Part shown: positions 1 through 64,000 of the stretch, one piece after another
Layout of the letters: the number at the start of each line of letters is the position of its first letter
Position numbering within the stretch: the stretch's first letter is position 1
Virus record (IMG/VR): IMGVR_UViG_3300044782_000021
Coordinates: 1 to 64,000 of that record
DNA length: 64,000 bases
Direction: 5' to 3' (one strand)
From: a virus
Translations under genes and position numbers: made by a program
Notes under the pieces: generated by a model
What the model was told of the DNA's origin: nothing
What the model saw: the letters and a program-made list of their open reading frames with translations, nothing else
Database searches by the model: none

Positions 1-1
1 C

Positions 2-250
2 ACCGCCGTCGATCGCGCCGGTGAACGCGATCAGTGGCCCCTTATCGAAGAACTCGCGGGCGCGCGTCGGGCCGACGAGGTCCTCGACGAATGGCATCTG
101 ATCGTCACCGGATCACGGGTCCAGCAGACCCGCAAGGAAATCGCCAAGCGCATGGGCATGAACCCTTCGACCTTGAGCCGTGCCATCTCCCGCGCCCGTG
201 CCCGAGGTGACCGCCGCGCTGTGCACCACTGGCAAAGACTTGACACGTGA
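2..250 (+). CDS. 5'-truncated CDS; C-terminal helix-turn-helix-like DNA-binding region
   Basis: Frame open from window edge to TGA 248-250 with high GC3. Tail ...QQTRKEIAKRMGMNPSTLSRAISRARARG... resembles an HTH. Absent from ORF track only because no start codon lies in the window. Confidence 0.5.
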   Translation, partial: TAVDRAGERDQWPLIEELAGARRADEVLDEWHLIVTGSRVQQTRKEIAKRMGMNPSTLSRAISRARARGDRRAVHHWQRLDT

Positions 251-268
251 CGTGTCGCCTGGTTGGCT
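240..268 (+). promoter_or_regulatory. sigma-A-type promoter, conserved phage promoter family
   Basis: -35 TTGACA 240-245; 17-nt spacer with palindrome GACACGT-G-ACGTGTC; -10 TTGGCT 263-268. Confidence 0.6.
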
Positions 269-296
269 GTGATGGTCCAGTCACCAACGACAGGAG

Positions 297-497
297 TTGA
301 TCGTGAGTTTTCTCGGTCTCGGCCGTGCTGCGCCCGACGCGGCGACCGCGCGCAGCATCCGTGAATCGCAGCGGATTGTCGCGCACGGCCGGCCGGACAC
401 CGGCGTCCGGCCCGTCGAAGACAAGGCCCTGGTTGCGCTGCGGCGCAACCGCAGCACCGGCGCGTGCCGGGGCTTCATCTTCGGCCGCCGGGGCTGA
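297..497 (+). CDS. hypothetical protein
   Basis: ORF track 66 aa (TTG 297 or GTG 303); AGGAG at 292-296; high GC3; first ORF after promoter 240-268. Confidence 0.4.
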   Translation: MIVSFLGLGRAAPDAATARSIRESQRIVAHGRPDTGVRPVEDKALVALRRNRSTGACRGFIFGRRG

Positions 498-605
498 GTC
501 ATAGCCGTGCCGTCCTCGACCTGAACGGATAGGTACCGCCGGCTGCGGTTTTGGCCGGCGGCACCTATCGTCCGAAGCAGTCACCATGTCGACGAGAGGA
601 TCATC

Positions 606-1199
606 ATGGGTTTGATCATGTGGGGTGCGATCGCCTGCGGCACCGCGCTCACCGGCATCGGCACCTGGTACGGCGCGGTCCTGCCCTGGCTGGAACGTGG
701 CGACGGCGACGAGCGCGACGGCGCGGGCAGTGCCGCGCAGCACCACGACCACCAGGCCATGGCCGCCGGTCAAGCCGCCGACGTGATCGCGCTGCGGCCG
801 GCCGCCGACGTCGACCCTAATGAGCTGCGCCGGCAGCGGATCTGGAACAGCCGGTTTGCCGCGCACCTTGCCGACCTAGACCTCGACTGTGCCGCGCTGA
901 TCGTCCGGTCCAACGCCAGCTTCGACGCGATCCTCAAGCCCCTGCGCGCTGTCGCCAGGGTGCCGGTCGCCGCCGGGGTCGACCGCCTTCAGCAAGCGCT
1001 CGACATGACCGACCCGCGCGACGTCCTTGCGTGGGCGGCCTCCAGCCGGCCGGTCAGTGCGCTCTACCCGACCGGCGAGTACCGCACGATCGCTCTTCGT
1101 CCCGCTCCGCGTCCCGCTCCGCGTCCCGCTCCGCGTCCCGCTCCGCGTCCCGCTCTCCGCCCTGCTGTGCCTACCGCTAGAAAGCTGGCCACAAGATGA
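606..1199 (+). CDS. membrane-anchored protein with C-terminal (RPAP)n repeat
   Basis: 197 aa; GAGAGGA RBS before ATG 606; N-terminal hydrophobic helix GLIMWGAIACGTALTGIGTWYGAVL; C-terminal repeat encoded by 12-bp tandem repeat. Confidence 0.6.
   Translation: MGLIMWGAIACGTALTGIGTWYGAVLPWLERGDGDERDGAGSAAQHHDHQAMAAGQAADVIALRPAADVDPNELRRQRIWNSRFAAHLADLDLDCAALIVRSNASFDAILKPLRAVARVPVAAGVDRLQQALDMTDPRDVLAWAASSRPVSALYPTGEYRTIALRPAPRPAPRPAPRPAPRPALRPAVPTARKLATR
1098..1157 (+). repeat. 12-bp tandem repeat CGTCCCGCTCCG x4 plus one imperfect copy (in-frame, encodes RPAP repeats)
   Basis: Unit starts at 1098, 1110, 1122, 1134, 1146, verified by back-translation from stop 1197-1199. Confidence 0.9.
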
Positions 1200-1930
1200 T
1201 CGCCGTAGCGTCCGAATTATCCGAAATCATCGCCGCTCGAATCCAGCGGCTCAACGGCGAGGCGCCGTGTCAATGCGGCGCGACCGCCCTGGAGTGCCGG
1301 TCGGACCGCACGGGCGACCAGTCTGGCCCCGGCTCGTTGTGCTGCTGGGGTGGTATTCCTGGGCACGGTCATGTCGTCGATCGCCGCAAGCTCGCCACGC
1401 TGCACGCCGAGATCGCGGCCGGCACCGTGCGCACTCTCGAAGAGGCCCACCCGGCGCCCGCGCAGGGGCCGCGTCGCGTCACCATGGCGTGGCTGCTGGA
1501 CCAGGGCGAGATCTGGCAGCCGGAGCGCGGGCCTTCGGTGCGGATCGCCGACATGCACATCTGCCACCGGTACCACACGGTGAAGTTCCTGGAACGTCGG
1601 GCTGCCTCGCTCGCGTTTCGGGAGGTGATGGGAATGGCGTCCCTGGCTGGCACGTTCTTCGGACCGTCGGGTGACATGGCGTGCGACGCGTTCGAGCGCG
1701 AGATGGACTGGAAAACGGACAAGCCCCTGGAGTGGCTGCGGTCGACGGAGTTGCACCGGTCGCTGTCCCGCGCACTGCCGCGTGGGGCGAAGAAGCTGCG
1801 CCGACTCGTCGCGCGGGCCGCGCACTGGTCGACGTGTCCGCGTCAAGACGACATCACCGCGCCATGCGGGTGCCCGCCCAGCCATGACCCGATCGCCTCG
1901 TACGCGAGACTGACGAGCGCGGAGAGCTAG
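1196..1930 (+). CDS. hypothetical protein (Cys/His-rich)
   Basis: 244 aa; ATGA start/stop overlap with upstream gene; high GC3. Confidence 0.6.
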   Translation: MIAVASELSEIIAARIQRLNGEAPCQCGATALECRSDRTGDQSGPGSLCCWGGIPGHGHVVDRRKLATLHAEIAAGTVRTLEEAHPAPAQGPRRVTMAWLLDQGEIWQPERGPSVRIADMHICHRYHTVKFLERRAASLAFREVMGMASLAGTFFGPSGDMACDAFEREMDWKTDKPLEWLRSTELHRSLSRALPRGAKKLRRLVARAAHWSTCPRQDDITAPCGCPPSHDPIASYARLTSAES

Positions 1931-1936
1931 GCAATC

Positions 1937-2158
1937 ATGAGGATGGATGAAGTACTTCTCACAGTCACCATTGTCGATGTGGCTCAGGCGGCCCGGGATG
2001 TGTTCGGGACGGCGGCACCCAGCCTGTGTCCGTATGGACCAGAAGAGCACGACTACCGGTTTCAGATCGTGGACGACAACGGTCGGTGCACGTTCGGTAG
2101 GGGCTGGACCGCCGACATGGTGATAGCCAGTTGGAAAGCCAACGGACGACAGGCTTGA
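1937..2158 (+). CDS. hypothetical protein
   Basis: 73 aa ORF; stop lies inside the -35 of the next promoter. Confidence 0.5.
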   Translation: MRMDEVLLTVTIVDVAQAARDVFGTAAPSLCPYGPEEHDYRFQIVDDNGRCTFGRGWTADMVIASWKANGRQA

Positions 2159-2183
2159 CACCTTAGGTGACACGTGGGAGAGT
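2155..2183 (+). promoter_or_regulatory. sigma-A-type promoter, conserved phage promoter family
   Basis: -35 TTGACA 2155-2160; spacer CCTTAGGTGACACGTGG; -10 GAGAGT 2178-2183. Confidence 0.55.
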
Positions 2184-2222
2184 TTCCCTTGTCACCGATC
2201 CTCTCCCACCACGGAGGCAGTC

Positions 2223-2786
2223 ATGGCCCGCAACGCAACCCTTGAGCTGATCCGCTCGACCGGCCGCCCGCCGTTGGGCAGCCAGATCGCCCCCGGCGCC
2301 ATGATCGAGGCCGGTCGCCGGTCCGGTGCGACGTTGCGCACCATCACCGATCGCCCGAGCACCACGCGAGTTGTCAGGCCCGCGCCGGCCGCGCCCCGCC
2401 CAGGGCAGGTCGAGCTGCCCCGGGGCTTCGGGTTCGCGATGGTAGACGCGCTGCTGACGCAGGTGCCGGTCGGCCGGTACGCGCTGCCCCGCGTGGCGCA
2501 GGACGGAAATGACGTCACATTTTTCGAAGTCGTTGCGGGACGCGGCGGGGCGCACATGATCACCACGCTTTCCGGGGCGCCCGGCAACTTCCAAGCATGG
2601 GCGATGAAGCTCCCATTGCAGTACTTCGCTGCGAAGCACCTGCTAGAAAACCTGGTGGCCGCGACCGCGCTATTTGGGCACAAGGCGAAGGTCTGCGGAC
2701 GCTGCAACAGCCCCTTGACTCGCCAGAAGTCGCGCGAGCAAGGCATGGGCGACCACTGCCGTAATGAGCGTGCCGCCGGCCGCTGA
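2223..2786 (+). CDS. hypothetical protein with C-terminal DUF6011-like zinc-ribbon motif
   Basis: 187 aa; GGAGG RBS. C-terminal CGRCNSPLTRQKSREQGMGDHC fits the CxxC..L....S...G.G..C signature as I recall it for DUF6011; needs an HMM check. Confidence 0.6.
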   Translation: MARNATLELIRSTGRPPLGSQIAPGAMIEAGRRSGATLRTITDRPSTTRVVRPAPAAPRPGQVELPRGFGFAMVDALLTQVPVGRYALPRVAQDGNDVTFFEVVAGRGGAHMITTLSGAPGNFQAWAMKLPLQYFAAKHLLENLVAATALFGHKAKVCGRCNSPLTRQKSREQGMGDHCRNERAAGR

Positions 2787-2794
2787 AAAGATGT

Positions 2795-2848
2795 GCCCCG
2801 CCGGGTCAAGCTTGAACCGAAACCCAATGAACAGGCGCCCGGCGGGGC
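2795..2848 (+). repeat. large-loop G/C hairpin with CCAA box (dispersed family member)
   Basis: Arms GCCCCGCCGGG 2795-2805 and CCCGGCGGGGC 2838-2848; 32-nt loop containing GAAACCCAA 9 nt before the 3' arm. Confidence 0.6.
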
Positions 2849-3006
2849 GTACCACAACTGAAAAAGCTTGCCCCGTCGGGCCTTACGGTCGCCGTTACCC
2901 ATCCTGACCGCGCGCGGCGGGGCGCCTACGCCGCCGGCCCTCCGCGCTGCAAACGCCGGGGGGCCGGCGGTCATACTCCCACCACTCACACACCGGAGAC
3001 GGCACG

Positions 3007-3225
3007 ATGCGCACCCAGACCCTTGCCCCACCCCAAGACCCGTGGCGGCACACCGACCCGCGCGGCCTGACCGTCTTCACCTACATGCCCAGCACCGTGC
3101 TCCACCCCGACTTCATCCCAACCATGCCGGTCAGCCGCGCCACCATCAACGCCATCATCGCGGCCGGCGCGCCGGCCCACATCCGTCGCCGCCGCACCTT
3201 CCGCTTCCGGGCCGGCGCCCGGTGA
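3007..3225 (+). CDS. hypothetical protein
   Basis: 72 aa; GGAGA RBS; preferred over the N-terminal half of overlapping ORF 2868..3512, which is P/R/H low-complexity. Confidence 0.5.
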   Translation: MRTQTLAPPQDPWRHTDPRGLTVFTYMPSTVLHPDFIPTMPVSRATINAIIAAGAPAHIRRRRTFRFRAGAR

Positions 3226-3512
3226 GCCGCGACGAGCGGTGTCCGGTCACCGAGATGGACACGGCCGGCTGCGCGCACTGCCGACCGCCGGCCGAACGCG
3301 CCCGACTCGACGCCACCCAGAAGCTGATCGAGGCGCGTGGCGGCGGGGCCACCACCCGCGAAATCGCCGTCGACCCCGATTTTGAGCTCGGTCCCGCCGC
3401 CATCGCGCGGTACAGCGGTGGAAACTGCACCGGTCGCTGCGACTCGCCTATCGTGGTCGGCGACACCATCCGACTCACCGGCCGGGGCTGGGCGCATGAC
3501 ACCTGCACCTGA
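3222..3512 (+). CDS. hypothetical Cys-rich protein
   Basis: 96 aa from GTG 3222 (GTGA overlap with upstream stop), in frame of ORF 2868..3512; CPVTEMDTAGCAHC ... CTGRC ... HDTC. Confidence 0.5.
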   Translation: MSRDERCPVTEMDTAGCAHCRPPAERARLDATQKLIEARGGGATTREIAVDPDFELGPAAIARYSGGNCTGRCDSPIVVGDTIRLTGRGWAHDTCT

Positions 3513-3600
3513 ACCCTTTACGTGACACATAACTTGACGTGACGCGGACGTCGGTGCTTCACTGACCGTCGTCTTTCGAATCCACCACCGAGAGGGAACA

Positions 3601-3741
3601 ATGATCATCCACGCAATTCTGGCCAGCGACGCATCCGCAAAATGGTCCGACGGGGAGACCGTCGTCGGCGTCGTGGTCGTTGCGGCCATCGTGATCATGC
3701 TGTTCGTCTGGTCGTTGGCCAGCGGCAAGAAGAAGAAGTAG
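3601..3741 (+). CDS. small single-TM membrane protein
   Basis: 46 aa, below ORF-track cutoff; GAGAGGGA RBS; hydrophobic core VVGVVVVAAIVIMLFVW then KKKK tail. Confidence 0.45.
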   Translation: MIIHAILASDASAKWSDGETVVGVVVVAAIVIMLFVWSLASGKKKK

Positions 3742-3743
3742 CC

Positions 3744-4478
3744 GTGGATCGGGGCACGCTTCAGATCGTCGTCGGCGACGCCGCCGGGGTCCGGGTCATC
3801 GCCGAGCACCTTGCCACCAGCGAGGTCACGGGCAGCGGCGGCCTTCGGGATGGTCTGGCCATCTGCTACGGCCGACTGCCGGCCGCCGCGACCGTCAACC
3901 CGGATGCCAACCTGGCGATCATCGGTCATTTCAGCTCCATCGAGATCGCCGACCAGGTCGAGCAGGTCGAAGCGCACTGCTACCCGGTGCGGCACCGGCT
4001 CACCCTGGGCCGGTCGGGAACCTACACGTTTGGCGAGGCCGGGGACGTGCGAGCCAACGCCCGCGACGTGCTCCGCGCGGATGGCATCGTCCTCGTTGAG
4101 GGCGCCACTGTGGTCAAGGACGCCGACGATCGTGATTTCGCCATGACGGCCGCCGAGCTGTTGCACATGCTTGACATGCCGGCCTGGTCCGAGTGCATCG
4201 GCGAGCTATGCATATTCGTCGCCGTTGATATCCAGCCCGGCTGGGATGTCCCCGCCCTGGTCGCCGCCGCCGAAAAGCTTGTGCGAGCAAACGGCGGGCC
4301 GGCGGCGCCGATCCATCTGGCGCTGGTCGGCGTCGAGCACGTCATCCCCGAATACGCCGGACAGGACGCGCTGCTCAGGGTTGACACGGCGCTGGGTGGC
4401 CTGATCGAACGGCTCGACAAGTTCGGTGAGGTGCTGCTGCTCGGGACCTCGGCAGCTACCATGATCGACCTGAGGTAG
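3744..4478 (+). CDS. hypothetical protein
   Basis: 244 aa from GTG 3744 in frame of ORF 3642..4478 (the upstream part is poly-R and overlaps the 3601 gene); high GC3. Confidence 0.5.
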   Translation: MDRGTLQIVVGDAAGVRVIAEHLATSEVTGSGGLRDGLAICYGRLPAAATVNPDANLAIIGHFSSIEIADQVEQVEAHCYPVRHRLTLGRSGTYTFGEAGDVRANARDVLRADGIVLVEGATVVKDADDRDFAMTAAELLHMLDMPAWSECIGELCIFVAVDIQPGWDVPALVAAAEKLVRANGGPAAPIHLALVGVEHVIPEYAGQDALLRVDTALGGLIERLDKFGEVLLLGTSAATMIDLR

Positions 4479-4490
4479 TGGCCGTGAACT

Positions 4491-4552
4491 TCGATGCCCG
4501 TTCGGCCATGCATGTCGCAAAATCCAAACGCCGCCCGTCGAACGGGCATCGA
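4491..4552 (+). repeat. large-loop hairpin with CCAA box (dispersed family member)
   Basis: 14-bp arms TCGATGCCCGTTCG 4491-4504 and CGAACGGGCATCGA 4539-4552; 34-nt loop with AAAATCCAAA. Confidence 0.55.
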
Positions 4553-4591
4553 TTCACCGCAAAACCCCCATATGAGAGGAATACCCCGGAA

Positions 4592-5767
4592 ATGAACAGA
4601 ATCACTCGCCGGGCCATCGGCGGCGCGATCGCGCTGACCCTCGGCACTGCCTATGGCGCGACGCTCGGCGGCGGTCCCGCCGGAGCCGAGCCGCTACCGG
4701 ACTGCAAGACGGTGACGACCAACATCGTCGATCGGCCCGACAACGGGCACGGCACCGGCAACCCGGGCGCCGGCCTCACCGGCTACTGGGCAGATGTGAC
4801 CGGCACTCGAACCGTGAAGGTCTGCGTCGTCGTGCCGCAGGTCGCGGCGCTCGTCGCGGTGGACGGCGCCACCTACACGGCCACCGTGGTCGACTCGGGC
4901 ACGCTCGTCACGCGTGGCGGTGACATGCTGTCCCCGAACAAGGGTGTCAAGCTCCTGGCCGGGCTAAAGGGCACCTGGAACGGCGGCTTTGAGGCGACGT
5001 ACACCGCACCGGCTCCGACCTCCCCCGGCGTATGGCCGAACTGGACCCCGGAGAACATCCCGGCGACCGTGACCGGCGACCCGCGCACCTCTGACGTCGA
5101 CAGCAACCCGACCAACGGTAGTTGGCTGCAAGCGCTCTACACGGGCACCAAGCTGATCAGCGACAACCTCACCTCCGCGTACTCCTGGACGTACACCACA
5201 TGCAATGAGCAGTGGATCGACGCCGAGGACAACAAGGATGGTCAAGGCGAGGGTGCGGGTGACATCACGGGCCTGTCGGCGAACGCCGGCAGGTGCCTCG
5301 ATGTCGACGTGATCGTGCGCTGTGACGGCAAGGTCGACATCAAGATCACAAACCACCTGATTGCCGGCGTCAAGGTGCGGATCAATGGCGTGGACAAGAT
5401 CCTCACCTACGGCCTGAACGTGTTCCCCGGCGTCACGACCACCGACGGTTGGGTACGGGTCAAGTTCGGGGACAAGGTCATCAAAGAGTTGCGTTGCATC
5501 AAGCCTCCGAACTGCCCGACGCCGACCCCGACGCCCACCGCGACGGCGAGCCCGACCCCGACGGCTTCGACCTCCCCGACGGCGAGCGCATCACCGTCGA
5601 CCATCGTGATCGTGCCCATCAACAACACCGGCGGCAGCCGGCTGGCGCAGACCGGCTCGCCTATCAAAACCATCGTCGGCGGTGGCGTGCTGCTGCTGCT
5701 CGGCGGTGCCGTACTGCTCGTGCTCGGCCTGCGTCGAAACCGACGCGCCGCGCTCAGCGCGGAGTGA
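4592..5767 (+). CDS. secreted, sortase-anchored cell-wall surface protein (LAQTG sorting signal)
   Basis: 391 aa from ATG 4592 (GAGAGGA RBS); signal peptide MNRITRRAIGGAIALTLGTAYG; PTPTPTPTATASPTPTAS linker; C-terminal LAQTG + hydrophobic helix + RRNRR. Confidence 0.75.
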   Translation: MNRITRRAIGGAIALTLGTAYGATLGGGPAGAEPLPDCKTVTTNIVDRPDNGHGTGNPGAGLTGYWADVTGTRTVKVCVVVPQVAALVAVDGATYTATVVDSGTLVTRGGDMLSPNKGVKLLAGLKGTWNGGFEATYTAPAPTSPGVWPNWTPENIPATVTGDPRTSDVDSNPTNGSWLQALYTGTKLISDNLTSAYSWTYTTCNEQWIDAEDNKDGQGEGAGDITGLSANAGRCLDVDVIVRCDGKVDIKITNHLIAGVKVRINGVDKILTYGLNVFPGVTTTDGWVRVKFGDKVIKELRCIKPPNCPTPTPTPTATASPTPTASTSPTASASPSTIVIVPINNTGGSRLAQTGSPIKTIVGGGVLLLLGGAVLLVLGLRRNRRAALSAE

Positions 5768-5772
5768 ACACG

Positions 5773-5805
5773 CGCCCCGGAGGTGGCTTCCCCGCCTCCG
5801 GGGCG
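5773..5805 (+). terminator. intrinsic-terminator-like hairpin
   Basis: 11-bp arms CGCCCCGGAGG / CCTCCGGGGCG with 11-nt loop, 6 nt after the stop of the LAQTG gene. Confidence 0.65.
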
Positions 5806-5811
5806 CACCTG

Positions 5812-5883
5812 TCCCCCGTAGCTCAACGGCAGAGCAGCCGACGTACGCGGTCGAGGTCGCGGGTTCAACTCCCGCCGGGGGAC
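5812..5883 (+). tRNA. tRNA, probably Arg (ACG), with irregular anticodon arm
   Basis: Acceptor TCCCCCG/CGGGGGA 7 bp; T8 A9; D arm GCTC-AACGGCA-GAGC; T arm GCGGG-TTCAACT-CCCGC. The anticodon stem is only 4 bp (CGAC/GTCG) and shifted by 1-2 nt. Loop is GTACGCG (U33 then ACG, pyrimidine at 37). No encoded CCA. Confidence 0.7.
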
Positions 5884-5931
5884 CTATCATTTCCACCAAC
5901 ACCGCAATCACAACAACCCCCGGGGTCCCCC

Positions 5932-6279
5932 ATGTCCAAAAACGATCACCCCATGCCGACCCGATTCGAGATCAACCAGCCTGGCCATCTCGGCAGGCCC
6001 CGCGCCGACGAGGCTGCGCCGACCGAAATCGTTCAGCGTCATCCGGTCGGCGTTCGCCGCCGGCCGCGCGCCGAGCATGGCCAGCGTGAGCGGTCCCAGG
6101 ACCGGCACGAGGCCCGGATGCGCGGCTACACCGAAGCGATGCGGATCATCCAGGTGCTCTTCGTCTTCGTCTGCGTGGTGGTGATAGCGGTTGGCGCCAT
6201 GGTCGCCTGGGCGGCGCTGTCCAACCGGATTCAGTGGACGGTACCGGTTCCGGCGGTCTCGATTCCGGCGCCCCGCTGA
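5932..6279 (+). CDS. membrane protein (C-terminal TM helix)
   Basis: 115 aa from ATG 5932 in frame of ORF 5449..6279 (the upstream part overlaps the LAQTG gene and the tRNA); IIQVLFVFVCVVVIAVGAMVAWAAL. Confidence 0.5.
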   Translation: MSKNDHPMPTRFEINQPGHLGRPRADEAAPTEIVQRHPVGVRRRPRAEHGQRERSQDRHEARMRGYTEAMRIIQVLFVFVCVVVIAVGAMVAWAALSNRIQWTVPVPAVSIPAPR

Positions 6280-6280
6280 C

Positions 6281-6309
6281 TTGACACGTTAGGTGTCACG
6301 CGATAGGGT
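6281..6309 (+). promoter_or_regulatory. sigma-A-type promoter, conserved phage promoter family
   Basis: -35 TTGACA 6281-6286; spacer inverted repeat TGACAC-N5-GTGTCA; -10 TAGGGT 6304-6309. Confidence 0.65.
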
Positions 6310-6338
6310 GGGGGCTCCACTACGAGAAAGGCCCCGAC

Positions 6339-6800
6339 ATGCGTAGCTACCAGCCCGGTGACACCGTCAACATCAGCGGCACCATCATCATGCTTGGCGT
6401 CCGACGCCATGTCACCGGCCTCCGGTGGACGTGGACGACCGAGGGCATCGACCTCGCGAGCGCTGACTTCGCCACCGCTCAGCGGGCGATCGATGACGCG
6501 GCCCAGATCCTTCAGGCGCCGAAGAACAAGGAACTGAACCGAATGAACGAGACCCCCGCCAAGGTGTACATGCAGATCCACCGCACCGAGGTGACGCCGA
6601 GCCCCGGCTTCGACCTTCCCATCCCAGGTCGATGGGTCTACGACCGGGCCACGCAGCTCGTCACCGACCCGGATGGCGGACGCTGGACTTTCACCCAGCA
6701 CACCGTTCAGTTTCTTGGTGAGGATATTGGCTGGCAGTCCGTCGGCGCCGCAACGCCCGTAGAAATCGTGCGGGATCAGAGCAAGGACCTGAACCGATGA
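6339..6800 (+). CDS. hypothetical protein
   Basis: 153 aa; GAGAAAGG RBS; first gene after promoter 6281. Confidence 0.65.
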   Translation: MRSYQPGDTVNISGTIIMLGVRRHVTGLRWTWTTEGIDLASADFATAQRAIDDAAQILQAPKNKELNRMNETPAKVYMQIHRTEVTPSPGFDLPIPGRWVYDRATQLVTDPDGGRWTFTQHTVQFLGEDIGWQSVGAATPVEIVRDQSKDLNR

Positions 6801-7321
6801 AGCGCGCAGATCTCAAGCCCGGCCTGGCCGTCTACTACGTCGGCGGCTCGTACGATTGGGACAACTTCAGAGAAAACATCGACGATGCCCGCTGGACCGT
6901 GGCCGATGACAAGCGGTACACCAGGTCGCAGACTTGGGGTCGCGACGCCATCGAGTCCGCTACCGGCACCCTGGTGAAGATCTCCCGGCCCCGCGACCTT
7001 GCCGGGGGTGCTCCTGGTGGCACCTACGAGCGATACGTCAGCCTTGGCAAACTCCGGGGCCTGTATGACGAGATCGCACCGCAGCGCCGCGAGGCCAAAG
7101 CCAAGCATGACGCTGCGGTACGCGAGCGCGATGACCTCCGTAAAGCTCATCGTGACCGGCGCCGCGCGCTGATGTGCATATCGACCGATGCCGGTTTCCC
7201 GGCGTACATGAGCAACGACCCCAAGTTCGTCAAAATCGATGTGGAGGTGTTCGCACGGCTGCTCGACGCCGCCGGCCTCACCGTCCCCCTCGGTCCTCCG
7301 TCTGCACCCGAGAAAGGCTGA
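6797..7321 (+). CDS. hypothetical protein
   Basis: 174 aa; ATGA overlap with upstream gene. Confidence 0.65.
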   Translation: MKRADLKPGLAVYYVGGSYDWDNFRENIDDARWTVADDKRYTRSQTWGRDAIESATGTLVKISRPRDLAGGAPGGTYERYVSLGKLRGLYDEIAPQRREAKAKHDAAVRERDDLRKAHRDRRRALMCISTDAGFPAYMSNDPKFVKIDVEVFARLLDAAGLTVPLGPPSAPEKG

Positions 7322-7326
7322 CCCCC

Positions 7327-7905
7327 GTGCCCACGCCCACCACCGCCACGGACGACTACGCCGACCTGCCTGAGTGGATTCGGCCCAGCGCCAAGCTGGC
7401 CCGACTCGATCACAACCGGGTCACCTTCGTGACCGTCACCAAGATCACGCGCACGCAGATCATCACTGAGTACAAGGATGAGACCTACGGCTCCGTGTAC
7501 CGCTTCGACCGCGTCGGCGTTGAGCCGGGCTGGTACGAGAAGAAGGAAAACCCGAACGCGCCGCTGACCTACCGCCAGCGCGGCGACCACTCGGTGAAGC
7601 TGGTCCGTCGGGATGAGCCCCTCGTCATTGAAATCGTGCGCGACCAGCGGATTCGATCGGCGGTCCTCACGGCGCTCGGCGTCGCCGAGCGCAGCAGGAA
7701 GCGGTGGGGCAACCCGAACGCCGATGAGGAGTCGCTTGACCTGAACGTGCGAGCGCTGATCGTGCTCGACGAGGTCGAGACCGCGATCACCGAGGCGAAG
7801 CGGCTGATCATGCGGGCGATGGTCGACCTGCCCACGCCGGCCAACTCCATCATCGGCGCGGCTGACCATCAGGATTTGCGAGCGATGGAAAGTGAGGGGG
7901 AATGA
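7327..7905 (+). CDS. hypothetical protein (C-terminal GAADHQ motif)
   Basis: 192 aa from GTG 7327 (GAGAAAGG RBS) in frame of ORF 7174..7905. Confidence 0.6.
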   Translation: MPTPTTATDDYADLPEWIRPSAKLARLDHNRVTFVTVTKITRTQIITEYKDETYGSVYRFDRVGVEPGWYEKKENPNAPLTYRQRGDHSVKLVRRDEPLVIEIVRDQRIRSAVLTALGVAERSRKRWGNPNADEESLDLNVRALIVLDEVETAITEAKRLIMRAMVDLPTPANSIIGAADHQDLRAMESEGE

Positions 7906-8153
7906 CGCGCAGCGGCGAGGGTCGCATGGTGCGATCACACGAACCGACCTATATCAAGAGGTTGATGGCCGACAAAACACCGGTCACGGCGACGGTGATG
8001 GTGTCGGGCGTGATCGTCGGGTATGGCACGTTTGTCGATGGACAAGTCAAACACGTCGTGATCACAGATAGTGCGGGTCAGAAGCATGTGGTGGAGGGCT
8101 TGCACCGAATCGAACCGAGTGGCGCGGCTGACCATCAGAACCTGGAGGGCTGA
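7902..8153 (+). CDS. hypothetical protein, possible Sm/Hfq-like fold (C-terminal GAADHQ motif)
   Basis: 83 aa; ATGA overlap. TPVTATVMVSGVIVGYGTFVDGQVKHVV...QKHVVEGLHRIEP aligns by eye with Hfq [27 protein letters not shown]...[13 protein letters not shown]. Confidence 0.55.
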   Translation: MTRSGEGRMVRSHEPTYIKRLMADKTPVTATVMVSGVIVGYGTFVDGQVKHVVITDSAGQKHVVEGLHRIEPSGAADHQNLEG

Positions 8154-8156
8154 CCG

Positions 8157-8555
8157 ATGGACCTCGATGATCAAGAAGAGCTGTTCGACGCGACGATCCT
8201 GGCCCGGGTCGCCAAGCTACCCGAATGGACCAAAGACCTGATTCACCAGCTCGACGAGGGCCGACGGACGGCGCTGGCCGAGCGTGACACCGCTGAGCGG
8301 CTCCTTCGCGAGCACACCTCGAAACAGGTCGTTGGCGAGACCCCTGCGGCCATCGCCGCCACCAGGTTCCACTACCACCTGGGCGACCAGACATACATGA
8401 TCCCGGCTGACGCCGACGTCGCCGTGCACATCGGTGACGGGCCGGTTCTCGACCTCGTCGTCACCGATGGCCGGCTCCGCGTCGAATCCGCGTCGTCGAC
8501 CGTCTACGTCCGTCCGCTTGACCGCAACACCGTATCGATCGGAGTTCAGCGATGA
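8157..8555 (+). CDS. hypothetical protein
   Basis: 132 aa ORF, tightly packed. Confidence 0.6.
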   Translation: MDLDDQEELFDATILARVAKLPEWTKDLIHQLDEGRRTALAERDTAERLLREHTSKQVVGETPAAIAATRFHYHLGDQTYMIPADADVAVHIGDGPVLDLVVTDGRLRVESASSTVYVRPLDRNTVSIGVQR

Positions 8556-8872
8556 GCGAGCGAGCCGATGCCCACATGGAGATCCACTATTCCGGGGAGT
8601 GGGCCGCGCTTTACGTGGACGGCCAGCTTGAAACCGTTGGCGACAGCCCCAACACCATCGAGCAGGCGCTTGCCATTCTGGGCGTCAAGGAGATCCACAG
8701 CTCCGCGTTCATGCGCGGGCAGAGCAAGGCCGACGGGGTAGCCCGCAACCTCAGTGATGTCGAGCTGTACCGCAGGGAGCTTGACGATCGGATCGAGCGG
8801 GCCATGCGACTGCGGCGTGAGGCGGCCGAGAAGGTCGCCGAAGCGAAGAGATTGGAGGACCTCGATGGATAA
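8552..8872 (+). CDS. hypothetical protein
   Basis: 106 aa; ATGA overlap. Confidence 0.6.
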   Translation: MSERADAHMEIHYSGEWAALYVDGQLETVGDSPNTIEQALAILGVKEIHSSAFMRGQSKADGVARNLSDVELYRRELDDRIERAMRLRREAAEKVAEAKRLEDLDG

Positions 8873-9047
8873 TAAGCCGATCGTCGTCAGCCTGGCCAAC
8901 GGCCTGGTAGACATCCGGGTCGAGCCCGGTCGTCCAGTGCGTATCCAGGCGTTCGACACCCACGAAGAGAAGGAATGGTGGGACCTGCCCGACGTGGAGG
9001 CCCTGGCCCTGTATGACGCGCTGCGCGGCTGGTACGACGAACGATGA
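8865..9047 (+). CDS. hypothetical protein
   Basis: 60 aa from ATG 8865 (GGAGGA RBS) in frame of ORF 8754..9047. Confidence 0.5.
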   Translation: MDNKPIVVSLANGLVDIRVEPGRPVRIQAFDTHEEKEWWDLPDVEALALYDALRGWYDER

Positions 9048-9334
9048 CCATCCACTATGGACCGAGACGGCTCGTGCACTACGTCACGACCCCGTCCGGC
9101 CTGATCATCCGAGGGAGAGTGATGTACGACGAGCGCGGCGAGCCCAGCGAGGGGCTTGTCAACGACTGGAACATCCACAACGATCACGCCGAAGACGGCG
9201 GTCAGGGTGACCACCTCGACGAGGCAAGCTCTGACGCTGTGCTCGACGCCCTCGACCGCTGGCAGGACGGCTACGCCGAAGCGCCTGTGTCCACCGGTGC
9301 CGACGAGGTCGAATACGCGCGAGGAGACGAATGA
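9044..9334 (+). CDS. hypothetical protein
   Basis: 96 aa; ATGA overlap. Confidence 0.6.
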   Translation: MTIHYGPRRLVHYVTTPSGLIIRGRVMYDERGEPSEGLVNDWNIHNDHAEDGGQGDHLDEASSDAVLDALDRWQDGYAEAPVSTGADEVEYARGDE

Positions 9335-9510
9335 AGGTCAGCACCGGCGCCCTGTTGGCTGGTGCCGGCCTCATCGTCATCGGCGGTGGTACCGCCAATG
9401 AGGTCGCCAACCGGCCTGGTCCACAACCAGGGCTCGCCGTCGCGGCCATGCTCCTGATCGGTGTCGGCGCCGTCCTCGTCCTCCTCGGACTGGGGTGGGG
9501 GCGTCGGTGA
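9331..9510 (+). CDS. small membrane protein (2 TM)
   Basis: 59 aa, below ORF-track cutoff; ATGA overlap; MKVSTGALLAGAGLIVIGGG...LAVAAMLLIGVGAVLVLLGLGW. Confidence 0.5.
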   Translation: MKVSTGALLAGAGLIVIGGGTANEVANRPGPQPGLAVAAMLLIGVGAVLVLLGLGWGRR

Positions 9511-9680
9511 GACTACTGAAAGCCGGCGGCTTCCTCGCCCTGACCGGCATGCTCGGCTTCGTCCTTACTTGGATCATGCGCATTCCGGTCGACGACACCA
9601 CCCGCAACGTCTTCGTCGGGATGGTCGTCATCGGAGTCGGACTCATCGTCAAGGGATTCGGTCAGGCCACCAGGCTCTGA
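9507..9680 (+). CDS. small membrane protein (2 TM)
   Basis: 57 aa from GTG 9507 (GTGA overlap) in frame of ORF 9495..9680. Confidence 0.5.
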   Translation: MRLLKAGGFLALTGMLGFVLTWIMRIPVDDTTRNVFVGMVVIGVGLIVKGFGQATRL

Positions 9681-9710
9681 ACAGCAAACGGCGCCGAGCA
9701 ATTGCCACGA

Positions 9711-9770
9711 AAAAGGCCCGATACCGGATCGGACGCCACCACGCGTTCCGAAATTGGTATCGGGCCTTTT
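9711..9770 (+). terminator. terminator-like hairpin with 30-nt loop
   Basis: 15-bp arms AAAAGGCCCGATACC / GGTATCGGGCCTTTT; 30-nt loop containing TTCCGAAA; 3' arm ends in TTTT. Confidence 0.6.
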
Positions 9771-9893
9771 CGTGCCCGCCGCTTCACTCCGTAGCCTGCC
9801 CCCCGGCGCGTGCTCATGCCGAAGTCTGGCGCCATCGTAGCAGCGGCCGGCCGGATCTCCGCACCGATCGTCAGGACATCACCATGTGGCGTC

Positions 9894-9922
9894 TGGCGAA
9901 TAGTCGCGCGAAGGGTTAGGGT
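9894..9922 (+). promoter_or_regulatory. possible promoter for near-leaderless XRE gene
   Basis: -10 TAGGGT 9917-9922 lies 9 nt before ATG 9932; -35 region TGGCGA is weak. Confidence 0.3.
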
Positions 9923-9931
9923 GAGCGTCCC

Positions 9932-10177
9932 ATGAATGATCTTCCCGGGGGGACCGCGCTGCGGACCCCGACGTTCTCCCCCGCCCGCCTGCGTGCAGCC
10001 CGCGTCCGGAAGGGCCTGACGCAGGAGCAGGCCGCCGGACAGATCGGCCGCGTGCTGTCCACCTACGTCCGGTACGAGCTGGGCTACCTGGAGCCCTCCA
10101 TCGACGCGCTCGGCGCGCTGTGCGTGGCCCTGGACGTGCCGGTAGGCGCACTGTTCGACGACCCGCGCAACGAGTGA
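9932..10177 (+). CDS. XRE-family (Cro/CI-type) helix-turn-helix transcriptional regulator
   Basis: 81 aa; LRAARVRKGLTQEQAAGQIGRVLSTYVRYELGYLEPSIDALGALCVALDV is a typical HTH_XRE pattern. Confidence 0.8.
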   Translation: MNDLPGGTALRTPTFSPARLRAARVRKGLTQEQAAGQIGRVLSTYVRYELGYLEPSIDALGALCVALDVPVGALFDDPRNE

Positions 10178-10203
10178 GGCGGCCGGTTCCCGCCGGTCGC
10201 CTC
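10176..10203 (+). terminator. hairpin overlapping the XRE stop codon
   Basis: GAGGCGGCCGG-TTCCCG-CCGGTCGCCTC, 11 bp with one G-U pair. Confidence 0.55.
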
Positions 10204-10305
10204 ATACCCGAAATGTGAAACCGTCCTATTGCGACTTGTGCGACTTGAGGACTGATTATAGATGAATATGGAATTTCCGCACCCCCAATCCGGTGGGGTG
10301 AACCG

Positions 10306-11346
10306 GTGACCGTCACGGCGGTCGCCGTGATGGCGCAGACGTACGCGCACGCCGGCTGGAAGGTGTTCCCACTGTGGTGGGTGCGGCCCTGGACGCCGCC
10401 GGACCGCCGGCACGGCGAAGCTGGTACCGGACTGATCTGCGCCTGTCCGGCCGGCGGTAGTTGCAAGAGCCCCGGCAAGCATCCGCTGTTTCCCCTCGCG
10501 CACCGCAAGGGCGATCCGACGGCGGCGCGCTGCGCGGGCGGCTGCGGTGCCACCGGCCACGGGGTGAATGACGCGACCGCCGACGCGCGGGTGGTGGCCC
10601 GCTGGTGGGAGGTCAGCCCTTTGGCCAACATTGGCATTCCAGCCGGCGGCAACGCCCTGGCCATCCTCGACGTTGATCCGGCGCACGGCGGCGACCGGTC
10701 CTTTGCCCGGCTGCGGGCCTGGATGGCCGACCGGGACTACATGTGGCCGGCCGGCCACGTCGGGCCGCACACCACCTTGGTGCAGCGCACCGGCAGCGGC
10801 GGCGAGCACTGGGTGTTTCAGGCCCCGCCCGGCGGCGTGATCAACAAGTCGAAGGCGTTCGGCCGGGACATGCCGGGCCTGGACACGCGCGGCCGTGGCG
10901 GGTATGTGGTCGGTTCGCCGTCGATGCACGCGTCGGGCCAGCCATATTCGTGGGTAGATTTCTTCGTCGACCTGGCCCCGTGGCCGGCGCTGCTGTCTTC
11001 GCTCATCGACCCGCCGCGCCTCGTCGCCCCGATCATCGTGGAGTCCGACATTCCGGCCGAGTTCTCCGGCGTCGACCGGTACGCGGCGGCGGCCGTGGTC
11101 GCGGAGCTCAACGAGGTGCGCGGCGCACCGGAGGGGCAGCGCAACGACACGCTCAACTCGGCGGCGTTCTCCATCGGCCAGTTCGTCGGGGCTGGCCGCC
11201 TGGATGAGCGGCTCGCGTTCCGGGAGCTGTGTGCTGCCGCCCACGGGGTGGGGCTGGAGCAGCGGGAGATCGAAAAGTCGGTGCTGTCGGGGCTGCGTGG
11301 CGGGAAGAGCCGCCCACGGCGGGGGCGGTCCGGGGGTGACGGGTGA
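10306..11346 (+). CDS. bifunctional DNA primase/polymerase (Prim-Pol, N-terminal domain family)
   Basis: 346 aa; GWKVFPL..., HGVNDAT.D...V..WW, NIGIPAGGNALAILDVDP, VQRTGSGGEHWVF and GGYVVGSPS motifs typical of Prim-Pol. Confidence 0.85.
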   Translation: MTVTAVAVMAQTYAHAGWKVFPLWWVRPWTPPDRRHGEAGTGLICACPAGGSCKSPGKHPLFPLAHRKGDPTAARCAGGCGATGHGVNDATADARVVARWWEVSPLANIGIPAGGNALAILDVDPAHGGDRSFARLRAWMADRDYMWPAGHVGPHTTLVQRTGSGGEHWVFQAPPGGVINKSKAFGRDMPGLDTRGRGGYVVGSPSMHASGQPYSWVDFFVDLAPWPALLSSLIDPPRLVAPIIVESDIPAEFSGVDRYAAAAVVAELNEVRGAPEGQRNDTLNSAAFSIGQFVGAGRLDERLAFRELCAAAHGVGLEQREIEKSVLSGLRGGKSRPRRGRSGGDG

Positions 11347-12800
11347 GCGAGGAACGGGGCAAGGTGGATTGGTCCGACATCGACCAGATGGCGGCGCCGT
11401 CGTCGAATGGGTTGCCGCCCACGAATGGTGTGCCGGTCGACGAGCTGTTCGAAAACGCGCAGAAGGTCGAGAAGGCCGAAAAGATGCTGTCGCTGTTGGG
11501 TAAGGACCCGGCGGCGTGGCTGGAGCAGATGCGCACCGAGGGCGATCCGGTGAAGCAGATGATCCGGGTGTTTGAGCGGTATCAGGTGCATTCGGCGGAC
11601 AAGGAGGCCCGGAAGCTCGCGGATGGTGGTGCGGCCGGCGGCCGGCGGCTGCGGGTGACGGCGGCGTCAGAGTTCGCGATGAAGGCTGTGCGGTGGGTGT
11701 GGGCGGGCCGGATGCCGATGGGGGAGATCACGCTCATTCCTGGCCGCGAGGGTGTGGGGAAGTCGACGTTTCTGGCGTGGATGGCGGCGGCGGTGACGAC
11801 GGGGGTGTTGCCGGGCATGTGGGCGGGGGTGCCGCGCAGTGTGTTGTACGCGGCTACGGAGGATTCGTGGGAGCACACGATCCGGCCACGGATGGAGGCG
11901 GCGGGCGCCGATCTCGGCCGGGTGTTCCGACTCGACGCGGAACAGGACGGCGGGTATGGGAAGTTGTCGCTGCCGGTGGATACGCGGCTCATTCCGGAGA
12001 TCGCCGGGGAGACGGGTGCGGCGGTGCTGATGTGTGATCCGATCATTTCGTTGGTGTCTGATCAGATCAACACGTTCAAGGCGCAGGAGTTGCGTGGAGC
12101 ACTGGAGCCGTTGAAACGGGCGGCTGAGGAGGCCGGTATCTGCGTGGCGGCTCTGGTCCATTTCAACAAGGCCAAGGACACCGATGTCCTGTCGATGATT
12201 TCGGGGTCGCGGGCGTGGTCTGAGGTGGCCCGCGCGGTCATTGCCATTGCCCGGGACAAGGATGCTGAGGATTACACGTGCGTGGTGTCGCAGGTGAAAA
12301 ACAACCTGGGCCGGTCTGATTTGCCGCACCTGACGTACACCATCGACAACAAAGAGTTGAGAGATGCCGAAAACAATCCGGTGCATATTGGCGCGCTGCG
12401 GTGGATGGGGGATTCGGATCGTGGTGTTGAAGATCTTCTCGCGCAGGCACACGTCAAAGAGAATGTAGGCGATTCGACCAAGGCGGTTATTAATTTTGTG
12501 GTGGCGCGGTACGCGGAGACGGGGCGGCCGGTGTCGACGAAGGATGTCGTTGACCAGTTCGCACCGGACCAGTCGGCCGAGAATTCGCGGAAGATCCTGA
12601 GTCGGTGTGTGACTCGGGGTGGTCTGCGCAAGGTTGTGCATGGCCACTACGCACCGCCGGACGAGCAGCGGCTGTGTCCGGGGTGTAGCCGGCCGGCGGC
12701 TGCCGGGGAGAACTACTGCGCTCCGTGTCGACAGAGCCTCGACCACGCAGATCGTCAACAAAGGGTCACAACGGATGATGATGGTCTTTTTCCCCGGTAG
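11343..12800 (+). CDS. AAA/RecA-like ATPase, RepA/DnaB-like replicative helicase
   Basis: 485 aa; overlaps the primase stop; Walker A GREGVGKST; Walker B-like VLMCDPI; C-terminal CPGC...CAPC. Confidence 0.8.
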   Translation: MSEERGKVDWSDIDQMAAPSSNGLPPTNGVPVDELFENAQKVEKAEKMLSLLGKDPAAWLEQMRTEGDPVKQMIRVFERYQVHSADKEARKLADGGAAGGRRLRVTAASEFAMKAVRWVWAGRMPMGEITLIPGREGVGKSTFLAWMAAAVTTGVLPGMWAGVPRSVLYAATEDSWEHTIRPRMEAAGADLGRVFRLDAEQDGGYGKLSLPVDTRLIPEIAGETGAAVLMCDPIISLVSDQINTFKAQELRGALEPLKRAAEEAGICVAALVHFNKAKDTDVLSMISGSRAWSEVARAVIAIARDKDAEDYTCVVSQVKNNLGRSDLPHLTYTIDNKELRDAENNPVHIGALRWMGDSDRGVEDLLAQAHVKENVGDSTKAVINFVVARYAETGRPVSTKDVVDQFAPDQSAENSRKILSRCVTRGGLRKVVHGHYAPPDEQRLCPGCSRPAAAGENYCAPCRQSLDHADRQQRVTTDDDGLFPR

Positions 12801-12807
12801 GTGGGGT

Positions 12808-13096
12808 GTGACGGGGGTGGGTGCCTGTCACGTCTGGAGATGTGACAGTGCCACCCCTTTGTGGATCTTGGGTCACGTTTCTGACCTGGGGTGGCGCACT
12901 CCGGAGCGTGACGCCTCTCGCGCGCGATACCCCTGTCACACTGTCACATCTGTCATTATCCCTGCTTAAAGTGTGTGTGACATATATTTTGAGGTATACG
13001 AGAGGGTGTCATTATTGAGGATGTGTCACACTACAGAGAGTAACAATGAGTGGAATGTGACAGCGTGACAGTGTGACGGGTGTGATTCCTGTGATG
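12808..13096. repeat. GTGAC(A/G) iteron cluster flanking an AT-rich core; candidate replication origin or regulator landing pad
   Basis: About 16 GTGAC cores. TGTCAC/TGTCAT direct copies at 12934, 12942, 12951; AT-rich 12955-13020; GTGACA/GTGACG/GTGATT/GTGATG direct copies at 13057, 13065, 13073, 13082, 13091; further copies at 12808, 12826, 12842, 12872, 12908, 12977, 13007, 13024. Confidence 0.6.
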
Positions 13097-13206
13097 ACCC
13101 GAGCGCGCATGGCGAGCGCGCGTATCACGTACGCTCGCCTAAGGCAATGAAAACCCCGGCACGGCTGGCACCGTCCGGGGTCCGGCTGACTGGAGAAAGA
13201 GTCAAC

Positions 13207-13401
13207 ATGGCGAAGCGTAATGCCCAGGACTGGCCAGAGCGTGAAATTGATCGACTTCAGCTACGGATCGAAACTCAGCAGATCTGGCGGGTTGGTCTTC
13301 TTGCTCGTGTCCAACAGGCCGACATCGCGATCACCGAGGCGCAATCCCACATTGGATATCTGAAGGATATTATTGTCTCAAGGGCTGAAAAACTGGAATA
13401 A
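13207..13401 (+). CDS. hypothetical coiled-coil protein
   Basis: 64 aa from ATG 13207 (GGAGAAAGA RBS) in frame of ORF 13147..13401; visibly AT-richer than surroundings. Confidence 0.45.
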   Translation: MAKRNAQDWPEREIDRLQLRIETQQIWRVGLLARVQQADIAITEAQSHIGYLKDIIVSRAEKLE

Positions 13402-13512
13402 TCTATAATATGGGCTGATAGCTCCCGGAATACCGCTAAACGGTACAAACGGACTATCAGCTCATAACCGTTCGGCCACCACAGCCCGAAAGGGCTCCGA
13501 GCAGGGAAAAGG

Positions 13513-14421
13513 ATGTGGATCATGAGCGTTGGCAAGATAGTTAGCATGCCTAACCAATTCGGCGACCAGATAGTTAGCGCCACTAACAAACCTGCGGTCG
13601 CCGAGCGCTGCCCGTGCGGCGATTCAGAGCATTCCCGCTGGTTGGTGGCCGGCACCTGGACCTGCGAGCCGTACCCGTGCCAGTGCGCCGGCCGCCCTTC
13701 GTGGGCGGAAAGCTGCTGGTACCGGCACAAGATCACACACAAGATGATCAGCCGTTGCTACTGCTCGACCCGCGAGCGTCACAAGGAGTTGCCACACGAT
13801 TGCTGCGCGTGGGAGGTTCGTAATCCTCGCCACCTCGACGAGGCGAGCCCGCTCAGCCCGCCCAGTTCGCCGCTGAGCGTTGGGGGGTCACCGAGGTACC
13901 CGAACGCCGTCGTGGGCGGCCAGGAGCAACTCACGGCTGGCGGAATGGACCTTATCGACGAGCTGGCACCCCGTCCGGTCGAAGACCTGTGGACGCTCGA
14001 CCCGTCCGACCCGGAGGACGTCGAAGCGACCGCGCTGTACGTCGAGCCCGGCGAATTCGTCGCCGACCACCCTGTGAGCGCTCCGACGAACACCTCGACG
14101 AGCGGCCGGAAGCGCCGTGCCAGCGCCACGCAATCCGTCGAGACTGTGACATTGCCGGCGCTCGTCCGCCGCTATAGTCACGCTGAGTGTCACTGTGGTT
14201 GCGCAACGCCATGGGATGGGCAAAAAGTGTCAAGTGGGTACCACTGCCCCAATTGTCACAGTAATTGGACCAACCTCGGGACCGCCGAACACCACCGGCG
14301 GCGGATGTCCGGCGTCTGCCGGCTGCCGGGCGATGTGGTCGACGTCGACACGGGCCGCAGGTTGCTCGCGGCGCGCTCCGTGGGCGGCTTCGAGGTCTGG
14401 GGGCCGGTGGCGTACGCTTGA
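13513..14421 (+). CDS. Cys-rich zinc-finger protein (C-terminal FDxHR-like CxxCH...HH..C motif)
   Basis: 302 aa; many CxC/CxxC; C-terminal YHCPNCHSNWTNLGTAEHHRRRMSGVCRLP. Confidence 0.6.
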   Translation: MWIMSVGKIVSMPNQFGDQIVSATNKPAVAERCPCGDSEHSRWLVAGTWTCEPYPCQCAGRPSWAESCWYRHKITHKMISRCYCSTRERHKELPHDCCAWEVRNPRHLDEASPLSPPSSPLSVGGSPRYPNAVVGGQEQLTAGGMDLIDELAPRPVEDLWTLDPSDPEDVEATALYVEPGEFVADHPVSAPTNTSTSGRKRRASATQSVETVTLPALVRRYSHAECHCGCATPWDGQKVSSGYHCPNCHSNWTNLGTAEHHRRRMSGVCRLPGDVVDVDTGRRLLAARSVGGFEVWGPVAYA

Positions 14422-14445
14422 CCAGGCGATCGTTGACCGGGCGTC

Positions 14446-14682
14446 ATGGGCCGCGTCATCGGTGGTATGGTGTCCGGCATGGATCAGAGCATCAAGACCC
14501 GGGAGAACCGTCTCCGGCGGGCCGCCGAGCGCCAGGGCCTGGCCCTGCGCAAGTCGCGGACCCGTGACCCCCGCGCACTCACTTATGGTCGGTACTGGCT
14601 CACGGACGGTACGGGAGTGGCGACGTGGAGCACGGCGGCCGGCGTCACGCTCGACCAGATCGAGCAGGAGTTGAACTCATGA
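14446..14682 (+). CDS. hypothetical protein
   Basis: 78 aa ORF; start ambiguous (ATG 14446/14467/14479). Confidence 0.55.
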   Translation: MGRVIGGMVSGMDQSIKTRENRLRRAAERQGLALRKSRTRDPRALTYGRYWLTDGTGVATWSTAAGVTLDQIEQELNS

Positions 14683-15047
14683 GTGACCGCCAGATCATCA
14701 CTGTGGACGGCCGGAGCATCGCATTCCGGCAGGTCGGCTGGATAGGACACACGGACTGCAACTCCGCGCCGGGAAAATGGATCTACGGCATGGATGAAGA
14801 TCCGTCGATCATCGAATCTGGATTCAGCCCACTGTGGGTCGAAGCCCACAATGACGAGGTCGTTTACAGCGGACCCCGCCACGACCAGCTTGACGAGATA
14901 GTCGAATGGGCGCGGGAAGCTGTCAAGGCGCTGCATGCGCCGCACACCACCCACGATTGGGACGGTGTTCCCGAGCGGCCTATCGAGCGCTGCAAGCGTG
15001 ACGACTGCGTCAAGGCGGTCAGACTGCTCTGGCCCGAGGACGACTGA
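14679..15047 (+). CDS. hypothetical protein (paralog of 17905..18315)
   Basis: 122 aa from ATG 14679 (ATGA overlap); shares RQVGWIGH...DEDP...GFSPLW with the 17905 gene. Confidence 0.6.
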   Translation: MSDRQIITVDGRSIAFRQVGWIGHTDCNSAPGKWIYGMDEDPSIIESGFSPLWVEAHNDEVVYSGPRHDQLDEIVEWAREAVKALHAPHTTHDWDGVPERPIERCKRDDCVKAVRLLWPEDD

Positions 15048-15049
15048 AC

Positions 15050-15220
15050 ATGGACAAGCGCACCGCGAAACGGAAGGCGTACTCACATGCGGCCGGCGCG
15101 CTTGATGGCTGCCTGGCCGAGGGCTGGCCCCTCGAACTGTGTGAAAGCGAAGAGGAATACGTCAAGATCAGCGAAGCTTTGAGGGACATAATCCGTCAAC
15201 TGGGGGAGAAGGGCGAATGA
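15050..15220 (+). CDS. hypothetical small protein
   Basis: 56 aa, below ORF-track cutoff; fills the gap exactly between neighbours; MDKRTAKRKAYSHAAGALDGCLAEGWPLELCESEEEYVKISEALRDIIRQLGEKGE. Confidence 0.45.
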   Translation: MDKRTAKRKAYSHAAGALDGCLAEGWPLELCESEEEYVKISEALRDIIRQLGEKGE

Positions 15221-15318
15221 TCGAGGGTGTGCTGTATCTCGTCGGCCTGATCGGGGTCGTCCCGCTCACAGTGGGCGGCTATGTCGCCTGGGCCAATCGC
15301 AAGGACCGGAGGCGGTAA
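15217..15318 (+). CDS. small single-TM membrane protein
   Basis: 33 aa; ATGA overlap upstream and TAATG overlap downstream; MIEGVLYLVGLIGVVPLTVGGYVAWANRKDRRR. Confidence 0.4.
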   Translation: MIEGVLYLVGLIGVVPLTVGGYVAWANRKDRRR

Positions 15319-15632
15319 TGACCGAAACCCTGAAGGTTAATACCGATCCGCCGCGCTATCGCTGCTCGCAGTGCGGCGGCCGGATGCGCCTTGATGGCGG
15401 CTGGGTGTCCTGCCGCACCTGCTCACTGTCAATCTCCGATCGCCGGTACGGGCGGTGGACGCCGCTCCGGCTCGCGCTCACCCTGCCGTCCTGGCGGTGG
15501 TGGCACGTCTTCAGTCCCCTCGGTCCGGTGTTTGGCCGCGTCTACCGGGTGCGGGCACGACTCGTGCACCGCATCGGCCGGCATTACCGGGTGCAGGACG
15601 GTTGTTGCAGTTGGTGCGGGAGGCGGCCATGA
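15318..15632 (+). CDS. zinc-ribbon protein
   Basis: 104 aa; CSQCGG...CRTC and CCSWCG. Confidence 0.55.
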   Translation: MTETLKVNTDPPRYRCSQCGGRMRLDGGWVSCRTCSLSISDRRYGRWTPLRLALTLPSWRWWHVFSPLGPVFGRVYRVRARLVHRIGRHYRVQDGCCSWCGRRP

Positions 15633-16039
15633 CCACGCCCCCGGTGGTCCGCTTCTTCCTGTCGCTCTACCGCCAGACTGACGCCGATGTCGCATGCGGC
15701 GGATGGATGGGCGGTGGCGGCAAGCTTTACGTTCGTAATGTCCCTACCTGGTTTCTACCCCTCGTCGGCGATGACGTGATGTTGTGGCCGACCGAGGAGG
15801 AGGGTGACTCCGGCCCGACATGGGAGGTGAAACGCCGCTACTGGCGTCCGTCCGGCGCGGTGGACGTGGAGTTGATCGACATGCAGGTTGACCCGCCCGA
15901 AGAGATCGTGAAGGAACTCCGCACGACCGCCGCCCCGGGGCTTCCGCCGTACCGGCGCACCTGGTGGACGAACATCGACGGTGACCCCGAAGCCCAGTTG
16001 CTCGCGGGTGGCTGGCAACGCTACAGGGGGCTGTCATGA
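15629..16039 (+). CDS. hypothetical protein
   Basis: 136 aa from ATG 15629 (ATGA overlap) in frame of ORF 15455..16039. Confidence 0.6.
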   Translation: MTTPPVVRFFLSLYRQTDADVACGGWMGGGGKLYVRNVPTWFLPLVGDDVMLWPTEEEGDSGPTWEVKRRYWRPSGAVDVELIDMQVDPPEEIVKELRTTAAPGLPPYRRTWWTNIDGDPEAQLLAGGWQRYRGLS

Positions 16040-16521
16040 CCGTGCCCGTCGGCCGGCGCCGGATCATCCTCGTCGGCGGAAAACGCCACGGCCAATGGCA
16101 TGACGTACCCGAGGAACTGCCGGAGGAATGGAACGTGCCATGGCCTCCGAGCGCGACAGTGTTCGCCACCTACGTTGAGTCCGATGCCAACATGTTTGAC
16201 GATACATTCAATCGGTTCGATCAGTACTATCGGCAGCATGGTTGGCTGAACCATGGTGCCGGCAACAGGGTTCCGGCTGTGCTCTACGTCGCCGCCGAGG
16301 CATGTGGGGCCAACCGCGCGCACTGGGCGACCTCAGCCGTGCACATCGCTCACTGCTATCACCAGGGCCTGGGTGTCGACTGCTGGCTGCACGAGCGGCC
16401 CGTTAACGTAGAACCCGACCCGAGGTTCGTTGCCCTGCTTGAGGAAATCGCGTACCGGCGGAGCCAGCGCGGTGACATTGGCCGGCTCAGTTCGTTGATC
16501 GACAGAATGGAACGTTGGTGA
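16036..16521 (+). CDS. hypothetical protein
   Basis: 161 aa; ATGA overlap. Confidence 0.65.
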   Translation: MTVPVGRRRIILVGGKRHGQWHDVPEELPEEWNVPWPPSATVFATYVESDANMFDDTFNRFDQYYRQHGWLNHGAGNRVPAVLYVAAEACGANRAHWATSAVHIAHCYHQGLGVDCWLHERPVNVEPDPRFVALLEEIAYRRSQRGDIGRLSSLIDRMERW

Positions 16522-31113: not shown

Positions 31114-31271
31114 CCACCAGAACGCGCCTCCGCATCCTCGACGCCGCCATGCTGGTCGTGCTGGCCAGCCTCATCGCCATGGCCGCCGGCTGGTTCTGGG
31201 CCGTCATACCGCTGTTCGCCGCGTTCCTCGTCGGTATGGGCGTCGTTACCGGGTGGGGCGGACGGCGGTGA
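31110..31271 (+). CDS. small membrane protein (2 TM)
   Basis: 53 aa from GTG 31110 (GTGA overlap) in frame of ORF 30855..31271. Confidence 0.45.
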   Translation: MTTRTRLRILDAAMLVVLASLIAMAAGWFWAVIPLFAAFLVGMGVVTGWGGRR

Positions 31272-32962
31272 CCACGGCGGTGCTCCAGGCCGCCCACGAA
31301 GACGAAGAGCCGGCGCCGCAGTCCATCGCCGACCCGTACGATGAGCGCGCCAACTCCGAGACCTTCGACCTCACCGGCTGGCTGGCCGGCATCAATCCGG
31401 TCCTCCTGGAGACCACCGAAGGTCGCAAAGCCCTCACCATCGATGACCCGCTGCTGTTCGCATGCCTGTACCTGCGCAAACACCTCGTGTCCGAGGAGAC
31501 CGGCGGGATCACCCTCGCCGATTGTCACCTGGATTGGTTCCGGCTGGCCCGGGAGTGGACGATCCCGGACACGGGGCTCCGTGGGTGGCGACACAGCTTC
31601 GCCAGTCCAAGATCATCAGGGAAAAGCACTGCTTGGTACACGTTGATACCGATTTGGGCGGCTGCGCACGGCCACATCAAATTCATCGCCACCTTCGCCA
31701 ATGGCTCATCGCAGTCGGAGATGCACCTTCAGACGTTCCGCACTGAGGCGGCGCACAATCCGTTGCTGCGTGAGGATTTCCTGGATCTGTGCACCGCGAT
31801 TCGCAAGCCCACCGGGCGGACCGTGGCGGATAACGAGGGGATGTACCAATCGAAGGGCGGCTTTGTCTGGGTCGCGCGCGGCATTGATGTGGCCAGCCTG
31901 GGCATGAAAGTGGGTGACAGGCGGCCGGACGCGATCGTCCTCGATGACATCGAGAAAGATGAATCCCGCTACTCGCCGGGCGAGGTGGAGAAGCGTCGAA
32001 AGACGCTGATCGATGCCATCATGCCGTTGAACGAGCGGGCGAAGCTGGTGCTCGTTGGCACGGTGACGCGGCCCGGGTCGATAAACCACCAGCTAGTCAA
32101 AGTCGCTGTCGGCGAAGTAGATCCGGACAGCGAGGAGGGCCGGGACCTGGTCTGGATCAAGGATGAGCGCATCGTCCCGCATTACTACCCCCCGATTGTG
32201 GAGCGCCCGGACGGTAGCCGGCGGTCGATCTGGCCGGAGAAGTGGAGCCTCGAATACCTCGAAAGCATCGAACACACCAAGAATTACCAGAAAAACTTCA
32301 AAAACAACCCAAGGGCTGACTCTGGCGACTATTGGTCTGAAGATGACATTAGGTATTCGGAACTACCGAACGTCACGAAGACGTACCTCTTTGTTGATCC
32401 ACCGCTGACGGTGAAGACGAAGAGCGACCCGTGCGGCCTGGCGGTGCTCGGGTACGCGCCGGGGACCGGCGTGCGGGCGCCGCAGATGCGGGGGACTGGC
32501 GGCGGCACGCGGGAGGCGCTGTCTCTCGCCGAGTCGGAGAGCACGTTGCCGGCGCGGCTGTCGCGGGTGATCGTGAAAGACGCGTATGAGGTCAAGCTGA
32601 CCGGCACGCCGCTGAAGATGAAGATCCTTCAGATTCTCCAGGATTATCCGGAGATCTGCGCTGTTGTGCTCGAAAACAACGCAGGTGGGGATCTATGGGT
32701 TGAAATCATGACAGGCCTGCCGGTCAAATTTGTGACGTTTCCCTCAACTGAGCCGAAAGAGGTTCGGTTGGCGCGGGCGCTCGACTTCTACCAGAAAAGG
32801 CGCGTTGTGCACCGAAAGCGGATGCCGAAGCTGGAAGACCAGCAAACCGCCTATCCGCGTGTAGAGCATGACGATGTGGTCGATGCGGCATCAACCGGGA
32901 CAGTGCGGCTGCTGGCGCCGAAGCCGACCCCTAAGAAAAACCGGACTGTTACGCCGAGGTAG
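31253..32962 (+). CDS. terL: terminase large subunit
   Basis: 569 aa (alternative GTG 31268 with GTGA overlap); Walker A SPRSSGKST; Walker B AIVLDDIE; C-terminal nuclease-like region with acidic residues (HDDVVDA). Confidence 0.9.
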   Translation: MGRTAVTTAVLQAAHEDEEPAPQSIADPYDERANSETFDLTGWLAGINPVLLETTEGRKALTIDDPLLFACLYLRKHLVSEETGGITLADCHLDWFRLAREWTIPDTGLRGWRHSFASPRSSGKSTAWYTLIPIWAAAHGHIKFIATFANGSSQSEMHLQTFRTEAAHNPLLREDFLDLCTAIRKPTGRTVADNEGMYQSKGGFVWVARGIDVASLGMKVGDRRPDAIVLDDIEKDESRYSPGEVEKRRKTLIDAIMPLNERAKLVLVGTVTRPGSINHQLVKVAVGEVDPDSEEGRDLVWIKDERIVPHYYPPIVERPDGSRRSIWPEKWSLEYLESIEHTKNYQKNFKNNPRADSGDYWSEDDIRYSELPNVTKTYLFVDPPLTVKTKSDPCGLAVLGYAPGTGVRAPQMRGTGGGTREALSLAESESTLPARLSRVIVKDAYEVKLTGTPLKMKILQILQDYPEICAVVLENNAGGDLWVEIMTGLPVKFVTFPSTEPKEVRLARALDFYQKRRVVHRKRMPKLEDQQTAYPRVEHDDVVDAASTGTVRLLAPKPTPKKNRTVTPR

Positions 32963-33014
32963 GGTGATCGGGTTGCGACCATTCCCTCAGCGATTTCCAA
33001 GGTAGCGCCGTCAC

Positions 33015-33069
33015 AACAGCATGAAGCCCCTCAGCCGCTCCATATTCGGCTGAGGGGCTTCATGCTGTT
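33015..33069 (+). terminator. perfect 23-bp stem-loop between terminase and portal genes
   Basis: AACAGCATGAAGCCCCTCAGCCG 33015-37; 9-nt loop; exact complement at 33047-69; no U tract. Confidence 0.5.
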
Positions 33070-33124
33070 CGGCCTCGATTACCAATGGTACGGTTTGCCC
33101 AGCTCGTTACGGTGATGACGGAGT

Positions 33125-35116
33125 GTGACAATGGTTTCGCAAAGCACCCCCGGGCAACTCGCCAAGATCATCAAGGGCGGCCTGCCGGACCTCGTCATGT
33201 CCCGAAGCGCCGACGAGCGATCCATCGACCATATTCAGCGCGGCCTAACACAGCTCAAGAAGCAGCGCGAAGTCTGCGACCGCGCTGACGCGATGTACGA
33301 CGGCGATGTTGGCCTCACGTTCGCCTCTTTCAAGGTGCGCAGACTCCTCGCCAAACAAGGTGGCCTCGAAGAAATAGATGACTTCAATTACGCCCGGATT
33401 CCGGTCGACGTCATCGCCAACCGCCTCCAGATCGCAGCCGTCAAAGTCGCCCCGGCCGAAGAGAACGCCGACGACCAGACGACCAAGGAAAACGCGGCGG
33501 TCACGGCGGCCGAGAAGGCGATAGCCCGCCTCCGCAAGCGCAATGAACTCGACGCCGAAGAGAAGCGGTTGCACACCGACGTCTCCAAGCACGGCGAAGC
33601 GTTCGTCCTTGTCTGGCCCGTCACCGACGACGGCGGCAAAGTCATCGACGTCGATATGCGTGTCAACTCCGCGCACAACGTCGCGATGGTGTACGACGAA
33701 GAGGACTCTCTTCGCCCCGACTTCGTGATCAAATCGTGGACCGTCGATGTCAAGCGGAAGACCGTCGTCCGGGCCAACCTCTACTACTTCGGCGAGAAGG
33801 ATGGCCGCGTCGAGCGGTGGATGACCGAGCCCGGCGGCAACCCGGACGACGAGAAGGCCTGGCTCCGCGTCGCGAAGATCGCCGACGTCAGCGACGTCGA
33901 ATCCGAGGACATGGTCGACGTCGCCGAAGACGAGTTCACCGAGGAGGACGACGACGGTGAATCTCTCCTGGACGTCAACGACATTCCGAATCCGTGGGGC
34001 CAGGTGTGGTTTCACTTCCGCAACGGGCGTCCGTGCGGCCGGCCTGAACACGCGTCGGCGTACGGCCCGCAGACCCTCATTAATAAGTTGATCTATGCGC
34101 ATGCCGGCACGATCGACTACCAGTCGTTTCCGCAGCGGTATTTGCTGCAAGATCCGGCGATCGACGATCCGATGGTCAACTCGGAGGACCCGGACCACCC
34201 GGACGACGAAGAGGACGATCCGGAGACCGAGACCGGCAGCGCCGGACTCAAGGCGGACCCGGCGACCGTCTGGAAGCTTTGGGGCCGGTCGGTGGGCGAG
34301 TTCGCCGCTGCGGACCCGCAGATGTTTCTTGCACCGCTCGACCGCTACATCAAGAGCATGGCGGAGCTGACCGACATCCCTCAGTACGCGTTCAGTAAGG
34401 CGTCCGGCGACCTGCCGTCAGGTTCGGCGGTGCGCCAGTTGAACGGCGCCATGAACGCCAAGGTCAAAGACCGCCAGGACCGGTACGACCCGCAGTGGCA
34501 GGACGGATACGAGAAGGCCCTGACCATGCTCGGCATCTCGGGCGTGACCGTCGATGTCCGGTGGGAGCCGCCGGAGCTGATCAACGACCTTGACGGGTGG
34601 CAGATGCTGAAGGCCAAGCAGGATGCCGGAGTGCCGGGCTCGGTCACCCTGGAGGAGGCCGGCTACGCGCCGGAGCTGGTCGAAGAGTGGGGCCAGGACC
34701 TCGCCAACGCCAGCATCATCCAGCGGGTCGAGATGCTGGAGAAGATCGCGACCGCCGCGCAGGCGCTCGGCGCGGCCGTGGTCACCGGCTCCATTGCGGA
34801 TACGACGAGTCAGGCGCTGTTCGAGCGGCTGCTTCGCCTCACCGTGGAAGGCACCGAGGACATCGAGGACGCGGACAGCGTCGACCCGTTGCCGGTCGCC
34901 GAGTTCCGCGACCCACCCCCGGTCAATCCGGCCATGGCGCAAGCTGAGGCGGCCGGGGCGAATCCGCTCACGCAGGCGCAGATCGAGGCCACCAAGGCGT
35001 CTGCGGAGACCTCGCGGGCGTCGGCGAGGATGCTGAATGCCGGCGGCGGTTCCCCGGCGGACGGGCGGCAGCCGCCGCGCAAGACGGCCGGGCGCCGGCC
35101 GGCTGGGCGGCCGTGA
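33125..35116 (+). CDS. portal protein
   Basis: 663 aa (alternative ATG 33131 with GGAG RBS); position after TerL, size, acidic C-terminal region and SPP1-type portal-like N-terminal pattern. Confidence 0.85.
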   Translation: MTMVSQSTPGQLAKIIKGGLPDLVMSRSADERSIDHIQRGLTQLKKQREVCDRADAMYDGDVGLTFASFKVRRLLAKQGGLEEIDDFNYARIPVDVIANRLQIAAVKVAPAEENADDQTTKENAAVTAAEKAIARLRKRNELDAEEKRLHTDVSKHGEAFVLVWPVTDDGGKVIDVDMRVNSAHNVAMVYDEEDSLRPDFVIKSWTVDVKRKTVVRANLYYFGEKDGRVERWMTEPGGNPDDEKAWLRVAKIADVSDVESEDMVDVAEDEFTEEDDDGESLLDVNDIPNPWGQVWFHFRNGRPCGRPEHASAYGPQTLINKLIYAHAGTIDYQSFPQRYLLQDPAIDDPMVNSEDPDHPDDEEDDPETETGSAGLKADPATVWKLWGRSVGEFAAADPQMFLAPLDRYIKSMAELTDIPQYAFSKASGDLPSGSAVRQLNGAMNAKVKDRQDRYDPQWQDGYEKALTMLGISGVTVDVRWEPPELINDLDGWQMLKAKQDAGVPGSVTLEEAGYAPELVEEWGQDLANASIIQRVEMLEKIATAAQALGAAVVTGSIADTTSQALFERLLRLTVEGTEDIEDADSVDPLPVAEFRDPPPVNPAMAQAEAAGANPLTQAQIEATKASAETSRASARMLNAGGGSPADGRQPPRKTAGRRPAGRP

Positions 35117-36714
35117 TGGCCAGGTCGCGGCGGATCTTCCGGGAGGCTCAGCATCCGCGCGACGACCGGGGGCGCTTCGCACGCAAGGGTGGCGGCAAGT
35201 GGGTGGCCCGCGTTGTCCGGACCGCTGACGCTGGCTTCCTCGACACCGGACAGGCGCGGTCAGGGCTGCGTCAGGGCGGGCCGTCCGGACTGATCAATCT
35301 CGGACAGGTCCGGGAGGAGAACAAGCCGTGGGTGAAGCGTGCCGCCGACCGGATCGGCGAGCAGCGCGGCACCCTGAAGACCGCGCGTGACGTCTCGATG
35401 AGCAAAGATCAAATCCTGGTGGACGGAGTTTGGCGGACCGTCACCATGACCGGCTGGGGTGGCGGCAAGGATAAGCTTGGCTATCGCGATGACGATGACG
35501 TGTCGCGCGAGATCAGACTTGAGGCTGACGAGAAGATCGCCACCCGCCCGACAAAGATCGACTTCAGTGATCCGCTTCGTCCTGGTCAGGCCGCACGGAT
35601 GGCCGCCTGGCGGGCGAATGCCGCCGTACCGCCGCCGTTCCGCATGAGCACGGTCGAACTACCGTCGCCACGCGAGCTACGAGTTGCGGCGCTCGCCGTC
35701 GAGCGCGAGATGGCCGTTGCCACGTTGAAAGCCGCCCAGAGGTTCGCCAAAGCGCGGGCACGCCGCAAGTACCCGAACAGCGAGGGGTATGGCGCGTACA
35801 CCCGAGACTCCTACGTCGAAAACGAGACGCACCGGGAACAATGGGCTGTCAATTCGGTCGACAACCAGTTCCGATACCTCGCCGACAACGACAGCGACAC
35901 AGGAGACTGGAACGTGCGGCCCACCGGCATGGTCGCGGAGCTGATAGCGCCGCTCGATCCCGCGCGCCCCCTCGCGGTGTACGGCGACCTGATGAACATC
36001 GAGGGCGATGACCAGGCCACCTTCCGCCACCTCCGTGACCTTGAGCTGTTGCCCGCCGAGGCGCACGCCATCGTGGCCGCCGGCATGGCCCGGACGCGGG
36101 CCGAGAAAGGCAGTCCGTCCACGGGGGTCTGGCTGGGTTCCCGGTCGATCGCGGAACTGGACCACTCCGACGACCTGGCCAAAGAGCGCCCGCGAGGCTG
36201 GGACGAAGACAAGACGTGGAGCAATGTCGACGGGGTGTATCGGGGCACCACGCAGACGATGATCGCTGGAACCTCCGAAGTGTCCGCGAGCCGGGGCGAG
36301 CATGGTCAAGCAGCGTTGCATGAGTTCGGTCATGCGATCGACGACGAGATCGGTCAACGTCGGGCGTTGGCCGGGAAGCGCGGGGAGAGCGAGTCTCACG
36401 CCGGCCCTGAGTCGTTCTCCCGCGAGTGGGGCGACCTGTGGTCGCGTGTGGTCGCGGCGGCGCCTGATATGAGTCCGTACTTCAAGCAGGGCTTTCCGGC
36501 AGGCCAGCAAGAGTTGTGGGCCGAGGCGTTCGGCGAATGGTCGCGTGCTCGGGCCAGGGCTCGCAAGCGGGGCGAGCACCCTGACCTGATCTCGGTCGTT
36601 GGGCAGAACGCGTTCACACGGGAGTTCCGGATTCCGAAGGAAAACCGGGCACTGGCCATAGAGATGGACACCTATTTTCTTGGTGTCATGGAGCGATTCG
36701 GGGTGAAGCTGTGA
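35113..36714 (+). CDS. putative capsid-cargo protein with lethal-factor-like HExxH zinc metalloprotease domain
   Basis: 533 aa; N-terminal SRRIFREAQHPRDDRGRFARKGG leader; HEFGHAIDD at 36319-36345 and WAEAFGEW ~60 aa downstream mirror the anthrax LF motifs HEFGHAVDD ... EFFAEAF. Confidence 0.7.
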   Translation: MMARSRRIFREAQHPRDDRGRFARKGGGKWVARVVRTADAGFLDTGQARSGLRQGGPSGLINLGQVREENKPWVKRAADRIGEQRGTLKTARDVSMSKDQILVDGVWRTVTMTGWGGGKDKLGYRDDDDVSREIRLEADEKIATRPTKIDFSDPLRPGQAARMAAWRANAAVPPPFRMSTVELPSPRELRVAALAVEREMAVATLKAAQRFAKARARRKYPNSEGYGAYTRDSYVENETHREQWAVNSVDNQFRYLADNDSDTGDWNVRPTGMVAELIAPLDPARPLAVYGDLMNIEGDDQATFRHLRDLELLPAEAHAIVAAGMARTRAEKGSPSTGVWLGSRSIAELDHSDDLAKERPRGWDEDKTWSNVDGVYRGTTQTMIAGTSEVSASRGEHGQAALHEFGHAIDDEIGQRRALAGKRGESESHAGPESFSREWGDLWSRVVAAAPDMSPYFKQGFPAGQQELWAEAFGEWSRARARARKRGEHPDLISVVGQNAFTREFRIPKENRALAIEMDTYFLGVMERFGVKL

Positions 36715-36944
36715 GCGCGGTCGAGCCGTACCGGCGGGGCCGGATCATCGTCGCGCCCAAGCGGGCCGAGAACGACGAGGGCGACGTTGGGGTTGGCTGG
36801 GTTGACCTGAACCCGGGCGATCCGGAGTACGCCGAATGGGACCGGTATCTCAGCGCCTCGCCACCGATCGACGAGGTTCCGCAGGCGTCACCGCGCAGTG
36901 CCAGCCACCGCGCCGGCCGGCGCATTTTCAGGCGGCTGCCGTGA
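36711..36944 (+). CDS. hypothetical small protein ending in ...GRRIFRRLP
   Basis: 77 aa from GTG 36711 (GTGA overlap). Confidence 0.4.
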   Translation: MSAVEPYRRGRIIVAPKRAENDEGDVGVGWVDLNPGDPEYAEWDRYLSASPPIDEVPQASPRSASHRAGRRIFRRLP

Positions 36945-37774
36945 GTCGCGTCTGGGACGAGTCGAAGGTCGACCGGGACAAGTGGGGTCGGTTCGCCGAC
37001 AGCGAGAGCCGCATGGGCGTCGAGACGTGGATGCAGCGCGTCAGCGACGAGATGCGCCGCACCATCGATCGCGAGGACGCCGGCCACCAGGCGGGCCGGT
37101 GGCGCGTCCTGACCCCGGAACAGCAGCGGGTCACCTTGGCAAAGCAGATGTTTGACGGCGCGCTCGACGTGCAGCCTGACTTTGACAAGGCCGAGCTGCG
37201 CCGGCTGTGCCTGGAGGAAGCCGACAATCAGGTGTCGCCCGGTCAGCGCAACGACATCACGCTGACCAATGGCAAGGCCACGATCCGATCCAGCGATCCT
37301 CGGGTCAGGCTCGCCGAGCTGGAGGCGGTCGCCGCGCAGGTCGACGACCTGCACACCCGATTCCCCGCGCAGGGGCGGATGTCGATCGGGGTCTATACCG
37401 ACGATTTTCCGATGAGCCACGAGCACGCCGACGGGCAGACGATCCACGGCGAGGCGTTCATCCAGATCAAAGGCCGGGTCTGGGAGTCGGAGAAGACGGC
37501 TGCGGACGGGTTCATGCCCGCCCAGGACGATCACAGCCGCTGGGAATATGTGCTTGCGCACGAGTGGGGCCACGCGATCGACCACACGAGCCCGATGGAT
37601 CAGCTCATGGCGCAGTTCTCCGAGGGTTCCGTTGGGCTGTCGGCGTACGGGCAGGCGAGCCCGCGTGAGGCGTACGCGGAGGCTTTCGCGGAGTGGTACC
37701 TGACGAAGGGCCACACCACCAACAGCGCGGCGGTCTACTACGCCGAGAAGTTCGATTGGGGTGAGCCCTGGTGA
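36941..37774 (+). CDS. putative capsid-cargo protein with lethal-factor-like HExxH zinc metalloprotease domain
   Basis: 277 aa from GTG 36941 (GTGA overlap) in frame of ORF 36836..37774; N-terminal WDESKVDRDKWGRF leader; HEWGHAIDH 37559-37585 and YAEAFAEWY. Confidence 0.7.
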   Translation: MSRVWDESKVDRDKWGRFADSESRMGVETWMQRVSDEMRRTIDREDAGHQAGRWRVLTPEQQRVTLAKQMFDGALDVQPDFDKAELRRLCLEEADNQVSPGQRNDITLTNGKATIRSSDPRVRLAELEAVAAQVDDLHTRFPAQGRMSIGVYTDDFPMSHEHADGQTIHGEAFIQIKGRVWESEKTAADGFMPAQDDHSRWEYVLAHEWGHAIDHTSPMDQLMAQFSEGSVGLSAYGQASPREAYAEAFAEWYLTKGHTTNSAAVYYAEKFDWGEPW

Positions 37775-37962
37775 GCATCATCATCGCGGAGACGCCGGAC
37801 GGCGCGCGGGAGACCGACATGGTCGACCTGGGCGACGCGGCGCTGTCCGGATTCGTGCGGATGGGCAACGCCGACGCGATCCGGGAGTTCTGGCGGCGCA
37901 AGCTCGCACCACGGCGCCGTGCCAGCCGCCGCATCTTTGACACCTCACGTGACAAGCGGTAG
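37771..37962 (+). CDS. hypothetical small protein ending in ...SRRIFDTSRDKR
   Basis: 63 aa; GTGA overlap; stop inside promoter 37937. Confidence 0.4.
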   Translation: MSIIIAETPDGARETDMVDLGDAALSGFVRMGNADAIREFWRRKLAPRRRASRRIFDTSRDKR

Positions 37963-37965
37963 CGT
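37937..37965 (+). promoter_or_regulatory. sigma-A-type promoter, conserved family, leaderless configuration, inside the structural module
   Basis: -35 TTGACA 37937-37942; spacer CCTCACGTGACAAGCGG; -10 TAGCGT 37960-37965; ATG 37973 is 8 nt downstream. Confidence 0.6.
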
Positions 37966-37972
37966 GGTGACC

Positions 37973-38428
37973 ATGACCTCACGCCGTGCCCGCGTCGCCG
38001 TCCGTCCGCCCTGCGCACCCACCGGCCTACCGGCGCCCGCGCCGAGCACCGACGCCGGCCGGTGCGCGTGCGGTGACCTCCTGCGCCACAAGCCCAATGG
38101 GGCCGGAGAATGGACGACCGTCTCCGTGGTCACTGGACTGGCACATGTCGATCAGGCGCCGCAGGCCCTGCGCGACGATCCCGCGAAATGGTGGGCCGAC
38201 CTCGCCGAGCATGACATCCGGTCGTATTCCGTCCTGAAAGCGGCTGTCGACCTCGGGTACTGGTCGTGGTATCACATCCATCGCACGGAGGCCGGTACCG
38301 CGCCGGCTCACACCGGTACGACGCCGTTCTGCTGCGGCTCGCCGATGTGGGCCGCACCGGACGGCTGGGTGTGCCGGGTCGCCGGCTACACCACGATCCG
38401 GCGACCGTACGCGGAGGTAGGCGCATGA
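37973..38428 (+). CDS. hypothetical Cys-containing protein (leaderless)
   Basis: 151 aa from ATG 37973 in frame of ORF 37919..38428. Confidence 0.55.
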   Translation: MTSRRARVAVRPPCAPTGLPAPAPSTDAGRCACGDLLRHKPNGAGEWTTVSVVTGLAHVDQAPQALRDDPAKWWADLAEHDIRSYSVLKAAVDLGYWSWYHIHRTEAGTAPAHTGTTPFCCGSPMWAAPDGWVCRVAGYTTIRRPYAEVGA

Positions 38429-39252
38429 GCGGGTTTTGGCACGAAGAGGATCATCACCGGGACGATATGGGCCGGTTCACGGAGTCATCTATGGGGGCGT
38501 GGGCGGCGAAGATCGCTCAGCGGATGGCTGATTTCCGCAACAGCGCCCGCAACGACGCCGAACGGATAGGACTGGCGTTCTACAAGGGATTCCGGCCGCC
38601 AGGGTTTGAGGCTGCCAAGAAGCGGCATAAGGAGCTTGATCAGGCATATGTTGACCGGAAACTAACTGATCAAGAGCTGCTCGAACTGAAGACGCTCGAT
38701 GATGCGTTTGACGAATTGGTCAAGCTCATTGGTCACAAGAACTCTCTTAGGTTCGACGCCTATGGAGAGACCCGACCGCATGACATCGAGCCCGCCGCGT
38801 CCCGAATGGGTTACCGGCGAGTTGGCAACCACCCGGAAGGCGTGGGAGGTCCAGAAGGACCCGACGACAACTACTTAAGTCGTAGCTCCCATCCGCTGGC
38901 CGGCGGCCTGTGGATCGATCCGGACCGGCCGGGCACCCGCCATGCTCCGGCGTATCGCAACGATGCCGGACACATTGTGTCGGACCTTCGGGCGGAACCA
39001 CATCGGACCGCTACGCATAAGCGGAATCGTCAGTCGCGGCGTCGTGAGGACTGGACGCATACCCCCGATGACATGGAGCGGCTGCACGAAAGCGAGGGCG
39101 GCAAGATCGGCTATCGCGAAGAGGTCACTTCGGAGTTTCTCGCCTGGGTGAAACGAGCTAAGGCCCGCACTCGCGCCGAGGCACCGCCGCAAACGTGGAT
39201 CTTGCAGGTCAACGATAGATTCGAGCAACGAAGGGATCGGCGCCGTGGCTAA
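38425..39252 (+). CDS. putative capsid-cargo protein (HRDD..GRF leader)
   Basis: 275 aa from ATG 38425 (ATGA overlap) in frame of ORF 38266..39252; N-terminal FWHEEDHHRDDMGRF. Confidence 0.6.
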   Translation: MSGFWHEEDHHRDDMGRFTESSMGAWAAKIAQRMADFRNSARNDAERIGLAFYKGFRPPGFEAAKKRHKELDQAYVDRKLTDQELLELKTLDDAFDELVKLIGHKNSLRFDAYGETRPHDIEPAASRMGYRRVGNHPEGVGGPEGPDDNYLSRSSHPLAGGLWIDPDRPGTRHAPAYRNDAGHIVSDLRAEPHRTATHKRNRQSRRREDWTHTPDDMERLHESEGGKIGYREEVTSEFLAWVKRAKARTRAEAPPQTWILQVNDRFEQRRDRRRG

Positions 39253-42200
39253 GAGGTCGAGGCGGATCTTCCGCGAAAAGGATCACCCGCGCGATGATCG
39301 TGGCCGGTTCGCCGAGAAGGCCGGCGGTCGGTGGCTGGGTCGCGTTGTGCGCCAGCATGAGGCCGGCTTCGGTGACACCAGCGCGGCACAGCCGGGCATG
39401 CGCTCCGGCCGGCTGGGCGGCGGCGTGCTCGACCTGGGCGCGATCAGCCGGGGCAACGCCGGGTTCAACCGGCCGACCGCGCAGCGGCGGGACACGCTGA
39501 GCGCGTCCGGGGTGGCCGGGTTCATGGCGCAGCCGACCAAGAAGGCGCTGACCGTGCCGAAGGTCACGGAGGCGGACATTCGCGAACGCCTCAGGGAGGC
39601 TGAGGACGCTGTAGCCATGCTCGATGGCGACAGCAACACTCGGGTATCTCGCGCCGCGCATGCGGAGCTGATCGAGGCCCGCCAGATGATGAAGGACGCC
39701 GGGTTTGAGCTGGCGCCCGCGCGGCGGCGGTTCGGCCGGGCTATCCCGGAGTCCGAAGCCAAGGCGCCGGAGTCGACCGGCTCGTTCCTGGAGCGGCAGG
39801 CCGCGAAGGTCGCGGCGGCGCGGGCCGCCGGCAAGGCGACCACACCAAAGAAGGCGGTCGCCGAGCGCCAGGGGCCGGACCTGCGCAACCTGATGCGGGA
39901 CAAAGGCATTGATCCGCCGCCGCTCCTGGACGCGAACCAGGAGCTTGACCGGGCCAACAACCGGCTGGCGCGCGGCGACGATCCGAACCTGGTGGCCCGG
40001 AAGCTCCGGGACGCGGCCGACAGCATTGAGCTGCGGGCCGACCAGGAAGGTGGCCCCGACGAAGACAGTGTCGAGCGTAACCAGGCGAAGCAGAGCGCCC
40101 GCTCACTGCGCCGGGCGGCCGGCACGCTTGACGGTGGTGAGGACACGAAGCTACCGGCGTTCATGGAGAAAGCCAACGCCGACATCGCGAAGAAGCTCGG
40201 TCAGACTCAGGTTGACACGTCCCGTGACACGGGGAAGACTGGAGGGGTGACTACCGATGCGGACAAGATGCTTGCCCTCGATCTTGCGGATATGCGCGAA
40301 CAGGCGCCCCACGCTGCCGATCAGCTTGCCAAGGCTCGCGAGGTACTGAAGAGGCAGAAAGCGCGAACCGTGGCGGCGTACGGAGCTGACCGCGACCGGT
40401 GGCCCTCAAACGCGGATCAGTCGATCAGGGTGGAGGAGAAGCGCGTAGCGGATGCCGAAGAGGCGGATCGCAGCGCTCGCGAATACCTCGCCGAACTGGA
40501 GGCTAAGGCCGGTCAGCGCGACAGCGGCGGCACGGTCATTCCCGAGCCAGTCAAGGCGATCCCCTCCACATGGCGGGTCGCACTCTCCAAGATTGACGCG
40601 TCCGAGGTCGGTAAGGGCCGAGGTCTGTCCCCGGGAGAGATCTCCGTACCGGTACGACAGAAGCTCTTCGCCGCCGGCCTCTACGAGGTCCGCAAGGACG
40701 GTACCGGCTACCTCGGACCCCGCGAATACCTGCACCTCACCCCCGCCGGCCACGACGCCCTTAAGGCTGCCGATGGCGAGAAGTACGACCGGCGGCGGGT
40801 CGACGTCGCCGCGAAGACGGAACGGGACGCGGCCAGGAAGGCGGCCGACACCGAGAAGGCCGCCGTCCAGCGGGCCGCCAGCGAGGAGCGTGGCCGGAAG
40901 GTCGAAGCGCAGGCCATCGCCGAGGGTCTTGACCCACTCGCCGCCCGCCTCGGTGGCATCGAGGCCGCCCGCAAGCAGCGTGACGACAAGGCCGCGCAGG
41001 CGGCGGCCGAGCAGGAGATCGTCCTTGGTCGTGGCATTCCCACGTATGTGCCTGGCCAGGGAGCCCGTAACGGCGAGAGCTACGGCGCTGCCCTTCAGCG
41101 AATCATCAAGTTGGGCAAGGAACTTCAGAAGGACGACTTCCCGATCGAGGAGGCCCGACCGGTTGTTTCCGTCCACGCGCGCAAATATGTGGACTCGATG
41201 CAGGCTGTTGACGCCGCGTACAACGACGTTTTCGCGGCTGAGCATCGCCGCGATTACCTGGCCACTATCGCCGGGATTGAGGGCGACTCCGCGTACGGGG
41301 TCAGGGTCAAGGCGGCTGACGACGCCGTTGACGCCGCCCGGGCCACGCTCGGCGAGCGGCTTGATGCCGCCGACGCGGCCCGGGTGGCGTTCGGCGACGC
41401 GGTCATCGGCTTGTACGCCGGCAAGGGCCGGAAGAAGTCGCTCGCCGCTCTTAAACTGCCGATCGTCATCGAGGGCACCAACCACAGGACCAGTCTCGCC
41501 GACCGGATCGCCGGCAAGGTGCCGGCGGACAGCGTCGGCCCTGAGGCGGACGCGGCGCGGCGCGCGGTGCTCGCCCGGCTGCGCGCCGAGGACCAGATCA
41601 AGATCGAGAAGCATGCGGCAGCGTTGCTCCGGGCGAAGGCGTATGGCGTCGAGCGGGACATCCCGCACCTTTCCGGCGACCCGGAGGCCCGCAGTGAGGC
41701 CCGCGCCAAGATGGGTGCACTGAACCGGCAGGGCGGCGAGGCCGAGGGGCGCGCTCGCGACCTGAGCGCCGGCCTGCGCAACATGACGATGACCGAAGAG
41801 AAGGCGCTCGCCGACCTGGCGGCCGTCAAGCCGACGTTCACGCCGCTGCGCGACCCGGACCGCAACAGCAAGGAGGGCCTCGCCCTGTCCCTGCGCTCCG
41901 TGCCGGGCAACAGCCTCGCCGCGACCGCCGCCGACCTGGAGAGCGGCGACATCGGCTACATGCAGGCCGCCGACAAGGTCAGCCAGTTCGGGCGGTCGCT
42001 CGGCGGCCGGACTATGTCCGAGCTGAACCGCACCGCCCTCGCCGAGCTTGAGAGCCGGCTCCGCGCGGCTGGCACCGCCGACCTCGCCCCGAAGGTGCCC
42101 ACGGTGGCTGCCGGGTCCAGCGAGGCCGCCTACGCCGGCATGAAGCGGTCTAGCCTCCTCGCGATCGCCCGGATGAAGGGAATCAACCCACGCGGCAAGG

Positions 42201-44545
42201 ACAACGGCGCCCTTGCGGGGGAGATTGCCGCCCACGACGCGGCACAAGGTGGCGTCAAGGAGGTTCCGGCCGTGGCCCCGGATTCCAAGCGGATCACCCG
42301 CGCGGAGTTCGATGTCCTGCCGGTCGAGCAGCGTGATAGGATCGTCGCCGAGCTACGCAAGATCATCGACACCAACGATCAGGTGTCGAAGACCATCCCG
42401 AGCAACCGCACTAGCATGGGGACCACGATCCGGACTACGGTCTCCGCGCCGTGGGTCGAGCAGGCCAAGGAGAAGCTGCGCGAGCTGACGTACACCGCAC
42501 CGCCGCCGGTCGACTACTCCGTGGGCGGCAAGGCGAGCCGGCTCAGCGCGGCGAGCAACGCCGGAGAGGCCCGGAGCATTCTCAGCGGGTCGACGATGGC
42601 GGATCTTGACGACATCGGTCGGTTGAGCGGGCTCGGGCGGGTGATGACGTCCTGGAAGCGTGACAAGGCCGTTGACTACCTGGTGAACCGGGCGGTCGCC
42701 GGGGACCGGATGCCGACCGACTACTCCACCGACAGCATTGCGGATGCGCTCCGGGGTGCCAGCGCCGAGCAGGCTCTTGCGGTGCTCGACGCGATCGAAA
42801 CTGACCGAGGTATCAGTAAGGCTGAGCTTCAGGCGGTTGCGACGAGCCTCGGTGTCGGAAAGCTGACCGGGGACAAGCGGGCGACGATGCACGCCTTGGC
42901 GGGGAAGGCGGGTGGTGCTGGCCCAAAAGCACCTGAGGCCCGAACCGACACGCCTCGCGACATCGGTGGCATGGTGGAGCTGCTGTCCTTCGGCATAGAC
43001 CGACCAAAGGACGGCTACGACGCGCACGGCGACACGCTCCGGCCTGGCGACATCGCGACTATCGGCTCCGACCGGCACAACCGCACCGACGAACAGGTTG
43101 AGGTGCTCGACGTCGGGATCGGTAAGCAGGGTGGTTCGGCGCTCGCCACAGTGCGATACGCCAACGGCGACCGGGAACAGATCCTCATGGGCAATCTGGT
43201 GCGAACCAAGCCGGTCGGGGTCCGCTACCTGGAGTCGCTCCGCGTCGAGCTTGCCGGCAACGAGCGGGCCGGCATGACGTTGCGTGGAAAGCCCTCCACA
43301 CTCGATGCGCTGCGCGAGGCGACAGGCAAGGGCATGAGCCACTACGCGGCTGCGGTGCTCAGGCGCGAGGCGGGCAGGCACAAGGGTCAGCCGCTCGCCG
43401 ATCGGCTCACGCAGGCGGCGGGCGATATCGAGAAGCTGATCTTCAGTACGAAAGATCCCGAGATCTTGCGGCGCGCGACGGGTGCCGACCCAAAAGCACC
43501 GGTTGACACCACAAGTGACAAGAGCCAGACTGGTGACATGACCCCCGTCGCAAAGACCATCAGTGTTCCTGTCGCGCTTTCCTCTCGTACCCGCAACTAC
43601 AACATTGAGGGACCGAGCAGGGCACAAGCGGTCAAGATGGCTACACTGCGTCAGCGTCACCTGACGGATGCGGAGACCGCTCGTCAGCGAGGTGACGATG
43701 ACGCCGCATTCTCGAAGGATGAGCAGGCGTTTGATCTTGAGACTGATCTGCGTCGGTTTGGGTTCAATGTCGATACGGGTAGGCCGGACCCCAAGGCCGC
43801 GAAGGATCAGCGGGAGAAGGATCGTTCGCGTCGCACGTTCGCGGATAGTCTTCGGGCCGGTGGTGGTGCCGGCCTAAAAGCACCTGAGGCCCGAACCGAC
43901 ACACGTAATCAGGTGGGTGCACGACCTCTCTCCGGCTTGCCTGCCGACCTGAAGGTCATCGGCGTCGGCGGCGTCGCCGAGGACAAGCGGGTCGCTGACA
44001 AGCCGGCACCGCCGACCGCCGAGGAGAAGGCAGCCGCCAAGACCGCCAAGGTTGAGGCTGAGCGTGCCGCCGCCAAGGTCCGCGACGAGGAGTGGACAAA
44101 GCGGCGGGTCGCTGAGATCAAGCGCCGGCTCGACGACGGCCAGACCGAAACCCTCGGCGGCGTCACCGACGCGGGGGTGCTCGCGCTGGCCCGGGAAGTC
44201 GGCGTGCCGATTCCGGCGCGCAAGGCGGACCGGGGCGGCCTGAAGGCGGCCATCATCGACAAGATCCGTAGCGGCGAGTCCGGCGGGCAGGACAGGTCGG
44301 CGGGGTCGGCCCATTGGACCGGCCTCGCCAACAAAGTCATGAACCTCGGCAGCCGCGAAGAAGCCGCAGCCGAGATGCGCGACCTGACCATTCCTGAGCT
44401 GCGCATGCTGGCCAACGCCATGCGTGAGGGCGGCGTCGCCATCGTGGGCGGCACCAGTAAGGCCGCTATCATCCGGGCGCTCGTCGAATACGCGGTTGGC
44501 CGGCGCCTCGATGCCGACGCGATCAGTCGTGTCGGCCTTCGGTAG
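39245..44545 (+). CDS. giant (1766 aa) coiled-coil protein with HPRD..GRF leader and multiple HeH (SAP/Rho-N-like) motifs
   Basis: The N-terminal 60 aa are paralogous to the 35113 gene (SRRIFREKDHPRDDRGRFAEKAGG). Long A/E/K/R-rich regions. HeH-like segments include RSSLLAIARMKGINPRGKDNGALAGEIAAH, GVLALAREVGVPIPARKADRGGLKAAIIDKI and TIPELRMLANAMREGGVAIVGGTSKAAIIRAL. Contains internal KAPEARTDT repeats. Confidence 0.8.
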   Translation: MAKRSRRIFREKDHPRDDRGRFAEKAGGRWLGRVVRQHEAGFGDTSAAQPGMRSGRLGGGVLDLGAISRGNAGFNRPTAQRRDTLSASGVAGFMAQPTKKALTVPKVTEADIRERLREAEDAVAMLDGDSNTRVSRAAHAELIEARQMMKDAGFELAPARRRFGRAIPESEAKAPESTGSFLERQAAKVAAARAAGKATTPKKAVAERQGPDLRNLMRDKGIDPPPLLDANQELDRANNRLARGDDPNLVARKLRDAADSIELRADQEGGPDEDSVERNQAKQSARSLRRAAGTLDGGEDTKLPAFMEKANADIAKKLGQTQVDTSRDTGKTGGVTTDADKMLALDLADMREQAPHAADQLAKAREVLKRQKARTVAAYGADRDRWPSNADQSIRVEEKRVADAEEADRSAREYLAELEAKAGQRDSGGTVIPEPVKAIPSTWRVALSKIDASEVGKGRGLSPGEISVPVRQKLFAAGLYEVRKDGTGYLGPREYLHLTPAGHDALKAADGEKYDRRRVDVAAKTERDAARKAADTEKAAVQRAASEERGRKVEAQAIAEGLDPLAARLGGIEAARKQRDDKAAQAAAEQEIVLGRGIPTYVPGQGARNGESYGAALQRIIKLGKELQKDDFPIEEARPVVSVHARKYVDSMQAVDAAYNDVFAAEHRRDYLATIAGIEGDSAYGVRVKAADDAVDAARATLGERLDAADAARVAFGDAVIGLYAGKGRKKSLAALKLPIVIEGTNHRTSLADRIAGKVPADSVGPEADAARRAVLARLRAEDQIKIEKHAAALLRAKAYGVERDIPHLSGDPEARSEARAKMGALNRQGGEAEGRARDLSAGLRNMTMTEEKALADLAAVKPTFTPLRDPDRNSKEGLALSLRSVPGNSLAATAADLESGDIGYMQAADKVSQFGRSLGGRTMSELNRTALAELESRLRAAGTADLAPKVPTVAAGSSEAAYAGMKRSSLLAIARMKGINPRGKDNGALAGEIAAHDAAQGGVKEVPAVAPDSKRITRAEFDVLPVEQRDRIVAELRKIIDTNDQVSKTIPSNRTSMGTTIRTTVSAPWVEQAKEKLRELTYTAPPPVDYSVGGKASRLSAASNAGEARSILSGSTMADLDDIGRLSGLGRVMTSWKRDKAVDYLVNRAVAGDRMPTDYSTDSIADALRGASAEQALAVLDAIETDRGISKAELQAVATSLGVGKLTGDKRATMHALAGKAGGAGPKAPEARTDTPRDIGGMVELLSFGIDRPKDGYDAHGDTLRPGDIATIGSDRHNRTDEQVEVLDVGIGKQGGSALATVRYANGDREQILMGNLVRTKPVGVRYLESLRVELAGNERAGMTLRGKPSTLDALREATGKGMSHYAAAVLRREAGRHKGQPLADRLTQAAGDIEKLIFSTKDPEILRRATGADPKAPVDTTSDKSQTGDMTPVAKTISVPVALSSRTRNYNIEGPSRAQAVKMATLRQRHLTDAETARQRGDDDAAFSKDEQAFDLETDLRRFGFNVDTGRPDPKAAKDQREKDRSRRTFADSLRAGGGAGLKAPEARTDTRNQVGARPLSGLPADLKVIGVGGVAEDKRVADKPAPPTAEEKAAAKTAKVEAERAAAKVRDEEWTKRRVAEIKRRLDDGQTETLGGVTDAGVLALAREVGVPIPARKADRGGLKAAIIDKIRSGESGGQDRSAGSAHWTGLANKVMNLGSREEAAAEMRDLTIPELRMLANAMREGGVAIVGGTSKAAIIRALVEYAVGRRLDADAISRVGLR
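40212..40240 (+). promoter_or_regulatory. promoter-family motif inside the giant gene (weak -10)
   Basis: TTGACA 40212-17; spacer CGTCCCGTGACACGGGG; AAGACT 40235-40; in-frame GTG 40247 is 7 nt downstream. Confidence 0.3.
42911..42951 (+). repeat. 41-bp direct repeat, copy 1 (pairs with 43862-43902)
   Basis: GGTGGTGCTGGCCCAAAAGCACCTGAGGCCCGAACCGACAC; 27-bp core identical, 2 mismatches overall; copies 951 bp apart (in frame); encodes GGAG.KAPEARTDT. Confidence 0.85.
43503..43531 (+). promoter_or_regulatory. full promoter-family motif inside the giant gene, leaderless configuration on an in-frame ATG
   Basis: TTGACA 43503-08; spacer CCACAAGTGACAAGAGC; CAGACT 43526-31; in-frame ATG 43538 is 7 nt downstream. 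Confidence 0.45.
43862..43902 (+). repeat. 41-bp direct repeat, copy 2
   Basis: GGTGGTGCCGGCCTAAAAGCACCTGAGGCCCGAACCGACAC. Confidence 0.85.
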
Positions 44546-44550
44546 TCACG

Positions 44551-45504
44551 GTGGATGAAGACGAGCTTGTCGACTATGAGCAGCAGGTTCGCCGCAGCGT
44601 CGCGGCGGACCTGCGCACCATCCTCGACCAGCTCCACGCCACCCTGACCGCCGTCTACGTCGTCACCGCCGGGTCGACCAGACACAAGCTCCCCCCGCAT
44701 GCTCAAGAGACCATCCGCCGGCACCTTCTTGACGCCCTCGACCGCATCCAGGCGGGTACCAGCTACGCGCGCACCCGCGCTACCCTGCGTGGTGCGGCCC
44801 GATCGGCGATCGCTGCCGGTGGCGAGGGTACCGGCCTCGGCGTGCCGATCGGGCCGACCACACCTCTCGACATCCGGGCCGCGCTGACCGCGCTCACCGC
44901 CGGCATGCGCGGCGACCTGCTCACCGCCGGCCGGCTGGCCCGCCATGGGCGCCTGGAGCGCTACGGGGACGTGGTCGGCGTCATCATGGCCGCCAGGAAG
45001 GCGCTCAACCGTGCCGAGCGGACAGCCGCGTGGACGGTGCACCGGGCGCACAACGAAGGGGTGCGCCGCGCCGTCGACAAAGCCTGGTCGCAGGGTGTCG
45101 ACGTGTCGCGGATGTGGCGGTCCGAAAGGTCGGCTTGCGTGCGCTGTGCCGGGTTCAATGGGGCGCTCGCGGCCGTTGGGGACGACTTCCTTCCGGTGGT
45201 CGATGTGGCCGACTTTTCCGGCGGGCACGGGCCGGCGGCCGGGCCGCCGCTGCATCCATGGTGCAAATGCTCCGAAGAGCCTTGGTTTGGGCCAGTTTCG
45301 GATGAAGAGCTGACGCCGCTCGACCTGCCGTACGCGCTGCGACGCGAGGCGCAGCGGGCGATCGCGACCGGGCAGGCGCAGGGCAGTGAGCCGGCGCGGC
45401 TGCGCGCGGCGGGGCGCCTGGTCGGCCTCGATGATCTGCTGATCCCGAAGACGGTGCGCAAGCGCGCGGCCGGCGCGGTCGCGGCGGGAACGTTCGATCG
45501 GTAA
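44551..45504 (+). CDS. MuF-like minor capsid / head morphogenesis protein
   Basis: 317 aa from GTG 44551; RTAAWTVHRAHNEGVRRA ... SACVRCAGFNG ... PPLHPWCKCS matches the Phage_Mu_F pattern (N.G ... C..C ... PP.HPNCRC). Confidence 0.75.
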   Translation: MDEDELVDYEQQVRRSVAADLRTILDQLHATLTAVYVVTAGSTRHKLPPHAQETIRRHLLDALDRIQAGTSYARTRATLRGAARSAIAAGGEGTGLGVPIGPTTPLDIRAALTALTAGMRGDLLTAGRLARHGRLERYGDVVGVIMAARKALNRAERTAAWTVHRAHNEGVRRAVDKAWSQGVDVSRMWRSERSACVRCAGFNGALAAVGDDFLPVVDVADFSGGHGPAAGPPLHPWCKCSEEPWFGPVSDEELTPLDLPYALRREAQRAIATGQAQGSEPARLRAAGRLVGLDDLLIPKTVRKRAAGAVAAGTFDR

Positions 45505-45507
45505 CGC

Positions 45508-45536
45508 TTGACACCTCAGGTGACAAGTATTAGGCT
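45508..45536 (+). promoter_or_regulatory. sigma-A-type promoter, conserved family
   Basis: -35 TTGACA 45508-13; spacer CCTCAGGTGACAAGTAT; -10 TAGGCT 45531-36. Confidence 0.65.
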
Positions 45537-45575
45537 CGACCTGCAAACAGTTGAGGACGAGCCAGGGGAGCACCG

Positions 45576-46115
45576 ATGACCACCACCGTCGAAGCGCCGG
45601 TCACCACCGTCGAGCCGAAGACCTGGACGATCGCCTACCGCAGGCGCACCGCCAACCGCTTTCAGCGGGTCACCAACTGGTCCGGCACCTGGGCTGAGGC
45701 GCGGGAGATGGCTGGTGCGTTCGGCGAGCTGTACCCCGATCTTCAGGTGTGGTACACCATGACCGCCGCTCATGAGCAGGCCGAGACCATCCGCCTCGCC
45801 GCCAAGGTCGCCAGCGGTGAATATGATCAGGAATTCGCTGACCGCTACCTCGAAGACCACCGGAACATCATGGTCGACTCCGGCAAGCGCATCGCCATCC
45901 GCGAGACCGGCAACCTTCCCGCCGAACTGCTCGACGCCGACGCCATGAAGGTCGCGGGCGAGATGCTCACCCCCACCGTGCCCGCGTTTTCGACCTGGAT
46001 CGCCTGTCTTGACTGGGCGGGCGACGTGCGCACCAATCACCCGGCCATCTTCGCCGACATGGTCCGGGACTCCCGCACCGCCGACGAGCGCTACTCCGCG
46101 AGCTGTACCCGATGA
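45576..46115 (+). CDS. hypothetical protein
   Basis: 179 aa; GGGGAG RBS; first gene after promoter 45508. Confidence 0.65.
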   Translation: MTTTVEAPVTTVEPKTWTIAYRRRTANRFQRVTNWSGTWAEAREMAGAFGELYPDLQVWYTMTAAHEQAETIRLAAKVASGEYDQEFADRYLEDHRNIMVDSGKRIAIRETGNLPAELLDADAMKVAGEMLTPTVPAFSTWIACLDWAGDVRTNHPAIFADMVRDSRTADERYSASCTR

Positions 46116-46255
46116 ACATCTACGACATGATCCGGGCGATGCCCGCCCGGATCATCGACTTCTCGACCACTCACCCGGCCGTGCTGGTTTTCGTCGCCGC
46201 CGGGCTCGTGTTCGCCGCCGCTGCCGCCCTGGTCCACCACCACGGAAGGAAATGA
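46112..46255 (+). CDS. small single-TM membrane protein
   Basis: 47 aa; ATGA overlap; PAVLVFVAAGLVFAAAAALV. Confidence 0.45.
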   Translation: MNIYDMIRAMPARIIDFSTTHPAVLVFVAAGLVFAAAAALVHHHGRK

Positions 46256-46257
46256 TC

Positions 46258-46596
46258 ATGTTCCCCTCTGCCGGTTCCATCATCTACCGCAACGAGGCGG
46301 GCGAACCCATCGGCTGGGACGCGCCCGGCGACCCGCACAACGACCCGCACAACGACCCGTATGACCCTGACGACTACCTGGCTCAGGACGACGAGGGAGA
46401 CGAGGAAGATGACGAGGACGGCACTGCCGCCGCCGTTGACGCTGGTCACACCGGACATCCGCCGACCTGGCCCAACTACATCGACAACCGCGAATGCTGG
46501 TACGTGCTGACCAGCCGGACCGAAACCCCGAACTGGCGCGACCGGCTGAGTTGCGGCAACCCGTTGCCGTGCTCGGACCACCCGGAAGTGAGGTAG
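46258..46596 (+). CDS. hypothetical acidic protein
   Basis: 112 aa from ATG 46258 (GGAAGGA RBS; alternative 46252) in frame of ORF 46009..46596. Confidence 0.55.
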   Translation: MFPSAGSIIYRNEAGEPIGWDAPGDPHNDPHNDPYDPDDYLAQDDEGDEEDDEDGTAAAVDAGHTGHPPTWPNYIDNRECWYVLTSRTETPNWRDRLSCGNPLPCSDHPEVR

Positions 46597-46601
46597 TGAC
46601 C

Positions 46602-46865
46602 ATGGAGCAATACACAATGGTCGTTGTCGGCTCCACCAAGTTCTACGGTGACGGCTGCTACGAAATGGCGGTCGAGACCGACAAAACCGCCGTCGAGTAC
46701 GCGGACGAATGGCTCACCAACAACTGGGACGACGAACCTCCGAACGTGGTCATTGAGATGTACGCCAACGTCGGGGGCGTCGAGCGGATCGTTTACTCGA
46801 CGAACAAGCAGCAAGCCGCCCTCGAAGACTTCCCCGACGGTCCCGACAACATCGGCGTCCGATAG
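46602..46865 (+). CDS. hypothetical protein
   Basis: 87 aa from ATG 46602 (GGAAGTGAGG RBS) in frame of ORF 46494..46865. Confidence 0.6.
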   Translation: MEQYTMVVVGSTKFYGDGCYEMAVETDKTAVEYADEWLTNNWDDEPPNVVIEMYANVGGVERIVYSTNKQQAALEDFPDGPDNIGVR

Positions 46866-46896
46866 GCTTACCCCACCCAGCAGGGTCATCGGGAAC

Positions 46897-46917
46897 GGCC
46901 CGCCCACAAGGCGGGCC
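46897..46917 (+). terminator. intrinsic terminator
   Basis: GGCCCGCC-CACAA-GGCGGGCC followed by TTCTTG. Confidence 0.7.
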
Positions 46918-47007
46918 TTCTTGCTGCCCAGCCCCCGGCAGTACGATCACCCCTAAGACGTGACGTCGCACAGCCCGTGACGGGCGCGCAAAGGGGAGGA
47001 AACGGTC

Positions 47008-48054
47008 GTGACGACCACACTAGTCAAGCCTGGGCGTATCGCCCTGTTCAGTGCATACACCCCCATTGGTTATACCTCGCACGGTCCGGTCTACCCGGTC
47101 GGCGGCGGCCGGTCCGGCGGCGGATTCGAGTTCATCGTCGGCGACGATGGCGGCGACGACCCCGAGTTCGACGACGAAGACCACGACGACGACGATGACG
47201 ACGATGACAATGACGCCGAGCTGCCCGCGTCGATGCGCGCCCGTAAGCCGGCGCCGCCCAAGAAGCGGACCCGCAGCGGACCCGCCGATCAGGACGACGA
47301 CAGTCAGGGCGATGCGGCCGAGGGGGACGACGGTTGGGCGCCACCCACGCAAGAGGCGTGGGAGAACATGGAAGCCGCGCTCGGAAAGGCCAACCGGGAA
47401 GCCGCCCGCCGCCGCCGCGTCGGAAAGGTGCTGGACCAGCTTCAGATTCCGCCCGGTCAGGAGATGGAATGGTTCCGTGAGCGCGGAATCGACCCGGACA
47501 CCGGCCGTCGCGTCCTGGCCGACGGCAACGACGATGACCTCCTCGCGGATGGACCTGACGAGGGTGAGCCCGACCAGGACGATGACGCGCAGGGCGACAA
47601 GCCCGGCGACAAGCAGAGCCGCTATACCAAAGCCGACGTCGAGCGCGCCGCGATCCGCGCCGAGAACCGTGCCACGCAGCGGTACGAGGGCCTGGCGATG
47701 GAGCTGGCCGCCGAGAATGCCATCCGGGCCGCCGGCTGGAACGGCACCAAGATTGAAACCGCGTTGAGGTTTGTCGATGCCCGTGAAATTGAGGTGACCT
47801 TCGATGACGAGGGCCGCGCCGTATTCCTCGGGCTTGACGAGCAGGTCGACGACATGAAAGCCGAGTTCCCCGACTGGTTCCGGGTCAAGAAGACCGCCGC
47901 CACGTCCGGTGGCCAGTCGGCCGTCCGGCGCCGCACCGGCAGCAACGGCGCCTCCGCCGTGGACGGCGGGGACCGTGGTCGCAGCACGCCGGCACCGGTC
48001 GGCTGGCTACAGCAGGCGAGTCAGCAGATTGACGGGCGCACCCGGCGCCGTTGA
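47008..48054 (+). CDS. capsid scaffolding protein (putative)
   Basis: 348 aa from GTG 47008 (AAAGGGGAGGAAA RBS); extremely acidic poly-D/E tracts plus helical region; immediately upstream of the major capsid gene. Confidence 0.65.
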   Translation: MTTTLVKPGRIALFSAYTPIGYTSHGPVYPVGGGRSGGGFEFIVGDDGGDDPEFDDEDHDDDDDDDDNDAELPASMRARKPAPPKKRTRSGPADQDDDSQGDAAEGDDGWAPPTQEAWENMEAALGKANREAARRRRVGKVLDQLQIPPGQEMEWFRERGIDPDTGRRVLADGNDDDLLADGPDEGEPDQDDDAQGDKPGDKQSRYTKADVERAAIRAENRATQRYEGLAMELAAENAIRAAGWNGTKIETALRFVDAREIEVTFDDEGRAVFLGLDEQVDDMKAEFPDWFRVKKTAATSGGQSAVRRRTGSNGASAVDGGDRGRSTPAPVGWLQQASQQIDGRTRRR

Positions 48055-48109
48055 CCTGATGCTGGACCTCTGACCCTTCCTTTCGCTCTCGCCTCACCCC
48101 TCATCGCCG

Positions 48110-48150
48110 AGAACCGTCGACCTCGCTCCACGCCTGAGGTCGACGGTTCT
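48110..48150 (+). terminator. 15-bp stem-loop after the scaffold gene
   Basis: AGAACCGTCGACCTC / GAGGTCGACGGTTCT with 11-nt loop. Confidence 0.5.
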
Positions 48151-48168
48151 TGGTCCTTATGGAGGGGG

Positions 48169-48197
48169 TTGTGCTACATTTCGTGATCAGGTAGGGG
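48169..48197 (+). promoter_or_regulatory. possible promoter upstream of the major capsid gene
   Basis: TTGTGC 48169-74; 17-nt spacer; TAGGGG 48192-97 (last base off consensus). Confidence 0.25.
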
Positions 48198-48290
48198 CTC
48201 CATCCCGCGACGGGCAATAGTCGGCTTCCCATTACCTCGCTCGTGACGAGCAATCGAATTCCCCGATTGTGTGCGAGCGAAAGGAAGCCA

Positions 48291-49370
48291 ATGACGCACA
48301 CCAACGCCGCACTTCTTTGGGATGTGCAGCCCGACCGCGATACCGATCCCCTCGCCCTTCCCCGCCTGCTCGGCACCACGCGCAGCGGTCGCCCCGTCTG
48401 GTCCGTCGCCGGTGGCGCGATCATCAACGTGGACGAGTGGATTCCGATCGAGTACTCCTCGGAAGTCGTTCAGCGCGTCCTAACGGAGTCGGTGATCGAA
48501 TCCAGCGCTAAGCGCGTGATCATGAACTCCAAAACGAAGTCGATCCCGCGCTCGGCCGGCATCACCGTCTCGGCCGGTACCACGTACGTCGATGACGCGT
48601 CGACCAACGACGAGATCACCCTGACGGCGCGGCGCTTCATCGCCCGCCTCAAGATCGATGAGGATGACCTGGCCGACGCCAACACCCGTCTCGACGTGCT
48701 CGGGACCAAGGCGCTCGACTGGGCGATCTCCTATGCCGACGTGTTCGACAACGCGTGCTTGGGCGTCACCGCGACCGAAACCGGCACCTCCGTGGCGCCG
48801 TTCACCTCCGCGTACAAGCGGATGCGGACCACGAACGCCGACACCAGCTACACCGCCGACGCCAACTATCTGACGTGGGACGACGACAACCCGGCGATCT
48901 CTACCACGCCAGACGGCACGTCGCTGTACGAGAAGCTATCGGCCACCTTCAAGAAGGTGGAAACCGGCAAGTACTGGTCCCAGTCCGACGCGCTGGTTAT
49001 CGCGCACCCGGGCTGGCGCGACGCGCTCCGGCTGTGCATGGACGCCCAGGGCCGACCCATCTTCCAGCCGGGTACCGGCAACCGGCTGCCGGGCAACGGC
49101 ACCCCGGACCAGCTCTTCAACACCGACATCCGTTGGTCGCGTGGCTGCCGGACCAGCCCAACCAACACCGGCAGTCCGACCGGCAACGACCTGCTCTACT
49201 ACCTGAACCGTCGGTACCTCGCCCGAGGCGACCGGTCCGGGCCGGAGACGCTGACCGACGACGCGCGGGCGCAGGACGACACGGACGACTACGCGATGAA
49301 GTTCAGGACGCGTCGCGCGTTCCAGCTTACGCACGAGGCCGCGTGTGCCGTACTGGAGCGGGTCGACTAA
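48291..49370 (+). CDS. major capsid protein (HK97 fold)
   Basis: 359 aa from ATG 48291 (AAAGGAAG RBS) in frame of ORF 48243..49370; position, size and Phage_capsid-like sequence pattern. Confidence 0.85.
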   Translation: MTHTNAALLWDVQPDRDTDPLALPRLLGTTRSGRPVWSVAGGAIINVDEWIPIEYSSEVVQRVLTESVIESSAKRVIMNSKTKSIPRSAGITVSAGTTYVDDASTNDEITLTARRFIARLKIDEDDLADANTRLDVLGTKALDWAISYADVFDNACLGVTATETGTSVAPFTSAYKRMRTTNADTSYTADANYLTWDDDNPAISTTPDGTSLYEKLSATFKKVETGKYWSQSDALVIAHPGWRDALRLCMDAQGRPIFQPGTGNRLPGNGTPDQLFNTDIRWSRGCRTSPTNTGSPTGNDLLYYLNRRYLARGDRSGPETLTDDARAQDDTDDYAMKFRTRRAFQLTHEAACAVLERVD

Positions 49371-49588
49371 TGACGTTCTGGAAGCTGCACGCTGGTGCGG
49401 GCGCTGACAATGGTGGATATGTGAACGGCGCTCTCGCTGGCGCGGTTCTCACCCTCCGGGTCAACCCCACCGAATGGTGGCTGACCGTCGGCGGCCTGCG
49501 CTTAGTGGGCAGCTACGCCAGCCAGGCAGACGCGGAAGAGGCTGCCAGGAAGGTCACTCAGGGTATCGATCCTTCGACGCTGGTCTGA
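49370..49588 (+). CDS. hypothetical protein
   Basis: 72 aa; TAATG overlap with the capsid gene stop; tail of ORF 48755..49588. Confidence 0.5.
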   Translation: MTFWKLHAGAGADNGGYVNGALAGAVLTLRVNPTEWWLTVGGLRLVGSYASQADAEEAARKVTQGIDPSTLV

Positions 49589-49604
49589 GCGAGACGACAG
49601 CAGT

Positions 49605-49637
49605 AACGGCCGGCGGTAACCATTACCGCCGGCCGTT
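49605..49637 (+). terminator. terminator-like hairpin
   Basis: AACGGCCGGCGGTAA-CCA-TTACCGCCGGCCGTT, 15 bp. Confidence 0.6.
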
Positions 49638-49661
49638 CGCCCAACCTGGGAGGGGTGAGCC

Positions 49662-49994
49662 ATGGTCGCCGTAGTCCTTGACATCGAGATCGAGCAGGGC
49701 GTCACCTGCGACATAGCCATCACCGCGCTCGCCGAAGATGGTGTCACCGCACGCGACCTGTCCGGCTACACCGGTGCCATGCAGGTCCGGGAAACCGCCG
49801 ACTCCATGACCGTCCTGCTCACCGGCGTGGTAACCCTGACGGCCGGCCTGGTCACGGCCACCATCACCGACACCGACACCGGCGCCGTTGAGTGGTACGC
49901 CGGGGTCTACGACATCGAAATTGACAACGGCACCCGATCCGAACGGATCGCCCGAGGCAAGGTACGCGTCACGCGTCAGGTCACCAGGAGCTGA
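49662..49994 (+). CDS. hypothetical virion-module protein
   Basis: 110 aa; GGGAGGGG RBS; beta-rich. Confidence 0.6.
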   Translation: MVAVVLDIEIEQGVTCDIAITALAEDGVTARDLSGYTGAMQVRETADSMTVLLTGVVTLTAGLVTATITDTDTGAVEWYAGVYDIEIDNGTRSERIARGKVRVTRQVTRS

Positions 49995-49999
49995 GGAAC

Positions 50000-50443
50000 A
50001 TGGCTGATATTGCGTTCAACATCGCAAAAGGGCGCAGCGCATACTATGCCAGCTTGCCAGCTGCCAACGATGCCCTGATCGCCATTCCCCTGGAGACCAC
50101 CGGCCTCGAATCCGATGCCGTACTCATCGACAAAGACACATTCACTGATGTGGTTAGCGGTACCACCAACGAACAGACCACCCTAGGGCGTAAGACCCTT
50201 GCCTCCGTTGCCAACACGGTCGATGACACCAACGATCGCGTTGACACCGACGCTGCCGATATCGCATGGACGGCCAGCGCCGGCAATCCAATCTCCGCGA
50301 TCGTCGTCTGCTACGACCCCGACACCACTGGTGGAACCGATGCCGACCTGGTCCCCCTGGTCAAGTATGACTTCGTCGCCACTCCGGACGGAACCACCAT
50401 CACCGCTATTGTCAATGCTGCCGGGCTTTTCCGTAACTCATAG
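50000..50443 (+). CDS. hypothetical virion-module protein
   Basis: 147 aa ORF. Confidence 0.6.
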   Translation: MADIAFNIAKGRSAYYASLPAANDALIAIPLETTGLESDAVLIDKDTFTDVVSGTTNEQTTLGRKTLASVANTVDDTNDRVDTDAADIAWTASAGNPISAIVVCYDPDTTGGTDADLVPLVKYDFVATPDGTTITAIVNAAGLFRNS

Positions 50444-50452
50444 AGGGAAGCC

Positions 50453-51364
50453 GTGACCTCACTGGTTGACTCCGACACGTTTGCATTCGCCGACGGCAAT
50501 GCCGGACATCTCTGCGACTTCGGATCAAGCCCGACCGTCGATCAGCTCGATGTGCTGTGCGTCAACTCCAACACCGTCGTGTCCACCCCGGCCGGCGGCT
50601 GGACTCCAGCCGAAGTTGTGGTCACCAACCAGGGCGCTTATATTTTCACTCGTTTCGCCGTGGGTGGCGAAGCGTCCACGGTCACGATCACGACCTCCGG
50701 CAATCACAACTGCCAAGTGTCATGGTCGCGCTGGAATGGCCTATTGGCGCTAGACACTTCGACGAACACTGAGGTCAACGCCGCCACTGGCGGGGCCACC
50801 CCGGCGCACTCCACCGGTGTCCTCGCCGAAGTGAACGAGCTGGTTGTTGCGTTCGGGGCGTTGCACTCCATCCAAGGCGCCAACCAGTCGGCTCCCGTCT
50901 GGTCCACCGGCTACACCGGACTCACCGCCGTCACCCAAGGCAGCAGCACCGACGGGGTAATCGGCTACGTCGGCTACCGAACCGATGCCGGCACGGCCGC
51001 CGAAACACCTCAGGTGTCCTGGTCCAGTGACGGCGCGTTCAACCGGTACATGCTCGCCGTTTCATTCACCGCCGCCGCTGGTGGCCAGGAGATCCCGATC
51101 GGCCTCGTCGTCACCACGGTCACAACGCTGGCGATGACCGCGACGAAGAGCCGTACCCTGGGACTCCTTTCAGCCCTGACAACCGTGTTCCCACTCACCG
51201 GCTCGAAGAGTCGCACACTTGGGCTGGTCACCACGACCGCAACAATCCTGACGCTCACCGGCGACGACGAGCAGGTGGTGACCCGACCGCTTGCCACCCA
51301 CGTAGCGGGGCCGCAGCAGGTCACCCATGTGACAGGGCCGCAGCGTGCGGTACACGTTCGGTGA
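50453..51364 (+). CDS. hypothetical virion-module protein with short internal repeats
   Basis: 303 aa from GTG 50453; repeats T.(T/S)KSRTLGL and THV.GPQ.V.HV. Confidence 0.6.
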   Translation: MTSLVDSDTFAFADGNAGHLCDFGSSPTVDQLDVLCVNSNTVVSTPAGGWTPAEVVVTNQGAYIFTRFAVGGEASTVTITTSGNHNCQVSWSRWNGLLALDTSTNTEVNAATGGATPAHSTGVLAEVNELVVAFGALHSIQGANQSAPVWSTGYTGLTAVTQGSSTDGVIGYVGYRTDAGTAAETPQVSWSSDGAFNRYMLAVSFTAAAGGQEIPIGLVVTTVTTLAMTATKSRTLGLLSALTTVFPLTGSKSRTLGLVTTTATILTLTGDDEQVVTRPLATHVAGPQQVTHVTGPQRAVHVR

Positions 51365-51397
51365 TACCGTCGTCGCATCTCTTAGGGGGAGAAAACC

Positions 51398-52000
51398 ATG
51401 ATCGTAGTGACCGCGCAGAGCGGCCGGGGTGACCTGCTCGCCGCTGCCCGGGAGCGCGAGCTGTCCGGCCACGGCACCAATATCGACATCTTTGCCCGGA
51501 TTCAGGCTCGGGATGTTGAGCTGGCCGAACTGGCCGCAACGGAGTCACGCGACCTTGGGCCGGTCACGGAGGATGACCCATTGGGGCTCGACGACGACGC
51601 CCATACCCCGCTGGGGGTCGACCTCATCGCGGAGGCCACCGCCGGCCAGCCGCCGGCACCACCGGAAGCTCCGCCGGCCGTGACCGACCCCTCCCCCGAG
51701 GGCGCGGCCGGCGGTCCGGTGACCCCGGCCCGGCCGGAGGCGATGACCGACCCGAATCCGCCGCGCGCCTCGCGGGTCGGAGTGTTTGGCAACGCCTTCC
51801 GTGCTGAATATGTGATCGGTGGCCGCGAGGTCGACGACGTCACCCACTTCCGGTTGATCGAGGAGACGCAGGCCGCCGCGCTCGCCGCCGGCCGGGTTCC
51901 GCGAGGCGGCGTCGGCATCGGCCGCCGGGTCGGGTTCTTCGCCGATGACCACGGCACGCGTACCGTGATCTACGAGGTTCCGATCCGCAGAGGAGCGTAG
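51398..52000 (+). CDS. hypothetical protein
   Basis: 200 aa ORF; P/A-rich middle. Confidence 0.55.
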   Translation: MIVVTAQSGRGDLLAAARERELSGHGTNIDIFARIQARDVELAELAATESRDLGPVTEDDPLGLDDDAHTPLGVDLIAEATAGQPPAPPEAPPAVTDPSPEGAAGGPVTPARPEAMTDPNPPRASRVGVFGNAFRAEYVIGGREVDDVTHFRLIEETQAAALAAGRVPRGGVGIGRRVGFFADDHGTRTVIYEVPIRRGA

Positions 52001-52003
52001 GCC

Positions 52004-52441
52004 GTGGCCAACTGGGCAGACGCGCAGGATGTTGTCACCATCACCGGCCGGGAAGCCAGTCCGGAGGGGCTCGCCGCCGCGCAGGTGTTCGTAGAGATCT
52101 TCTCCGGCGGGTCCACCACGGCCAGCGATGCGGGCCTGATCAGCGGCCGGAACCTGAACAGGCTTCGGCAGGCGACCGCGTTTCAGGCCATCTGGCTCGA
52201 CGCGCACCCCGACGTCATGGAAGCCATGGACGTTCAGGGCGTCTCTCAGGATGGTCTTAGCGCCCAGTACGCGCACGCCAACGCACACCTTCTCGCCCCG
52301 ATGGCCAAGCGGTGCATTGACCGCTTGTCGTGGCGTACGGCGCCGCTGCGCGCCCGCCCGCGCCGGGGCACGGCCAGCGACCGGGGCGACCGGGACAGCG
52401 CGGTCCGGGACGACCAGTACGTCTGGCAGTCGATGCCATGA
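52004..52441 (+). CDS. head-to-tail adaptor (putative)
   Basis: 145 aa from GTG 52004; position and gp6-like N-terminal pattern. Confidence 0.5.
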   Translation: MANWADAQDVVTITGREASPEGLAAAQVFVEIFSGGSTTASDAGLISGRNLNRLRQATAFQAIWLDAHPDVMEAMDVQGVSQDGLSAQYAHANAHLLAPMAKRCIDRLSWRTAPLRARPRRGTASDRGDRDSAVRDDQYVWQSMP

Positions 52442-52767
52442 CCCTCGCCAACACCACCATCACCGTGCTGCGCGGCACCGGCACCGACGGCTACGGCGAT
52501 CCCGTCGACCTTGACGCCACCGTCTACAGCCGCATCCCCGCGTCGATCCTGGAGGCCACCTCCAACCGGCGCCGGCCGGTCGAAGGTCGCACCGACAATG
52601 CCAAGACCCAGATCTGTCGGATCTTCCGGCCCACCATTGAGCTTCGCCGCGATGATCGAATCCGCGACGACCGCAGCGGCGCGGTCTACACCGTCGATGA
52701 CGAGCCTGGACAGCGCAACAACGTCGGGCTCAACAGTGTGCGGGTGAACCTCCGCCGCGTCACCTGA
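52438..52767 (+). CDS. head closure / head-to-tail stopper (putative)
   Basis: 109 aa from ATG 52438 (ATGA overlap) in frame of ORF 52330..52767. Confidence 0.5.
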   Translation: MTLANTTITVLRGTGTDGYGDPVDLDATVYSRIPASILEATSNRRRPVEGRTDNAKTQICRIFRPTIELRRDDRIRDDRSGAVYTVDDEPGQRNNVGLNSVRVNLRRVT

Positions 52768-52867
52768 CCATGTAGCCTGATCAGCAACTACATACGCCGT
52801 CCACCACGGCCGGGGCAGACCCGGTAGGCGACCCGACAAGACACCCGACGAAGAGGAGGGGGTCGCC

Positions 52868-53239
52868 ATGGCGTATCGACATATTCGGGAAAATCCCCAA
52901 TTCGACGTCTACTTTCAGGCTGCGCAGGGCAAAAGCGTCAAAAAGGTCACCAAGGCGATCGCGGACGACGCGCGGGCCGGGTGCCCGTACGACTCCGGCG
53001 ACCTGTACGACTCGATTGACGTGCGGTTTCCCGGCAAGAAGCGCGGGATCGTCATCGTCGGGACGGATCATTGGCACGCCCAGGAGTACGGGGCGCCCCC
53101 GCACGAGATCCGCTCGCACGGAAAGTGGCCGTTGCGCAACGTCGAAACCGGTGACGTCTTCGGCCGCGTCGTCGACCACCCCGGCAATGACGCGCAGCCT
53201 TTTATGAGGCCTGCACTTCTCCGGCGGAGGCGGCTCTGA
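52868..53239 (+). CDS. HK97 gp10-family tail-completion protein
   Basis: 123 aa; ...SGDLYDSI...HWHAQEYG...AQPFMRPAL pattern of the gp10 family. Confidence 0.7.
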   Translation: MAYRHIRENPQFDVYFQAAQGKSVKKVTKAIADDARAGCPYDSGDLYDSIDVRFPGKKRGIVIVGTDHWHAQEYGAPPHEIRSHGKWPLRNVETGDVFGRVVDHPGNDAQPFMRPALLRRRRL

Positions 53240-53718
53240 TGGTCCTCGCCATCCCGAAGCTCGCCACATCCGAGCTGGTCACCCTCGCCTGGATTCGCGA
53301 CGTCGTCACCGCCTACGACATCGCCGCCGGTACCACCCTGCAAGGCCCCGACCCGACCACCGGCATCCTCACCTGGGGCGACACAGGGTTTGTGACCACG
53401 GCCGTCGTGGGTGGCTCTCCTCGATCGCACCTGCCACTGCGCCAGCCGATCATGTCTGTCGACTGCTGGGCGACCAACGTCCAGAAGAAGCAGCCGCCGC
53501 ACGGCCGCGCCAACATGATCGCCGAACTCATCGTGGCCGCCGCCTACGACGTGGCCAACGGCGACGACGGACAGCGGCCCGTCACCCTGCCCGCCGGCTT
53601 CCCGGTCGCCCGGGTGGTCGGCGCGGTCATCCAAGATGAGCCGAAGCGCGTGCCCGGCGACGAGAGCAATTACGCGCATTACGTCTTTCAGTTGGCCATT
53701 TCCTGGCTAGCTCTCTAA
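53239..53718 (+). CDS. tail terminator (putative)
   Basis: 159 aa; position between the gp10-like and major tail genes. Confidence 0.5.
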   Translation: MVLAIPKLATSELVTLAWIRDVVTAYDIAAGTTLQGPDPTTGILTWGDTGFVTTAVVGGSPRSHLPLRQPIMSVDCWATNVQKKQPPHGRANMIAELIVAAAYDVANGDDGQRPVTLPAGFPVARVVGAVIQDEPKRVPGDESNYAHYVFQLAISWLAL

Positions 53719-53737
53719 GAAGGGAAGAAAAGGACAA

Positions 53738-54325
53738 ATGGCCAACAAACTCGCATATCAGGTCCTAATGGGTGCAGGCACGCTCTATTCGGGCGTCTTC
53801 TCAATCACCGGGGCCAATGAGCCCGCCTTAGCAGATGTCAACACCGTGCCGCAGGCGAGCGCCTGGAGCGACATGGGCTACACCAACGATGGCCTCACCA
53901 TCACCTGGAATCAGGAGATGGCCACGATGACCGTCGATCAGGTCGGCGACATCATCGGCCGGAAGATGGTTCAGCGGGACGTTCAGATCAAGACCAACCT
54001 GGCGGAAGCCACCCTGGAAAACCTCGTGATCGCGCTCAACTCCGGCAGCGTCACCACCGGCAGCGGATATAAGTACCACGATCCGGACTACGACGGCGAT
54101 GAACTTCAGCCGGGCTACATCGCGATCATCCTCGACGGCTACGCGCCCGCGCTGTCCACCGGGACCGTCATGCGGCGGCGAATCATCGGGCGCAAGGTGC
54201 TCTCGATTGACAACGTCGAATCGTCGTACAAGAAGGGCGATATGACCCTGATCCCGGTCACGTTCGGCCTGCACTACGTGTCGACAACCTTGGCTCCATA
54301 CAGGATTGTCGACCAGACCACATAG
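53738..54325 (+). CDS. major tail protein
   Basis: 195 aa; GAAGGGAAGAAAAGG RBS; position upstream of the chaperone/tape-measure genes. Confidence 0.7.
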   Translation: MANKLAYQVLMGAGTLYSGVFSITGANEPALADVNTVPQASAWSDMGYTNDGLTITWNQEMATMTVDQVGDIIGRKMVQRDVQIKTNLAEATLENLVIALNSGSVTTGSGYKYHDPDYDGDELQPGYIAIILDGYAPALSTGTVMRRRIIGRKVLSIDNVESSYKKGDMTLIPVTFGLHYVSTTLAPYRIVDQTT

Positions 54326-54368
54326 GACAGTCCTTTATGGACTGTCGTCACAAGGGGGAGGAAGTCAC

Positions 54369-54677
54369 GTGCTCACGTTCAACACGAAAGATCCCGGGCT
54401 CGACGACGAGCAGGAACCGCTCTTCGAGGTCGACGGCGTCACCTACACCATTCCGAAGACCGTCAGCCCCAACGAAGGTGTGCTCTACCTTCAGGACGTG
54501 CGCCAGGGTGCCCATGACGTGGCCCTGGCGCGCCTCCTGCACCGCATGATCGGCGCCGAGGGCATGAACGCGCTCGGCAAATGCAAGGGGATGACCAGGG
54601 AAGATTTCAAGATGCTGCTCAAGCCGGTCGCCGAGCGGGTCGGCGGCCTACTCGAAGAGGTGAGTTCGGGAAACTGA
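54369..54677 (+). CDS. tail assembly chaperone (G analogue)
   Basis: 102 aa from GTG 54369 (GGGGGAGGA RBS) in frame of ORF 54306..54677. Confidence 0.7.
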   Translation: MLTFNTKDPGLDDEQEPLFEVDGVTYTIPKTVSPNEGVLYLQDVRQGAHDVALARLLHRMIGAEGMNALGKCKGMTREDFKMLLKPVAERVGGLLEEVSSGN

Positions 54678-54964
54678 TCCGCTGGGCCAGGTCCACAGCA
54701 TGGGTGCTCGACTACCTGGCCGACCTGGAAAGCGACTTCTCGGCCATCCACGGCTTGCGCATCGACCCGTGGGCGGGCGAGTGGGCCGGGCTCAGCGGGC
54801 CGAAGTTCTTCCGGATGGCGCAGCGGCTCGCCGCGTACCGGGGAGTCATCCGGGCTCGACTGCTCGCGGAGGATGAACGCGAGCAGCGGCGCAACGACGG
54901 GGCCGTGGTCATCCCGCTGTCAGCGGCCATGGTGGCGCCGGACGGAACGATCGCGGTGGGATGA
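54369..54964 (+). CDS. tail assembly chaperone, -1 frameshift fusion (G-T analogue)
   Basis: The slippery heptamer G_GGA_AAC 54668-74 shifts into the frame of ORF 54581..54964 (...FGKLIRWARSTAW...). Confidence 0.65.
54668..54674 (+). other. programmed -1 ribosomal frameshift slippery site GGGAAAC
   Basis: X_XXY_YYZ heptamer in the zero frame (tcG GGA AAC tga), 1 nt before the stop of the chaperone ORF. Confidence 0.7.
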
Positions 54965-55017
54965 CGCAGCGGGCGGCGGGTCGGCTGACGGAGGCGCACG
55001 GAAGGGAGGGATGAGCG

Positions 55018-57501
55018 ATGGCTGAAGGCTTTAAAATCGCGGATGGTTACCTCGACATCGAGGCGGACGACTCCGGCGCGCAGCGGACGCTACGCGGCTT
55101 CCTGCGCCGCACCGATGAGATCCTCGACGCCAATCAGAAGTCGTTTCTCCGTGGCGGGCTCATGGCCGGTACCGACTACGGCAAGAGCGTCACCGAATCC
55201 GCCGATCGGGAGCTGACCAACGGCTTCAGTCGGGACATCAACGGCCGGCTCCATAACGCCCGGGGCCGGTTCGCCAGTGAGGGCGAGATCGCCGGTGAGA
55301 CGTTCGCGCGCGGTCTCACCCGGGGCCTGGGTAAGCTCAGCGGCGGCAGTAGCGGCGGCGGCAGCGATAGCAGCGGTAGGGGCGGCATCTTCTCGTCGCT
55401 GTTCTCCGGCATCGGCGGGGCGATCAGCTCCGGCCTTAGCGGACTGTCGACAGCCGGCGGCATGATCGGCAACATCGGCACCGCGCTCGGCGCGGCTGGC
55501 GGCATCGTCTCCTCGATCGCCATGTTCGTCGGCATCACCGCGCTCATTCCGGTCGTCATCGGGCTTGTCGGTGCGCTGATCCAGCTCACCGGCCTCCTCG
55601 GGCTCCTGCCCGGTCTCATCGGGTTCGCCGCCGCCGCGCTGATCCCGCTCATAATCGCGTTCAAGGGCGTCGGTGCGGCGCTGGGCGCCTTCATGTCCGG
55701 CGACATGCAGAAGTTCAACGAGGAGCTGAAGAAGCTCGGGCCAGGCACTCGTGCCGTGGTCAAGGAGATGACCGGTCTCGTCCCGATTTTGCGAGAGATC
55801 AAGAAGCTGGTCACCGAAGCGTTCTGGACCCCGTTCAAGGGTGTCTTCAAAGATCTCGGTAAGACGTTTCTGCCGATGGCCAAGGCCGGGCTTGTCAGCG
55901 TGGCCGGTGCGCTCGGGCGGTTCGGGTCGGAGTTTCTGCGGCTGTTCGCCAGCAATGACATCGTTGAGGCGATCGGTGATGTCTTCGAGTCCACCGGCCG
56001 GATCATTGACAAGGTCGGACCGAAGTTTATCAATCTCTTCGGCACCCTGATCGGCATCATGGAGCACAGCTTGCCGTTTGTTGAACGGTTCTTCAGCAAG
56101 ATCGGCTCCGGCATGGACAAGTTCAGCGCCTTCTTGAGTGACGCCATGAAGACTGGCGACTTCGAGCGCTGGCTTGAGACCGCGTTCGACGTCATGCAAG
56201 ATCTGTGGGATTTGAGCAAGGCGCTCGGCAATTTGTTCATGGCAATCTTTGGCGATGCCGGTGACGAGGGTCAAGGCTTCATCAAGACATTGACCGACAT
56301 CACCAACAAGATGGCTGACTTCTTCCGCAGCCCGGACGGCAGGGAGTTCCTTCAGAACATCCTCGATATGATCAAGTTTGTGGGGATCGGGCTCGCGTTC
56401 CTTGCCGTCGCATTCGCCAATGTCGCCCGGTGGTGGAACGCCTGGACGACCTTCTTCGAAAGCACCCTGCCGGATGGCCTGGCCAAAGCGAAAGACGCCG
56501 TTACGGGCCTATGGGGCACGGTTGTTGGATTCTTCAAGGGTGTCGGACAGGCGATCGGTGACTTCTTCAGCAAGGCGTGGGACACCGTGCTATCCGTGGG
56601 CGAGTCGATCGCCGGCTGGTTCATGGCCCTACCAGGTCGGGTGCTCGGATTCCTCACCGCGCTGCCCGGCCAGCTCTATACCCTGTTCTGGGACGGGTTC
56701 AACCGCCTCGGCTTCGCGGTCGGCTATGGCATCGGCTTGATCATCGTCGCCGTCCAGGCGTTGCCCGGTCTCGTCCGGGGCGCCCTGTCATCGATGCCGG
56801 GCCTCGTCTGGGGCATTCTCACCACCACCTGGAGTGTGGCGTTCAGCATCGTGTCAGACGCCGTCACCACGGTGCTTGGCTTCCTGTGGAGCCTGCCAAC
56901 GCGGGCGTGGGACGCGCTGAACAGCCTCTACGGCATGGTGACCGGATTCTTCAGCCGCACCAAGGACGTGGCGGTCAACCAAACCCGGTCGATGGTCGAC
57001 ACCGTAGTGGGCTTCGCCTTCAGTCTGCCCGGCCGGGTCATGGGCGCGCTATCTGGTGCCCGCCACTGGCTCTACAACACCGGTCGCGACATGCTCACGG
57101 GCCTTTGGGATGGCTTCTCGTCGATGATCGGCTGGCTCGTCGACCGGGTCAAGGGTGCCATGGCAAGCGTGGTCAACGGCGCCAAGAGCGCGGTTGGCGC
57201 ACGCTCACCATCCAAGGTCTTCGCCGACCAGGTTGGCCGCTGGATTCCGCCCGGAATCCAGCAGGGCATCGAGGCTCAGATGCCCAAGCTGAACCGCTAC
57301 ATGGCCACACTGGGCACTCAGATGACACACAACGTGCAGGTGTCCGCGCCGGCCGTCTCCGTGGGCGGTAGCAATGTCGTGGTCATGCTCGACGGCGAGG
57401 AGATCGGCGCGAAGATCATGAAGCCGAAGCGGGTGTCCGCCGCCAACGACGAGGGCAACCGCACACGCGGATTCCTGAACACCGCCCGAGCTACGCCGTG
57501 A
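55018..57501 (+). CDS. tape measure protein
   Basis: 827 aa; Gly-rich segment, several hydrophobic helices, long helical repeats; follows the G/G-T pair. Confidence 0.9.
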   Translation: MAEGFKIADGYLDIEADDSGAQRTLRGFLRRTDEILDANQKSFLRGGLMAGTDYGKSVTESADRELTNGFSRDINGRLHNARGRFASEGEIAGETFARGLTRGLGKLSGGSSGGGSDSSGRGGIFSSLFSGIGGAISSGLSGLSTAGGMIGNIGTALGAAGGIVSSIAMFVGITALIPVVIGLVGALIQLTGLLGLLPGLIGFAAAALIPLIIAFKGVGAALGAFMSGDMQKFNEELKKLGPGTRAVVKEMTGLVPILREIKKLVTEAFWTPFKGVFKDLGKTFLPMAKAGLVSVAGALGRFGSEFLRLFASNDIVEAIGDVFESTGRIIDKVGPKFINLFGTLIGIMEHSLPFVERFFSKIGSGMDKFSAFLSDAMKTGDFERWLETAFDVMQDLWDLSKALGNLFMAIFGDAGDEGQGFIKTLTDITNKMADFFRSPDGREFLQNILDMIKFVGIGLAFLAVAFANVARWWNAWTTFFESTLPDGLAKAKDAVTGLWGTVVGFFKGVGQAIGDFFSKAWDTVLSVGESIAGWFMALPGRVLGFLTALPGQLYTLFWDGFNRLGFAVGYGIGLIIVAVQALPGLVRGALSSMPGLVWGILTTTWSVAFSIVSDAVTTVLGFLWSLPTRAWDALNSLYGMVTGFFSRTKDVAVNQTRSMVDTVVGFAFSLPGRVMGALSGARHWLYNTGRDMLTGLWDGFSSMIGWLVDRVKGAMASVVNGAKSAVGARSPSKVFADQVGRWIPPGIQQGIEAQMPKLNRYMATLGTQMTHNVQVSAPAVSVGGSNVVVMLDGEEIGAKIMKPKRVSAANDEGNRTRGFLNTARATP

Positions 57502-57511
57502 GGATAATGAC

Positions 57512-58411
57512 GTGAGCGATACTCGCATTTACTTCGGGACGCCAGGCAGCCTGATCACGCTGTTCCACCCACGGGGCGGCGTGCAGGCCACTCGGGTCCG
57601 ACCCGTACAGGAGTTCGCGCTTGGCAACGGGGAACGCCGCACCCGTCGCGCGCAGTTCGGCAGCCGTGAGTACACCCTGAGCTGGGAGTCCTTGCAGTAC
57701 CCCGATTTCGCCACCTTGCAGGCATTCGACCAGGGCCATAATGGGCCGGGGCCGTTCGTGCTGCTCGACCCGGGCCAGCGCAACCAGCTCACCGTCAACC
57801 AGGCCGCCGCGACCAGCGAACTGAACGCGACCGACAACTTCACGATCGCCGGCTCCGGCAGCTCCATCGCCAGCTCGACCACGCTGATCGAGCGTGGCCC
57901 CCGGGCGCTCGCCTGGACGTTCCAATTCACTTCACCGTCGAGTGGGAGCATCGTGCTCGACAGCCCCTACCTCGGTTGGTTTGGGATTCCGGTGGTCAGC
58001 CGCCCGTACGTCTTCAACTTCCTGGCGCGCGGCGGCGGCACGGACGGGATTGTGACTATCCGAGCCGAAATCCTCTGGTACGGGGTCACTGGCACGTTGC
58101 TGGGTACGACCTCAGGCAGCAGCGCGGCGACCTCTACCGGCGCGTGGGCGGCCTACCTGGCGACCGCTACGCCGCCGGCCAGCACGGCATACGCCATCTG
58201 CAAGGTCACCTATGTGTCGGGCGCCTCGGCGGGCTCGATCGTCTACATCAGTTCTCTTCAATTTGAGGAAGGCTCGACGGCGGGCACGTGGCGACCGGGG
58301 ACCGGTGTTCGGCCGGTCAGTATCGTCAGCCTGGAAGATAGATGGCCGTGGTTGTACGCGGATGAGATTCGCAGCGGCCCGGCGATGGTGCTCCGCGAGG
58401 ACGGGCGATGA
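57512..58411 (+). CDS. minor tail protein (distal tail protein-like)
   Basis: 299 aa from GTG 57512 (GAGGA RBS); directly after the tape measure gene. Confidence 0.6.
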   Translation: MSDTRIYFGTPGSLITLFHPRGGVQATRVRPVQEFALGNGERRTRRAQFGSREYTLSWESLQYPDFATLQAFDQGHNGPGPFVLLDPGQRNQLTVNQAAATSELNATDNFTIAGSGSSIASSTTLIERGPRALAWTFQFTSPSSGSIVLDSPYLGWFGIPVVSRPYVFNFLARGGGTDGIVTIRAEILWYGVTGTLLGTTSGSSAATSTGAWAAYLATATPPASTAYAICKVTYVSGASAGSIVYISSLQFEEGSTAGTWRPGTGVRPVSIVSLEDRWPWLYADEIRSGPAMVLREDGR

Positions 58412-58505
58412 CACTGAAGGTGATAAGCTTTGGCACGCCTCCCGGTATTCGCCAGAGCGTCAATGCGTCCCATGAACGAAGCGCGAGTGACCGGGGGGCC
58501 TTCTA

Positions 58506-64000: not shown

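Follow-up and report, generated by a model that had tools for sequence, protein, structure and literature searches.

A predicted iteron-type replication origin downstream of the primase and helicase genes of an uncultivated actinobacterial phage

Introduction

The replication module of staphylococcal pathogenicity islands (SaPIs) has the order pri-rep-ori in which the origin is located immediately 3′ of rep, as outlined in a summary of the studies by Ubeda in 2007 and 2012 (PMC9371898). The portions of that summary drawn on here describe an origin of 6–12 short iterons with an AT-rich center and two or more iterons per side, those of one side pointing opposite to those of the other, as well as a Rep protein whose C-terminal winged helix reads the iterons and which loads itself as the helicase without a separate loader (PMC9371898). 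The SaPI Reps are AAA+ helicases of the SF3 or MCM-like types. The nearest characterized actinobacterial case is the Streptomyces plasmid pWTY27 in which the Prim-Pol protein RepB and the ~520-aa RepA protein are encoded beside a 300-bp non-coding iteron region, an arrangement described also for pFP1/pFP11 (PMC3583192). In this region, which also has AT-rich segments and an extended, discontinuous inverted repeat, five 8-bp direct repeats face five complementary repeats; RepA gives a footprint there, and the locus by itself supports replication, which proceeds in both directions (PMC3583192). The origin used by ORF904 of Sulfolobus pRN1, a protein with similar counterparts among phage replication proteins, is directly downstream of its own gene and consists of a ~100-nt stem-loop which, according to the authors, defines the origin without iterons (PMC4234260). 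In a 2008 review of actinomycete integrative elements, the role of the Prim-Pol gene was listed as unknown (PMC2440964).

The present analysis concerns a 64-kb stretch of DNA, termed the window, which is part of an uncultivated actinobacterial, siphovirus-like phage. A preliminary description had singled out an iteron-rich, non-coding block directly after a primase and helicase gene pair as a candidate origin of replication. The comparisons reported below indicate that this block very probably is the replication origin of the phage, a conclusion that is drawn from sequence. The layout is known from SaPIs and some Streptomyces plasmids, and the find is not unprecedented.

Results

The window has a G+C content of 65% and every convincing gene is on the + strand. 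It includes genes for terminase, an SPP1-type portal, and the major head and tape measure proteins (Table 1), and the phage is therefore considered siphovirus-like. The 3′ end of the Prim-Pol gene overlaps the start of the helicase gene (11346 vs. 11343). The gap between the helicase stop codon at 12800 and the ATG at 13207 of the next plausible gene measures 406 bp, which agrees with the ~400 bp estimated earlier. When 40 ORFs of the window were scanned against Pfam and PHROG, genes for ParA/ParB, an integrase or a DNA polymerase did not appear in the vicinity of the block, and Rfam and tRNA scans detected no RNA gene within it, the sole match being a tRNA-Arg at 5812–5884. A protein search located the helicase of the window on an 82.6-kb contig. 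Near and distant searches with the block DNA against 50,697 phage records produced no match, and helicase matches among the same records were only ~30% identical. Elsewhere in the window, an ORF at 23435–24439 in the early/middle region matches phrog_4285 ‘transposase’ (4.9e-62), and the sequence CCGGCC is dense at 22526–23275, with 19 copies in ~750 bp that are situated mostly where the crude gene list has no ORF.

Table 1. Coordinates of the replication block, its predicted parts and the genes referred to in the text.
Feature	Coordinates	Strand	Remarks
HTH_3 protein gene	9932–10177		upstream of Prim-Pol gene
Prim-Pol primase/polymerase gene, 346 aa	10306–11346	+	PF09250, 1.8e-32; phrog_5852 DNA polymerase/primase, 2.5e-31
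AAA_25 helicase gene, 485 aa	11343–12800	+	PF13481, 2.4e-21; stop TAG 12798–12800
Winged helix code, aa 377–437	12471–12653	+	AF2 H-H-H-strand-strand; proposed iteron reader
CxxC...CxxC zinc ribbon code, Cys445, 448, 459, 462	12672–12731	+	conserved in homologues
Left auxiliary sites, five GTGAC/GTCAC words	12806–12914		five words in matching part of L071 (3099–3169)
Palindromic pair CTGTCACGTCT/AGATGTGACAG	12825–12848		among left auxiliary sites
Left alternating CG tract CGCGCGCG, then ATACCCC	12917–12927		
Left iteron array, 3 x CTGTCA(C/T)	12933–12958	-	8–9-bp period
AT-rich core	12959–13054		GC 0.40; proposed unwinding element
Core internal site	12975–12983	+	conserved columns in alignment A1
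Core internal site	13006–13014	-	conserved columns in alignment A1
Core internal site	13023–13031	-	conserved columns in alignment A1
Conserved 11-mer TACAGAGAGTA	13032–13042	+	single copy; conserved columns in alignment A1
Right iteron array, 5 x GTGA(C/T)	13055–13096	+	8–9-bp period; inverted relative to left array
Right GC-rich boundary	13098–13139		CGAGCGCGC x2 (D10) and hairpin GGCGAGCGCGCGT/ACGTACGCTCGCC (I9)
GC hairpin CCCCGGCACGGCTGGCACCGTCCGGGG	13153–13181	+	ahead of coiled-coil ORF; kept in L076 (~4757–4785)
64-aa coiled-coil ORF, next plausible gene	13207–13401		ATG at 13207
Terminase large subunit gene	31253–32962		18 kb from block
SPP1-type portal gene	33125–35116		
Major head protein gene	48243–49370		
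Tape measure protein gene	55018–57501		

Sixteen (T)GTGAC(A)-like sites with the consensus ~(A/G)N(T/C)GTGACAG occur in the 406-bp gap. TGTCA starts at 12934, 12942 and 12951, and GTGA(C/T) starts at 13057, 13065, 13073, 13082 and 13091 with spacings of 8, 8, 9 and 9 bp, which reproduces exactly the three and five copies at 8–9-bp spacing reported in the preliminary description. The additional words noted leftward comprise five sites between 12808 and 12912 (GTGAC at 12808, 12842 and 12908; GTCAC at 12827 and 12872), and three further words are found in the core (GTGAC at 12977, TGTCAT at 13007 and GTCAC at 13025). The claim of an AT-rich core of ~100 bp between the arrays also held, as the GC content of 12957–13054 is 0.40 compared to 0.65 for the window, and 12951–13050 is the joint lowest-GC 100-bp stretch in the 64 kb (0.39). 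The two arrays form inverted repeats (I1 and I2) with arms of 19 and 17 nt that are 89–94% complementary, and as single strands they fold into an extended hairpin structure (-49.9 kcal/mol; z = -4.4). The second lowest-GC stretch in the window (0.39), 13311–13512, is upstream of a gene at 13513–14421 whose product has a weak match to an FDXHR zinc-binding domain; this stretch includes a promoter-like TTGTCT-18-AATAAT at 13373–13402 and the motif GTACAAACGGAC in common with relative L071 (~3478–3490).

Across the whole 64 kb, TGTGAC/GTCACA is present at chance level (30 copies vs. 31.1 ± 5.7 in shuffles). Eight of the 30 copies are held in one 300-bp span in which 0.14 are expected (Poisson 3e-12), and 300 sequences simulated with a first-order Markov model had at most 5 copies in any 300-bp span, with a mean maximum of 2.2. 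Clusters of the word are absent from the other intergenic gaps, and the gaps that precede the HTH/Prim-Pol operon lack even a single copy; the earlier assertion that the iteron equals the promoter operator word is not supported. Cumulative GC skew shows several turns but none at the block, and has its minimum at ~6–10 kb, 3–6 kb upstream of the block. As the phage is transcribed in one direction, GC skew is a weak marker here.

Helicases with 54–73% identity to that of the window were found by protein search. The gene order in these relatives is (HTH_3)-Prim-Pol-AAA_25, with ~250–660 bp of non-coding DNA after the helicase gene, and the primase and helicase are fused in two close relatives. 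Six independent close loci were compared as DNA (L071, L074, L075, L076, L077 and L078), with L072 and L073 counted with L071, all from P0002. An HTH_3 gene was called in the close loci except L076. The gap in each of the six loci includes 4–13 copies of GTGACA/TGTCAC, which are most of the copies of the locus. Most loci also keep the order of elements: a CG tract with AT(A)CCCC; a minus array of two or three TGTCACA units; an AT-rich core of ~100 bp with GTGACATAT, TGTCAT/TGTCAC and a conserved GTCACA..TACGGAGAGTA; a plus array of two to five TGTGACA units; and GGGG with a CG-rich tract. The left array is kept as two to three copies in L071, L075–L078 and L081, and a left tandem array was not clearly seen in L074. 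The arrangement CGCGCGCG-AT(A)CCCC(C)CTGTCAC is maintained in L071, L077 and L078, and comparison of the relatives reveals a mirrored right-hand counterpart of the left CG tract, GGGG..TCG(T)GCGCGCG. GC-rich tracts that correspond to the right boundary are present in L071 and L074–L077, and some of the six loci do not have a CG tract on each of the two sides.

The conserved columns in the DNA alignment A1 are the words and the 11-mer, whereas the spacers have diverged. Conservation of the words while the spacers drift is a phylogenetic footprint of protein-binding sites, and the persistence of word positions over 54–73% protein identity rules out a chance array. The 11-mer fits the pattern TACRGAGAGTR, which occurs once per locus in L071–L073, L075, L077 and L078 and always on the + strand. 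Flanked by the AT-rich core and the right array, it disrupts the otherwise two-fold symmetric layout, and might serve for priming, as a binding site for a host factor or as part of a promoter. A promoter and terminator scan of the block gave one weak minus-strand sigma-70-like match in the core and one minus-strand terminator-like hairpin at 13157–13173. The latter has a T-run on the minus strand and a terminator-like score, and no minus-strand gene is evident. The larger hairpin of which it is part (13153–13181) probably serves expression or termination of the downstream gene and is outside the origin proper.

In the further relative L081 both opposed arrays (GTCACA/GTGACA) form part of the helicase ORF, where they separate the codons for the winged helix from those for the zinc ribbon and encode VT/VSQ repeats. 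This placement fits a cis site that is tied to the helicase and not a promoter. The center between the arrays of L081 has a GC content of 0.55 and is not clearly AT-rich, and an easily melted center thus is not shared by the whole family. Beyond the helicase stop codon, L081 has another array with a different unit, TGGCACGG, in four copies; the arrays within and beyond the ORF occupy locus positions 1790–1925 and 2185–2240.

Seventy loci with helicases ≤50% identical to that of the window were collected; their sources were viral contigs and genomes that included actinobacterial and acidimicrobial ones. This distant set, which consists of phages, integrated elements and plasmids, collapsed to 41 lineages at 70% identity, and the location of the single most enriched rare 6-mer cluster was determined for each locus (~13 kb). 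The best cluster was ≤350 bp from the helicase stop codon in 28 of the 41 lineages compared to an expected 2.9 (binomial 6e-23). The preliminary description had named retention of the gene pair without downstream iterons as the observation that would tell against an origin; clusters instead are carried by the six close loci and by these 28 distant lineages. No top-scoring cluster was near the stop codon in 13 of the 41 lineages, and a homologue on a Streptomyces plasmid (CP108844.1) has no array within the 120 bp read beyond its stop codon. Thus, location of the array at the 3′ end of the gene is not a universal rule.

The word varies by lineage, with GTCAGA, GCCACA, GGTACA, GTGCCA, ACTGTC, ACGACT and ACGCAA among others. 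Close reading of L057, L023 and L044 disclosed 8–9-bp tandem units and opposed arrays, with an AT-richer center in L057 and L023. Many distant relatives, among them L044 (7085–7165), L041, L026 and L064, have in-frame 9-bp iterons in the 3′ tail of the helicase ORF that encode tripeptide repeats (VPV, TTV and SGD), and the reading frame stays open because of the 9-bp period. The small Corynebacterium glutamicum plasmid pCG2 (L079, NC_004534.1) has its own iterons after the gene for a homologous AAA family ATPase. The 466-bp gap at 2337–2803 of pCG2 has five to six direct and inverted TGTATGTAAGTGG-like units, and probably is the origin of that plasmid. An integrated element of Spongiactinospora rosea (L024) has six direct TGTCAC words at 8–14-bp spacing (630–700) that adjoin a tRNA 3′-end fragment at the element boundary. 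The word is that of the window in an unrelated position, and these copies probably are arm-type recombinase or Xis sites.

Homology among the helicase relatives ends at approximately residue 370, and the C-terminal 115 residues are variable. An AF2 model of the helicase made with a 40-sequence alignment (pLDDT 85.9) comprises a RecA-fold core (aa 110–358), a winged-helix unit (aa 377–437), a zinc ribbon and a terminal helix. The best structural matches of the core were RecA, RadA, KaiC and DnaB; the Walker A motif GREGVGKS is invariant across homologues, and homologues occur fused to Prim-Pol, Toprim or a DnaB N-terminal domain. A RecA-fold ATPase with a Walker A motif that is adjacent or fused to a primase places the protein in the SF4/DnaB-RepA-like (AAA_25) class. 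A PDB sequence search with the helicase returned marginal RecA matches only, and no PDB Rep was matched. The C-terminal domain modelled alone had a pLDDT of 86.7 and all of its Foldseek matches were winged-helix DNA binders (Fur/Zur, HrcA, IclR, MecI/BlaI, Rpa2-WH and LexA), with an rmsd of 1.9–3.8 Å over 62–72 columns in those alignments that were confined to the winged helix, and with modest E-values of 1e-3 to 1e-2. As modelled, the domain confidently is a winged helix, with a putative recognition helix at ~aa 412–424, AENSRKILSRCVT.

The same word is accompanied by the same putative recognition helix, and other words are accompanied by other helices. Loci with GTGACA share the C-terminal motif RKILSRCV..G.L(R/K), those with GTCAGA share NIDQTLKRMVK, and those with ACTGTC share RNL.RAA..L..GFPR.T.W. 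The co-variation of word and C-terminal domain, along with the siting of the arrays within or right at the 3′ end of the gene itself, suggests that the helicase is an iteron-binding initiator. The co-variation and the predicted fold likewise suggest that it is the C-terminal domain that binds the word. The HTH_3 protein (9932–10177) also may be considered as the reader, although the gaps that precede the HTH_3 and Prim-Pol genes are devoid of the word.

Discussion

A clustered and enriched word, an AT-rich element between the repeats, and conservation together with co-variation with a putative initiator domain are features of iteron origins that are combined in the block. The enrichment, the conserved layout and the word/domain co-variation all favor the reading as an origin of replication that was advanced in the preliminary description, which stands as a strong prediction from sequence-based tests. 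In its specific form, the interpretation is that 12806–13140 is a bidirectional (theta-type), two-fold symmetric iteron origin that is bound by the phage’s own helicase and primed by Prim-Pol, and we regard this as likely.

The block alternatively might be an operator or promoter hub at which a transcription factor, for example the HTH_3 protein, switches the genes beyond 13207, or terminates or insulates the replication operon. The block is in an intergenic gap that separates two gene sets, the HTH_3 gene is syntenic in most close relatives, and the AT-rich core has the weak sigma-70-like match. Set against these points, the word is missing upstream of the HTH/Prim-Pol operon and is not clustered in other gaps, and 16 sites in opposed arrays far exceed the usual need of an operator. 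Moreover, L081 and many distant relatives have the arrays inside the tail of the helicase ORF, a place that does not call for a promoter, the cluster accompanies the helicase gene in plasmids and integrated elements despite different downstream genes, and the word changes with the C-terminal domain of the helicase. An operator hub as the explanation of the block therefore is unlikely. Origins and promoters often overlap, and an operator role consequently could coexist with origin function; a promoter may overlap the origin.

Short tandem repeats also characterize sites of other kinds. Partition sites such as R1 parC and the omega heptad sites are short direct or inverted repeat arrays, and terminase small subunits also bind repeat arrays, so that a centromere-like or a packaging (pac/cos) site might be envisaged. 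No ParA/ParB-type gene was present near the block among the scanned window ORFs, the terminase large subunit gene is 18 kb away (Table 1), and the helicase-adjacent array is kept in pCG2 and in integrated elements without phage packaging genes, which together make either function highly improbable. Least credible of all is a recombination site with attP-like, arm-type sites or a degenerate repeat without function: attP regions are AT-richer than their surroundings and have many direct or inverted protein-binding words, and the L024 array is beside a tRNA fragment at an element end, but no integrase adjoins the block in the window and the arrays associate with the helicase instead of with element ends.

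If the block is the origin, the 485-aa RecA-fold helicase would act as its own initiator, with the winged helix at its C-terminus reading (T)GTGACA(G), perhaps with assistance from the zinc ribbon. Several helicase subunits would occupy both opposed arrays at the 8–9-bp period, and this occupancy would strain and melt the 100-bp AT-rich center. As the arrays are mutually complementary, a cruciform-like intermediate is conceivable and perhaps is involved in melting. The flanking alternating CG tracts may limit or clamp the melted region. One helicase ring would be loaded per side in an outward-facing orientation, and initial primers would be made on the unwound strands by the adjacent Prim-Pol. 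The scanned window ORFs did not include a gene for a phage DNA polymerase, and elongation therefore probably would be performed by the host replicase. The extra sites at 12806–12914 may be auxiliary or recruiting sites. The 8–9-bp period, which places successive sites on different faces of the helix, unlike in the classical plasmid iterons of 20–22 bp, is a point against this model.

The locus resembles the SaPI module in the order of primase, helicase-initiator and origin, in the location of the proposed origin directly 3′ of the helicase ORF, and in the opposed iterons with an AT-rich center. The predicted C-terminal winged helix (AF2 and Foldseek) also is shared with SaPI Rep. In contrast, the core of the window’s helicase is a RecA-fold AAA_25 domain and not an AAA+ domain of the SF3 or MCM types, homology with Rep1/Rep2/PriRep5 was not found, and the primase is a Prim-Pol. 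Additional differences from SaPIs are the 6–7-bp core in 8–9-bp units, the greater number of copies (16), the CG-tract boundaries and the zinc ribbon. In view of its RecA-fold AAA_25 core and the lack of a Rep sequence match, the helicase is regarded as an analog of SaPI Rep and not as a member of that family. As judged from the published description of pWTY27, the window resembles this plasmid in architecture, with a Prim-Pol, a large companion protein and opposed short repeats, but the iterons of pWTY27 (338–606) are upstream of repAB, whose genes begin at ~621, and its word is GTGGGAAC. The window also is similar to pRN1 in the combination of Prim-Pol, helicase and winged helix with a downstream origin, a proposed one in the window, and its arrays also can pair (-49.9 kcal/mol); in ORF904, by contrast, these functions reside on one polypeptide and the helicase is of the SF3 type.

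The lambda origin sits inside gene O, and its initiator-binding repeats adjoin an AT-rich unwinding element. Initiator repeats also are beside an AT-rich element in the origins of pPS10, RK2 and F. The initiators of lambda and of the iteron plasmids are non-helicases that recruit host DnaB, and the iterons of these systems are 18–22 bp and helix-phased. The repeats of L081, which are within the coding sequence of the putative initiator itself, are reminiscent of lambda O. Unlike in lambda and in pPS10, RK2 and F, the proposed initiator of the window is a helicase and the units are 8–9 bp.

The analysis provides a precise candidate origin of ~300 bp for an actinobacterial phage lineage without a close sequenced relative. 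A simple rule, that an array of a rare word marks the 3′ end of the AAA_25 gene, located the equivalent site in 28 of 41 distant lineages. A wider proposal, which we offer tentatively and stop a little short of favoring, is that this large AAA_25 family, which is mostly actinobacterial, comprises self-loading initiator-helicases that each use a winged helix, accompanied or not by a zinc ribbon, to read their own lineage-specific 6–7-bp word, repeated at an 8–9-bp period at the gene 3′ end or within it. If so, the origin-binding SF3/MCM helicases of viruses and SaPIs would have a bacterial counterpart in the SF4 class, neither an additional initiator nor a loader would be required, and origins would be readable from sequence in many actinophages, integrated elements and plasmids. 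The broader pattern, in which a large AAA_25 family has its own putative origin-reading domain and a cognate 3′-end array, is of moderate added value. If the helicase is confirmed as the reader, the pairs of helix and word (GTGACA, GTCAGA, ACTGTC, GGTACA, GCCACA and others) would constitute a natural table of winged-helix specificity, and could supply orthogonal minimal replicons for actinobacterial genetics.

Follow-up and report, generated by a model that had tools for sequence, protein, structure and literature searches.

The 64,000-nucleotide stretch of phage DNA analysed here, which we call the window, encodes four proteins within its head module that carry the same short motif near their N-terminus, [WF]-x-E-x-x-H-P-R-D-x-x-G-R-F. 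We propose, at what we judge to be even chances, that the block holding them (35116-44545) is a cargo cassette of the head module, the unfused equivalent of a polyvalent protein, in which a leader built around the motif recruits cargo for injection. The cargo would comprise an M34 zincin, a second small zincin-like protein, a 275-aa protein and a 1766-aa giant. The leader may serve as a portable handle that draws each of these to the portal-vertex/scaffold region of the assembling procapsid, with MuF or the portal as its likeliest partner. The cargo proteins would thereby be enclosed in the head, leave with the DNA at infection and then act on the host; the zincins would be either effectors or processing enzymes. 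The motif probably marks head-carried proteins that are injected with the DNA, and gene context makes it a plausible packaging tag. We infer virion incorporation, the binding partner, ejection and the host targets of the cargo.

The block and the head genes around it are arranged as follows.

33125..35116, + strand: portal, SPP1 gp6-like, directly 5' of the putative cargo block (PF05133, E 1.4e-12; phrog_104, E 1.5e-46)
35116..36714, + strand: gene 1, 532 aa, leader-tagged M34/ATLF-like zincin metallopeptidase with HEFGH (PF07737, E 1e-6, above the cut-off)
36711..36944, + strand: small ORF A, 77 aa, without the motif, GTGA overlaps with gene 1 and gene 2
36941..37774, + strand: gene 2, 277 aa, leader-tagged, HEWGH...E zincin signature, 15 homologues
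37771..37962, + strand: small ORF B, 63 aa, without the motif, GTGA-coupled to gene 2
37964..38428, + strand: ORF C, predicted, ~151-154 aa, Cys-rich, without the motif, its stop overlapping the gene 3 start (ATGA)
38425..39252, + strand: gene 3, 275 aa, leader-tagged, motif at the N-terminus, no assigned function
39245..44545, + strand: gene 4, 1766 aa, leader-tagged giant, mostly helical and low-complexity, no assigned function
44551..45504, + strand: MuF-like minor head protein, SPP1 gp7-like, without the motif, HPWCKC hallmark (phrog_24918, E 2.9e-6)
47008..48054, + strand: scaffolding protein (phrog_194, E 1e-3, weak)
48243..49370, + strand: major capsid protein (phrog_10, E 2e-10), closing the head module together with the scaffold
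55018-57501: tape measure protein (24 PHROG families matched, 18 of them tape measure families)

The portal at 33125, originally named as the upstream neighbour of the block, was borne out by both PF05133 and phrog_104 and is 27-29% identical to the portals of Streptomyces phages Zuko and KimJongPhill; TerL was confirmed upstream of it. In these two phages MuF directly follows the portal, whereas in the window phage it lies ~9.4 kb away. The gene at 44551 retains its predicted MuF-like identity through the HPWCKC hallmark, the profile match (phrog_24918, E ~3e-6) being weak, and is homologous to a 314-aa gene at the same position in the relative L005. This MuF gene does not itself carry the motif. 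The gene order in relatives is portal, tagged zincin, tagged giant and then MuF or scaffold and capsid, and their scaffold (PF06810) and capsid (PF05065) genes follow the same order as in the window. A search for near-identical DNA among GenBank phages gave no match, and the window phage is therefore only distantly related to isolates. The earlier remark that the structural module lacks a prohead protease agrees with our scan of the head-module ORFs, excepting two ORFs without assigned function (45576-46115 and 46009-46596), and none was seen in the relatives either.

The common N-terminal motif claimed for the four proteins is real. A six-frame translation of the 64 kb window contains RD..GRF four times and no more, always on the + strand (35158, 36974, 38458 and 39290), against an overall expectation of ~0.15. 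Chance counts averaged 0.165 in a first-order Markov simulation and 0.13 in a triplet shuffle, and the highest in 200 runs of each was 2. All four copies match the looser pattern [WF].E...xRD..GRF and fit the consensus given above, the gene 2 copy being the most degenerate.

35137..35178, + strand: core motif of gene 1, FREAQHPRDDRGRF (motif HMM 26.1 bits, maximum 1.4 in 20 shuffled windows)
36953..36994, + strand: core motif of gene 2, WDESKVDRDKWGRF (degenerate, VD in place of HP)
38437..38478, + strand: core motif of gene 3, WHEEDHHRDDMGRF (3.0 bits with the motif HMM, more than any shuffle)
39269..39310, + strand: core motif of gene 4, FREKDHPRDDRGRF (motif HMM 21.6 bits)

On the 3' side of the core, a Gly/Ser spacer and then a Trp-led amphipathic helix complete a leader of ~35 residues. 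The aromatic residue of the motif is residue 8, 5, 5 and 9 in genes 1, 2, 3 and 4, which start at ATG 35116, GTG 36941, ATG 38425 and GTG 39245, respectively. Each of these starts overlaps the preceding stop (TGATG, GTGA, ATGA or an 8-nt overlap). Although described as consecutive, the four genes are not strictly so: three motif-free small ORFs (36711-36944, 37771-37962 and ~37964-38428) are interleaved with them.

A trivial likeness, be it chance, an enzyme domain, a Tat signal, a nucleotide element at gene starts or a misread tape measure protein in gene 4, carries practically no weight. Chance is rejected by the four copies observed where ~0.15 are expected. The motifs do lie close to translation starts, but the motif also occurs deep inside long proteins. 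Tat signal peptides open with S/T-R-R-x-F-L-K and continue into a hydrophobic h-region and an AxA site. Genes 1 and 4 begin S-R-R-I-F, which resembles this opening, but SRRIF is followed by the charged REAQHPRDDRGRFARKGGGK with no hydrophobic h-region, and relatives have KRVF or RPWG for RR. An enzyme domain is rejected by the unrelated bodies; cellular homologues of the zincin body from Nocardia lack the motif, which is thus not part of the zincin enzyme. Tape measure proteins are long and helical, and their genes stand between those for the tail assembly chaperones and those for minor tail proteins; gene 4 belongs to the head module, and a separate tape measure protein is encoded at 55018-57501.

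Genes 1 and 4 are 53% identical over their first 78 residues (E 5e-19), as expected from the N-terminal paralogy first noticed between them, with no similarity beyond. The DNA of the two leaders is ~63% identical against 53% for the protein and has many synonymous differences, so this similarity is not a recent copy. Among 17 homologues of gene 1 (31-46% identity), E10, H13, P14, R15, D16, G19, R20, F21, G25, G26, W29 and R32 are invariant. The gene 4 family has at least 46 representatives, all with the N-terminal leader, and when 16 members are aligned, only leader residues and a single proline form invariant columns. The gene 4 leader also aligns with that of gp48 from the cultured Streptomyces phage Gilgamesh (E 3e-6). 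The closest relatives of gene 2 share a degeneration of HPRD to V[DNHTK]RD, whereas its distant homologues keep HPRD, with a canonical W-x-E-x-D-HPRD-xx-GRF at the N-terminus, and the 220-aa homologue of gene 3 in the relative L003 begins MTARWNPKRHPRDGENGRF. Since the motif is invariant in the gene 1 homologues and the gene 4 family and canonical in the distant gene 2 and L003 gene 3 homologues, it is under purifying selection. No other part of each protein family is as conserved.

A survey of such N-termini elsewhere, proposed with the original prediction, returned at least 120 viral contigs with the motif, on 47 BLAST-unrelated protein bodies. Where the protein has a single N-terminal copy, the genes upstream were portal, portal-MuF or protease-MuF. 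The survey used a strict DNA pattern, and its sample is thus biased to high-GC phages and perfect motifs. Positions outside the search pattern are conserved as well, with W/F at -5 in 65 of 98 and E/P at -3 in 79 of 98. A profile of the leader recovered 294 protein-cluster representatives at E<=1e-3, and its single-copy matches fall into 11 body clusters. With 47 viral bodies and 11 single-copy clusters, the shared tag on unrelated bodies stands as a real, selected and transferable module. Cultured phages with the motif include Streptomyces phage Gilgamesh (in gp48), Gordonia phage Geodirt (in gp16) and Pseudomonas phage Orisa03 (in gp4). In SPP1, on which portal-MuF assembly is modelled, gp6, gp7, gp8 and gp9 lack it.

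Of 65 single-copy proteins recovered with the leader profile, 63 have the motif at residue 7-33 (~12 is typical). Multi-copy proteins (n=79) have 2-10 copies at a median spacing of 256 aa. In four mapped polyvalent proteins, one copy lies between successive domains (ART-PolyVal, Zeta toxin, MuF), and every Pfam domain found sits between two motifs or past the last one. The window motif is what punctuates the domains of bona fide ART-PolyVal-containing proteins.

This position exactly at module boundaries could mean that the motif is mainly a recombination junction for swapping or fusing effector cassettes, comparable to the VENN or DPxGL boundaries in polymorphic toxins. Close relatives differ in how many tagged genes they have (two in L005, three in L003, four in the window), and the same bodies are found both alone and in fusions: that of gene 2 is joined to MuF in P0031, the only fused case among the homologues of the window proteins. 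Such a role is nevertheless very improbable as the main one. It is the protein sequence that is conserved, while the DNA has diverged synonymously, and a passive junction would be without the selection that has kept the motif the most conserved part of its families over long divergence. A junction is also compatible with a functional role and does not exclude one.

The tagged genes are linked to head genes. Upstream neighbours of N-terminal-type ORFs (n=53) match DUF6582 in 24 cases, MuF in 7 and portal families in 8. In a PHROG check, 8 of 8 neighbours were portal, protease or MuF, and 2 of 2 downstream genes were major capsid protein. The tagged gp48 of Gilgamesh (4624 aa) lies two genes past the portal-MuF fusion gp46. 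The MuF hallmark regex HPxC[RK]C, applied as a test for a common neighbour, matched 3 of 103 loci and was too strict to inform. Motif-bearing chains include Phage_Mu_F, Phage_portal and Peptidase_S78 fusions, and the effectors found in tagged chains are ART-PolyVal, ADPrib_exo_Tox, Zeta toxin, RelA_SpoT, PBECR1/2, NUDIX, 2H, InPase, LPD3, GNAT, SAM lyase and ATLF, a set characteristic of injected polyvalent and MuF-toxin proteins. Both neighbours and fusions support the suggested placement of the tagged proteins beside head genes, together with protein classes known to be injected.

The canonical motif is also kept inside chains that are fused to portal or MuF (L055, L099, P0033 and P0072), and in the mapped MuF fusions (L055, P0033 and P0072) it lies ~10-25 residues past the MuF domain. 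A pure docking role does not predict this conservation, which therefore indicates an additional or different role than docking. The motif could act during or after ejection, as a short linear motif whose ligand is shared by all hosts or phages, for example DNA, the tail channel or a conserved host factor, and would guide each module out of the capsid or towards the place where it acts. Its retention in chains already fused to virion proteins would fit, as would its persistence across phages whose hosts and GC contents differ widely. Being basic and aromatic, with Gly-rich linkers on its flanks, it has the features expected of an exposed peptide ligand. We still find an ejection role quite improbable: the motif matches no PDB chain or Pfam family, and an assembly role is the simpler account of why it is strictly linked to head genes and not to tail or early genes. 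As a profile, the motif alone hit no family in Pfam, NCBIfam or PDB. The nearest match, PRDASGRF in a baseplate protein of phage 7-7-1 (PDB 9rku_Af, E 0.17), was too weak to accept, and none of the 16 candidates from a homologue search with the motif alignment reached E <= 10. In the literature searched the motif is undescribed, including as a packaging signal or a feature of injected effectors.

A proteolytic processing or release site would also suit fused chains. Here a phage prohead protease, a zincin MPTase or a host protease would cut at or beside the motif, freeing domains or trimming a propeptide, as T4 gp21 does at the capsid-targeting sequence (CTS). T4-type prohead proteases have x-x-E cleavage motifs, which the conserved aromatic-x-Glu before HPRD loosely recalls. 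One motif lies between successive domains in the four mapped polyvalent proteins, and chains fused to portal or MuF, which would profit from release, have kept it. Among the four tagged window proteins, two are zincins (gene 2 by signature), and Iyer et al. 2017 predicted that an MPTase processes polyvalent proteins (PMC5512222). We nonetheless think processing unlikely. ATLF occurs in only 1 of 47 viral clusters and 1 of 49 multi-copy proteins and S78 in few, and a zincin as the protease that cuts the motif was rejected because motif and peptidases do not co-occur. No prohead protease is visible among the scanned head-module ORFs of the window phage or in its relatives, and 14 residues, kept nearly invariant by unrelated phages, would be an unusual length for a protease site. 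A cut 5-12 residues from a stand-alone N-terminus would moreover serve no evident end unless joined with targeting.

The cargo cassette that we favour is most readily compared with the polyvalent proteins, which were predicted to be head-packaged and injected (Iyer, Burroughs, Anand, de Souza, Aravind 2017, J Bacteriol; PMC5512222). Their domain repertoire is common to the tagged proteins (zincin MPTase/ATLF, ART-PolyVal, Zeta, RelA/SpoT, PBECR, 2H, InPase, LPD3, NUDIX), and they occupy the same site as the window block, beside portal, MuF and other head genes. The block likewise sits among head genes, between the portal (33125) and MuF (44551), and has zincin-like MPTase hubs in gene 1 (ATLF/M34) and gene 2 (HEWGH and conserved E243). 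Polyvalent proteins are single multi-domain chains with at least two unrelated domains, whereas the window has separate genes with an N-terminal motif each and at most one recognisable domain per protein; only other proteins with this motif were seen to combine several domains. The passages of that paper that were searched do not describe the motif.

Short loading signals known from two other phages set a precedent. The T4 CTS is an N-terminal capsid-targeting tag on diverse internal proteins, which the head encloses and later injects (PMC3012670); it acts via the scaffolding core and is then cut off by the gp21 prohead protease. In P1, the first 30 residues of DarB suffice to load a reporter and darB adjoins the portal gene, although the Dar proteins have no consensus tag in common (PMC9024508). 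Like the CTS, the window motif is a short N-terminal tag on otherwise diverse, putatively head-internal proteins, placed at residue 5-9 in the window. It has no sequence similarity to either signal, and while gp21 removes the T4 tag, no prohead protease was found among the scanned head-module ORFs of the window phage, where two ORFs are unassigned. Unlike the T4 and P1 tags, it spans many unrelated phage lineages and is also found internally and in multiple copies. The MuF polymorphic toxins (Jamet et al. 2017, BMC Biol; PMC5576092) resemble the tagged fusions in that effectors are linked to MuF/gp7, and toxin domains such as Zeta, RelA/SpoT and ART are common to both. They have an N-terminal MuF domain (PF04233) and a C-terminal toxin, whereas a MuF domain is missing from all four window proteins and the window MuF is separate, untagged and 3' of the cargo. 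The words motif, linker and cleavage are all absent from the text of Jamet et al. (PMC5576092).

A stronger form of the proposal, which we advance tentatively and at less than even confidence, is that [WF]xExxHPRDxxGRF represents an address tag of tailed phages that spans lineages and has so far gone unrecognised. Such a portable peptide would be necessary and sufficient to load arbitrary proteins into the procapsid via the portal/MuF vertex, so that they are injected along with the DNA. Proteins that a phage packages in its head and co-injects are the first weapons it brings against host defences, and they are hard to recognise by sequence. T4 and P1 each have a tag of their own. If one short motif marks such cargo across many phage lineages, candidate injected effectors could be listed by sequence alone, including hundreds of unannotated giants; under the address-tag form, the injected proteome of thousands of phages could be defined in this way. 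The modular build of polyvalent proteins would be explained as fusions of tagged cassettes, and the leader would offer a portable handle for loading heterologous cargo into phage heads. A concrete, testable question is which partner HPRDxxGRF binds, and whether it is cut.

The block was originally said to contain two proteases. This holds for gene 1 by PF07737 and PPEP-3, and gene 2 has the HEWGH signature and marginal PDB matches. In gene 1 the leader (~1-38) is followed by a disordered linker at 40-82; a beta-rich domain occupies the middle and the zincin the C-terminus. Its profile matched PPEP-3 and lethal factor in the PDB (E 7e-7), and its AF2 model (mean pLDDT 80) matched PPEP-3 in Foldseek (E 9e-6), with the leader modelled at moderate confidence (pLDDT ~72). 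HEFGH is invariant in the family and E466/E470 are conserved; gene 1 thus combines the HExxH, the downstream Glu and the thermolysin-like/LF fold of the M34/ATLF group. Anthrax lethal factor and PPEP-1/2/3 share these features with its C-terminal domain at 12-18% identity, and gene 1 adds the phage leader and the beta-rich domain. The likeness to lethal factor and the PPEPs concerns the body of gene 1, not the motif. In tblastn searches against phages, gene 1, the 39-aa leader and a viral ART-type giant found no match, and a longer 77-aa leader query gave weak but sensible ones.

The gene 2 family (15 homologues) has invariant H207, E208, W209, G210, H211, D214 and E243, and its PDB matches to PPEPs are marginal (E 0.2-0.6). 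Gene 3 has no match in Pfam, PHROG, NCBIfam or PDB. Gene 4 matches neither Pfam nor PDB and has no recognisable effector domain. The possibility that its C-terminal helix-loop-helix repeats are HeH/SAP/Rho-N-like DNA-binding units was rejected, with no Pfam match at E<=10, an AF2 pLDDT of 64 and no Foldseek match.

ORF C matches nothing in NCBIfam or Pfam. Neither the three untagged small genes nor the punctuation role in polyvalent proteins figured in the original prediction. Two of these three interleaved genes are start/stop-coupled to the two zincin protease genes, and small ORF B is a weak paralogue of small ORF A (BLASTP E 0.012). An equivalent of small ORF A directly after the zincin gene is conserved in the relatives L003 and L005, which makes it a candidate partner of the zincin.

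Four large proteins encoded between the portal and MuF-like genes were originally predicted to open with the same short motif, and the sequence bears this out. Translated in six frames, the 64 kb window contains exactly four copies of RD..GRF, all on the plus strand (35158, 36974, 38458 and 39290), against chance means of 0.165 under a first-order Markov model and 0.13 under triplet shuffling (maximum 2; 200 runs each). All four match the longer pattern [WF]-x-E-x-x-x-x-R-D-x-x-G-R-F and read, from gene 1 to gene 4, FREAQHPRDDRGRF, WDESKVDRDKWGRF, WHEEDHHRDDMGRF and FREKDHPRDDRGRF. Every tagged gene starts on an overlap with the stop of the preceding gene. These junctions fix the starts and thereby place the motif aromatic at residues 8, 5, 5 and 9, respectively. 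The region is organized as follows.

31253, TerL
33125, portal
35116 (ATG), plus strand, tagged gene 1, 532 aa
36711-36944, small ORF A, 77 aa, without motif; GTGA start/stop overlap after zincin gene 1
36941 (GTG), plus strand, tagged gene 2, 277 aa
37771-37962, small ORF B, 63 aa, without motif; GTGA start/stop overlap after zincin gene 2
~37964-38428, candidate ORF C, ~151-154 aa, without motif, Cys-rich (CxC ... CC ... C); stop overlaps gene 3 start (ATGA)
38425 (ATG), plus strand, tagged gene 3, 275 aa
39245 (GTG), plus strand, tagged gene 4, 1766 aa
44551, MuF-like gene; weak PHROG match and HPWCKC hallmark
3' of the MuF-like gene, in order: scaffold, major capsid protein, major tail protein, tape measure protein (55018-57501, a separate gene), minor tail proteins

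The tagged genes are thus not strictly consecutive, as had been proposed, but are interleaved with three motif-less ORFs. Small ORF A is kept after the zincin gene in two relatives (L003 and L005), and ORFs A and B are weakly similar to each other. They could encode a cognate inhibitor, immunity protein or chaperone of a packaged protease. Each ends in ..RRIF.., which recalls the RRIF at the start of the leaders of genes 1 and 4. A family match was sought for ORF C and none was found. As in the original prediction, no prohead protease was recognized among the ORFs scanned in the structural module.

Conservation extends beyond the 14-residue motif. In all four leaders a Gly/Ser spacer is followed by an amphipathic helix (35179-35230, 36995-37050, 38479-38520 and 39311-39350), opened by a Trp 10-14 residues past GRF (WVARVVRTAD, WMQRVSDEMRR, WAAKIAQRMADF and WLGRVVRQHE). 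The same GG..W..ARVVR is present in gp48 of Streptomyces phage Gilgamesh, so the functional leader may span ~35 residues rather than 14. In the AlphaFold model, gene 1 residues 10-38 form a small hairpin and helix (pLDDT ~72) that lead into a disordered linker. Over the N-terminal 78 residues the proteins of genes 1 and 4 are 53% identical (E 5e-19); past that point they are unrelated. Their leader DNA is only ~63% identical with many synonymous differences, so the leader they share is old and selected rather than a recent copy.

The bodies behind the leaders differ. The C-terminal domain of gene 1 is an M34 zincin of the lethal factor/Pro-Pro endopeptidase kind, with matches to Pfam ATLF and, by profile, to PPEP-3 in the PDB (AF2 pLDDT 80, Foldseek E 9e-6). 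Gene 2 carries an invariant HEWGH..D...E signature with only marginal structural support. Gene 3 has no match in Pfam, PHROG, NCBIfam or PDB. Gene 4 is one of many related giants, and leader residues and one proline are the only invariant columns in a 16-member alignment of this large family; it has no match in Pfam or PDB. It is not the tape measure protein, since that is the separate gene at 55018-57501, and an HeH-like nature of its C-terminal helix-loop-helix units, suspected at first, was unsupported on testing.

The window derives from an 82.5 kb metagenome contig. GenBank phages include no close relative at the DNA level, and the portal shares 27-29% identity with portals of Streptomyces phages whose MuF gene comes right after the portal gene. 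Related contigs carry two or three tagged genes in a conserved layout: portal, tagged zincin, small ORF, tagged giant, MuF or another gene, scaffold, capsid. Across 17 gene 1 homologues (31-46% identity), E10, H13, P14, R15, D16, G19, R20, F21, G25, G26, W29 and R32 are invariant, and in Nocardia the cellular zincin-domain homologues are without the motif. The VDRD of gene 2, common to the window and its close relatives, is a degenerate version; distant homologues have the canonical W-x-E-x-D-HPRD-xx-GRF, and in one the gene 2 body is fused to a MuF domain. Elsewhere in relatives of this phage, a TROVE (Ro60-like) gene lies upstream of the terminase (L003/L004, 751-2466) and a Prok-JAB gene occurs at 763-1251 of L005. 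The window itself has a single tRNA-Arg (anticodon ACG, 5812-5884) in its non-structural half and, in the minor-tail region (58506-61520), a 1004-aa protein with a phosphodiesterase-like PHROG match at residues 47-243.

The motif is widespread. An exact scan for HPRDxxGRF with degenerate codons recovered at least 120 loci in viral contigs. Among those listed, 106 motif-bearing ORFs reach at least 150 aa, many being giants of 1000-4228 aa, and in 61 of the 106 the motif lies no more than 60 residues from the start that gives the longest reading. Their bodies form 47 BLAST-unrelated clusters, and positions outside the scan pattern are also conserved (W/F at -5 in 65/98, E/P at -3 in 79/98, L/K at -1). 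Of the upstream neighbours of 53 N-terminal-motif ORFs, 24 match DUF6582, 7 MuF and 8 portal families. All eight neighbours examined with PHROG are portal, portal-MuF or head-maturation-protease proteins, and both downstream neighbours examined are major capsid proteins. One large family of 1400-2100-aa proteins opens with WGTREELLHPRDSHGRFRxKWKM (L043, L018, L109 and other viral loci). Its members are flanked on one side by a protease gene (phrog_18402/DUF6582) similar to the 'capsid maturation protease and MuF-like fusion' gene found in cluster-B mycobacteriophages, and on the other by a major capsid gene of cluster-B-like type. In Reprobate, a cultured cluster-B mycobacteriophage, this place is taken by a gene of just 72 aa.

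A profile of the clade leader gave 294 matches (E<=1e-3) among 1.84 billion cluster representatives. In the best 146 new matches, counted with a relaxed pattern, 67 proteins have at most one copy; the pattern was found in 65 of them, and in 63 of these it lies at residue 7-33 (mode 12). In the other 79 the motif occurs 2-10 times, spaced by a median of 256 residues. In four multi-copy proteins every Pfam domain found sits between successive motifs or past the last one, for example MuF (938-1059, next motif at 1075), Zeta toxin (1594-1731, motifs at 1479 and 1820) and ART-PolyVal (249-403, motifs at 213 and 419). Effector domains alongside the motif include ART-PolyVal, ADPrib_exo_Tox, Zeta toxin, RelA_SpoT, PBECR1/2, NUDIX, 2H, InPase, LPD3, GNAT, SAM lyase and ATLF; Phage_Mu_F, Phage_portal and prohead-protease domains occur in the same chains. 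No relaxase or ArdC-type conjugation domain is among the top accompanying families.

This repertoire is that of polyvalent proteins, the multi-domain effectors of phages, and MuF toxins (PMC5512222, PMC5576092). The best reading of the cargo block is that of a polyvalent protein left unfused, its cargo genes lined up in the head module and each carrying its own copy of the module header. If genes lined up in this way were to fuse where their stops and starts overlap, the portal-motif-effector, MuF-motif-toxin and multi-motif architectures that occur elsewhere would result. This reading lends support to the proposal of head-associated cargo delivered with the DNA under a shared, transferable tag.

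In the simplest reading, which we consider about evenly balanced, the tag would dock to the portal/MuF vertex or scaffold. The motif stays canonical even where portal or MuF is already part of the chain, which leaves room for other roles. It could be a processing or release site, although this is unlikely. No link was seen between the motif and peptidase domains, so it is improbable that the window zincins serve as a protease dedicated to it. Action during or after ejection, also in keeping with the fused chains, seems rather improbable. So, more strongly, does a recombination boundary, which those chains would likewise allow and which could coexist with the other roles.

Polyvalent proteins, MuF-linked effectors and N-terminal capsid-targeting tags are already known; the T4 capsid targeting sequence (PMC3012670) and the 30 N-terminal residues of P1 DarB (PMC9024508) parallel the window leader. 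What appears new, as far as databases and literature were searched, is the motif itself, its N-terminal or inter-domain placement, its spread across phage lineages and the split-gene arrangement. The motif is not covered by Pfam, NCBIfam or PDB, literature searches for it found nothing, and the searched passages of PMC5512222 and PMC5576092 do not mention it.

Gilgamesh (NC_073461, 6920 onwards) offers a tractable cultured system for the tag. Its gp48, a 4624-aa hypothetical protein, has the canonical motif at residue 37 and a leader that aligns with that of gene 4 (E 3e-6). It lies two genes downstream of the 'portal and MuF-like fusion protein' gp46, with a small membrane-protein gene intervening. 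Pseudomonas phage Orisa03 gp4 has the motif just ahead of an ART domain, a variant form occurs in the protease-fused gp16 of Gordonia phage Geodirt, and none was found in SPP1 gp6, gp7, gp8 and gp9. The only near match in the PDB (E 0.17), which may be due to chance, is PRDASGRFAYSGGPG at residues 84-98 of a 'putative tail biosynthetic protein' in the phage 7-7-1 baseplate core (9rku chain Af, PMC12796354).

Follow-up and report, generated by a model that had tools for sequence, protein, structure and literature searches.

Lethal-factor-type zinc protease genes directly behind the portal gene of an uncultured phage encode candidate virion-delivered cargo

Why should the head module of a phage encode two putative zinc proteases, and would they serve to build the virion or leave it together with the DNA? 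The locus that raises this question lies in IMGVR_UViG_3300044782_000021, an uncultured high-GC phage of which we analysed positions 1–64,000 (64,000 nt; the window hereafter). A first-pass annotation had read anthrax-lethal-factor-like HExxH motifs in two of its genes, which we call P1 and P2. They belong to a run ordered portal, P1, a 77-aa open reading frame (ORF), P2, P3, P4, scaffold and capsid (Table 1). The portal gene directly upstream overlaps the start of P1 with the 4 nt of its end that include its stop and, by the ORF calls, neighbours from the portal to P4 overlap by 4–8 nt, with one exception of 44 nt; the portal-to-capsid run, P1 and P2 included, is translationally coupled. Further on, a 317-aa protein (44551–45504) weakly matches a PHROG 'head morphogenesis' family, and an 827-aa tape measure protein is present in what is a long-tailed phage. 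Pfam and PHROG searches detected no MuF domain in the window, and NCBIfam gave no match for any cassette protein. Megablast of 33000–40000 and tblastn of P1 and P2 found nothing in 50,697 phage records, a collection from which a close cultured relative is absent. A genome scan recovered the protease domain only, in Nocardia, Nocardiopsis and an actinomycete MAG, and no prophage of this phage's clade; the host is probably a high-GC bacterium.

Table 1. Features of the portal-to-capsid run (positions in the window; roles of active-site residues are predicted)
Feature	Position	Strand	Basis or remark
Portal gene, 663 aa	33125..35116	+	Pfam SPP1_portal 1.4e-12; phrog_104 1.5e-46
P1, 533 aa	35113..36714	+	
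P1 leader, F9-W30, FREAQHPRDDRGRFARKGGGKW	35137..35202	+	Regex and HMM matches
P1 protease domain, aa 268-533	35914..36711	+	AF2 pLDDT mostly >90; Foldseek and profile matches
HEFGHAIDD in P1	36319..36345	+	Zinc ligands H403, H407; general base E404; conserved D410
P1 downstream helix, PYFKQGFPAGQQELWAEAF	36475..36531	+	Y456 candidate catalytic Tyr; E467 third zinc ligand by alignment; E471
Conserved 77-aa ORF between P1 and P2	36711..36944	+	49-51% identity to post-P1 ORFs in L001, L003
P2, 277 aa	36941..37774	+	
P2 leader, W5-W30, WDESKVDRDKWGRFADSESRMGVETW, degenerate copy	36953..37030	+	
HEWGHAIDH in P2	37559..37585	+	H207, E208, H211, D214
P2 downstream helix, SAYGQASPREAYAEAFA	37640..37690	+	Residue-by-residue alignment: Y236 = LF Y728; E243 = LF E735, zinc ligand; E247 = LF E739
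P3, 275 aa, third leader-tagged protein	38425..39252	+	Leader at 38437-38502
P4, 1766 aa, giant leader-tagged protein	39245..44545	+	Leader at 39269-39334
Scaffolding protein, own gene	47008..48054	+	Pfam Phage_scaffold 4.4e-6, below gathering score
Major capsid protein, HK97 fold family	48243..49370	+	Pfam Phage_capsid 29.9 bits vs 24.2; phrog_10

Translation reproduces both motifs where the annotation had placed them, in genes that have independent backing: P1 has homologues and is identical (100%) to JGI protein P0001, and the P2 start at 36941 agrees with that of a 277-aa homologue (91% identity). The strings noted downstream are present as well, PYFKQGFPAGQQELWAEAFGEW at 36475–36540, 64 residues past the first histidine of P1 (H403 to E467), and SAYGQASPREAYAEAFAEWY at 37640–37699, 36 residues past that of P2 (H207 to E243). 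That a downstream Glu supplies the third zinc ligand is supported by alignment to lethal factor (LF), with the refinement that the ligand would be the first Glu of E-x-x-A-E-x-F (E467 in P1, E243 in P2); the Glu within 'AEAF' corresponds to LF E739. In LF the two glutamates are E735 and E739, and the catalytic Tyr, Y728 (Y178 in PPEP-1), precedes the Glu ligand by seven residues. The equivalent P2 residue, Y236, stands 7 residues before E243 and aligns with the 'SYG' of LF. P1 has a candidate for this Tyr in Y456, 11 residues before E467, which is kept in 16 of 17 family members and is His in the other. Predicted helices hold both HExxH motifs (P1 400–420, with HEFGH at 403–407; P2 200–212, with HEWGH at 207–211).

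Conservation and rarity both set these sites apart. Six residues (H403, E404, H407, D410, E467 and E471) are invariant across 17 P1-family sequences of 32–45% identity, and seven (H207, E208, H211, D214, Y236, E243 and E247) across 16 P2-family sequences of 26–91% identity, the P2 HExxH residues being invariant in wider P2-clade alignments also. When the window is translated in all six frames, the signature HExxH...E-x-x-[AS]-E-x-[FLYW] is found at P1 and at P2 and nowhere else, two occurrences against an expected 0.01 (mean of 200 dinucleotide-preserving shuffles); the bare HExxH occurs 8 times against 4.6 expected.

Fold and profile searches lead to the same family. P1 consists of an N-terminal leader, a disordered linker, a β-barrel domain, a helical domain and a C-terminal LF-like zinc protease domain; it matches Pfam ATLF (PF07737) at 28.9 bits (gathering score 27.4) and nothing else in Pfam up to E 1. 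Its PHROG match is phrog_4415, 'peptidase'. Foldseek comparison of its AF2 model (pLDDT 80.5) with the PDB returned PPEP-3 (9g0j; E 6.3e-5, probability 1.0, TMt 0.58) and LF (E 2.8e-4), with no significant match to any other fold, and a P1-family profile found the same two proteins (9g0j 1.4e-6, LF 1.9e-4). A divergent MuF domain was considered for the N-terminal half of P1 and rejected: Pfam gives no match to this half up to E 1, and its fold matches are all weak, to β-barrels (HEX-1/eIF5A-like). P2, with a leader, a helical domain and an LF-like zinc protease domain, matches no Pfam family at E up to 1 when searched alone; its family profile finds LF in the PDB at 2.2e-5, and a wider P2-clade profile does so at 1.4e-11, with the catalytic Tyr and the zinc-binding Glu aligned. 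For its AF2 model (pLDDT 83.6) no PDB match was significant, LF and PPEP-2 ranking first at E about 0.8, and in BFVD it found a viral 'Lethal factor' protein (E 5.6e-3, probability 1.0, TMt 0.58) and a 543-aa 'Minor capsid protein' (probability 1.0). The two families align with each other in hhalign at 95.7–96.4%. Single-sequence searches were insufficient and profiles were needed to reach the PDB: phmmer gave noise only for P1 and PPEP-1 at E 0.23 for P2, whereas the profile matches of both are essentially limited to LF and PPEP proteins. The proposed ATLF-like identity is supported by profiles and folds that point to the LF/PPEP zincin fold and to nothing else; no search assigned a non-protease fold, and the His and Glu residues do not vary among homologues. 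Judged by sequence and models, P1 and P2 are gluzincins of the anthrax lethal factor/Pro-Pro-endopeptidase type with intact, conserved predicted active sites.

The two proteins differ in how they are distributed. P1 belongs to the core genes of its phage clade and is conserved from end to end, with a fixed architecture. It has 16–17 homologues, and a portal gene precedes every one whose context was read; the portal–P1 synteny is kept in the loci L001, L002 and L003, and the 77-aa ORF invariably lies 3′ of the P1 homologue. P4 is likewise a core gene of the clade, with counterparts of 1853–2064 aa in L001 and L003, where the scaffolding protein also has its own gene; P3, in which domain and family searches recognise nothing, has homologues in L001 and L005. 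P2, by contrast, is a mobile accessory module. Among 27 P2-type ORFs from IMG/VR, three match ATLF (best 1.3e-7), and there are fusions to MuF (6), portal domains (2), ADP-ribosyltransferase (2) and zeta toxin (2); one protein, P0031, joins MuF, the leader motif and a P2-type domain, and an unrelated phage (L004) carries a P2-type protein directly 3′ of its portal gene.

The annotation had further ascribed a 'cargo leader' to both proteases, and we find it in these and in two neighbours. With the pattern W-x-E-x-x-HPRD-x-x-GRF it starts P1, P2, P3 and P4, that is, every large member of the cassette; these four N-terminal copies are the only ones in the window by regex and HMM. The leader of P4 is 73% identical to that of P1, in whose family E11, H14, P15, R16, D17, G20, R21, F22 and W30 are invariant. 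An exhaustive HMM search found the leader in 587 database representatives, the top matches being giant proteins with MuF, ART-PolyVal, ADPrib_exo_Tox, Zeta_toxin and GNAT domains. In such giant polyvalent proteins it is repeated 3–15 times by our own count (HMMER lists up to 19) and also stands internally, once per module. The leader is not tied to the protease: of the 46 IMG/VR loci that encode a P2-type protease, 38 lack a leader within 10 kb, and an ATLF-type domain is missing from about 130 of the 145 proteins rich in leaders. Because the two occur independently in most loci and proteins, a role for the protease as a dedicated leader-cutting enzyme was marked down. A literature search under several spellings found no description of the motif, and the one PDB match of its profile, 13 residues of a baseplate protein of phage 7-7-1 (9rku; E 1.6), we attribute to chance. 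The leader may be a tag directing proteins into the procapsid for later ejection.

We think it reasonably likely that P1 and P2 are active zinc endopeptidases that enter the procapsid close to the portal, are ejected with the DNA and set to work early in infection. Zinc would be held by the two histidines of HExxH and by a Glu about 36–64 residues downstream, with the Glu of HExxH as general base and a Tyr 7 (P2) or 11 (P1) residues ahead of the Glu ligand. Loading near the portal would resemble that of SPP1 gp7 and MuF-type minor head proteins; the proteases would then exit the capsid together with the DNA and cleave host proteins or co-delivered cargo. Packaging, delivery, catalytic activity and substrates are each what we infer here, and gene position and the domain fusions of relatives favour packaged and delivered cargo. 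Published work supplies precedents: zincin peptidases that resemble lethal factor in HHpred are both the most frequent domain and the hub domain of virion-delivered polyvalent proteins (PMC5512222), a metallopeptidase is present in 20% of MuF toxins (PMC5576092), and virion proteomics of phi24B detected a polyvalent protein with a metallopeptidase domain (bioRxiv 10.64898/2026.04.10.717836). Counting against delivered cargo are the missing MuF domain in the window, the lack of a Pfam family and of a significant PDB match for P2 on its own, and the nature of P1, whose core-gene status and end-to-end conservation suit a structural or assembly protein better than a diversifying effector.

The same conservation, together with a location directly behind the portal gene that is classical for a head protease, speaks for a second reading, which the annotation had also raised as capsid maturation: P1, and perhaps P2, could be a head-internal processing protease that acts on the scaffold, P4 or leader-tagged cargo including itself and replaces the canonical enzyme. 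Pfam and PHROG detect no S78/U35, ClpP-like S14 or T4 gp21-type prohead protease among genes 33125–49370, P1 and P2 included, and L001 and L003 likewise have no S78/U35/ClpP-type prohead protease between their portal and capsid genes; the similarity between the P1 and P4 leaders points the same way. Yet the scaffold is encoded by a separate gene, the capsid protein has no N-terminal extension of delta-domain size (its Pfam match runs from residue 67 of 375), and to our knowledge SPP1/P22-type systems with a separate scaffold need no protease. In L004 a P2-type protein occurs alongside a normal Peptidase_S78 prohead protease, and the independence of leader and protease weighs against this reading too. 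Zincin domains have been proposed to process the polyvalent proteins that contain them, whether before packaging or after it (PMC5512222). A maturation protease is a weaker explanation than delivered cargo, and we find it unlikely. It is more doubtful still that P1 represents a new class of phage head protease, an LF-type gluzincin that has taken the place of the clade's canonical prohead protease and that, once the leader-tagged cargo (P1, P2, P3 and P4) is loaded, cuts it at the motif or close by. On this reading the motif, widespread though not described before, would signal both capsid targeting and processing and would also mark the limits of modules in giant polyvalent proteins.

Cellular relatives suggest a third possibility, that P1 and P2 are weapons of the polymorphic-toxin type, which a temperate phage would turn on rival bacteria or use in lysis–lysogeny control, with the 77-aa ORF as immunity protein or inhibitor. 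The P1 protease domain has its nearest cellular relatives in proteins of 284–1078 aa from Nocardia, Nocardiopsis and an uncultured actinomycete; LF-like peptidases have been catalogued among polymorphic-toxin domains (PMC3482391), toxin roles of this sort have been proposed for MuF toxins (PMC5576092), and a small conserved ORF does follow P1 without exception. P1 itself, however, is not polymorphic, being a conserved core gene of fixed architecture, and the 77-aa ORF has no family match and no similarity to a known immunity family in Pfam and NCBIfam. We rate toxins of this kind as rather improbable.

PPEP enzymes cleave surface adhesins, which can be counted for a fourth reading, in which the protease domains help the ejection machinery across the envelope, where, for instance, cleavage of peptidoglycan cross-links or of envelope proteins could open a conduit. 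Against it, envelope-penetrating functions are usually carried by the tape measure protein, which this long-tailed phage has, and the characterised relatives that were matched are all protein endopeptidases, none of them a cell-wall hydrolase. Although the phi24B authors suggested an envelope role for the metallopeptidase domain of gp47 (bioRxiv 10.64898/2026.04.10.717836), we regard one here as very improbable. The last reading, that the HExxH strings are chance matches or relics in non-catalytic structural proteins, can appeal to the commonness of the bare motif, but we give it almost no credence and consider it refuted at the sequence level by the excess of the extended signature, by catalytic residues invariant down to 26% identity, and by fold and profile matches specific to LF and PPEP.

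Proteins injected with phage DNA are the first phage weapons that a cell encounters, and studies of them are few. P1 and P2 are small, stand-alone LF-type proteases, easier to express and mutate than the giant polyvalent proteins that usually house such domains, and the lack of a recognisable head protease in the P1 clade adds to their interest. The leader is a testable candidate for an 'address label' that would mark the cargo modules of hundreds of polyvalent proteins. Should it have this role, cargo could be predicted from sequence and foreign proteins could be loaded into capsids by design.

How, then, does the locus compare with known systems? With lethal factor and PPEP-1, PPEP-2 and PPEP-3 (MEROPS family M34), the phage proteins share the HE[FW]GHA[IV]D helix, the downstream S-Y-G-x-x-x-x-E-x-[FY]-A-E-A-F helix with its Tyr (in P1 a candidate counterpart) and zinc-binding Glu, and the zincin α/β core. 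They differ in having only 12–18% identity outside the active site, no protective-antigen-binding domain and no secretion signal, in a location in the head module behind a phage-specific N-terminal motif and, for P1, in two insertions, one of 4 residues that separates the Tyr from the Glu ligand and one of 64 residues that separates the two helices. The tagging invites comparison with the internal proteins and Alt of T4, which bear a capsid-targeting sequence, and with SPP1 gp7, which binds the portal: an N-terminal tag or a portal step brings these proteins into the procapsid, from which they are later ejected. Neither shows sequence similarity to the leader motif. The T4 tag, moreover, is removed by the prohead protease gp21, whereas no such protease is evident in the window and the leader motif also occurs internally in giant proteins.

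Closer parallels come from the MuF polymorphic toxins (Jamet et al. 2017, PMC5576092), which share with the present proteins a gene directly downstream of the portal and, through the six MuF fusions among P2-type viral ORFs, a domain context; P1 and P2 differ from them in having no MuF domain, P1 in being conserved, and the locus in having no recognisable immunity gene. The MPTase domains of polyvalent proteins such as the N4 virion RNA polymerase and P1 DdrB (Iyer et al. 2017, PMC5512222) are likewise encoded in virion modules, resemble LF at the HHpred level, have an Asp three residues after HExxH and are associated with MuF, ART and other effector domains, and the leader of P1–P4 is repeated throughout such giant proteins. 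The 12 zincin clades of that survey were described as having no specific relationship to zincin clades defined earlier (PMC5512222), whereas P1 falls in Pfam ATLF itself and P2 in no Pfam family. P1 and P2 have one recognisable enzymatic domain each, multi-domain and MuF fusions being seen in their relatives only, and what polyvalent proteins join in one chain is here split into separate leader-tagged genes. Most likely, then, the locus is a fresh example of the known virion-packaged polyvalent and MuF cargo with zincin peptidases rather than a new type of system: the window works as a split polyvalent protein without being one.

On the strength of Pfam, profile, hhalign and fold matches, we conclude that P1 (533 aa) and P2 (277 aa), encoded just after the portal gene, are both lethal-factor-type gluzincins. 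P1 is a member of the ATLF family (PF07737) by the curated threshold (28.9 bits; gathering score, 27.4), and also matches PHROG 4415, 'peptidase'. Searched against the PDB, its family profile found the Pro-Pro endopeptidases PPEP-3 (9g0j, 1.4e-6) and PPEP-1 and lethal factor (LF), the only other match being to a further zinc protease, myroilysin (E about 5-7); its AlphaFold model (pLDDT 80.5, >90 across most of residues 268-533) retrieved PPEP-3 with Foldseek (E 6.3e-5, TM 0.58 on target), followed by some 25 entries for lethal factor, and gave E < 0.1 with no fold besides these. P2, which alone matched no Pfam family, can be placed through its profiles as a putative divergent lethal-factor-type member: the P2-family profile matched lethal factor at 2.2e-5 and a wider P2-type profile (21 IMG/VR relatives plus P2) at 1.4e-11, with HEWGHavD aligned on HEFGHAVD and S-YG-tN--E-YAEaF on TSYGRTNEAEFFAEAF. 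This alignment pairs P2 Y236, E243 and E247 with Y728, E735 and E739 of lethal factor. Pfam ATLF directly matched 3 of 27 complete P2-type ORFs from IMG/VR, and hhalign matched the P1 and P2 families to each other with a probability of 95.7-96.4%. The P2 model (pLDDT 83.6) contains the zincin core; LF and PPEP-2 ranked top in the PDB at a non-significant E of about 0.8, and in BFVD the model matched a viral entry of 180 aa labelled 'Lethal factor' (E 5.6e-3, probability 1.0, TM 0.58) as well as a 'Minor capsid protein' of 543 aa.

The motif strings quoted in the first-pass annotation are present exactly where it located them. By itself HExxH is weak evidence, since eight occur in six frames of the window where 4.6 would be expected; the extended signature HExxH...E-x-x-[AS]-E-x-[FLYW], by contrast, occurs exactly twice, at the P1 and P2 sites, against an expectation of 0.01 (200 dinucleotide-preserving shuffles). 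Both families are metagenomic and small, with 17 (P1) and 16 (P2) sequences among 5.8 billion searched, and identity falls to 32% and 26%, respectively, with catalytic positions still invariant. Conservation of the His and Glu residues of both motifs is thereby borne out: H403, E404, H407, D410, E467 and E471 are invariant in the P1 family, and H207, E208, H211, D214, Y236, E243 and E247 in the P2 family. The assignment of a downstream Glu as third zinc ligand also stands, but the ligand is the first Glu of E-x-x-A-E-x-F. In P1, a four-residue insertion separates the candidate catalytic Tyr (Y456) from the zinc-binding Glu.

The window is a phage-like contig of 65% GC, and a search of 50,697 deposited phage genomes turned up nothing closely related to it. 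It contains a head-tail module of classical layout (see table). From portal to P4, adjacent genes overlap by 4-8 nt, with one exception of 44 nt (37919-37962, as ORFs were called), and form a tightly packed unit that is probably translationally coupled. Between the portal and capsid genes (33125-49370) we recognised neither a prohead maturation protease nor a Pfam MuF domain, and the same holds for two related contigs, L001 and L003. Neither MuF nor any further recognisable domain accompanies the protease in P1 or P2. P4 is Ala/Arg/Gly-rich and lacks a recognisable domain; a short element, GGAG[PL]KAPEARTDT, is duplicated in it at residues 1228 and 1545 (window about 42926 and 43877).

Features of the head-tail module and of the P1 and P2 proteins
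Feature	Position	Strand	Remark
Large terminase	31253-32962	+	phrog_38
SPP1-type portal	33125-35116	+	
P1	35113-36714	+	
P1 leader copy	35137-35202	+	
77-aa ORF	36711-36944	+	
P2	36941-37774	+	
P2 leader copy	36953-37030	+	
Two small ORFs	between P2 and P3	+	
P3	38425-39252	+	
P3 leader copy	38437-38502	+	
P4	39245-44545	+	1766 aa
P4 leader copy	39269-39334	+	
317-aa protein	44551-45504	+	weak 'head morphogenesis' PHROG match
Scaffolding protein	47008-48054	+	
HK97-fold capsid protein	48243-49370	+	
Major tail and tape measure proteins	after capsid gene	+	
P1 leader	residues 9-30		model
P1 disordered stretch	residues 41-83		model
P1 beta-barrel	residues 87-146		model
P1 further helix and strand	residues 157-182		model
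P1 long helices	residues 186-258		model
P1 protease domain	residues 268-533		model
P2 leader	residues 5-30		model
P2 three helices	residues 28-97		model
P2 protease domain	residues about 100-277		model

In every long contig where context is readable, a P1 homologue directly follows the portal gene and is itself followed by a small conserved ORF, a giant leader-tagged counterpart of P4 (1853-2064 aa), the 317-aa protein, scaffold and capsid protein, which makes P1, the 77-aa ORF, P4 and the 317-aa protein part of the clade's core gene set. P3 occurs in some members, whereas P2 is confined to the window and a single further contig. In L001 and the related contig L002, a TROVE (Ro60-like) domain protein (571 aa, 751-2466) is encoded ahead of the terminase region.

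P2-type domains are dispersed across unrelated phages of 39-71% GC; one (L004) encodes such a protein directly 3' of a portal of different type, together with a normal Peptidase_S78 prohead protease. Among the 27 ORFs, six are fused to MuF and two each to a portal domain, an ADP-ribosyltransferase and a zeta toxin, and the database protein P0031 runs from MuF domain through the motif to the P2-type domain. No other indirect evidence speaks as strongly as these fusions for transport of the P2-type domain inside the capsid with the portal/MuF complex.

A regular expression for the leader (in the window, W/F-x-E-x-x-H-P-R-D-x-x-G-R-F...W) matched at four sites across the window, namely the N-termini of P1-P4; these four leader-headed genes follow the portal with small ORFs alone intervening. 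Its 37-position profile matched 587 proteins (E up to 0.001) among 1.84 billion representatives, the top matches being giant proteins of 1000-7334 aa with 3-15 copies each (per-domain count, E < 0.05; up to 19 leader-matched stretches in one protein by HMMER), spaced at about one per 150-400 residues. The consensus of 489 copies, [AK][DE][WF][DN]E-x-x-H-P-R-D-x-x-G-[RKQ]-F-[AT], is followed by a Gly/Ser/Ala-rich linker. The carriers, whose domains include MuF, ART-PolyVal, ADPrib_exo_Tox, Zeta_toxin and GNAT, correspond to the polyvalent proteins that Iyer et al. described (PMC5512222). One (P0059, 1576 aa) has four ATLF-type protease domains in tandem (HEIGHAVDY, HELGHALDH, HELGHAIDQ and HELAHAIDF), with a leader ahead of each of three. 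In the cultured Streptomyces phage Gilgamesh (MN234216.1), gp48, a 4624-aa hypothetical protein (2979-16853) devoid of HExxH, directly follows a 'portal and MuF-like fusion protein' and starts with one leader copy (KWNPALHPRDSKGRF). The window holds, in effect, a 'polyvalent protein' split into separate genes, each with its own tag. An unrelated high-GC phage (IMGVR_UViG_3300017605_000880) likewise carries a split cargo cassette: five separate leader-tagged ORFs (about 4166-16108), one a zeta-toxin/AAA_33 kinase (4166-5086), surround its SPP1-type portal gene, and adjoin a P2-type protease ORF (9803-10666) whose own leader copy is degenerate at most. No Pfam family covers the leader and we found no description of it in the literature; it is a candidate docking tag or processing site, or may have another role.

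What the analysis establishes is the protein fold, the active site, the order of the genes and the domain fusions; packaging, delivery, activity and substrates are inferred. In the best-supported model, P1 and P2 would be loaded into the procapsid close to the portal, leave together with the DNA, and work as zinc endopeptidases early in infection. This model agrees with the position of zincin peptidases as hub domain among polyvalent proteins delivered by virions (PMC5512222), with the metallopeptidase carried by 20% of MuF toxins (PMC5576092), and with the detection by phi24B virion proteomics of a metallopeptidase-bearing polyvalent protein (bioRxiv 10.64898/2026.04.10.717836).

The serious rival for P1 is a role as head-internal processing protease. 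In its favour, P1 is a core gene at the classical protease position, the clade has no recognisable prohead protease, and the P1 and P4 leaders are 73% identical. However, the scaffold gene is separate, the capsid protein has no delta-domain-sized extension, and elsewhere the P2-type protein is found alongside an S78 protease. Cutting at the leader specifically is further disfavoured by the independence of protease and leader, since 38 of the 46 viral loci that encode a P2-type protease lack a leader within 10 kb, and an ATLF-type domain is present in just 10-13 of some 145 proteins rich in leaders, even though HExxH as such is overrepresented there (63 observed, 11 expected). The 77-aa protein matches no family and is 49-51% identical to the ORFs that follow P1 homologues in related phages; it may bind P1 as a partner, inhibit it, or confer immunity to it. 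Among cellular proteins, those closest to the P1 protease domain come from Nocardia, Nocardiopsis and an uncultured actinomycete (284-1078 aa), which fits a domain pool shared with bacterial polymorphic toxins, among which lethal-factor-like peptidases are catalogued (PMC3482391). A polymorphic-toxin role in which the 77-aa ORF would supply immunity, and a part in envelope penetration, are both possible, each with little specific support.

Published work already covers this type of domain, its occurrence in the virion modules of phages and the roles proposed for it, and P1 and P2 are new, unusually compact members. Less ordinary are the status of P1 as a conserved core gene where the clade lacks a canonical head protease, the side-by-side placement of two stand-alone enzymes of lethal-factor type, and, as the lead most deserving pursuit, an unannotated leader motif that links the cassette to hundreds of polyvalent proteins.

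Follow-up and report, generated by a model that had tools for sequence, protein, structure and literature searches.

A promoter-like site followed by an in-frame ATG lies on the + strand inside an open reading frame (ORF) encoding 1766 amino acids (39245..44545) in the viral genome examined herein. Does this site direct the synthesis of a second, shorter protein, or is it a remnant of fusion, a protein-binding site, a peptide feature, or a coincidence of the coding sequence? We addressed this question in a window of 64,000 nucleotides (positions 1 to 64,000 of IMG/VR record IMGVR_UViG_3300044782_000021).

The 43503 site and its promoter-like family

The site consists of the -35 hexamer TTGACA (43503-43508), the 17-nt spacer CCACAAGTGACAAGAGC (43509-43525) containing a family-specific GTGACA box (43515-43520), the -10 hexamer CAGACT (43526-43531), a discriminator of 6 nt that is rich in G and ends in C at -1 (GGTGAC, 43532-43537), and ATG at 43538-43540, all on the + strand. 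The -35 hexamer is read as xTT GAC Axx (V-D-T) with the rare codon GTT, and the -10 hexamer as CAG ACT, in which ACT is also rare (7.8% of Thr codons). ATG 43538 is in frame with the giant gene (43538 - 39245 = 4293 = 3 x 1431), corresponds to residue M1432, and opens an ORF beginning MTPVAK (43538..44545) that shares the stop codon of the giant protein, as in a nested gene. The initial annotation had placed both hexamers and the ATG, 7 nt past the -10 element, at these positions, and every coordinate was confirmed on the sequence. The nested product, previously given as approximately 336 aa, is 335 aa, and the label "HeH" for its C-terminal helices was not confirmed.

The 43503 site matches a family of eight intergenic promoter-like sites. 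Intergenic members lie on the + strand at 240..268, 2155..2183, 6281..6309, 19557..19594, 28400..28428, 37937..37975, 45508..45536, and 63950..63978; the member at 45508, just past the gene that follows the giant gene, is the next promoter downstream. The family is characterized by TTGACA(C) with a GTG(A/T)CA box 6 nt downstream, and by TAGGCT or TAGCGT as the -10 element in most members, 17 nt past the -35 element. The 43503 site reads TTGACAC CACAA GTGACA. Its previously claimed agreement with the family consensus holds for TTGACA and the GTGACA box, but not for position -12, at which C replaces T, or for the N5 segment, in which CACAA deviates from the family's STCAS at three of five positions. 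The site retains both A at -11 and T at -7. T at -12 is likewise missing from two intergenic members (GAGAGT at 2155 and CAGGAT at 24711) and from the CAAGAT of two distant relatives, L003 and L004; therefore, this change appears to be tolerated. The presence of C at 43526 is explained by the reading phase, in which TAG is a stop codon. In Streptomyces coelicolor, promoters carry a -10 element of TANNNT and a -35 element of NTGACC, and 21% of mRNAs are leaderless (PMC4895711). Compared with the housekeeping-sigma consensus (PMC4895711), the 43503 site has a perfect -35 element and a 17-bp spacer, with a -10 element of cANNNT rather than TANNNT.

ATG 43538 is the seventh nucleotide past the -10 element and coincides with the predicted +1. 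The GG-rich 6-mer that abuts it is too close to act as a Shine-Dalgarno sequence, an arrangement that agrees with the definition of a leaderless start, in which ATG or GTG falls on the predicted +1 and leaves no space for such a sequence (PMC4633059). Two intergenic members had been cited as having the same geometry. At 19557, ATG 19592 is indeed 7 nt past the -10 element and opens a 34-aa hydrophobic ORF. At 37937, which is the member most similar to the 43503 site (TTGACA-N17-TAGCGT-GGTGACC-ATG), ATG 37973 is 8 nt past it, not 7. A 63-aa ORF (37771..37962) runs through the 37937 promoter in the same phase (..FDTSRDKR*) and ends on the TAG of its -10 element; we refer to this arrangement as the split state. 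Similarly, the gene upstream of the 2155 site ends on the TGA within TTGACA.

The promoter-like arrangement at 43503 is real and beyond chance. The pattern TTGWCA-N6-GTGAC with at most one mismatch has 21 matches in the window versus 1.4 expected. A position weight matrix (PWM) made from the eight intergenic sites only gave 20.6 bits for the 43503 site and 29.8 bits for a second in-gene site at 40212, versus 7.5 bits for the next unrelated match on the + strand, and when the codons of the giant gene were shuffled 3000 times, the score of the 43503 site was never attained. This site is the weakest family member (leave-one-out scores of intergenic members were 30-41 bits), the one point in favor of a fortuitous resemblance in G+C-rich coding sequence, and a generic E. 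coli-type promoter scan did not flag it. Nevertheless, the arrangement recurs in relatives, as described below, and we regard the probability of a fortuitous origin as negligible; the codon shuffles and the comparison of in-gene copies effectively rule it out.

In-gene copies in the giant gene and its relatives

The giant gene, itself a mosaic of modules, is part of the head module and is located between the genes for the portal (33125) and an ATLF-like peptidase (35113-36714) and those for the scaffold (47008) and capsid (48291). Its coding frame is supported by a GC3 of 0.8-0.88 and by homologues (P0002-P0007), and no Pfam or PHROG family was found above the threshold in the 1766-aa protein. 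The 43503 site has the same orientation as the genes, but is positioned 4.3 kb inside the ORF rather than between genes. The only other family member in such a position is that at 40212..40249 (+ strand; TTGACA-N17-AAGACT-GGAGGG-GTG with a GTGACA box in the spacer), which the initial annotation overlooked. Its in-frame GTG (40247) would begin a nested ORF of 1432 aa (40247..44545).

Homologues of the giant gene, which are also mosaic, were found in 10 other metagenomic loci. Each has one or two copies of the motif in the same codon phase, and the -10 element is always NANNNT. ATG or GTG is positioned exactly 7 nt past the -10 element in the in-gene copies, with one exception in an eleventh locus (L220), in which GTG has been lost. 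The 14 in-gene copies compiled from 11 loci are all in phase 1 and comprise TTGACA, a 17-nt spacer, NANNNT, 6 nt, and in-frame ATG or GTG. L001 and L002 keep the motif and its start codon at the homologous junction, and L005-L010 do so at analogous ones, although the flanking coding sequence is unalignable; L006-L010 were found with a pattern that required the start codon. A metagenome scan without this requirement yielded eight copies within giant genes, seven of which had ATG or GTG at the expected position, whereas only 1 of 84 low-GC chance matches did. Among 12 copies of the same flavor as that in the window, mean identity was 0.74 in an island of approximately 41 nt and 0.33 and 0.35 in the 81-nt flanks. 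L003 and L004 use a different flavor of intergenic promoter (..CTGTTTC..CAAGAT-AGAGGC-ATG), and their giant genes hold in-frame copies of their own flavor, again with ATG or GTG 7 nt past the -10 element.

These relatives show that the conserved motif is a DNA element rather than a protein feature. The peptide that it encodes, (V/L)DT(S/T)xDxx(K/Q)(T/S)GG(M/V)T, recurs at module boundaries and may have been kept as a flexible linker or as a cleavage site for a zincin-like peptidase between polyprotein modules; the ATLF-like zincin peptidase gene is just upstream, and processing by zincin peptidases has been proposed for polyvalent proteins of phages (PMC5512222). However, the same DNA consensus is present at eight untranslated intergenic sites. 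The residues encoded by the -10 element vary among in-gene copies (K/Q/D/H/N followed by T/S/A/N; the pairs are KT, QT, QS, DT, QA, HT, NN, QN, and KA), while its second base, A, and last base, T, are invariant. Rare T-ending codons occur where a promoter requires T (GTT 12.7%, AGT 10%, CGT 11%, and ACT 7.8%), and the in-gene flavor shifts together with the intergenic flavor of the lineage. We consider a purely protein-level explanation to be very improbable, but the stretch may have a dual use as a DNA element and a peptide.

The 43503 site also contains an imperfect dyad (TTGACAC-N5-GTGACAA), a putative regulator site. The motif may thus be an operator or roadblock only, in which the dyad TTGACAC-N5-GTGWCAA is bound by a repressor or other dimeric protein that pauses or stops transcription or organizes the genome without initiation. 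In favor of this, the box in the spacer is specific to the family and has partial palindromic symmetry, the PWM scan also gives scores to partners on the reverse strand, and every copy is on the transcribed strand, with copies spread across early and late regions. In these respects, the family resembles the stoperators of Cluster A mycobacteriophages, which are asymmetric 13-bp repressor sites: both are short, conserved, and present in many copies, with one orientation relative to transcription and some copies in transcribed regions. Stoperators lack -35/-10 geometry and a start codon, which are both present here. An operator would require neither NANNNT at 17 nt nor in-frame ATG or GTG 7 nt further on, yet both are conserved. 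Moreover, phase 0 would be equally permitted for an operator, whereas all copies occupy phase 1, in which the start codon falls in frame, and the L003/L004 flavor has an identical geometry without the dyad. No repressor family or integrase gene was found in the 30 predicted proteins scanned (of approximately 97 genes, with most small early proteins outside the scan). We judge an exclusive operator role to be improbable.

A more serious alternative is that the motif is a non-functional promoter remnant from the fusion of cassettes, and possibly a homology patch for recombination, which appears conserved because the junctions are young or continually renewed. The surroundings of the 43503 site provide several arguments for this. 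The sequence 43503..43876, containing the promoter and a module of approximately 85 aa homologous to stand-alone genes, has 59.4% GC and a GC3 of 0.62 versus 67-70% and 0.8-0.88 elsewhere in the giant gene, and this low-GC island suggests recent arrival. Directly upstream of the motif is the junction repeat GGTGCCGACCCAAAAGCACC (43481..43500, + strand, family D6), which encodes G-A-D-P-K-A-P, is present in three copies in the giant gene (42914, 43481, and 43865), and also occurs in L001 and L002, directly upstream of their second motif. At 42911..42975 (+ strand, family D4), the repeat is followed by a decayed promoter copy (42926; CCGACAC..GCGACA, -10 deleted, ATG retained) at the position homologous to the live second motif of L002. 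The first 41 nt of this stretch recur with 95% identity at 43862..43902 (+ strand), and these direct repeats, 951 nt apart, bracket an inserted block that the second repeat closes. Homology breakpoints between giant genes coincide with motif sites and junction repeats. In L008 and L036, the same downstream module is fused without an upstream motif; therefore, nested expression is not obligatory. The decayed copy at 42926 and the loss of GTG in L220 similarly indicate that such sites are not always maintained.

Other observations are difficult to reconcile with a scar. The motif and start codon are intact beside a module that has diverged to approximately 40% amino acid identity (176-337 in the window versus 298-433 in L007/L008). 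The initial annotation had named beforehand, as a result that would speak against its reading, the loss of the motif in relatives that keep the protein; the opposite was observed, with the motif and start codon kept between unalignable DNA flanks. What has been kept is precisely what is critical to a promoter, namely, TTGACA, a spacer of 17 nt, the A and T at -11 and -7, and RTG 7 nt past the -10 element, while the remaining positions drift. The in-gene copy of L003/L004 equals the intergenic copy in quality. We consider a scar to be rather unlikely overall; nevertheless, part of the in-gene conservation could result from repeated recombination at promoter copies and not from selection on each copy.

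Proposed mechanism and origin

The initial interpretation of an internal promoter with a leaderless nested product is supported by these comparisons and by homologues of the nested product: many free-standing proteins of 74-86 aa match its residues 10-85, and their initial Met aligns at M1432 or within 7 residues of it. The low-GC island and the coincidence of homology breaks with motif sites likewise fit this reading. On balance, we favor, with moderate confidence, the view that the 43503 site is a live promoter of the housekeeping-sigma type, co-regulated with its family and built into the frame of the giant gene, from which a leaderless mRNA would be transcribed and translated into a nested protein of 335 aa. 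The giant gene thus probably encodes a shorter protein made from an internal leaderless transcript in addition to the full-length protein. Host RNA polymerase with the principal sigma factor would bind TTGACA (43503-08) and cAGAcT (43526-31) across the 17-bp spacer and start at A43538. Since the transcript would open with AUG, we propose that it is translated as a leaderless mRNA into 335 aa co-terminal with the 1766-aa protein; it may also run on into the downstream head genes. The copy at 40212 may act in a similar manner from GTG 40247 to give 1432 aa. The GTGACA box in the spacer, together with the dyad, is a putative site for a phage regulator that governs the whole family.

Regarding its origin, we propose that a cassette comprising a promoter and a leaderless small gene was fused in frame to an upstream gene. 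In-frame fusion would be easy in these phages because a gene often ends within the promoter that follows it. Read in this phase, a -10 element of TAGNNT would supply a TAG stop codon exactly 12 nt (4 codons) ahead of the start codon; therefore, a change from T to C or A at -12 would join the two ORFs and still leave both critical -10 bases in place. A broader proposal, which we advance tentatively and consider somewhat unlikely, is that the promoter serves these actinobacteriophages as a junction that is both portable and translatable, with the base at -12 (T versus C/A) switching between split and fused states, and that giant genes are assembled, shuffled, and dismantled via such junctions with their modules still expressed singly. 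In the split state, a strong promoter would separate two genes; in the fused state, a single gene would contain the promoter and also specify a nested product. Read in this one phase, the consensus promoter would encode a harmless linker peptide.

If the internal promoters are functional, one 5.3-kb "gene" would give rise to no fewer than three proteins with a common C terminus (1766, 1432, and 335 aa), which could differ in amount, timing, and possibly fate, for example, packaged in the capsid or free in the cell. Standard annotation would overlook the nested proteins. The -10 hexamer would double as a stop codon removable by a single base change, and the in-frame capture of promoter-plus-gene cassettes at promoter-derived junctions would be a route for building and remodeling giant phage proteins. 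The signature of the same phase, NANNNT, and a start 7 nt past the -10 element may be used to seek hidden nested genes in other high-GC phage genomes.

Comparison with known systems

Leaderless genes are found in Streptomyces and Mycobacterium (PMC4895711, PMC4633059). A close mechanistic parallel is Shigella virF, in which a gene-internal promoter, a leaderless mRNA, and the shorter in-frame protein VirF21 were shown experimentally (PMC5101355). In both cases, one ORF yields at least two proteins (as predicted here), the internal promoter starts a leaderless transcript at or near an in-frame ATG, and the short form is devoid of the N-terminal part. The present case differs in being predicted from sequence. 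Furthermore, its internal promoter is a copy of a genome-wide family, recurs at module junctions of mosaic giant genes, and appears to have come with the module that it precedes. In Cluster O mycobacteriophages, SigA-like leaderless promoters have been predicted, including PL6 within a coding region, as here (PMC4351075). However, these promoters belong to distinct genes downstream of them and have not been described as nested starts in frame, and the 17-bp palindromes of Cluster O are a separate repeat, whereas the conserved box described herein is inside the promoter spacer.

Polyvalent proteins of phages and conjugative elements, for which module separation by proteolysis has been proposed, provide another comparison (Iyer et al. 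2017; PMC5512222); the word "promoter" is absent throughout that paper. The 1766-aa protein shares one distinguishing feature of this group, namely, great size and many modules combined with a gene placed among those of late virion proteins, close to portal/MuF. Similar to polyvalent proteins, it is a giant mosaic encoded among late head genes by the portal gene and a zincin-like (ATLF) peptidase gene, and its modules also occur as solo genes. It differs in that no typical domain (zincin peptidase, ART, MTase, ParB, etc.) was detected in it; the peptidase is encoded by a separate neighboring gene.

The predicted combination of a long head-module ORF and a shorter in-frame product with a common C terminus is also reminiscent of the nested head-assembly genes UL26/UL26.5 of herpesviruses and C/Nu3 of phage lambda. 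The UL26.5 promoter lies inside UL26, and Nu3 is translated from an internal start on the mRNA that it shares with C. Neither pair is related to the present proteins in sequence or fold, and a scaffold or protease role is not part of the present proposal. Morons are cassettes of promoter, gene, and terminator placed between phage genes. The cassette at 43503 resembles them as a small foreign gene with atypical base composition and its own promoter; in contrast to morons, it lacks a terminator, has been inserted into a gene in the same reading frame, and contributes to the translated host protein as well. The phage is known from metagenomes only, and the nearest isolated relatives of its portal are found in Streptomyces and Microbacterium phages.

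Promoter-like sites within the giant gene

The motif reported at 43503 in the initial annotation is present as claimed: TTGACA (43503-08), a 17-nt spacer (CCACAAGTGACAAGAGC) with GTGACA (43515-20), CAGACT (43526-31), GGTGAC, and an ATG at 43538. This ATG shares the reading frame of the 1766-codon ORF 39245..44545 (the giant gene), as was also proposed, and the nested product therefore has 335 aa rather than approximately 336 aa. The match to the promoter family consensus is not complete; at 43503, the -10 element has C where the family has T. The two intergenic promoters previously used for comparison gave different results: the geometry at 19557 (ATG 19592) was as described, whereas at promoter 37937 the ATG is located 8 nt, not 7 nt, past the -10 element. 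A second in-gene copy, absent from the earlier listing, was found at 40212-40249 (TTGACA-N17-AAGACT-GGAGGG-GTG); its GTG at 40247 is in frame and would open a nested ORF of 1432 aa. Both copies in the giant gene have the same codon phase (xTT GAC ACx). The absence of T at -12 from in-gene copies has a simple reason, because TAG in this phase is a stop codon.

The core pattern at one or fewer mismatches occurs 21 times in the window against 1.4 expected. Eight complete intergenic copies (240, 2155, 6281, 19557, 28400, 37937, 45508, and 63950; all on the + strand) each lie directly after, or overlap, the end of the preceding gene. Scored with a weight matrix derived from these eight copies alone, 40212 reached 29.8 bits and 43503, the weakest family member, 20.6 bits; no other site in the 128 kb scanned exceeded 7.5 bits, reverse-strand halves of true sites aside. 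None of 3000 codon shuffles of the giant gene reached the score of 43503. Given these shuffles and the excess of pattern matches, we regard the probability of a chance resemblance as negligible. A generic scan for E. coli-type promoters flagged no family member because -10 elements of the TAGGCT type fail the TATAAT rule, and a terminator scan found none on the + strand inside the giant gene.

Genes and promoters are so tightly packed in this genome that they overlap. A 63-aa ORF (37771..37962) extends across promoter 37937, sharing its phase with the in-gene copies (..RRIFDTSRDKR*), and stops at the TAG of the -10 element; it is an unfused state within the window. Similarly, gene 1943..2158 ends within promoter 2155, where the TGA of TTGACA is its stop codon.

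The best-supported reading of the sequence, which we consider to be fairly probable, is that 43503 is a functional internal promoter that gives rise to a leaderless mRNA and a nested 335-aa protein. The mRNA would begin at A43538, and the sister site at 40212 would give a 1432-aa protein from GTG 40247. If published leaderless behavior holds in the host, translation would follow wherever transcription starts. Internal initiation driven by a Shine-Dalgarno sequence was rejected because in every copy only 0-1 nt separates the GGAGG-like run from the start codon. The putative transcript from 43538 shows no unusual structure over its initial 100 nt (z = -1.1), and Rfam identified no RNA family in 37000-47000. 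The proposed mechanism fits what is generally known of leaderless genes in actinobacteria and matches that of Shigella VirF21, a short in-frame form made from a leaderless mRNA whose promoter lies within the gene (PMC5101355). We infer that the spacer box/dyad is probably the binding site of a putative phage regulator common to the whole family; that the in-gene copies serve as operators only appears improbable to us.

Several minor features accompany the intergenic promoters. The ORF that starts at the leaderless ATG of promoter 19557 is hydrophobic and only 34 aa long (19592-19696; MTPQQRETLSVMIIGGFILGAIIVHILGSLLVLR), possibly a small membrane peptide. Approximately 800 nt past the strong promoter at 28400 (28400-29217) have no confident ORF in the gene model; in the related metagenomic locus L001, several tRNA-like T-arm sequences occur in the region that follows the equivalent promoter (586-1565). 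Within the window, ARAGORN detected a single tRNA (tRNA-Arg ACG, 5812-5884).

Conservation at the DNA level

Searches with the giant protein gave six homologues. They are mosaics with some modules in common and others not, and DNA was obtained for five of the six, the contig of homologue P0003 being the exception. In-gene copies were present in L001 (two), L002 (two), and L005 (one). Scanning IMG/VR for the DNA pattern, together with a metagenome scan, added loci L006-L010, L160, L209, L220, and L224, the last four from the metagenome scan only; in all of them the motif lies within open frames of hundreds to 1300 codons. Local BLAST of L006-L010, which were found with a start codon demanded, placed the frames of these five loci in the same mosaic family.

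All 14 tabulated in-gene copies, from 11 loci, share one phase, a 17-nt spacer, a -10 element of the form NANNNT and never TANNNT, a distance of 6 nt, and an in-frame ATG or GTG. Alignments revealed an island of approximately 41 nt, from TTGACAC to RTGA, amid DNA that is otherwise unalignable; among the 12 copies with the flavor of the window, mean identity was 0.74 in the island, 0.33 upstream, and 0.35 downstream. The 40212 copy has a nearly unchanged base sequence in L001, L002, and L007/L008. In the metagenome scan, which did not demand a start codon, ATG or GTG occupied the start position in seven of eight copies inside giant frames (L220 has GCA) against 1 of 84 low-GC chance matches. 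A broad IMG/VR DNA pattern without downstream constraints was unfit for statistics, the matches listed being mostly low-GC chance. One site (L007 5383/L036) first appeared to be an in-ORF copy in another phase and without a start codon; since by GC3 the DNA before it has no clear coding frame, this site is most likely an intergenic promoter of the usual kind.

In all 14 copies the start codon is followed by A (RTGA), the first codons are rich in Thr, Ser, or Asn (MT.TT, VTTTT), and C is nearly always found at -1 in ATG-type copies. These features could reflect a preference in leaderless initiation or an ancestral ATGA stop-start overlap.

Intergenic copies carry the family consensus untranslated. 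In the translated copies, the -10 element encodes varying residues (KT, QT, QS, DT, QA, HT, NN, QN, and KA), while A at -11 and T at -7 are unchanged in all 14 copies. The codons that give the T positions are rare in the genome (GTT 12.7%, AGT 10%, CGT 11%, and ACT 7.8%; T-ending codons overall, 12%). These comparisons indicate that the in-gene motif is kept at the DNA level, not the protein level. A peptide-level role, such as a protease site, has in its favor that a zincin gene is a neighbor of the giant gene and that zincin peptidases have been proposed to process phage polyvalent proteins (PMC5512222); as the sole cause of conservation we consider it very improbable, while dual use as peptide and promoter is possible.

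The two most distant relatives, L003 and L004, have no GTGWCA box. Their intergenic promoters are of another flavor, also leaderless (TTGACA..CTGTTTC..CAAGAT-AGAGGC-ATG), and their giant genes hold in-gene copies of that flavor (L003 2030, ..AAAGCT-GGAGGG-GTG; L004 5704, ..CAAGCT-GGGGGC-ATG) that are in frame, with the same phase and start-codon distance as those of the window flavor. Therefore, the in-gene element tracks the promoter of each lineage. Other sites in these loci (L003 5116 and 7386; L004 9774 and 11553) carry the non-palindromic flavor TTGACA..CTGTTTC..[CT]AAG[ACG]T, with a leaderless ATG 7 nt past the -10 element at some, which shows that spacer motifs are lineage-specific within this phage group.

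In Cluster O mycobacteriophages, SigA-like leaderless promoters have been predicted, one inside a coding region (PMC4351075). The literature searched contained no case in which giant mosaic phage genes regularly carry members of a promoter family in frame where modules join, with -12 changed so that the frame stays open and with the in-gene sites co-varying with the promoter of the lineage. The polyvalent-protein survey nowhere mentions promoters (PMC5512222).

A probably captured module and junction repeats

An exhaustive profile search assigned residues ~10-85 of the nested ORF (..NYNIEGPSRAQAVKMA..FDLETDLRRFGFNVDTG) to a family of free-standing 74-86-aa proteins. The initiator Met of these homologues aligns at M1432, the Met of the nested ORF, or seven or fewer residues away, and one homologue is encoded among consecutive small genes that follow an ordinary promoter. 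Segment 43503-43876 has a GC content of 59.4% and GC3 of 0.62 (67-70% and 0.8-0.88 in the rest of the giant gene). It is bracketed by 20-nt junction copies (GGTGCyGrCCyAAAAGCACC), of which the giant gene has three (42914, 43481, and 43865), and lies inside a block between 41-nt direct repeats (42911-42951 and 43862-43902; 95% identical, 951 nt apart). Both repeats encode the 'GxGPKAPEARTDT' repeats. Based on the homologue starts and the bracketed low-GC segment, it appears that a small gene was captured in frame and that the 43503 site and its ATG were originally the promoter and start codon of that gene.

Some of these features would also fit a junction scar or recombination joint without activity. 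A decayed copy at 42926, the position of the second live motif of L002, has CCGACAC, GCGACA, and a deleted -10 element; the module after ATG 43538 (NYNIEGP module) is fused without the motif in L008 and L036; and the low score of 43503 counts against the promoter reading. Since homology breakpoints coincide with the motifs, part of the conservation could stem from recombination at promoter copies. We consider an inactive scar or joint to be rather unlikely and favor the internal promoter.

The label 'HeH' for the C-terminal motifs was not confirmed because the nested protein has no significant family or fold match: Pfam and PHROGs gave only a sub-threshold DUF1771, a PDB sequence search gave no match, and Foldseek of its AlphaFold2 model (pLDDT 72, all-helical with disordered linkers) against the PDB gave nothing significant.

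Genome context and host

The window is from a phage with 65% G+C and all genes on one strand. Terminase (31253), portal (33125), a protein whose zincin domain resembles anthrax lethal factor (35113), the giant gene, a 317-aa gene, scaffold (47008), and capsid (48291) follow in order. This order rules out a tape-measure identity for the giant gene and makes it a head-region gene. The zincin protein, encoded between portal and giant gene (35113-36714), has 533 aa and a Pfam ATLF match of 28.9 bits, and in the P0003 contig a gene with an ADP-ribosyltransferase toxin domain comes shortly after the giant gene, which suggests a capsid-delivered effector region.

There is no isolated or prophage relative in the sets searched: the region matched none of 50,697 GenBank phage records by Megablast or tblastn, and neither a protein-guided IMG/VR scan nor a search of GTDB genomes using the conserved N-terminus gave a match. 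The host is probably an actinobacterium because the portal is 25-30% identical to portals of Streptomyces and Microbacterium phages. In S. coelicolor, the -35 and -10 elements are NTGACC and TANNNT, and one fifth of mRNAs are leaderless (PMC4895711).

In L001, a 1257-aa gene with a faint LAGLIDADG match (4007-7780) is located two genes upstream of the giant gene, directly before the portal, and may be a terminase with an intein; the window terminase has 569 aa and no intein.
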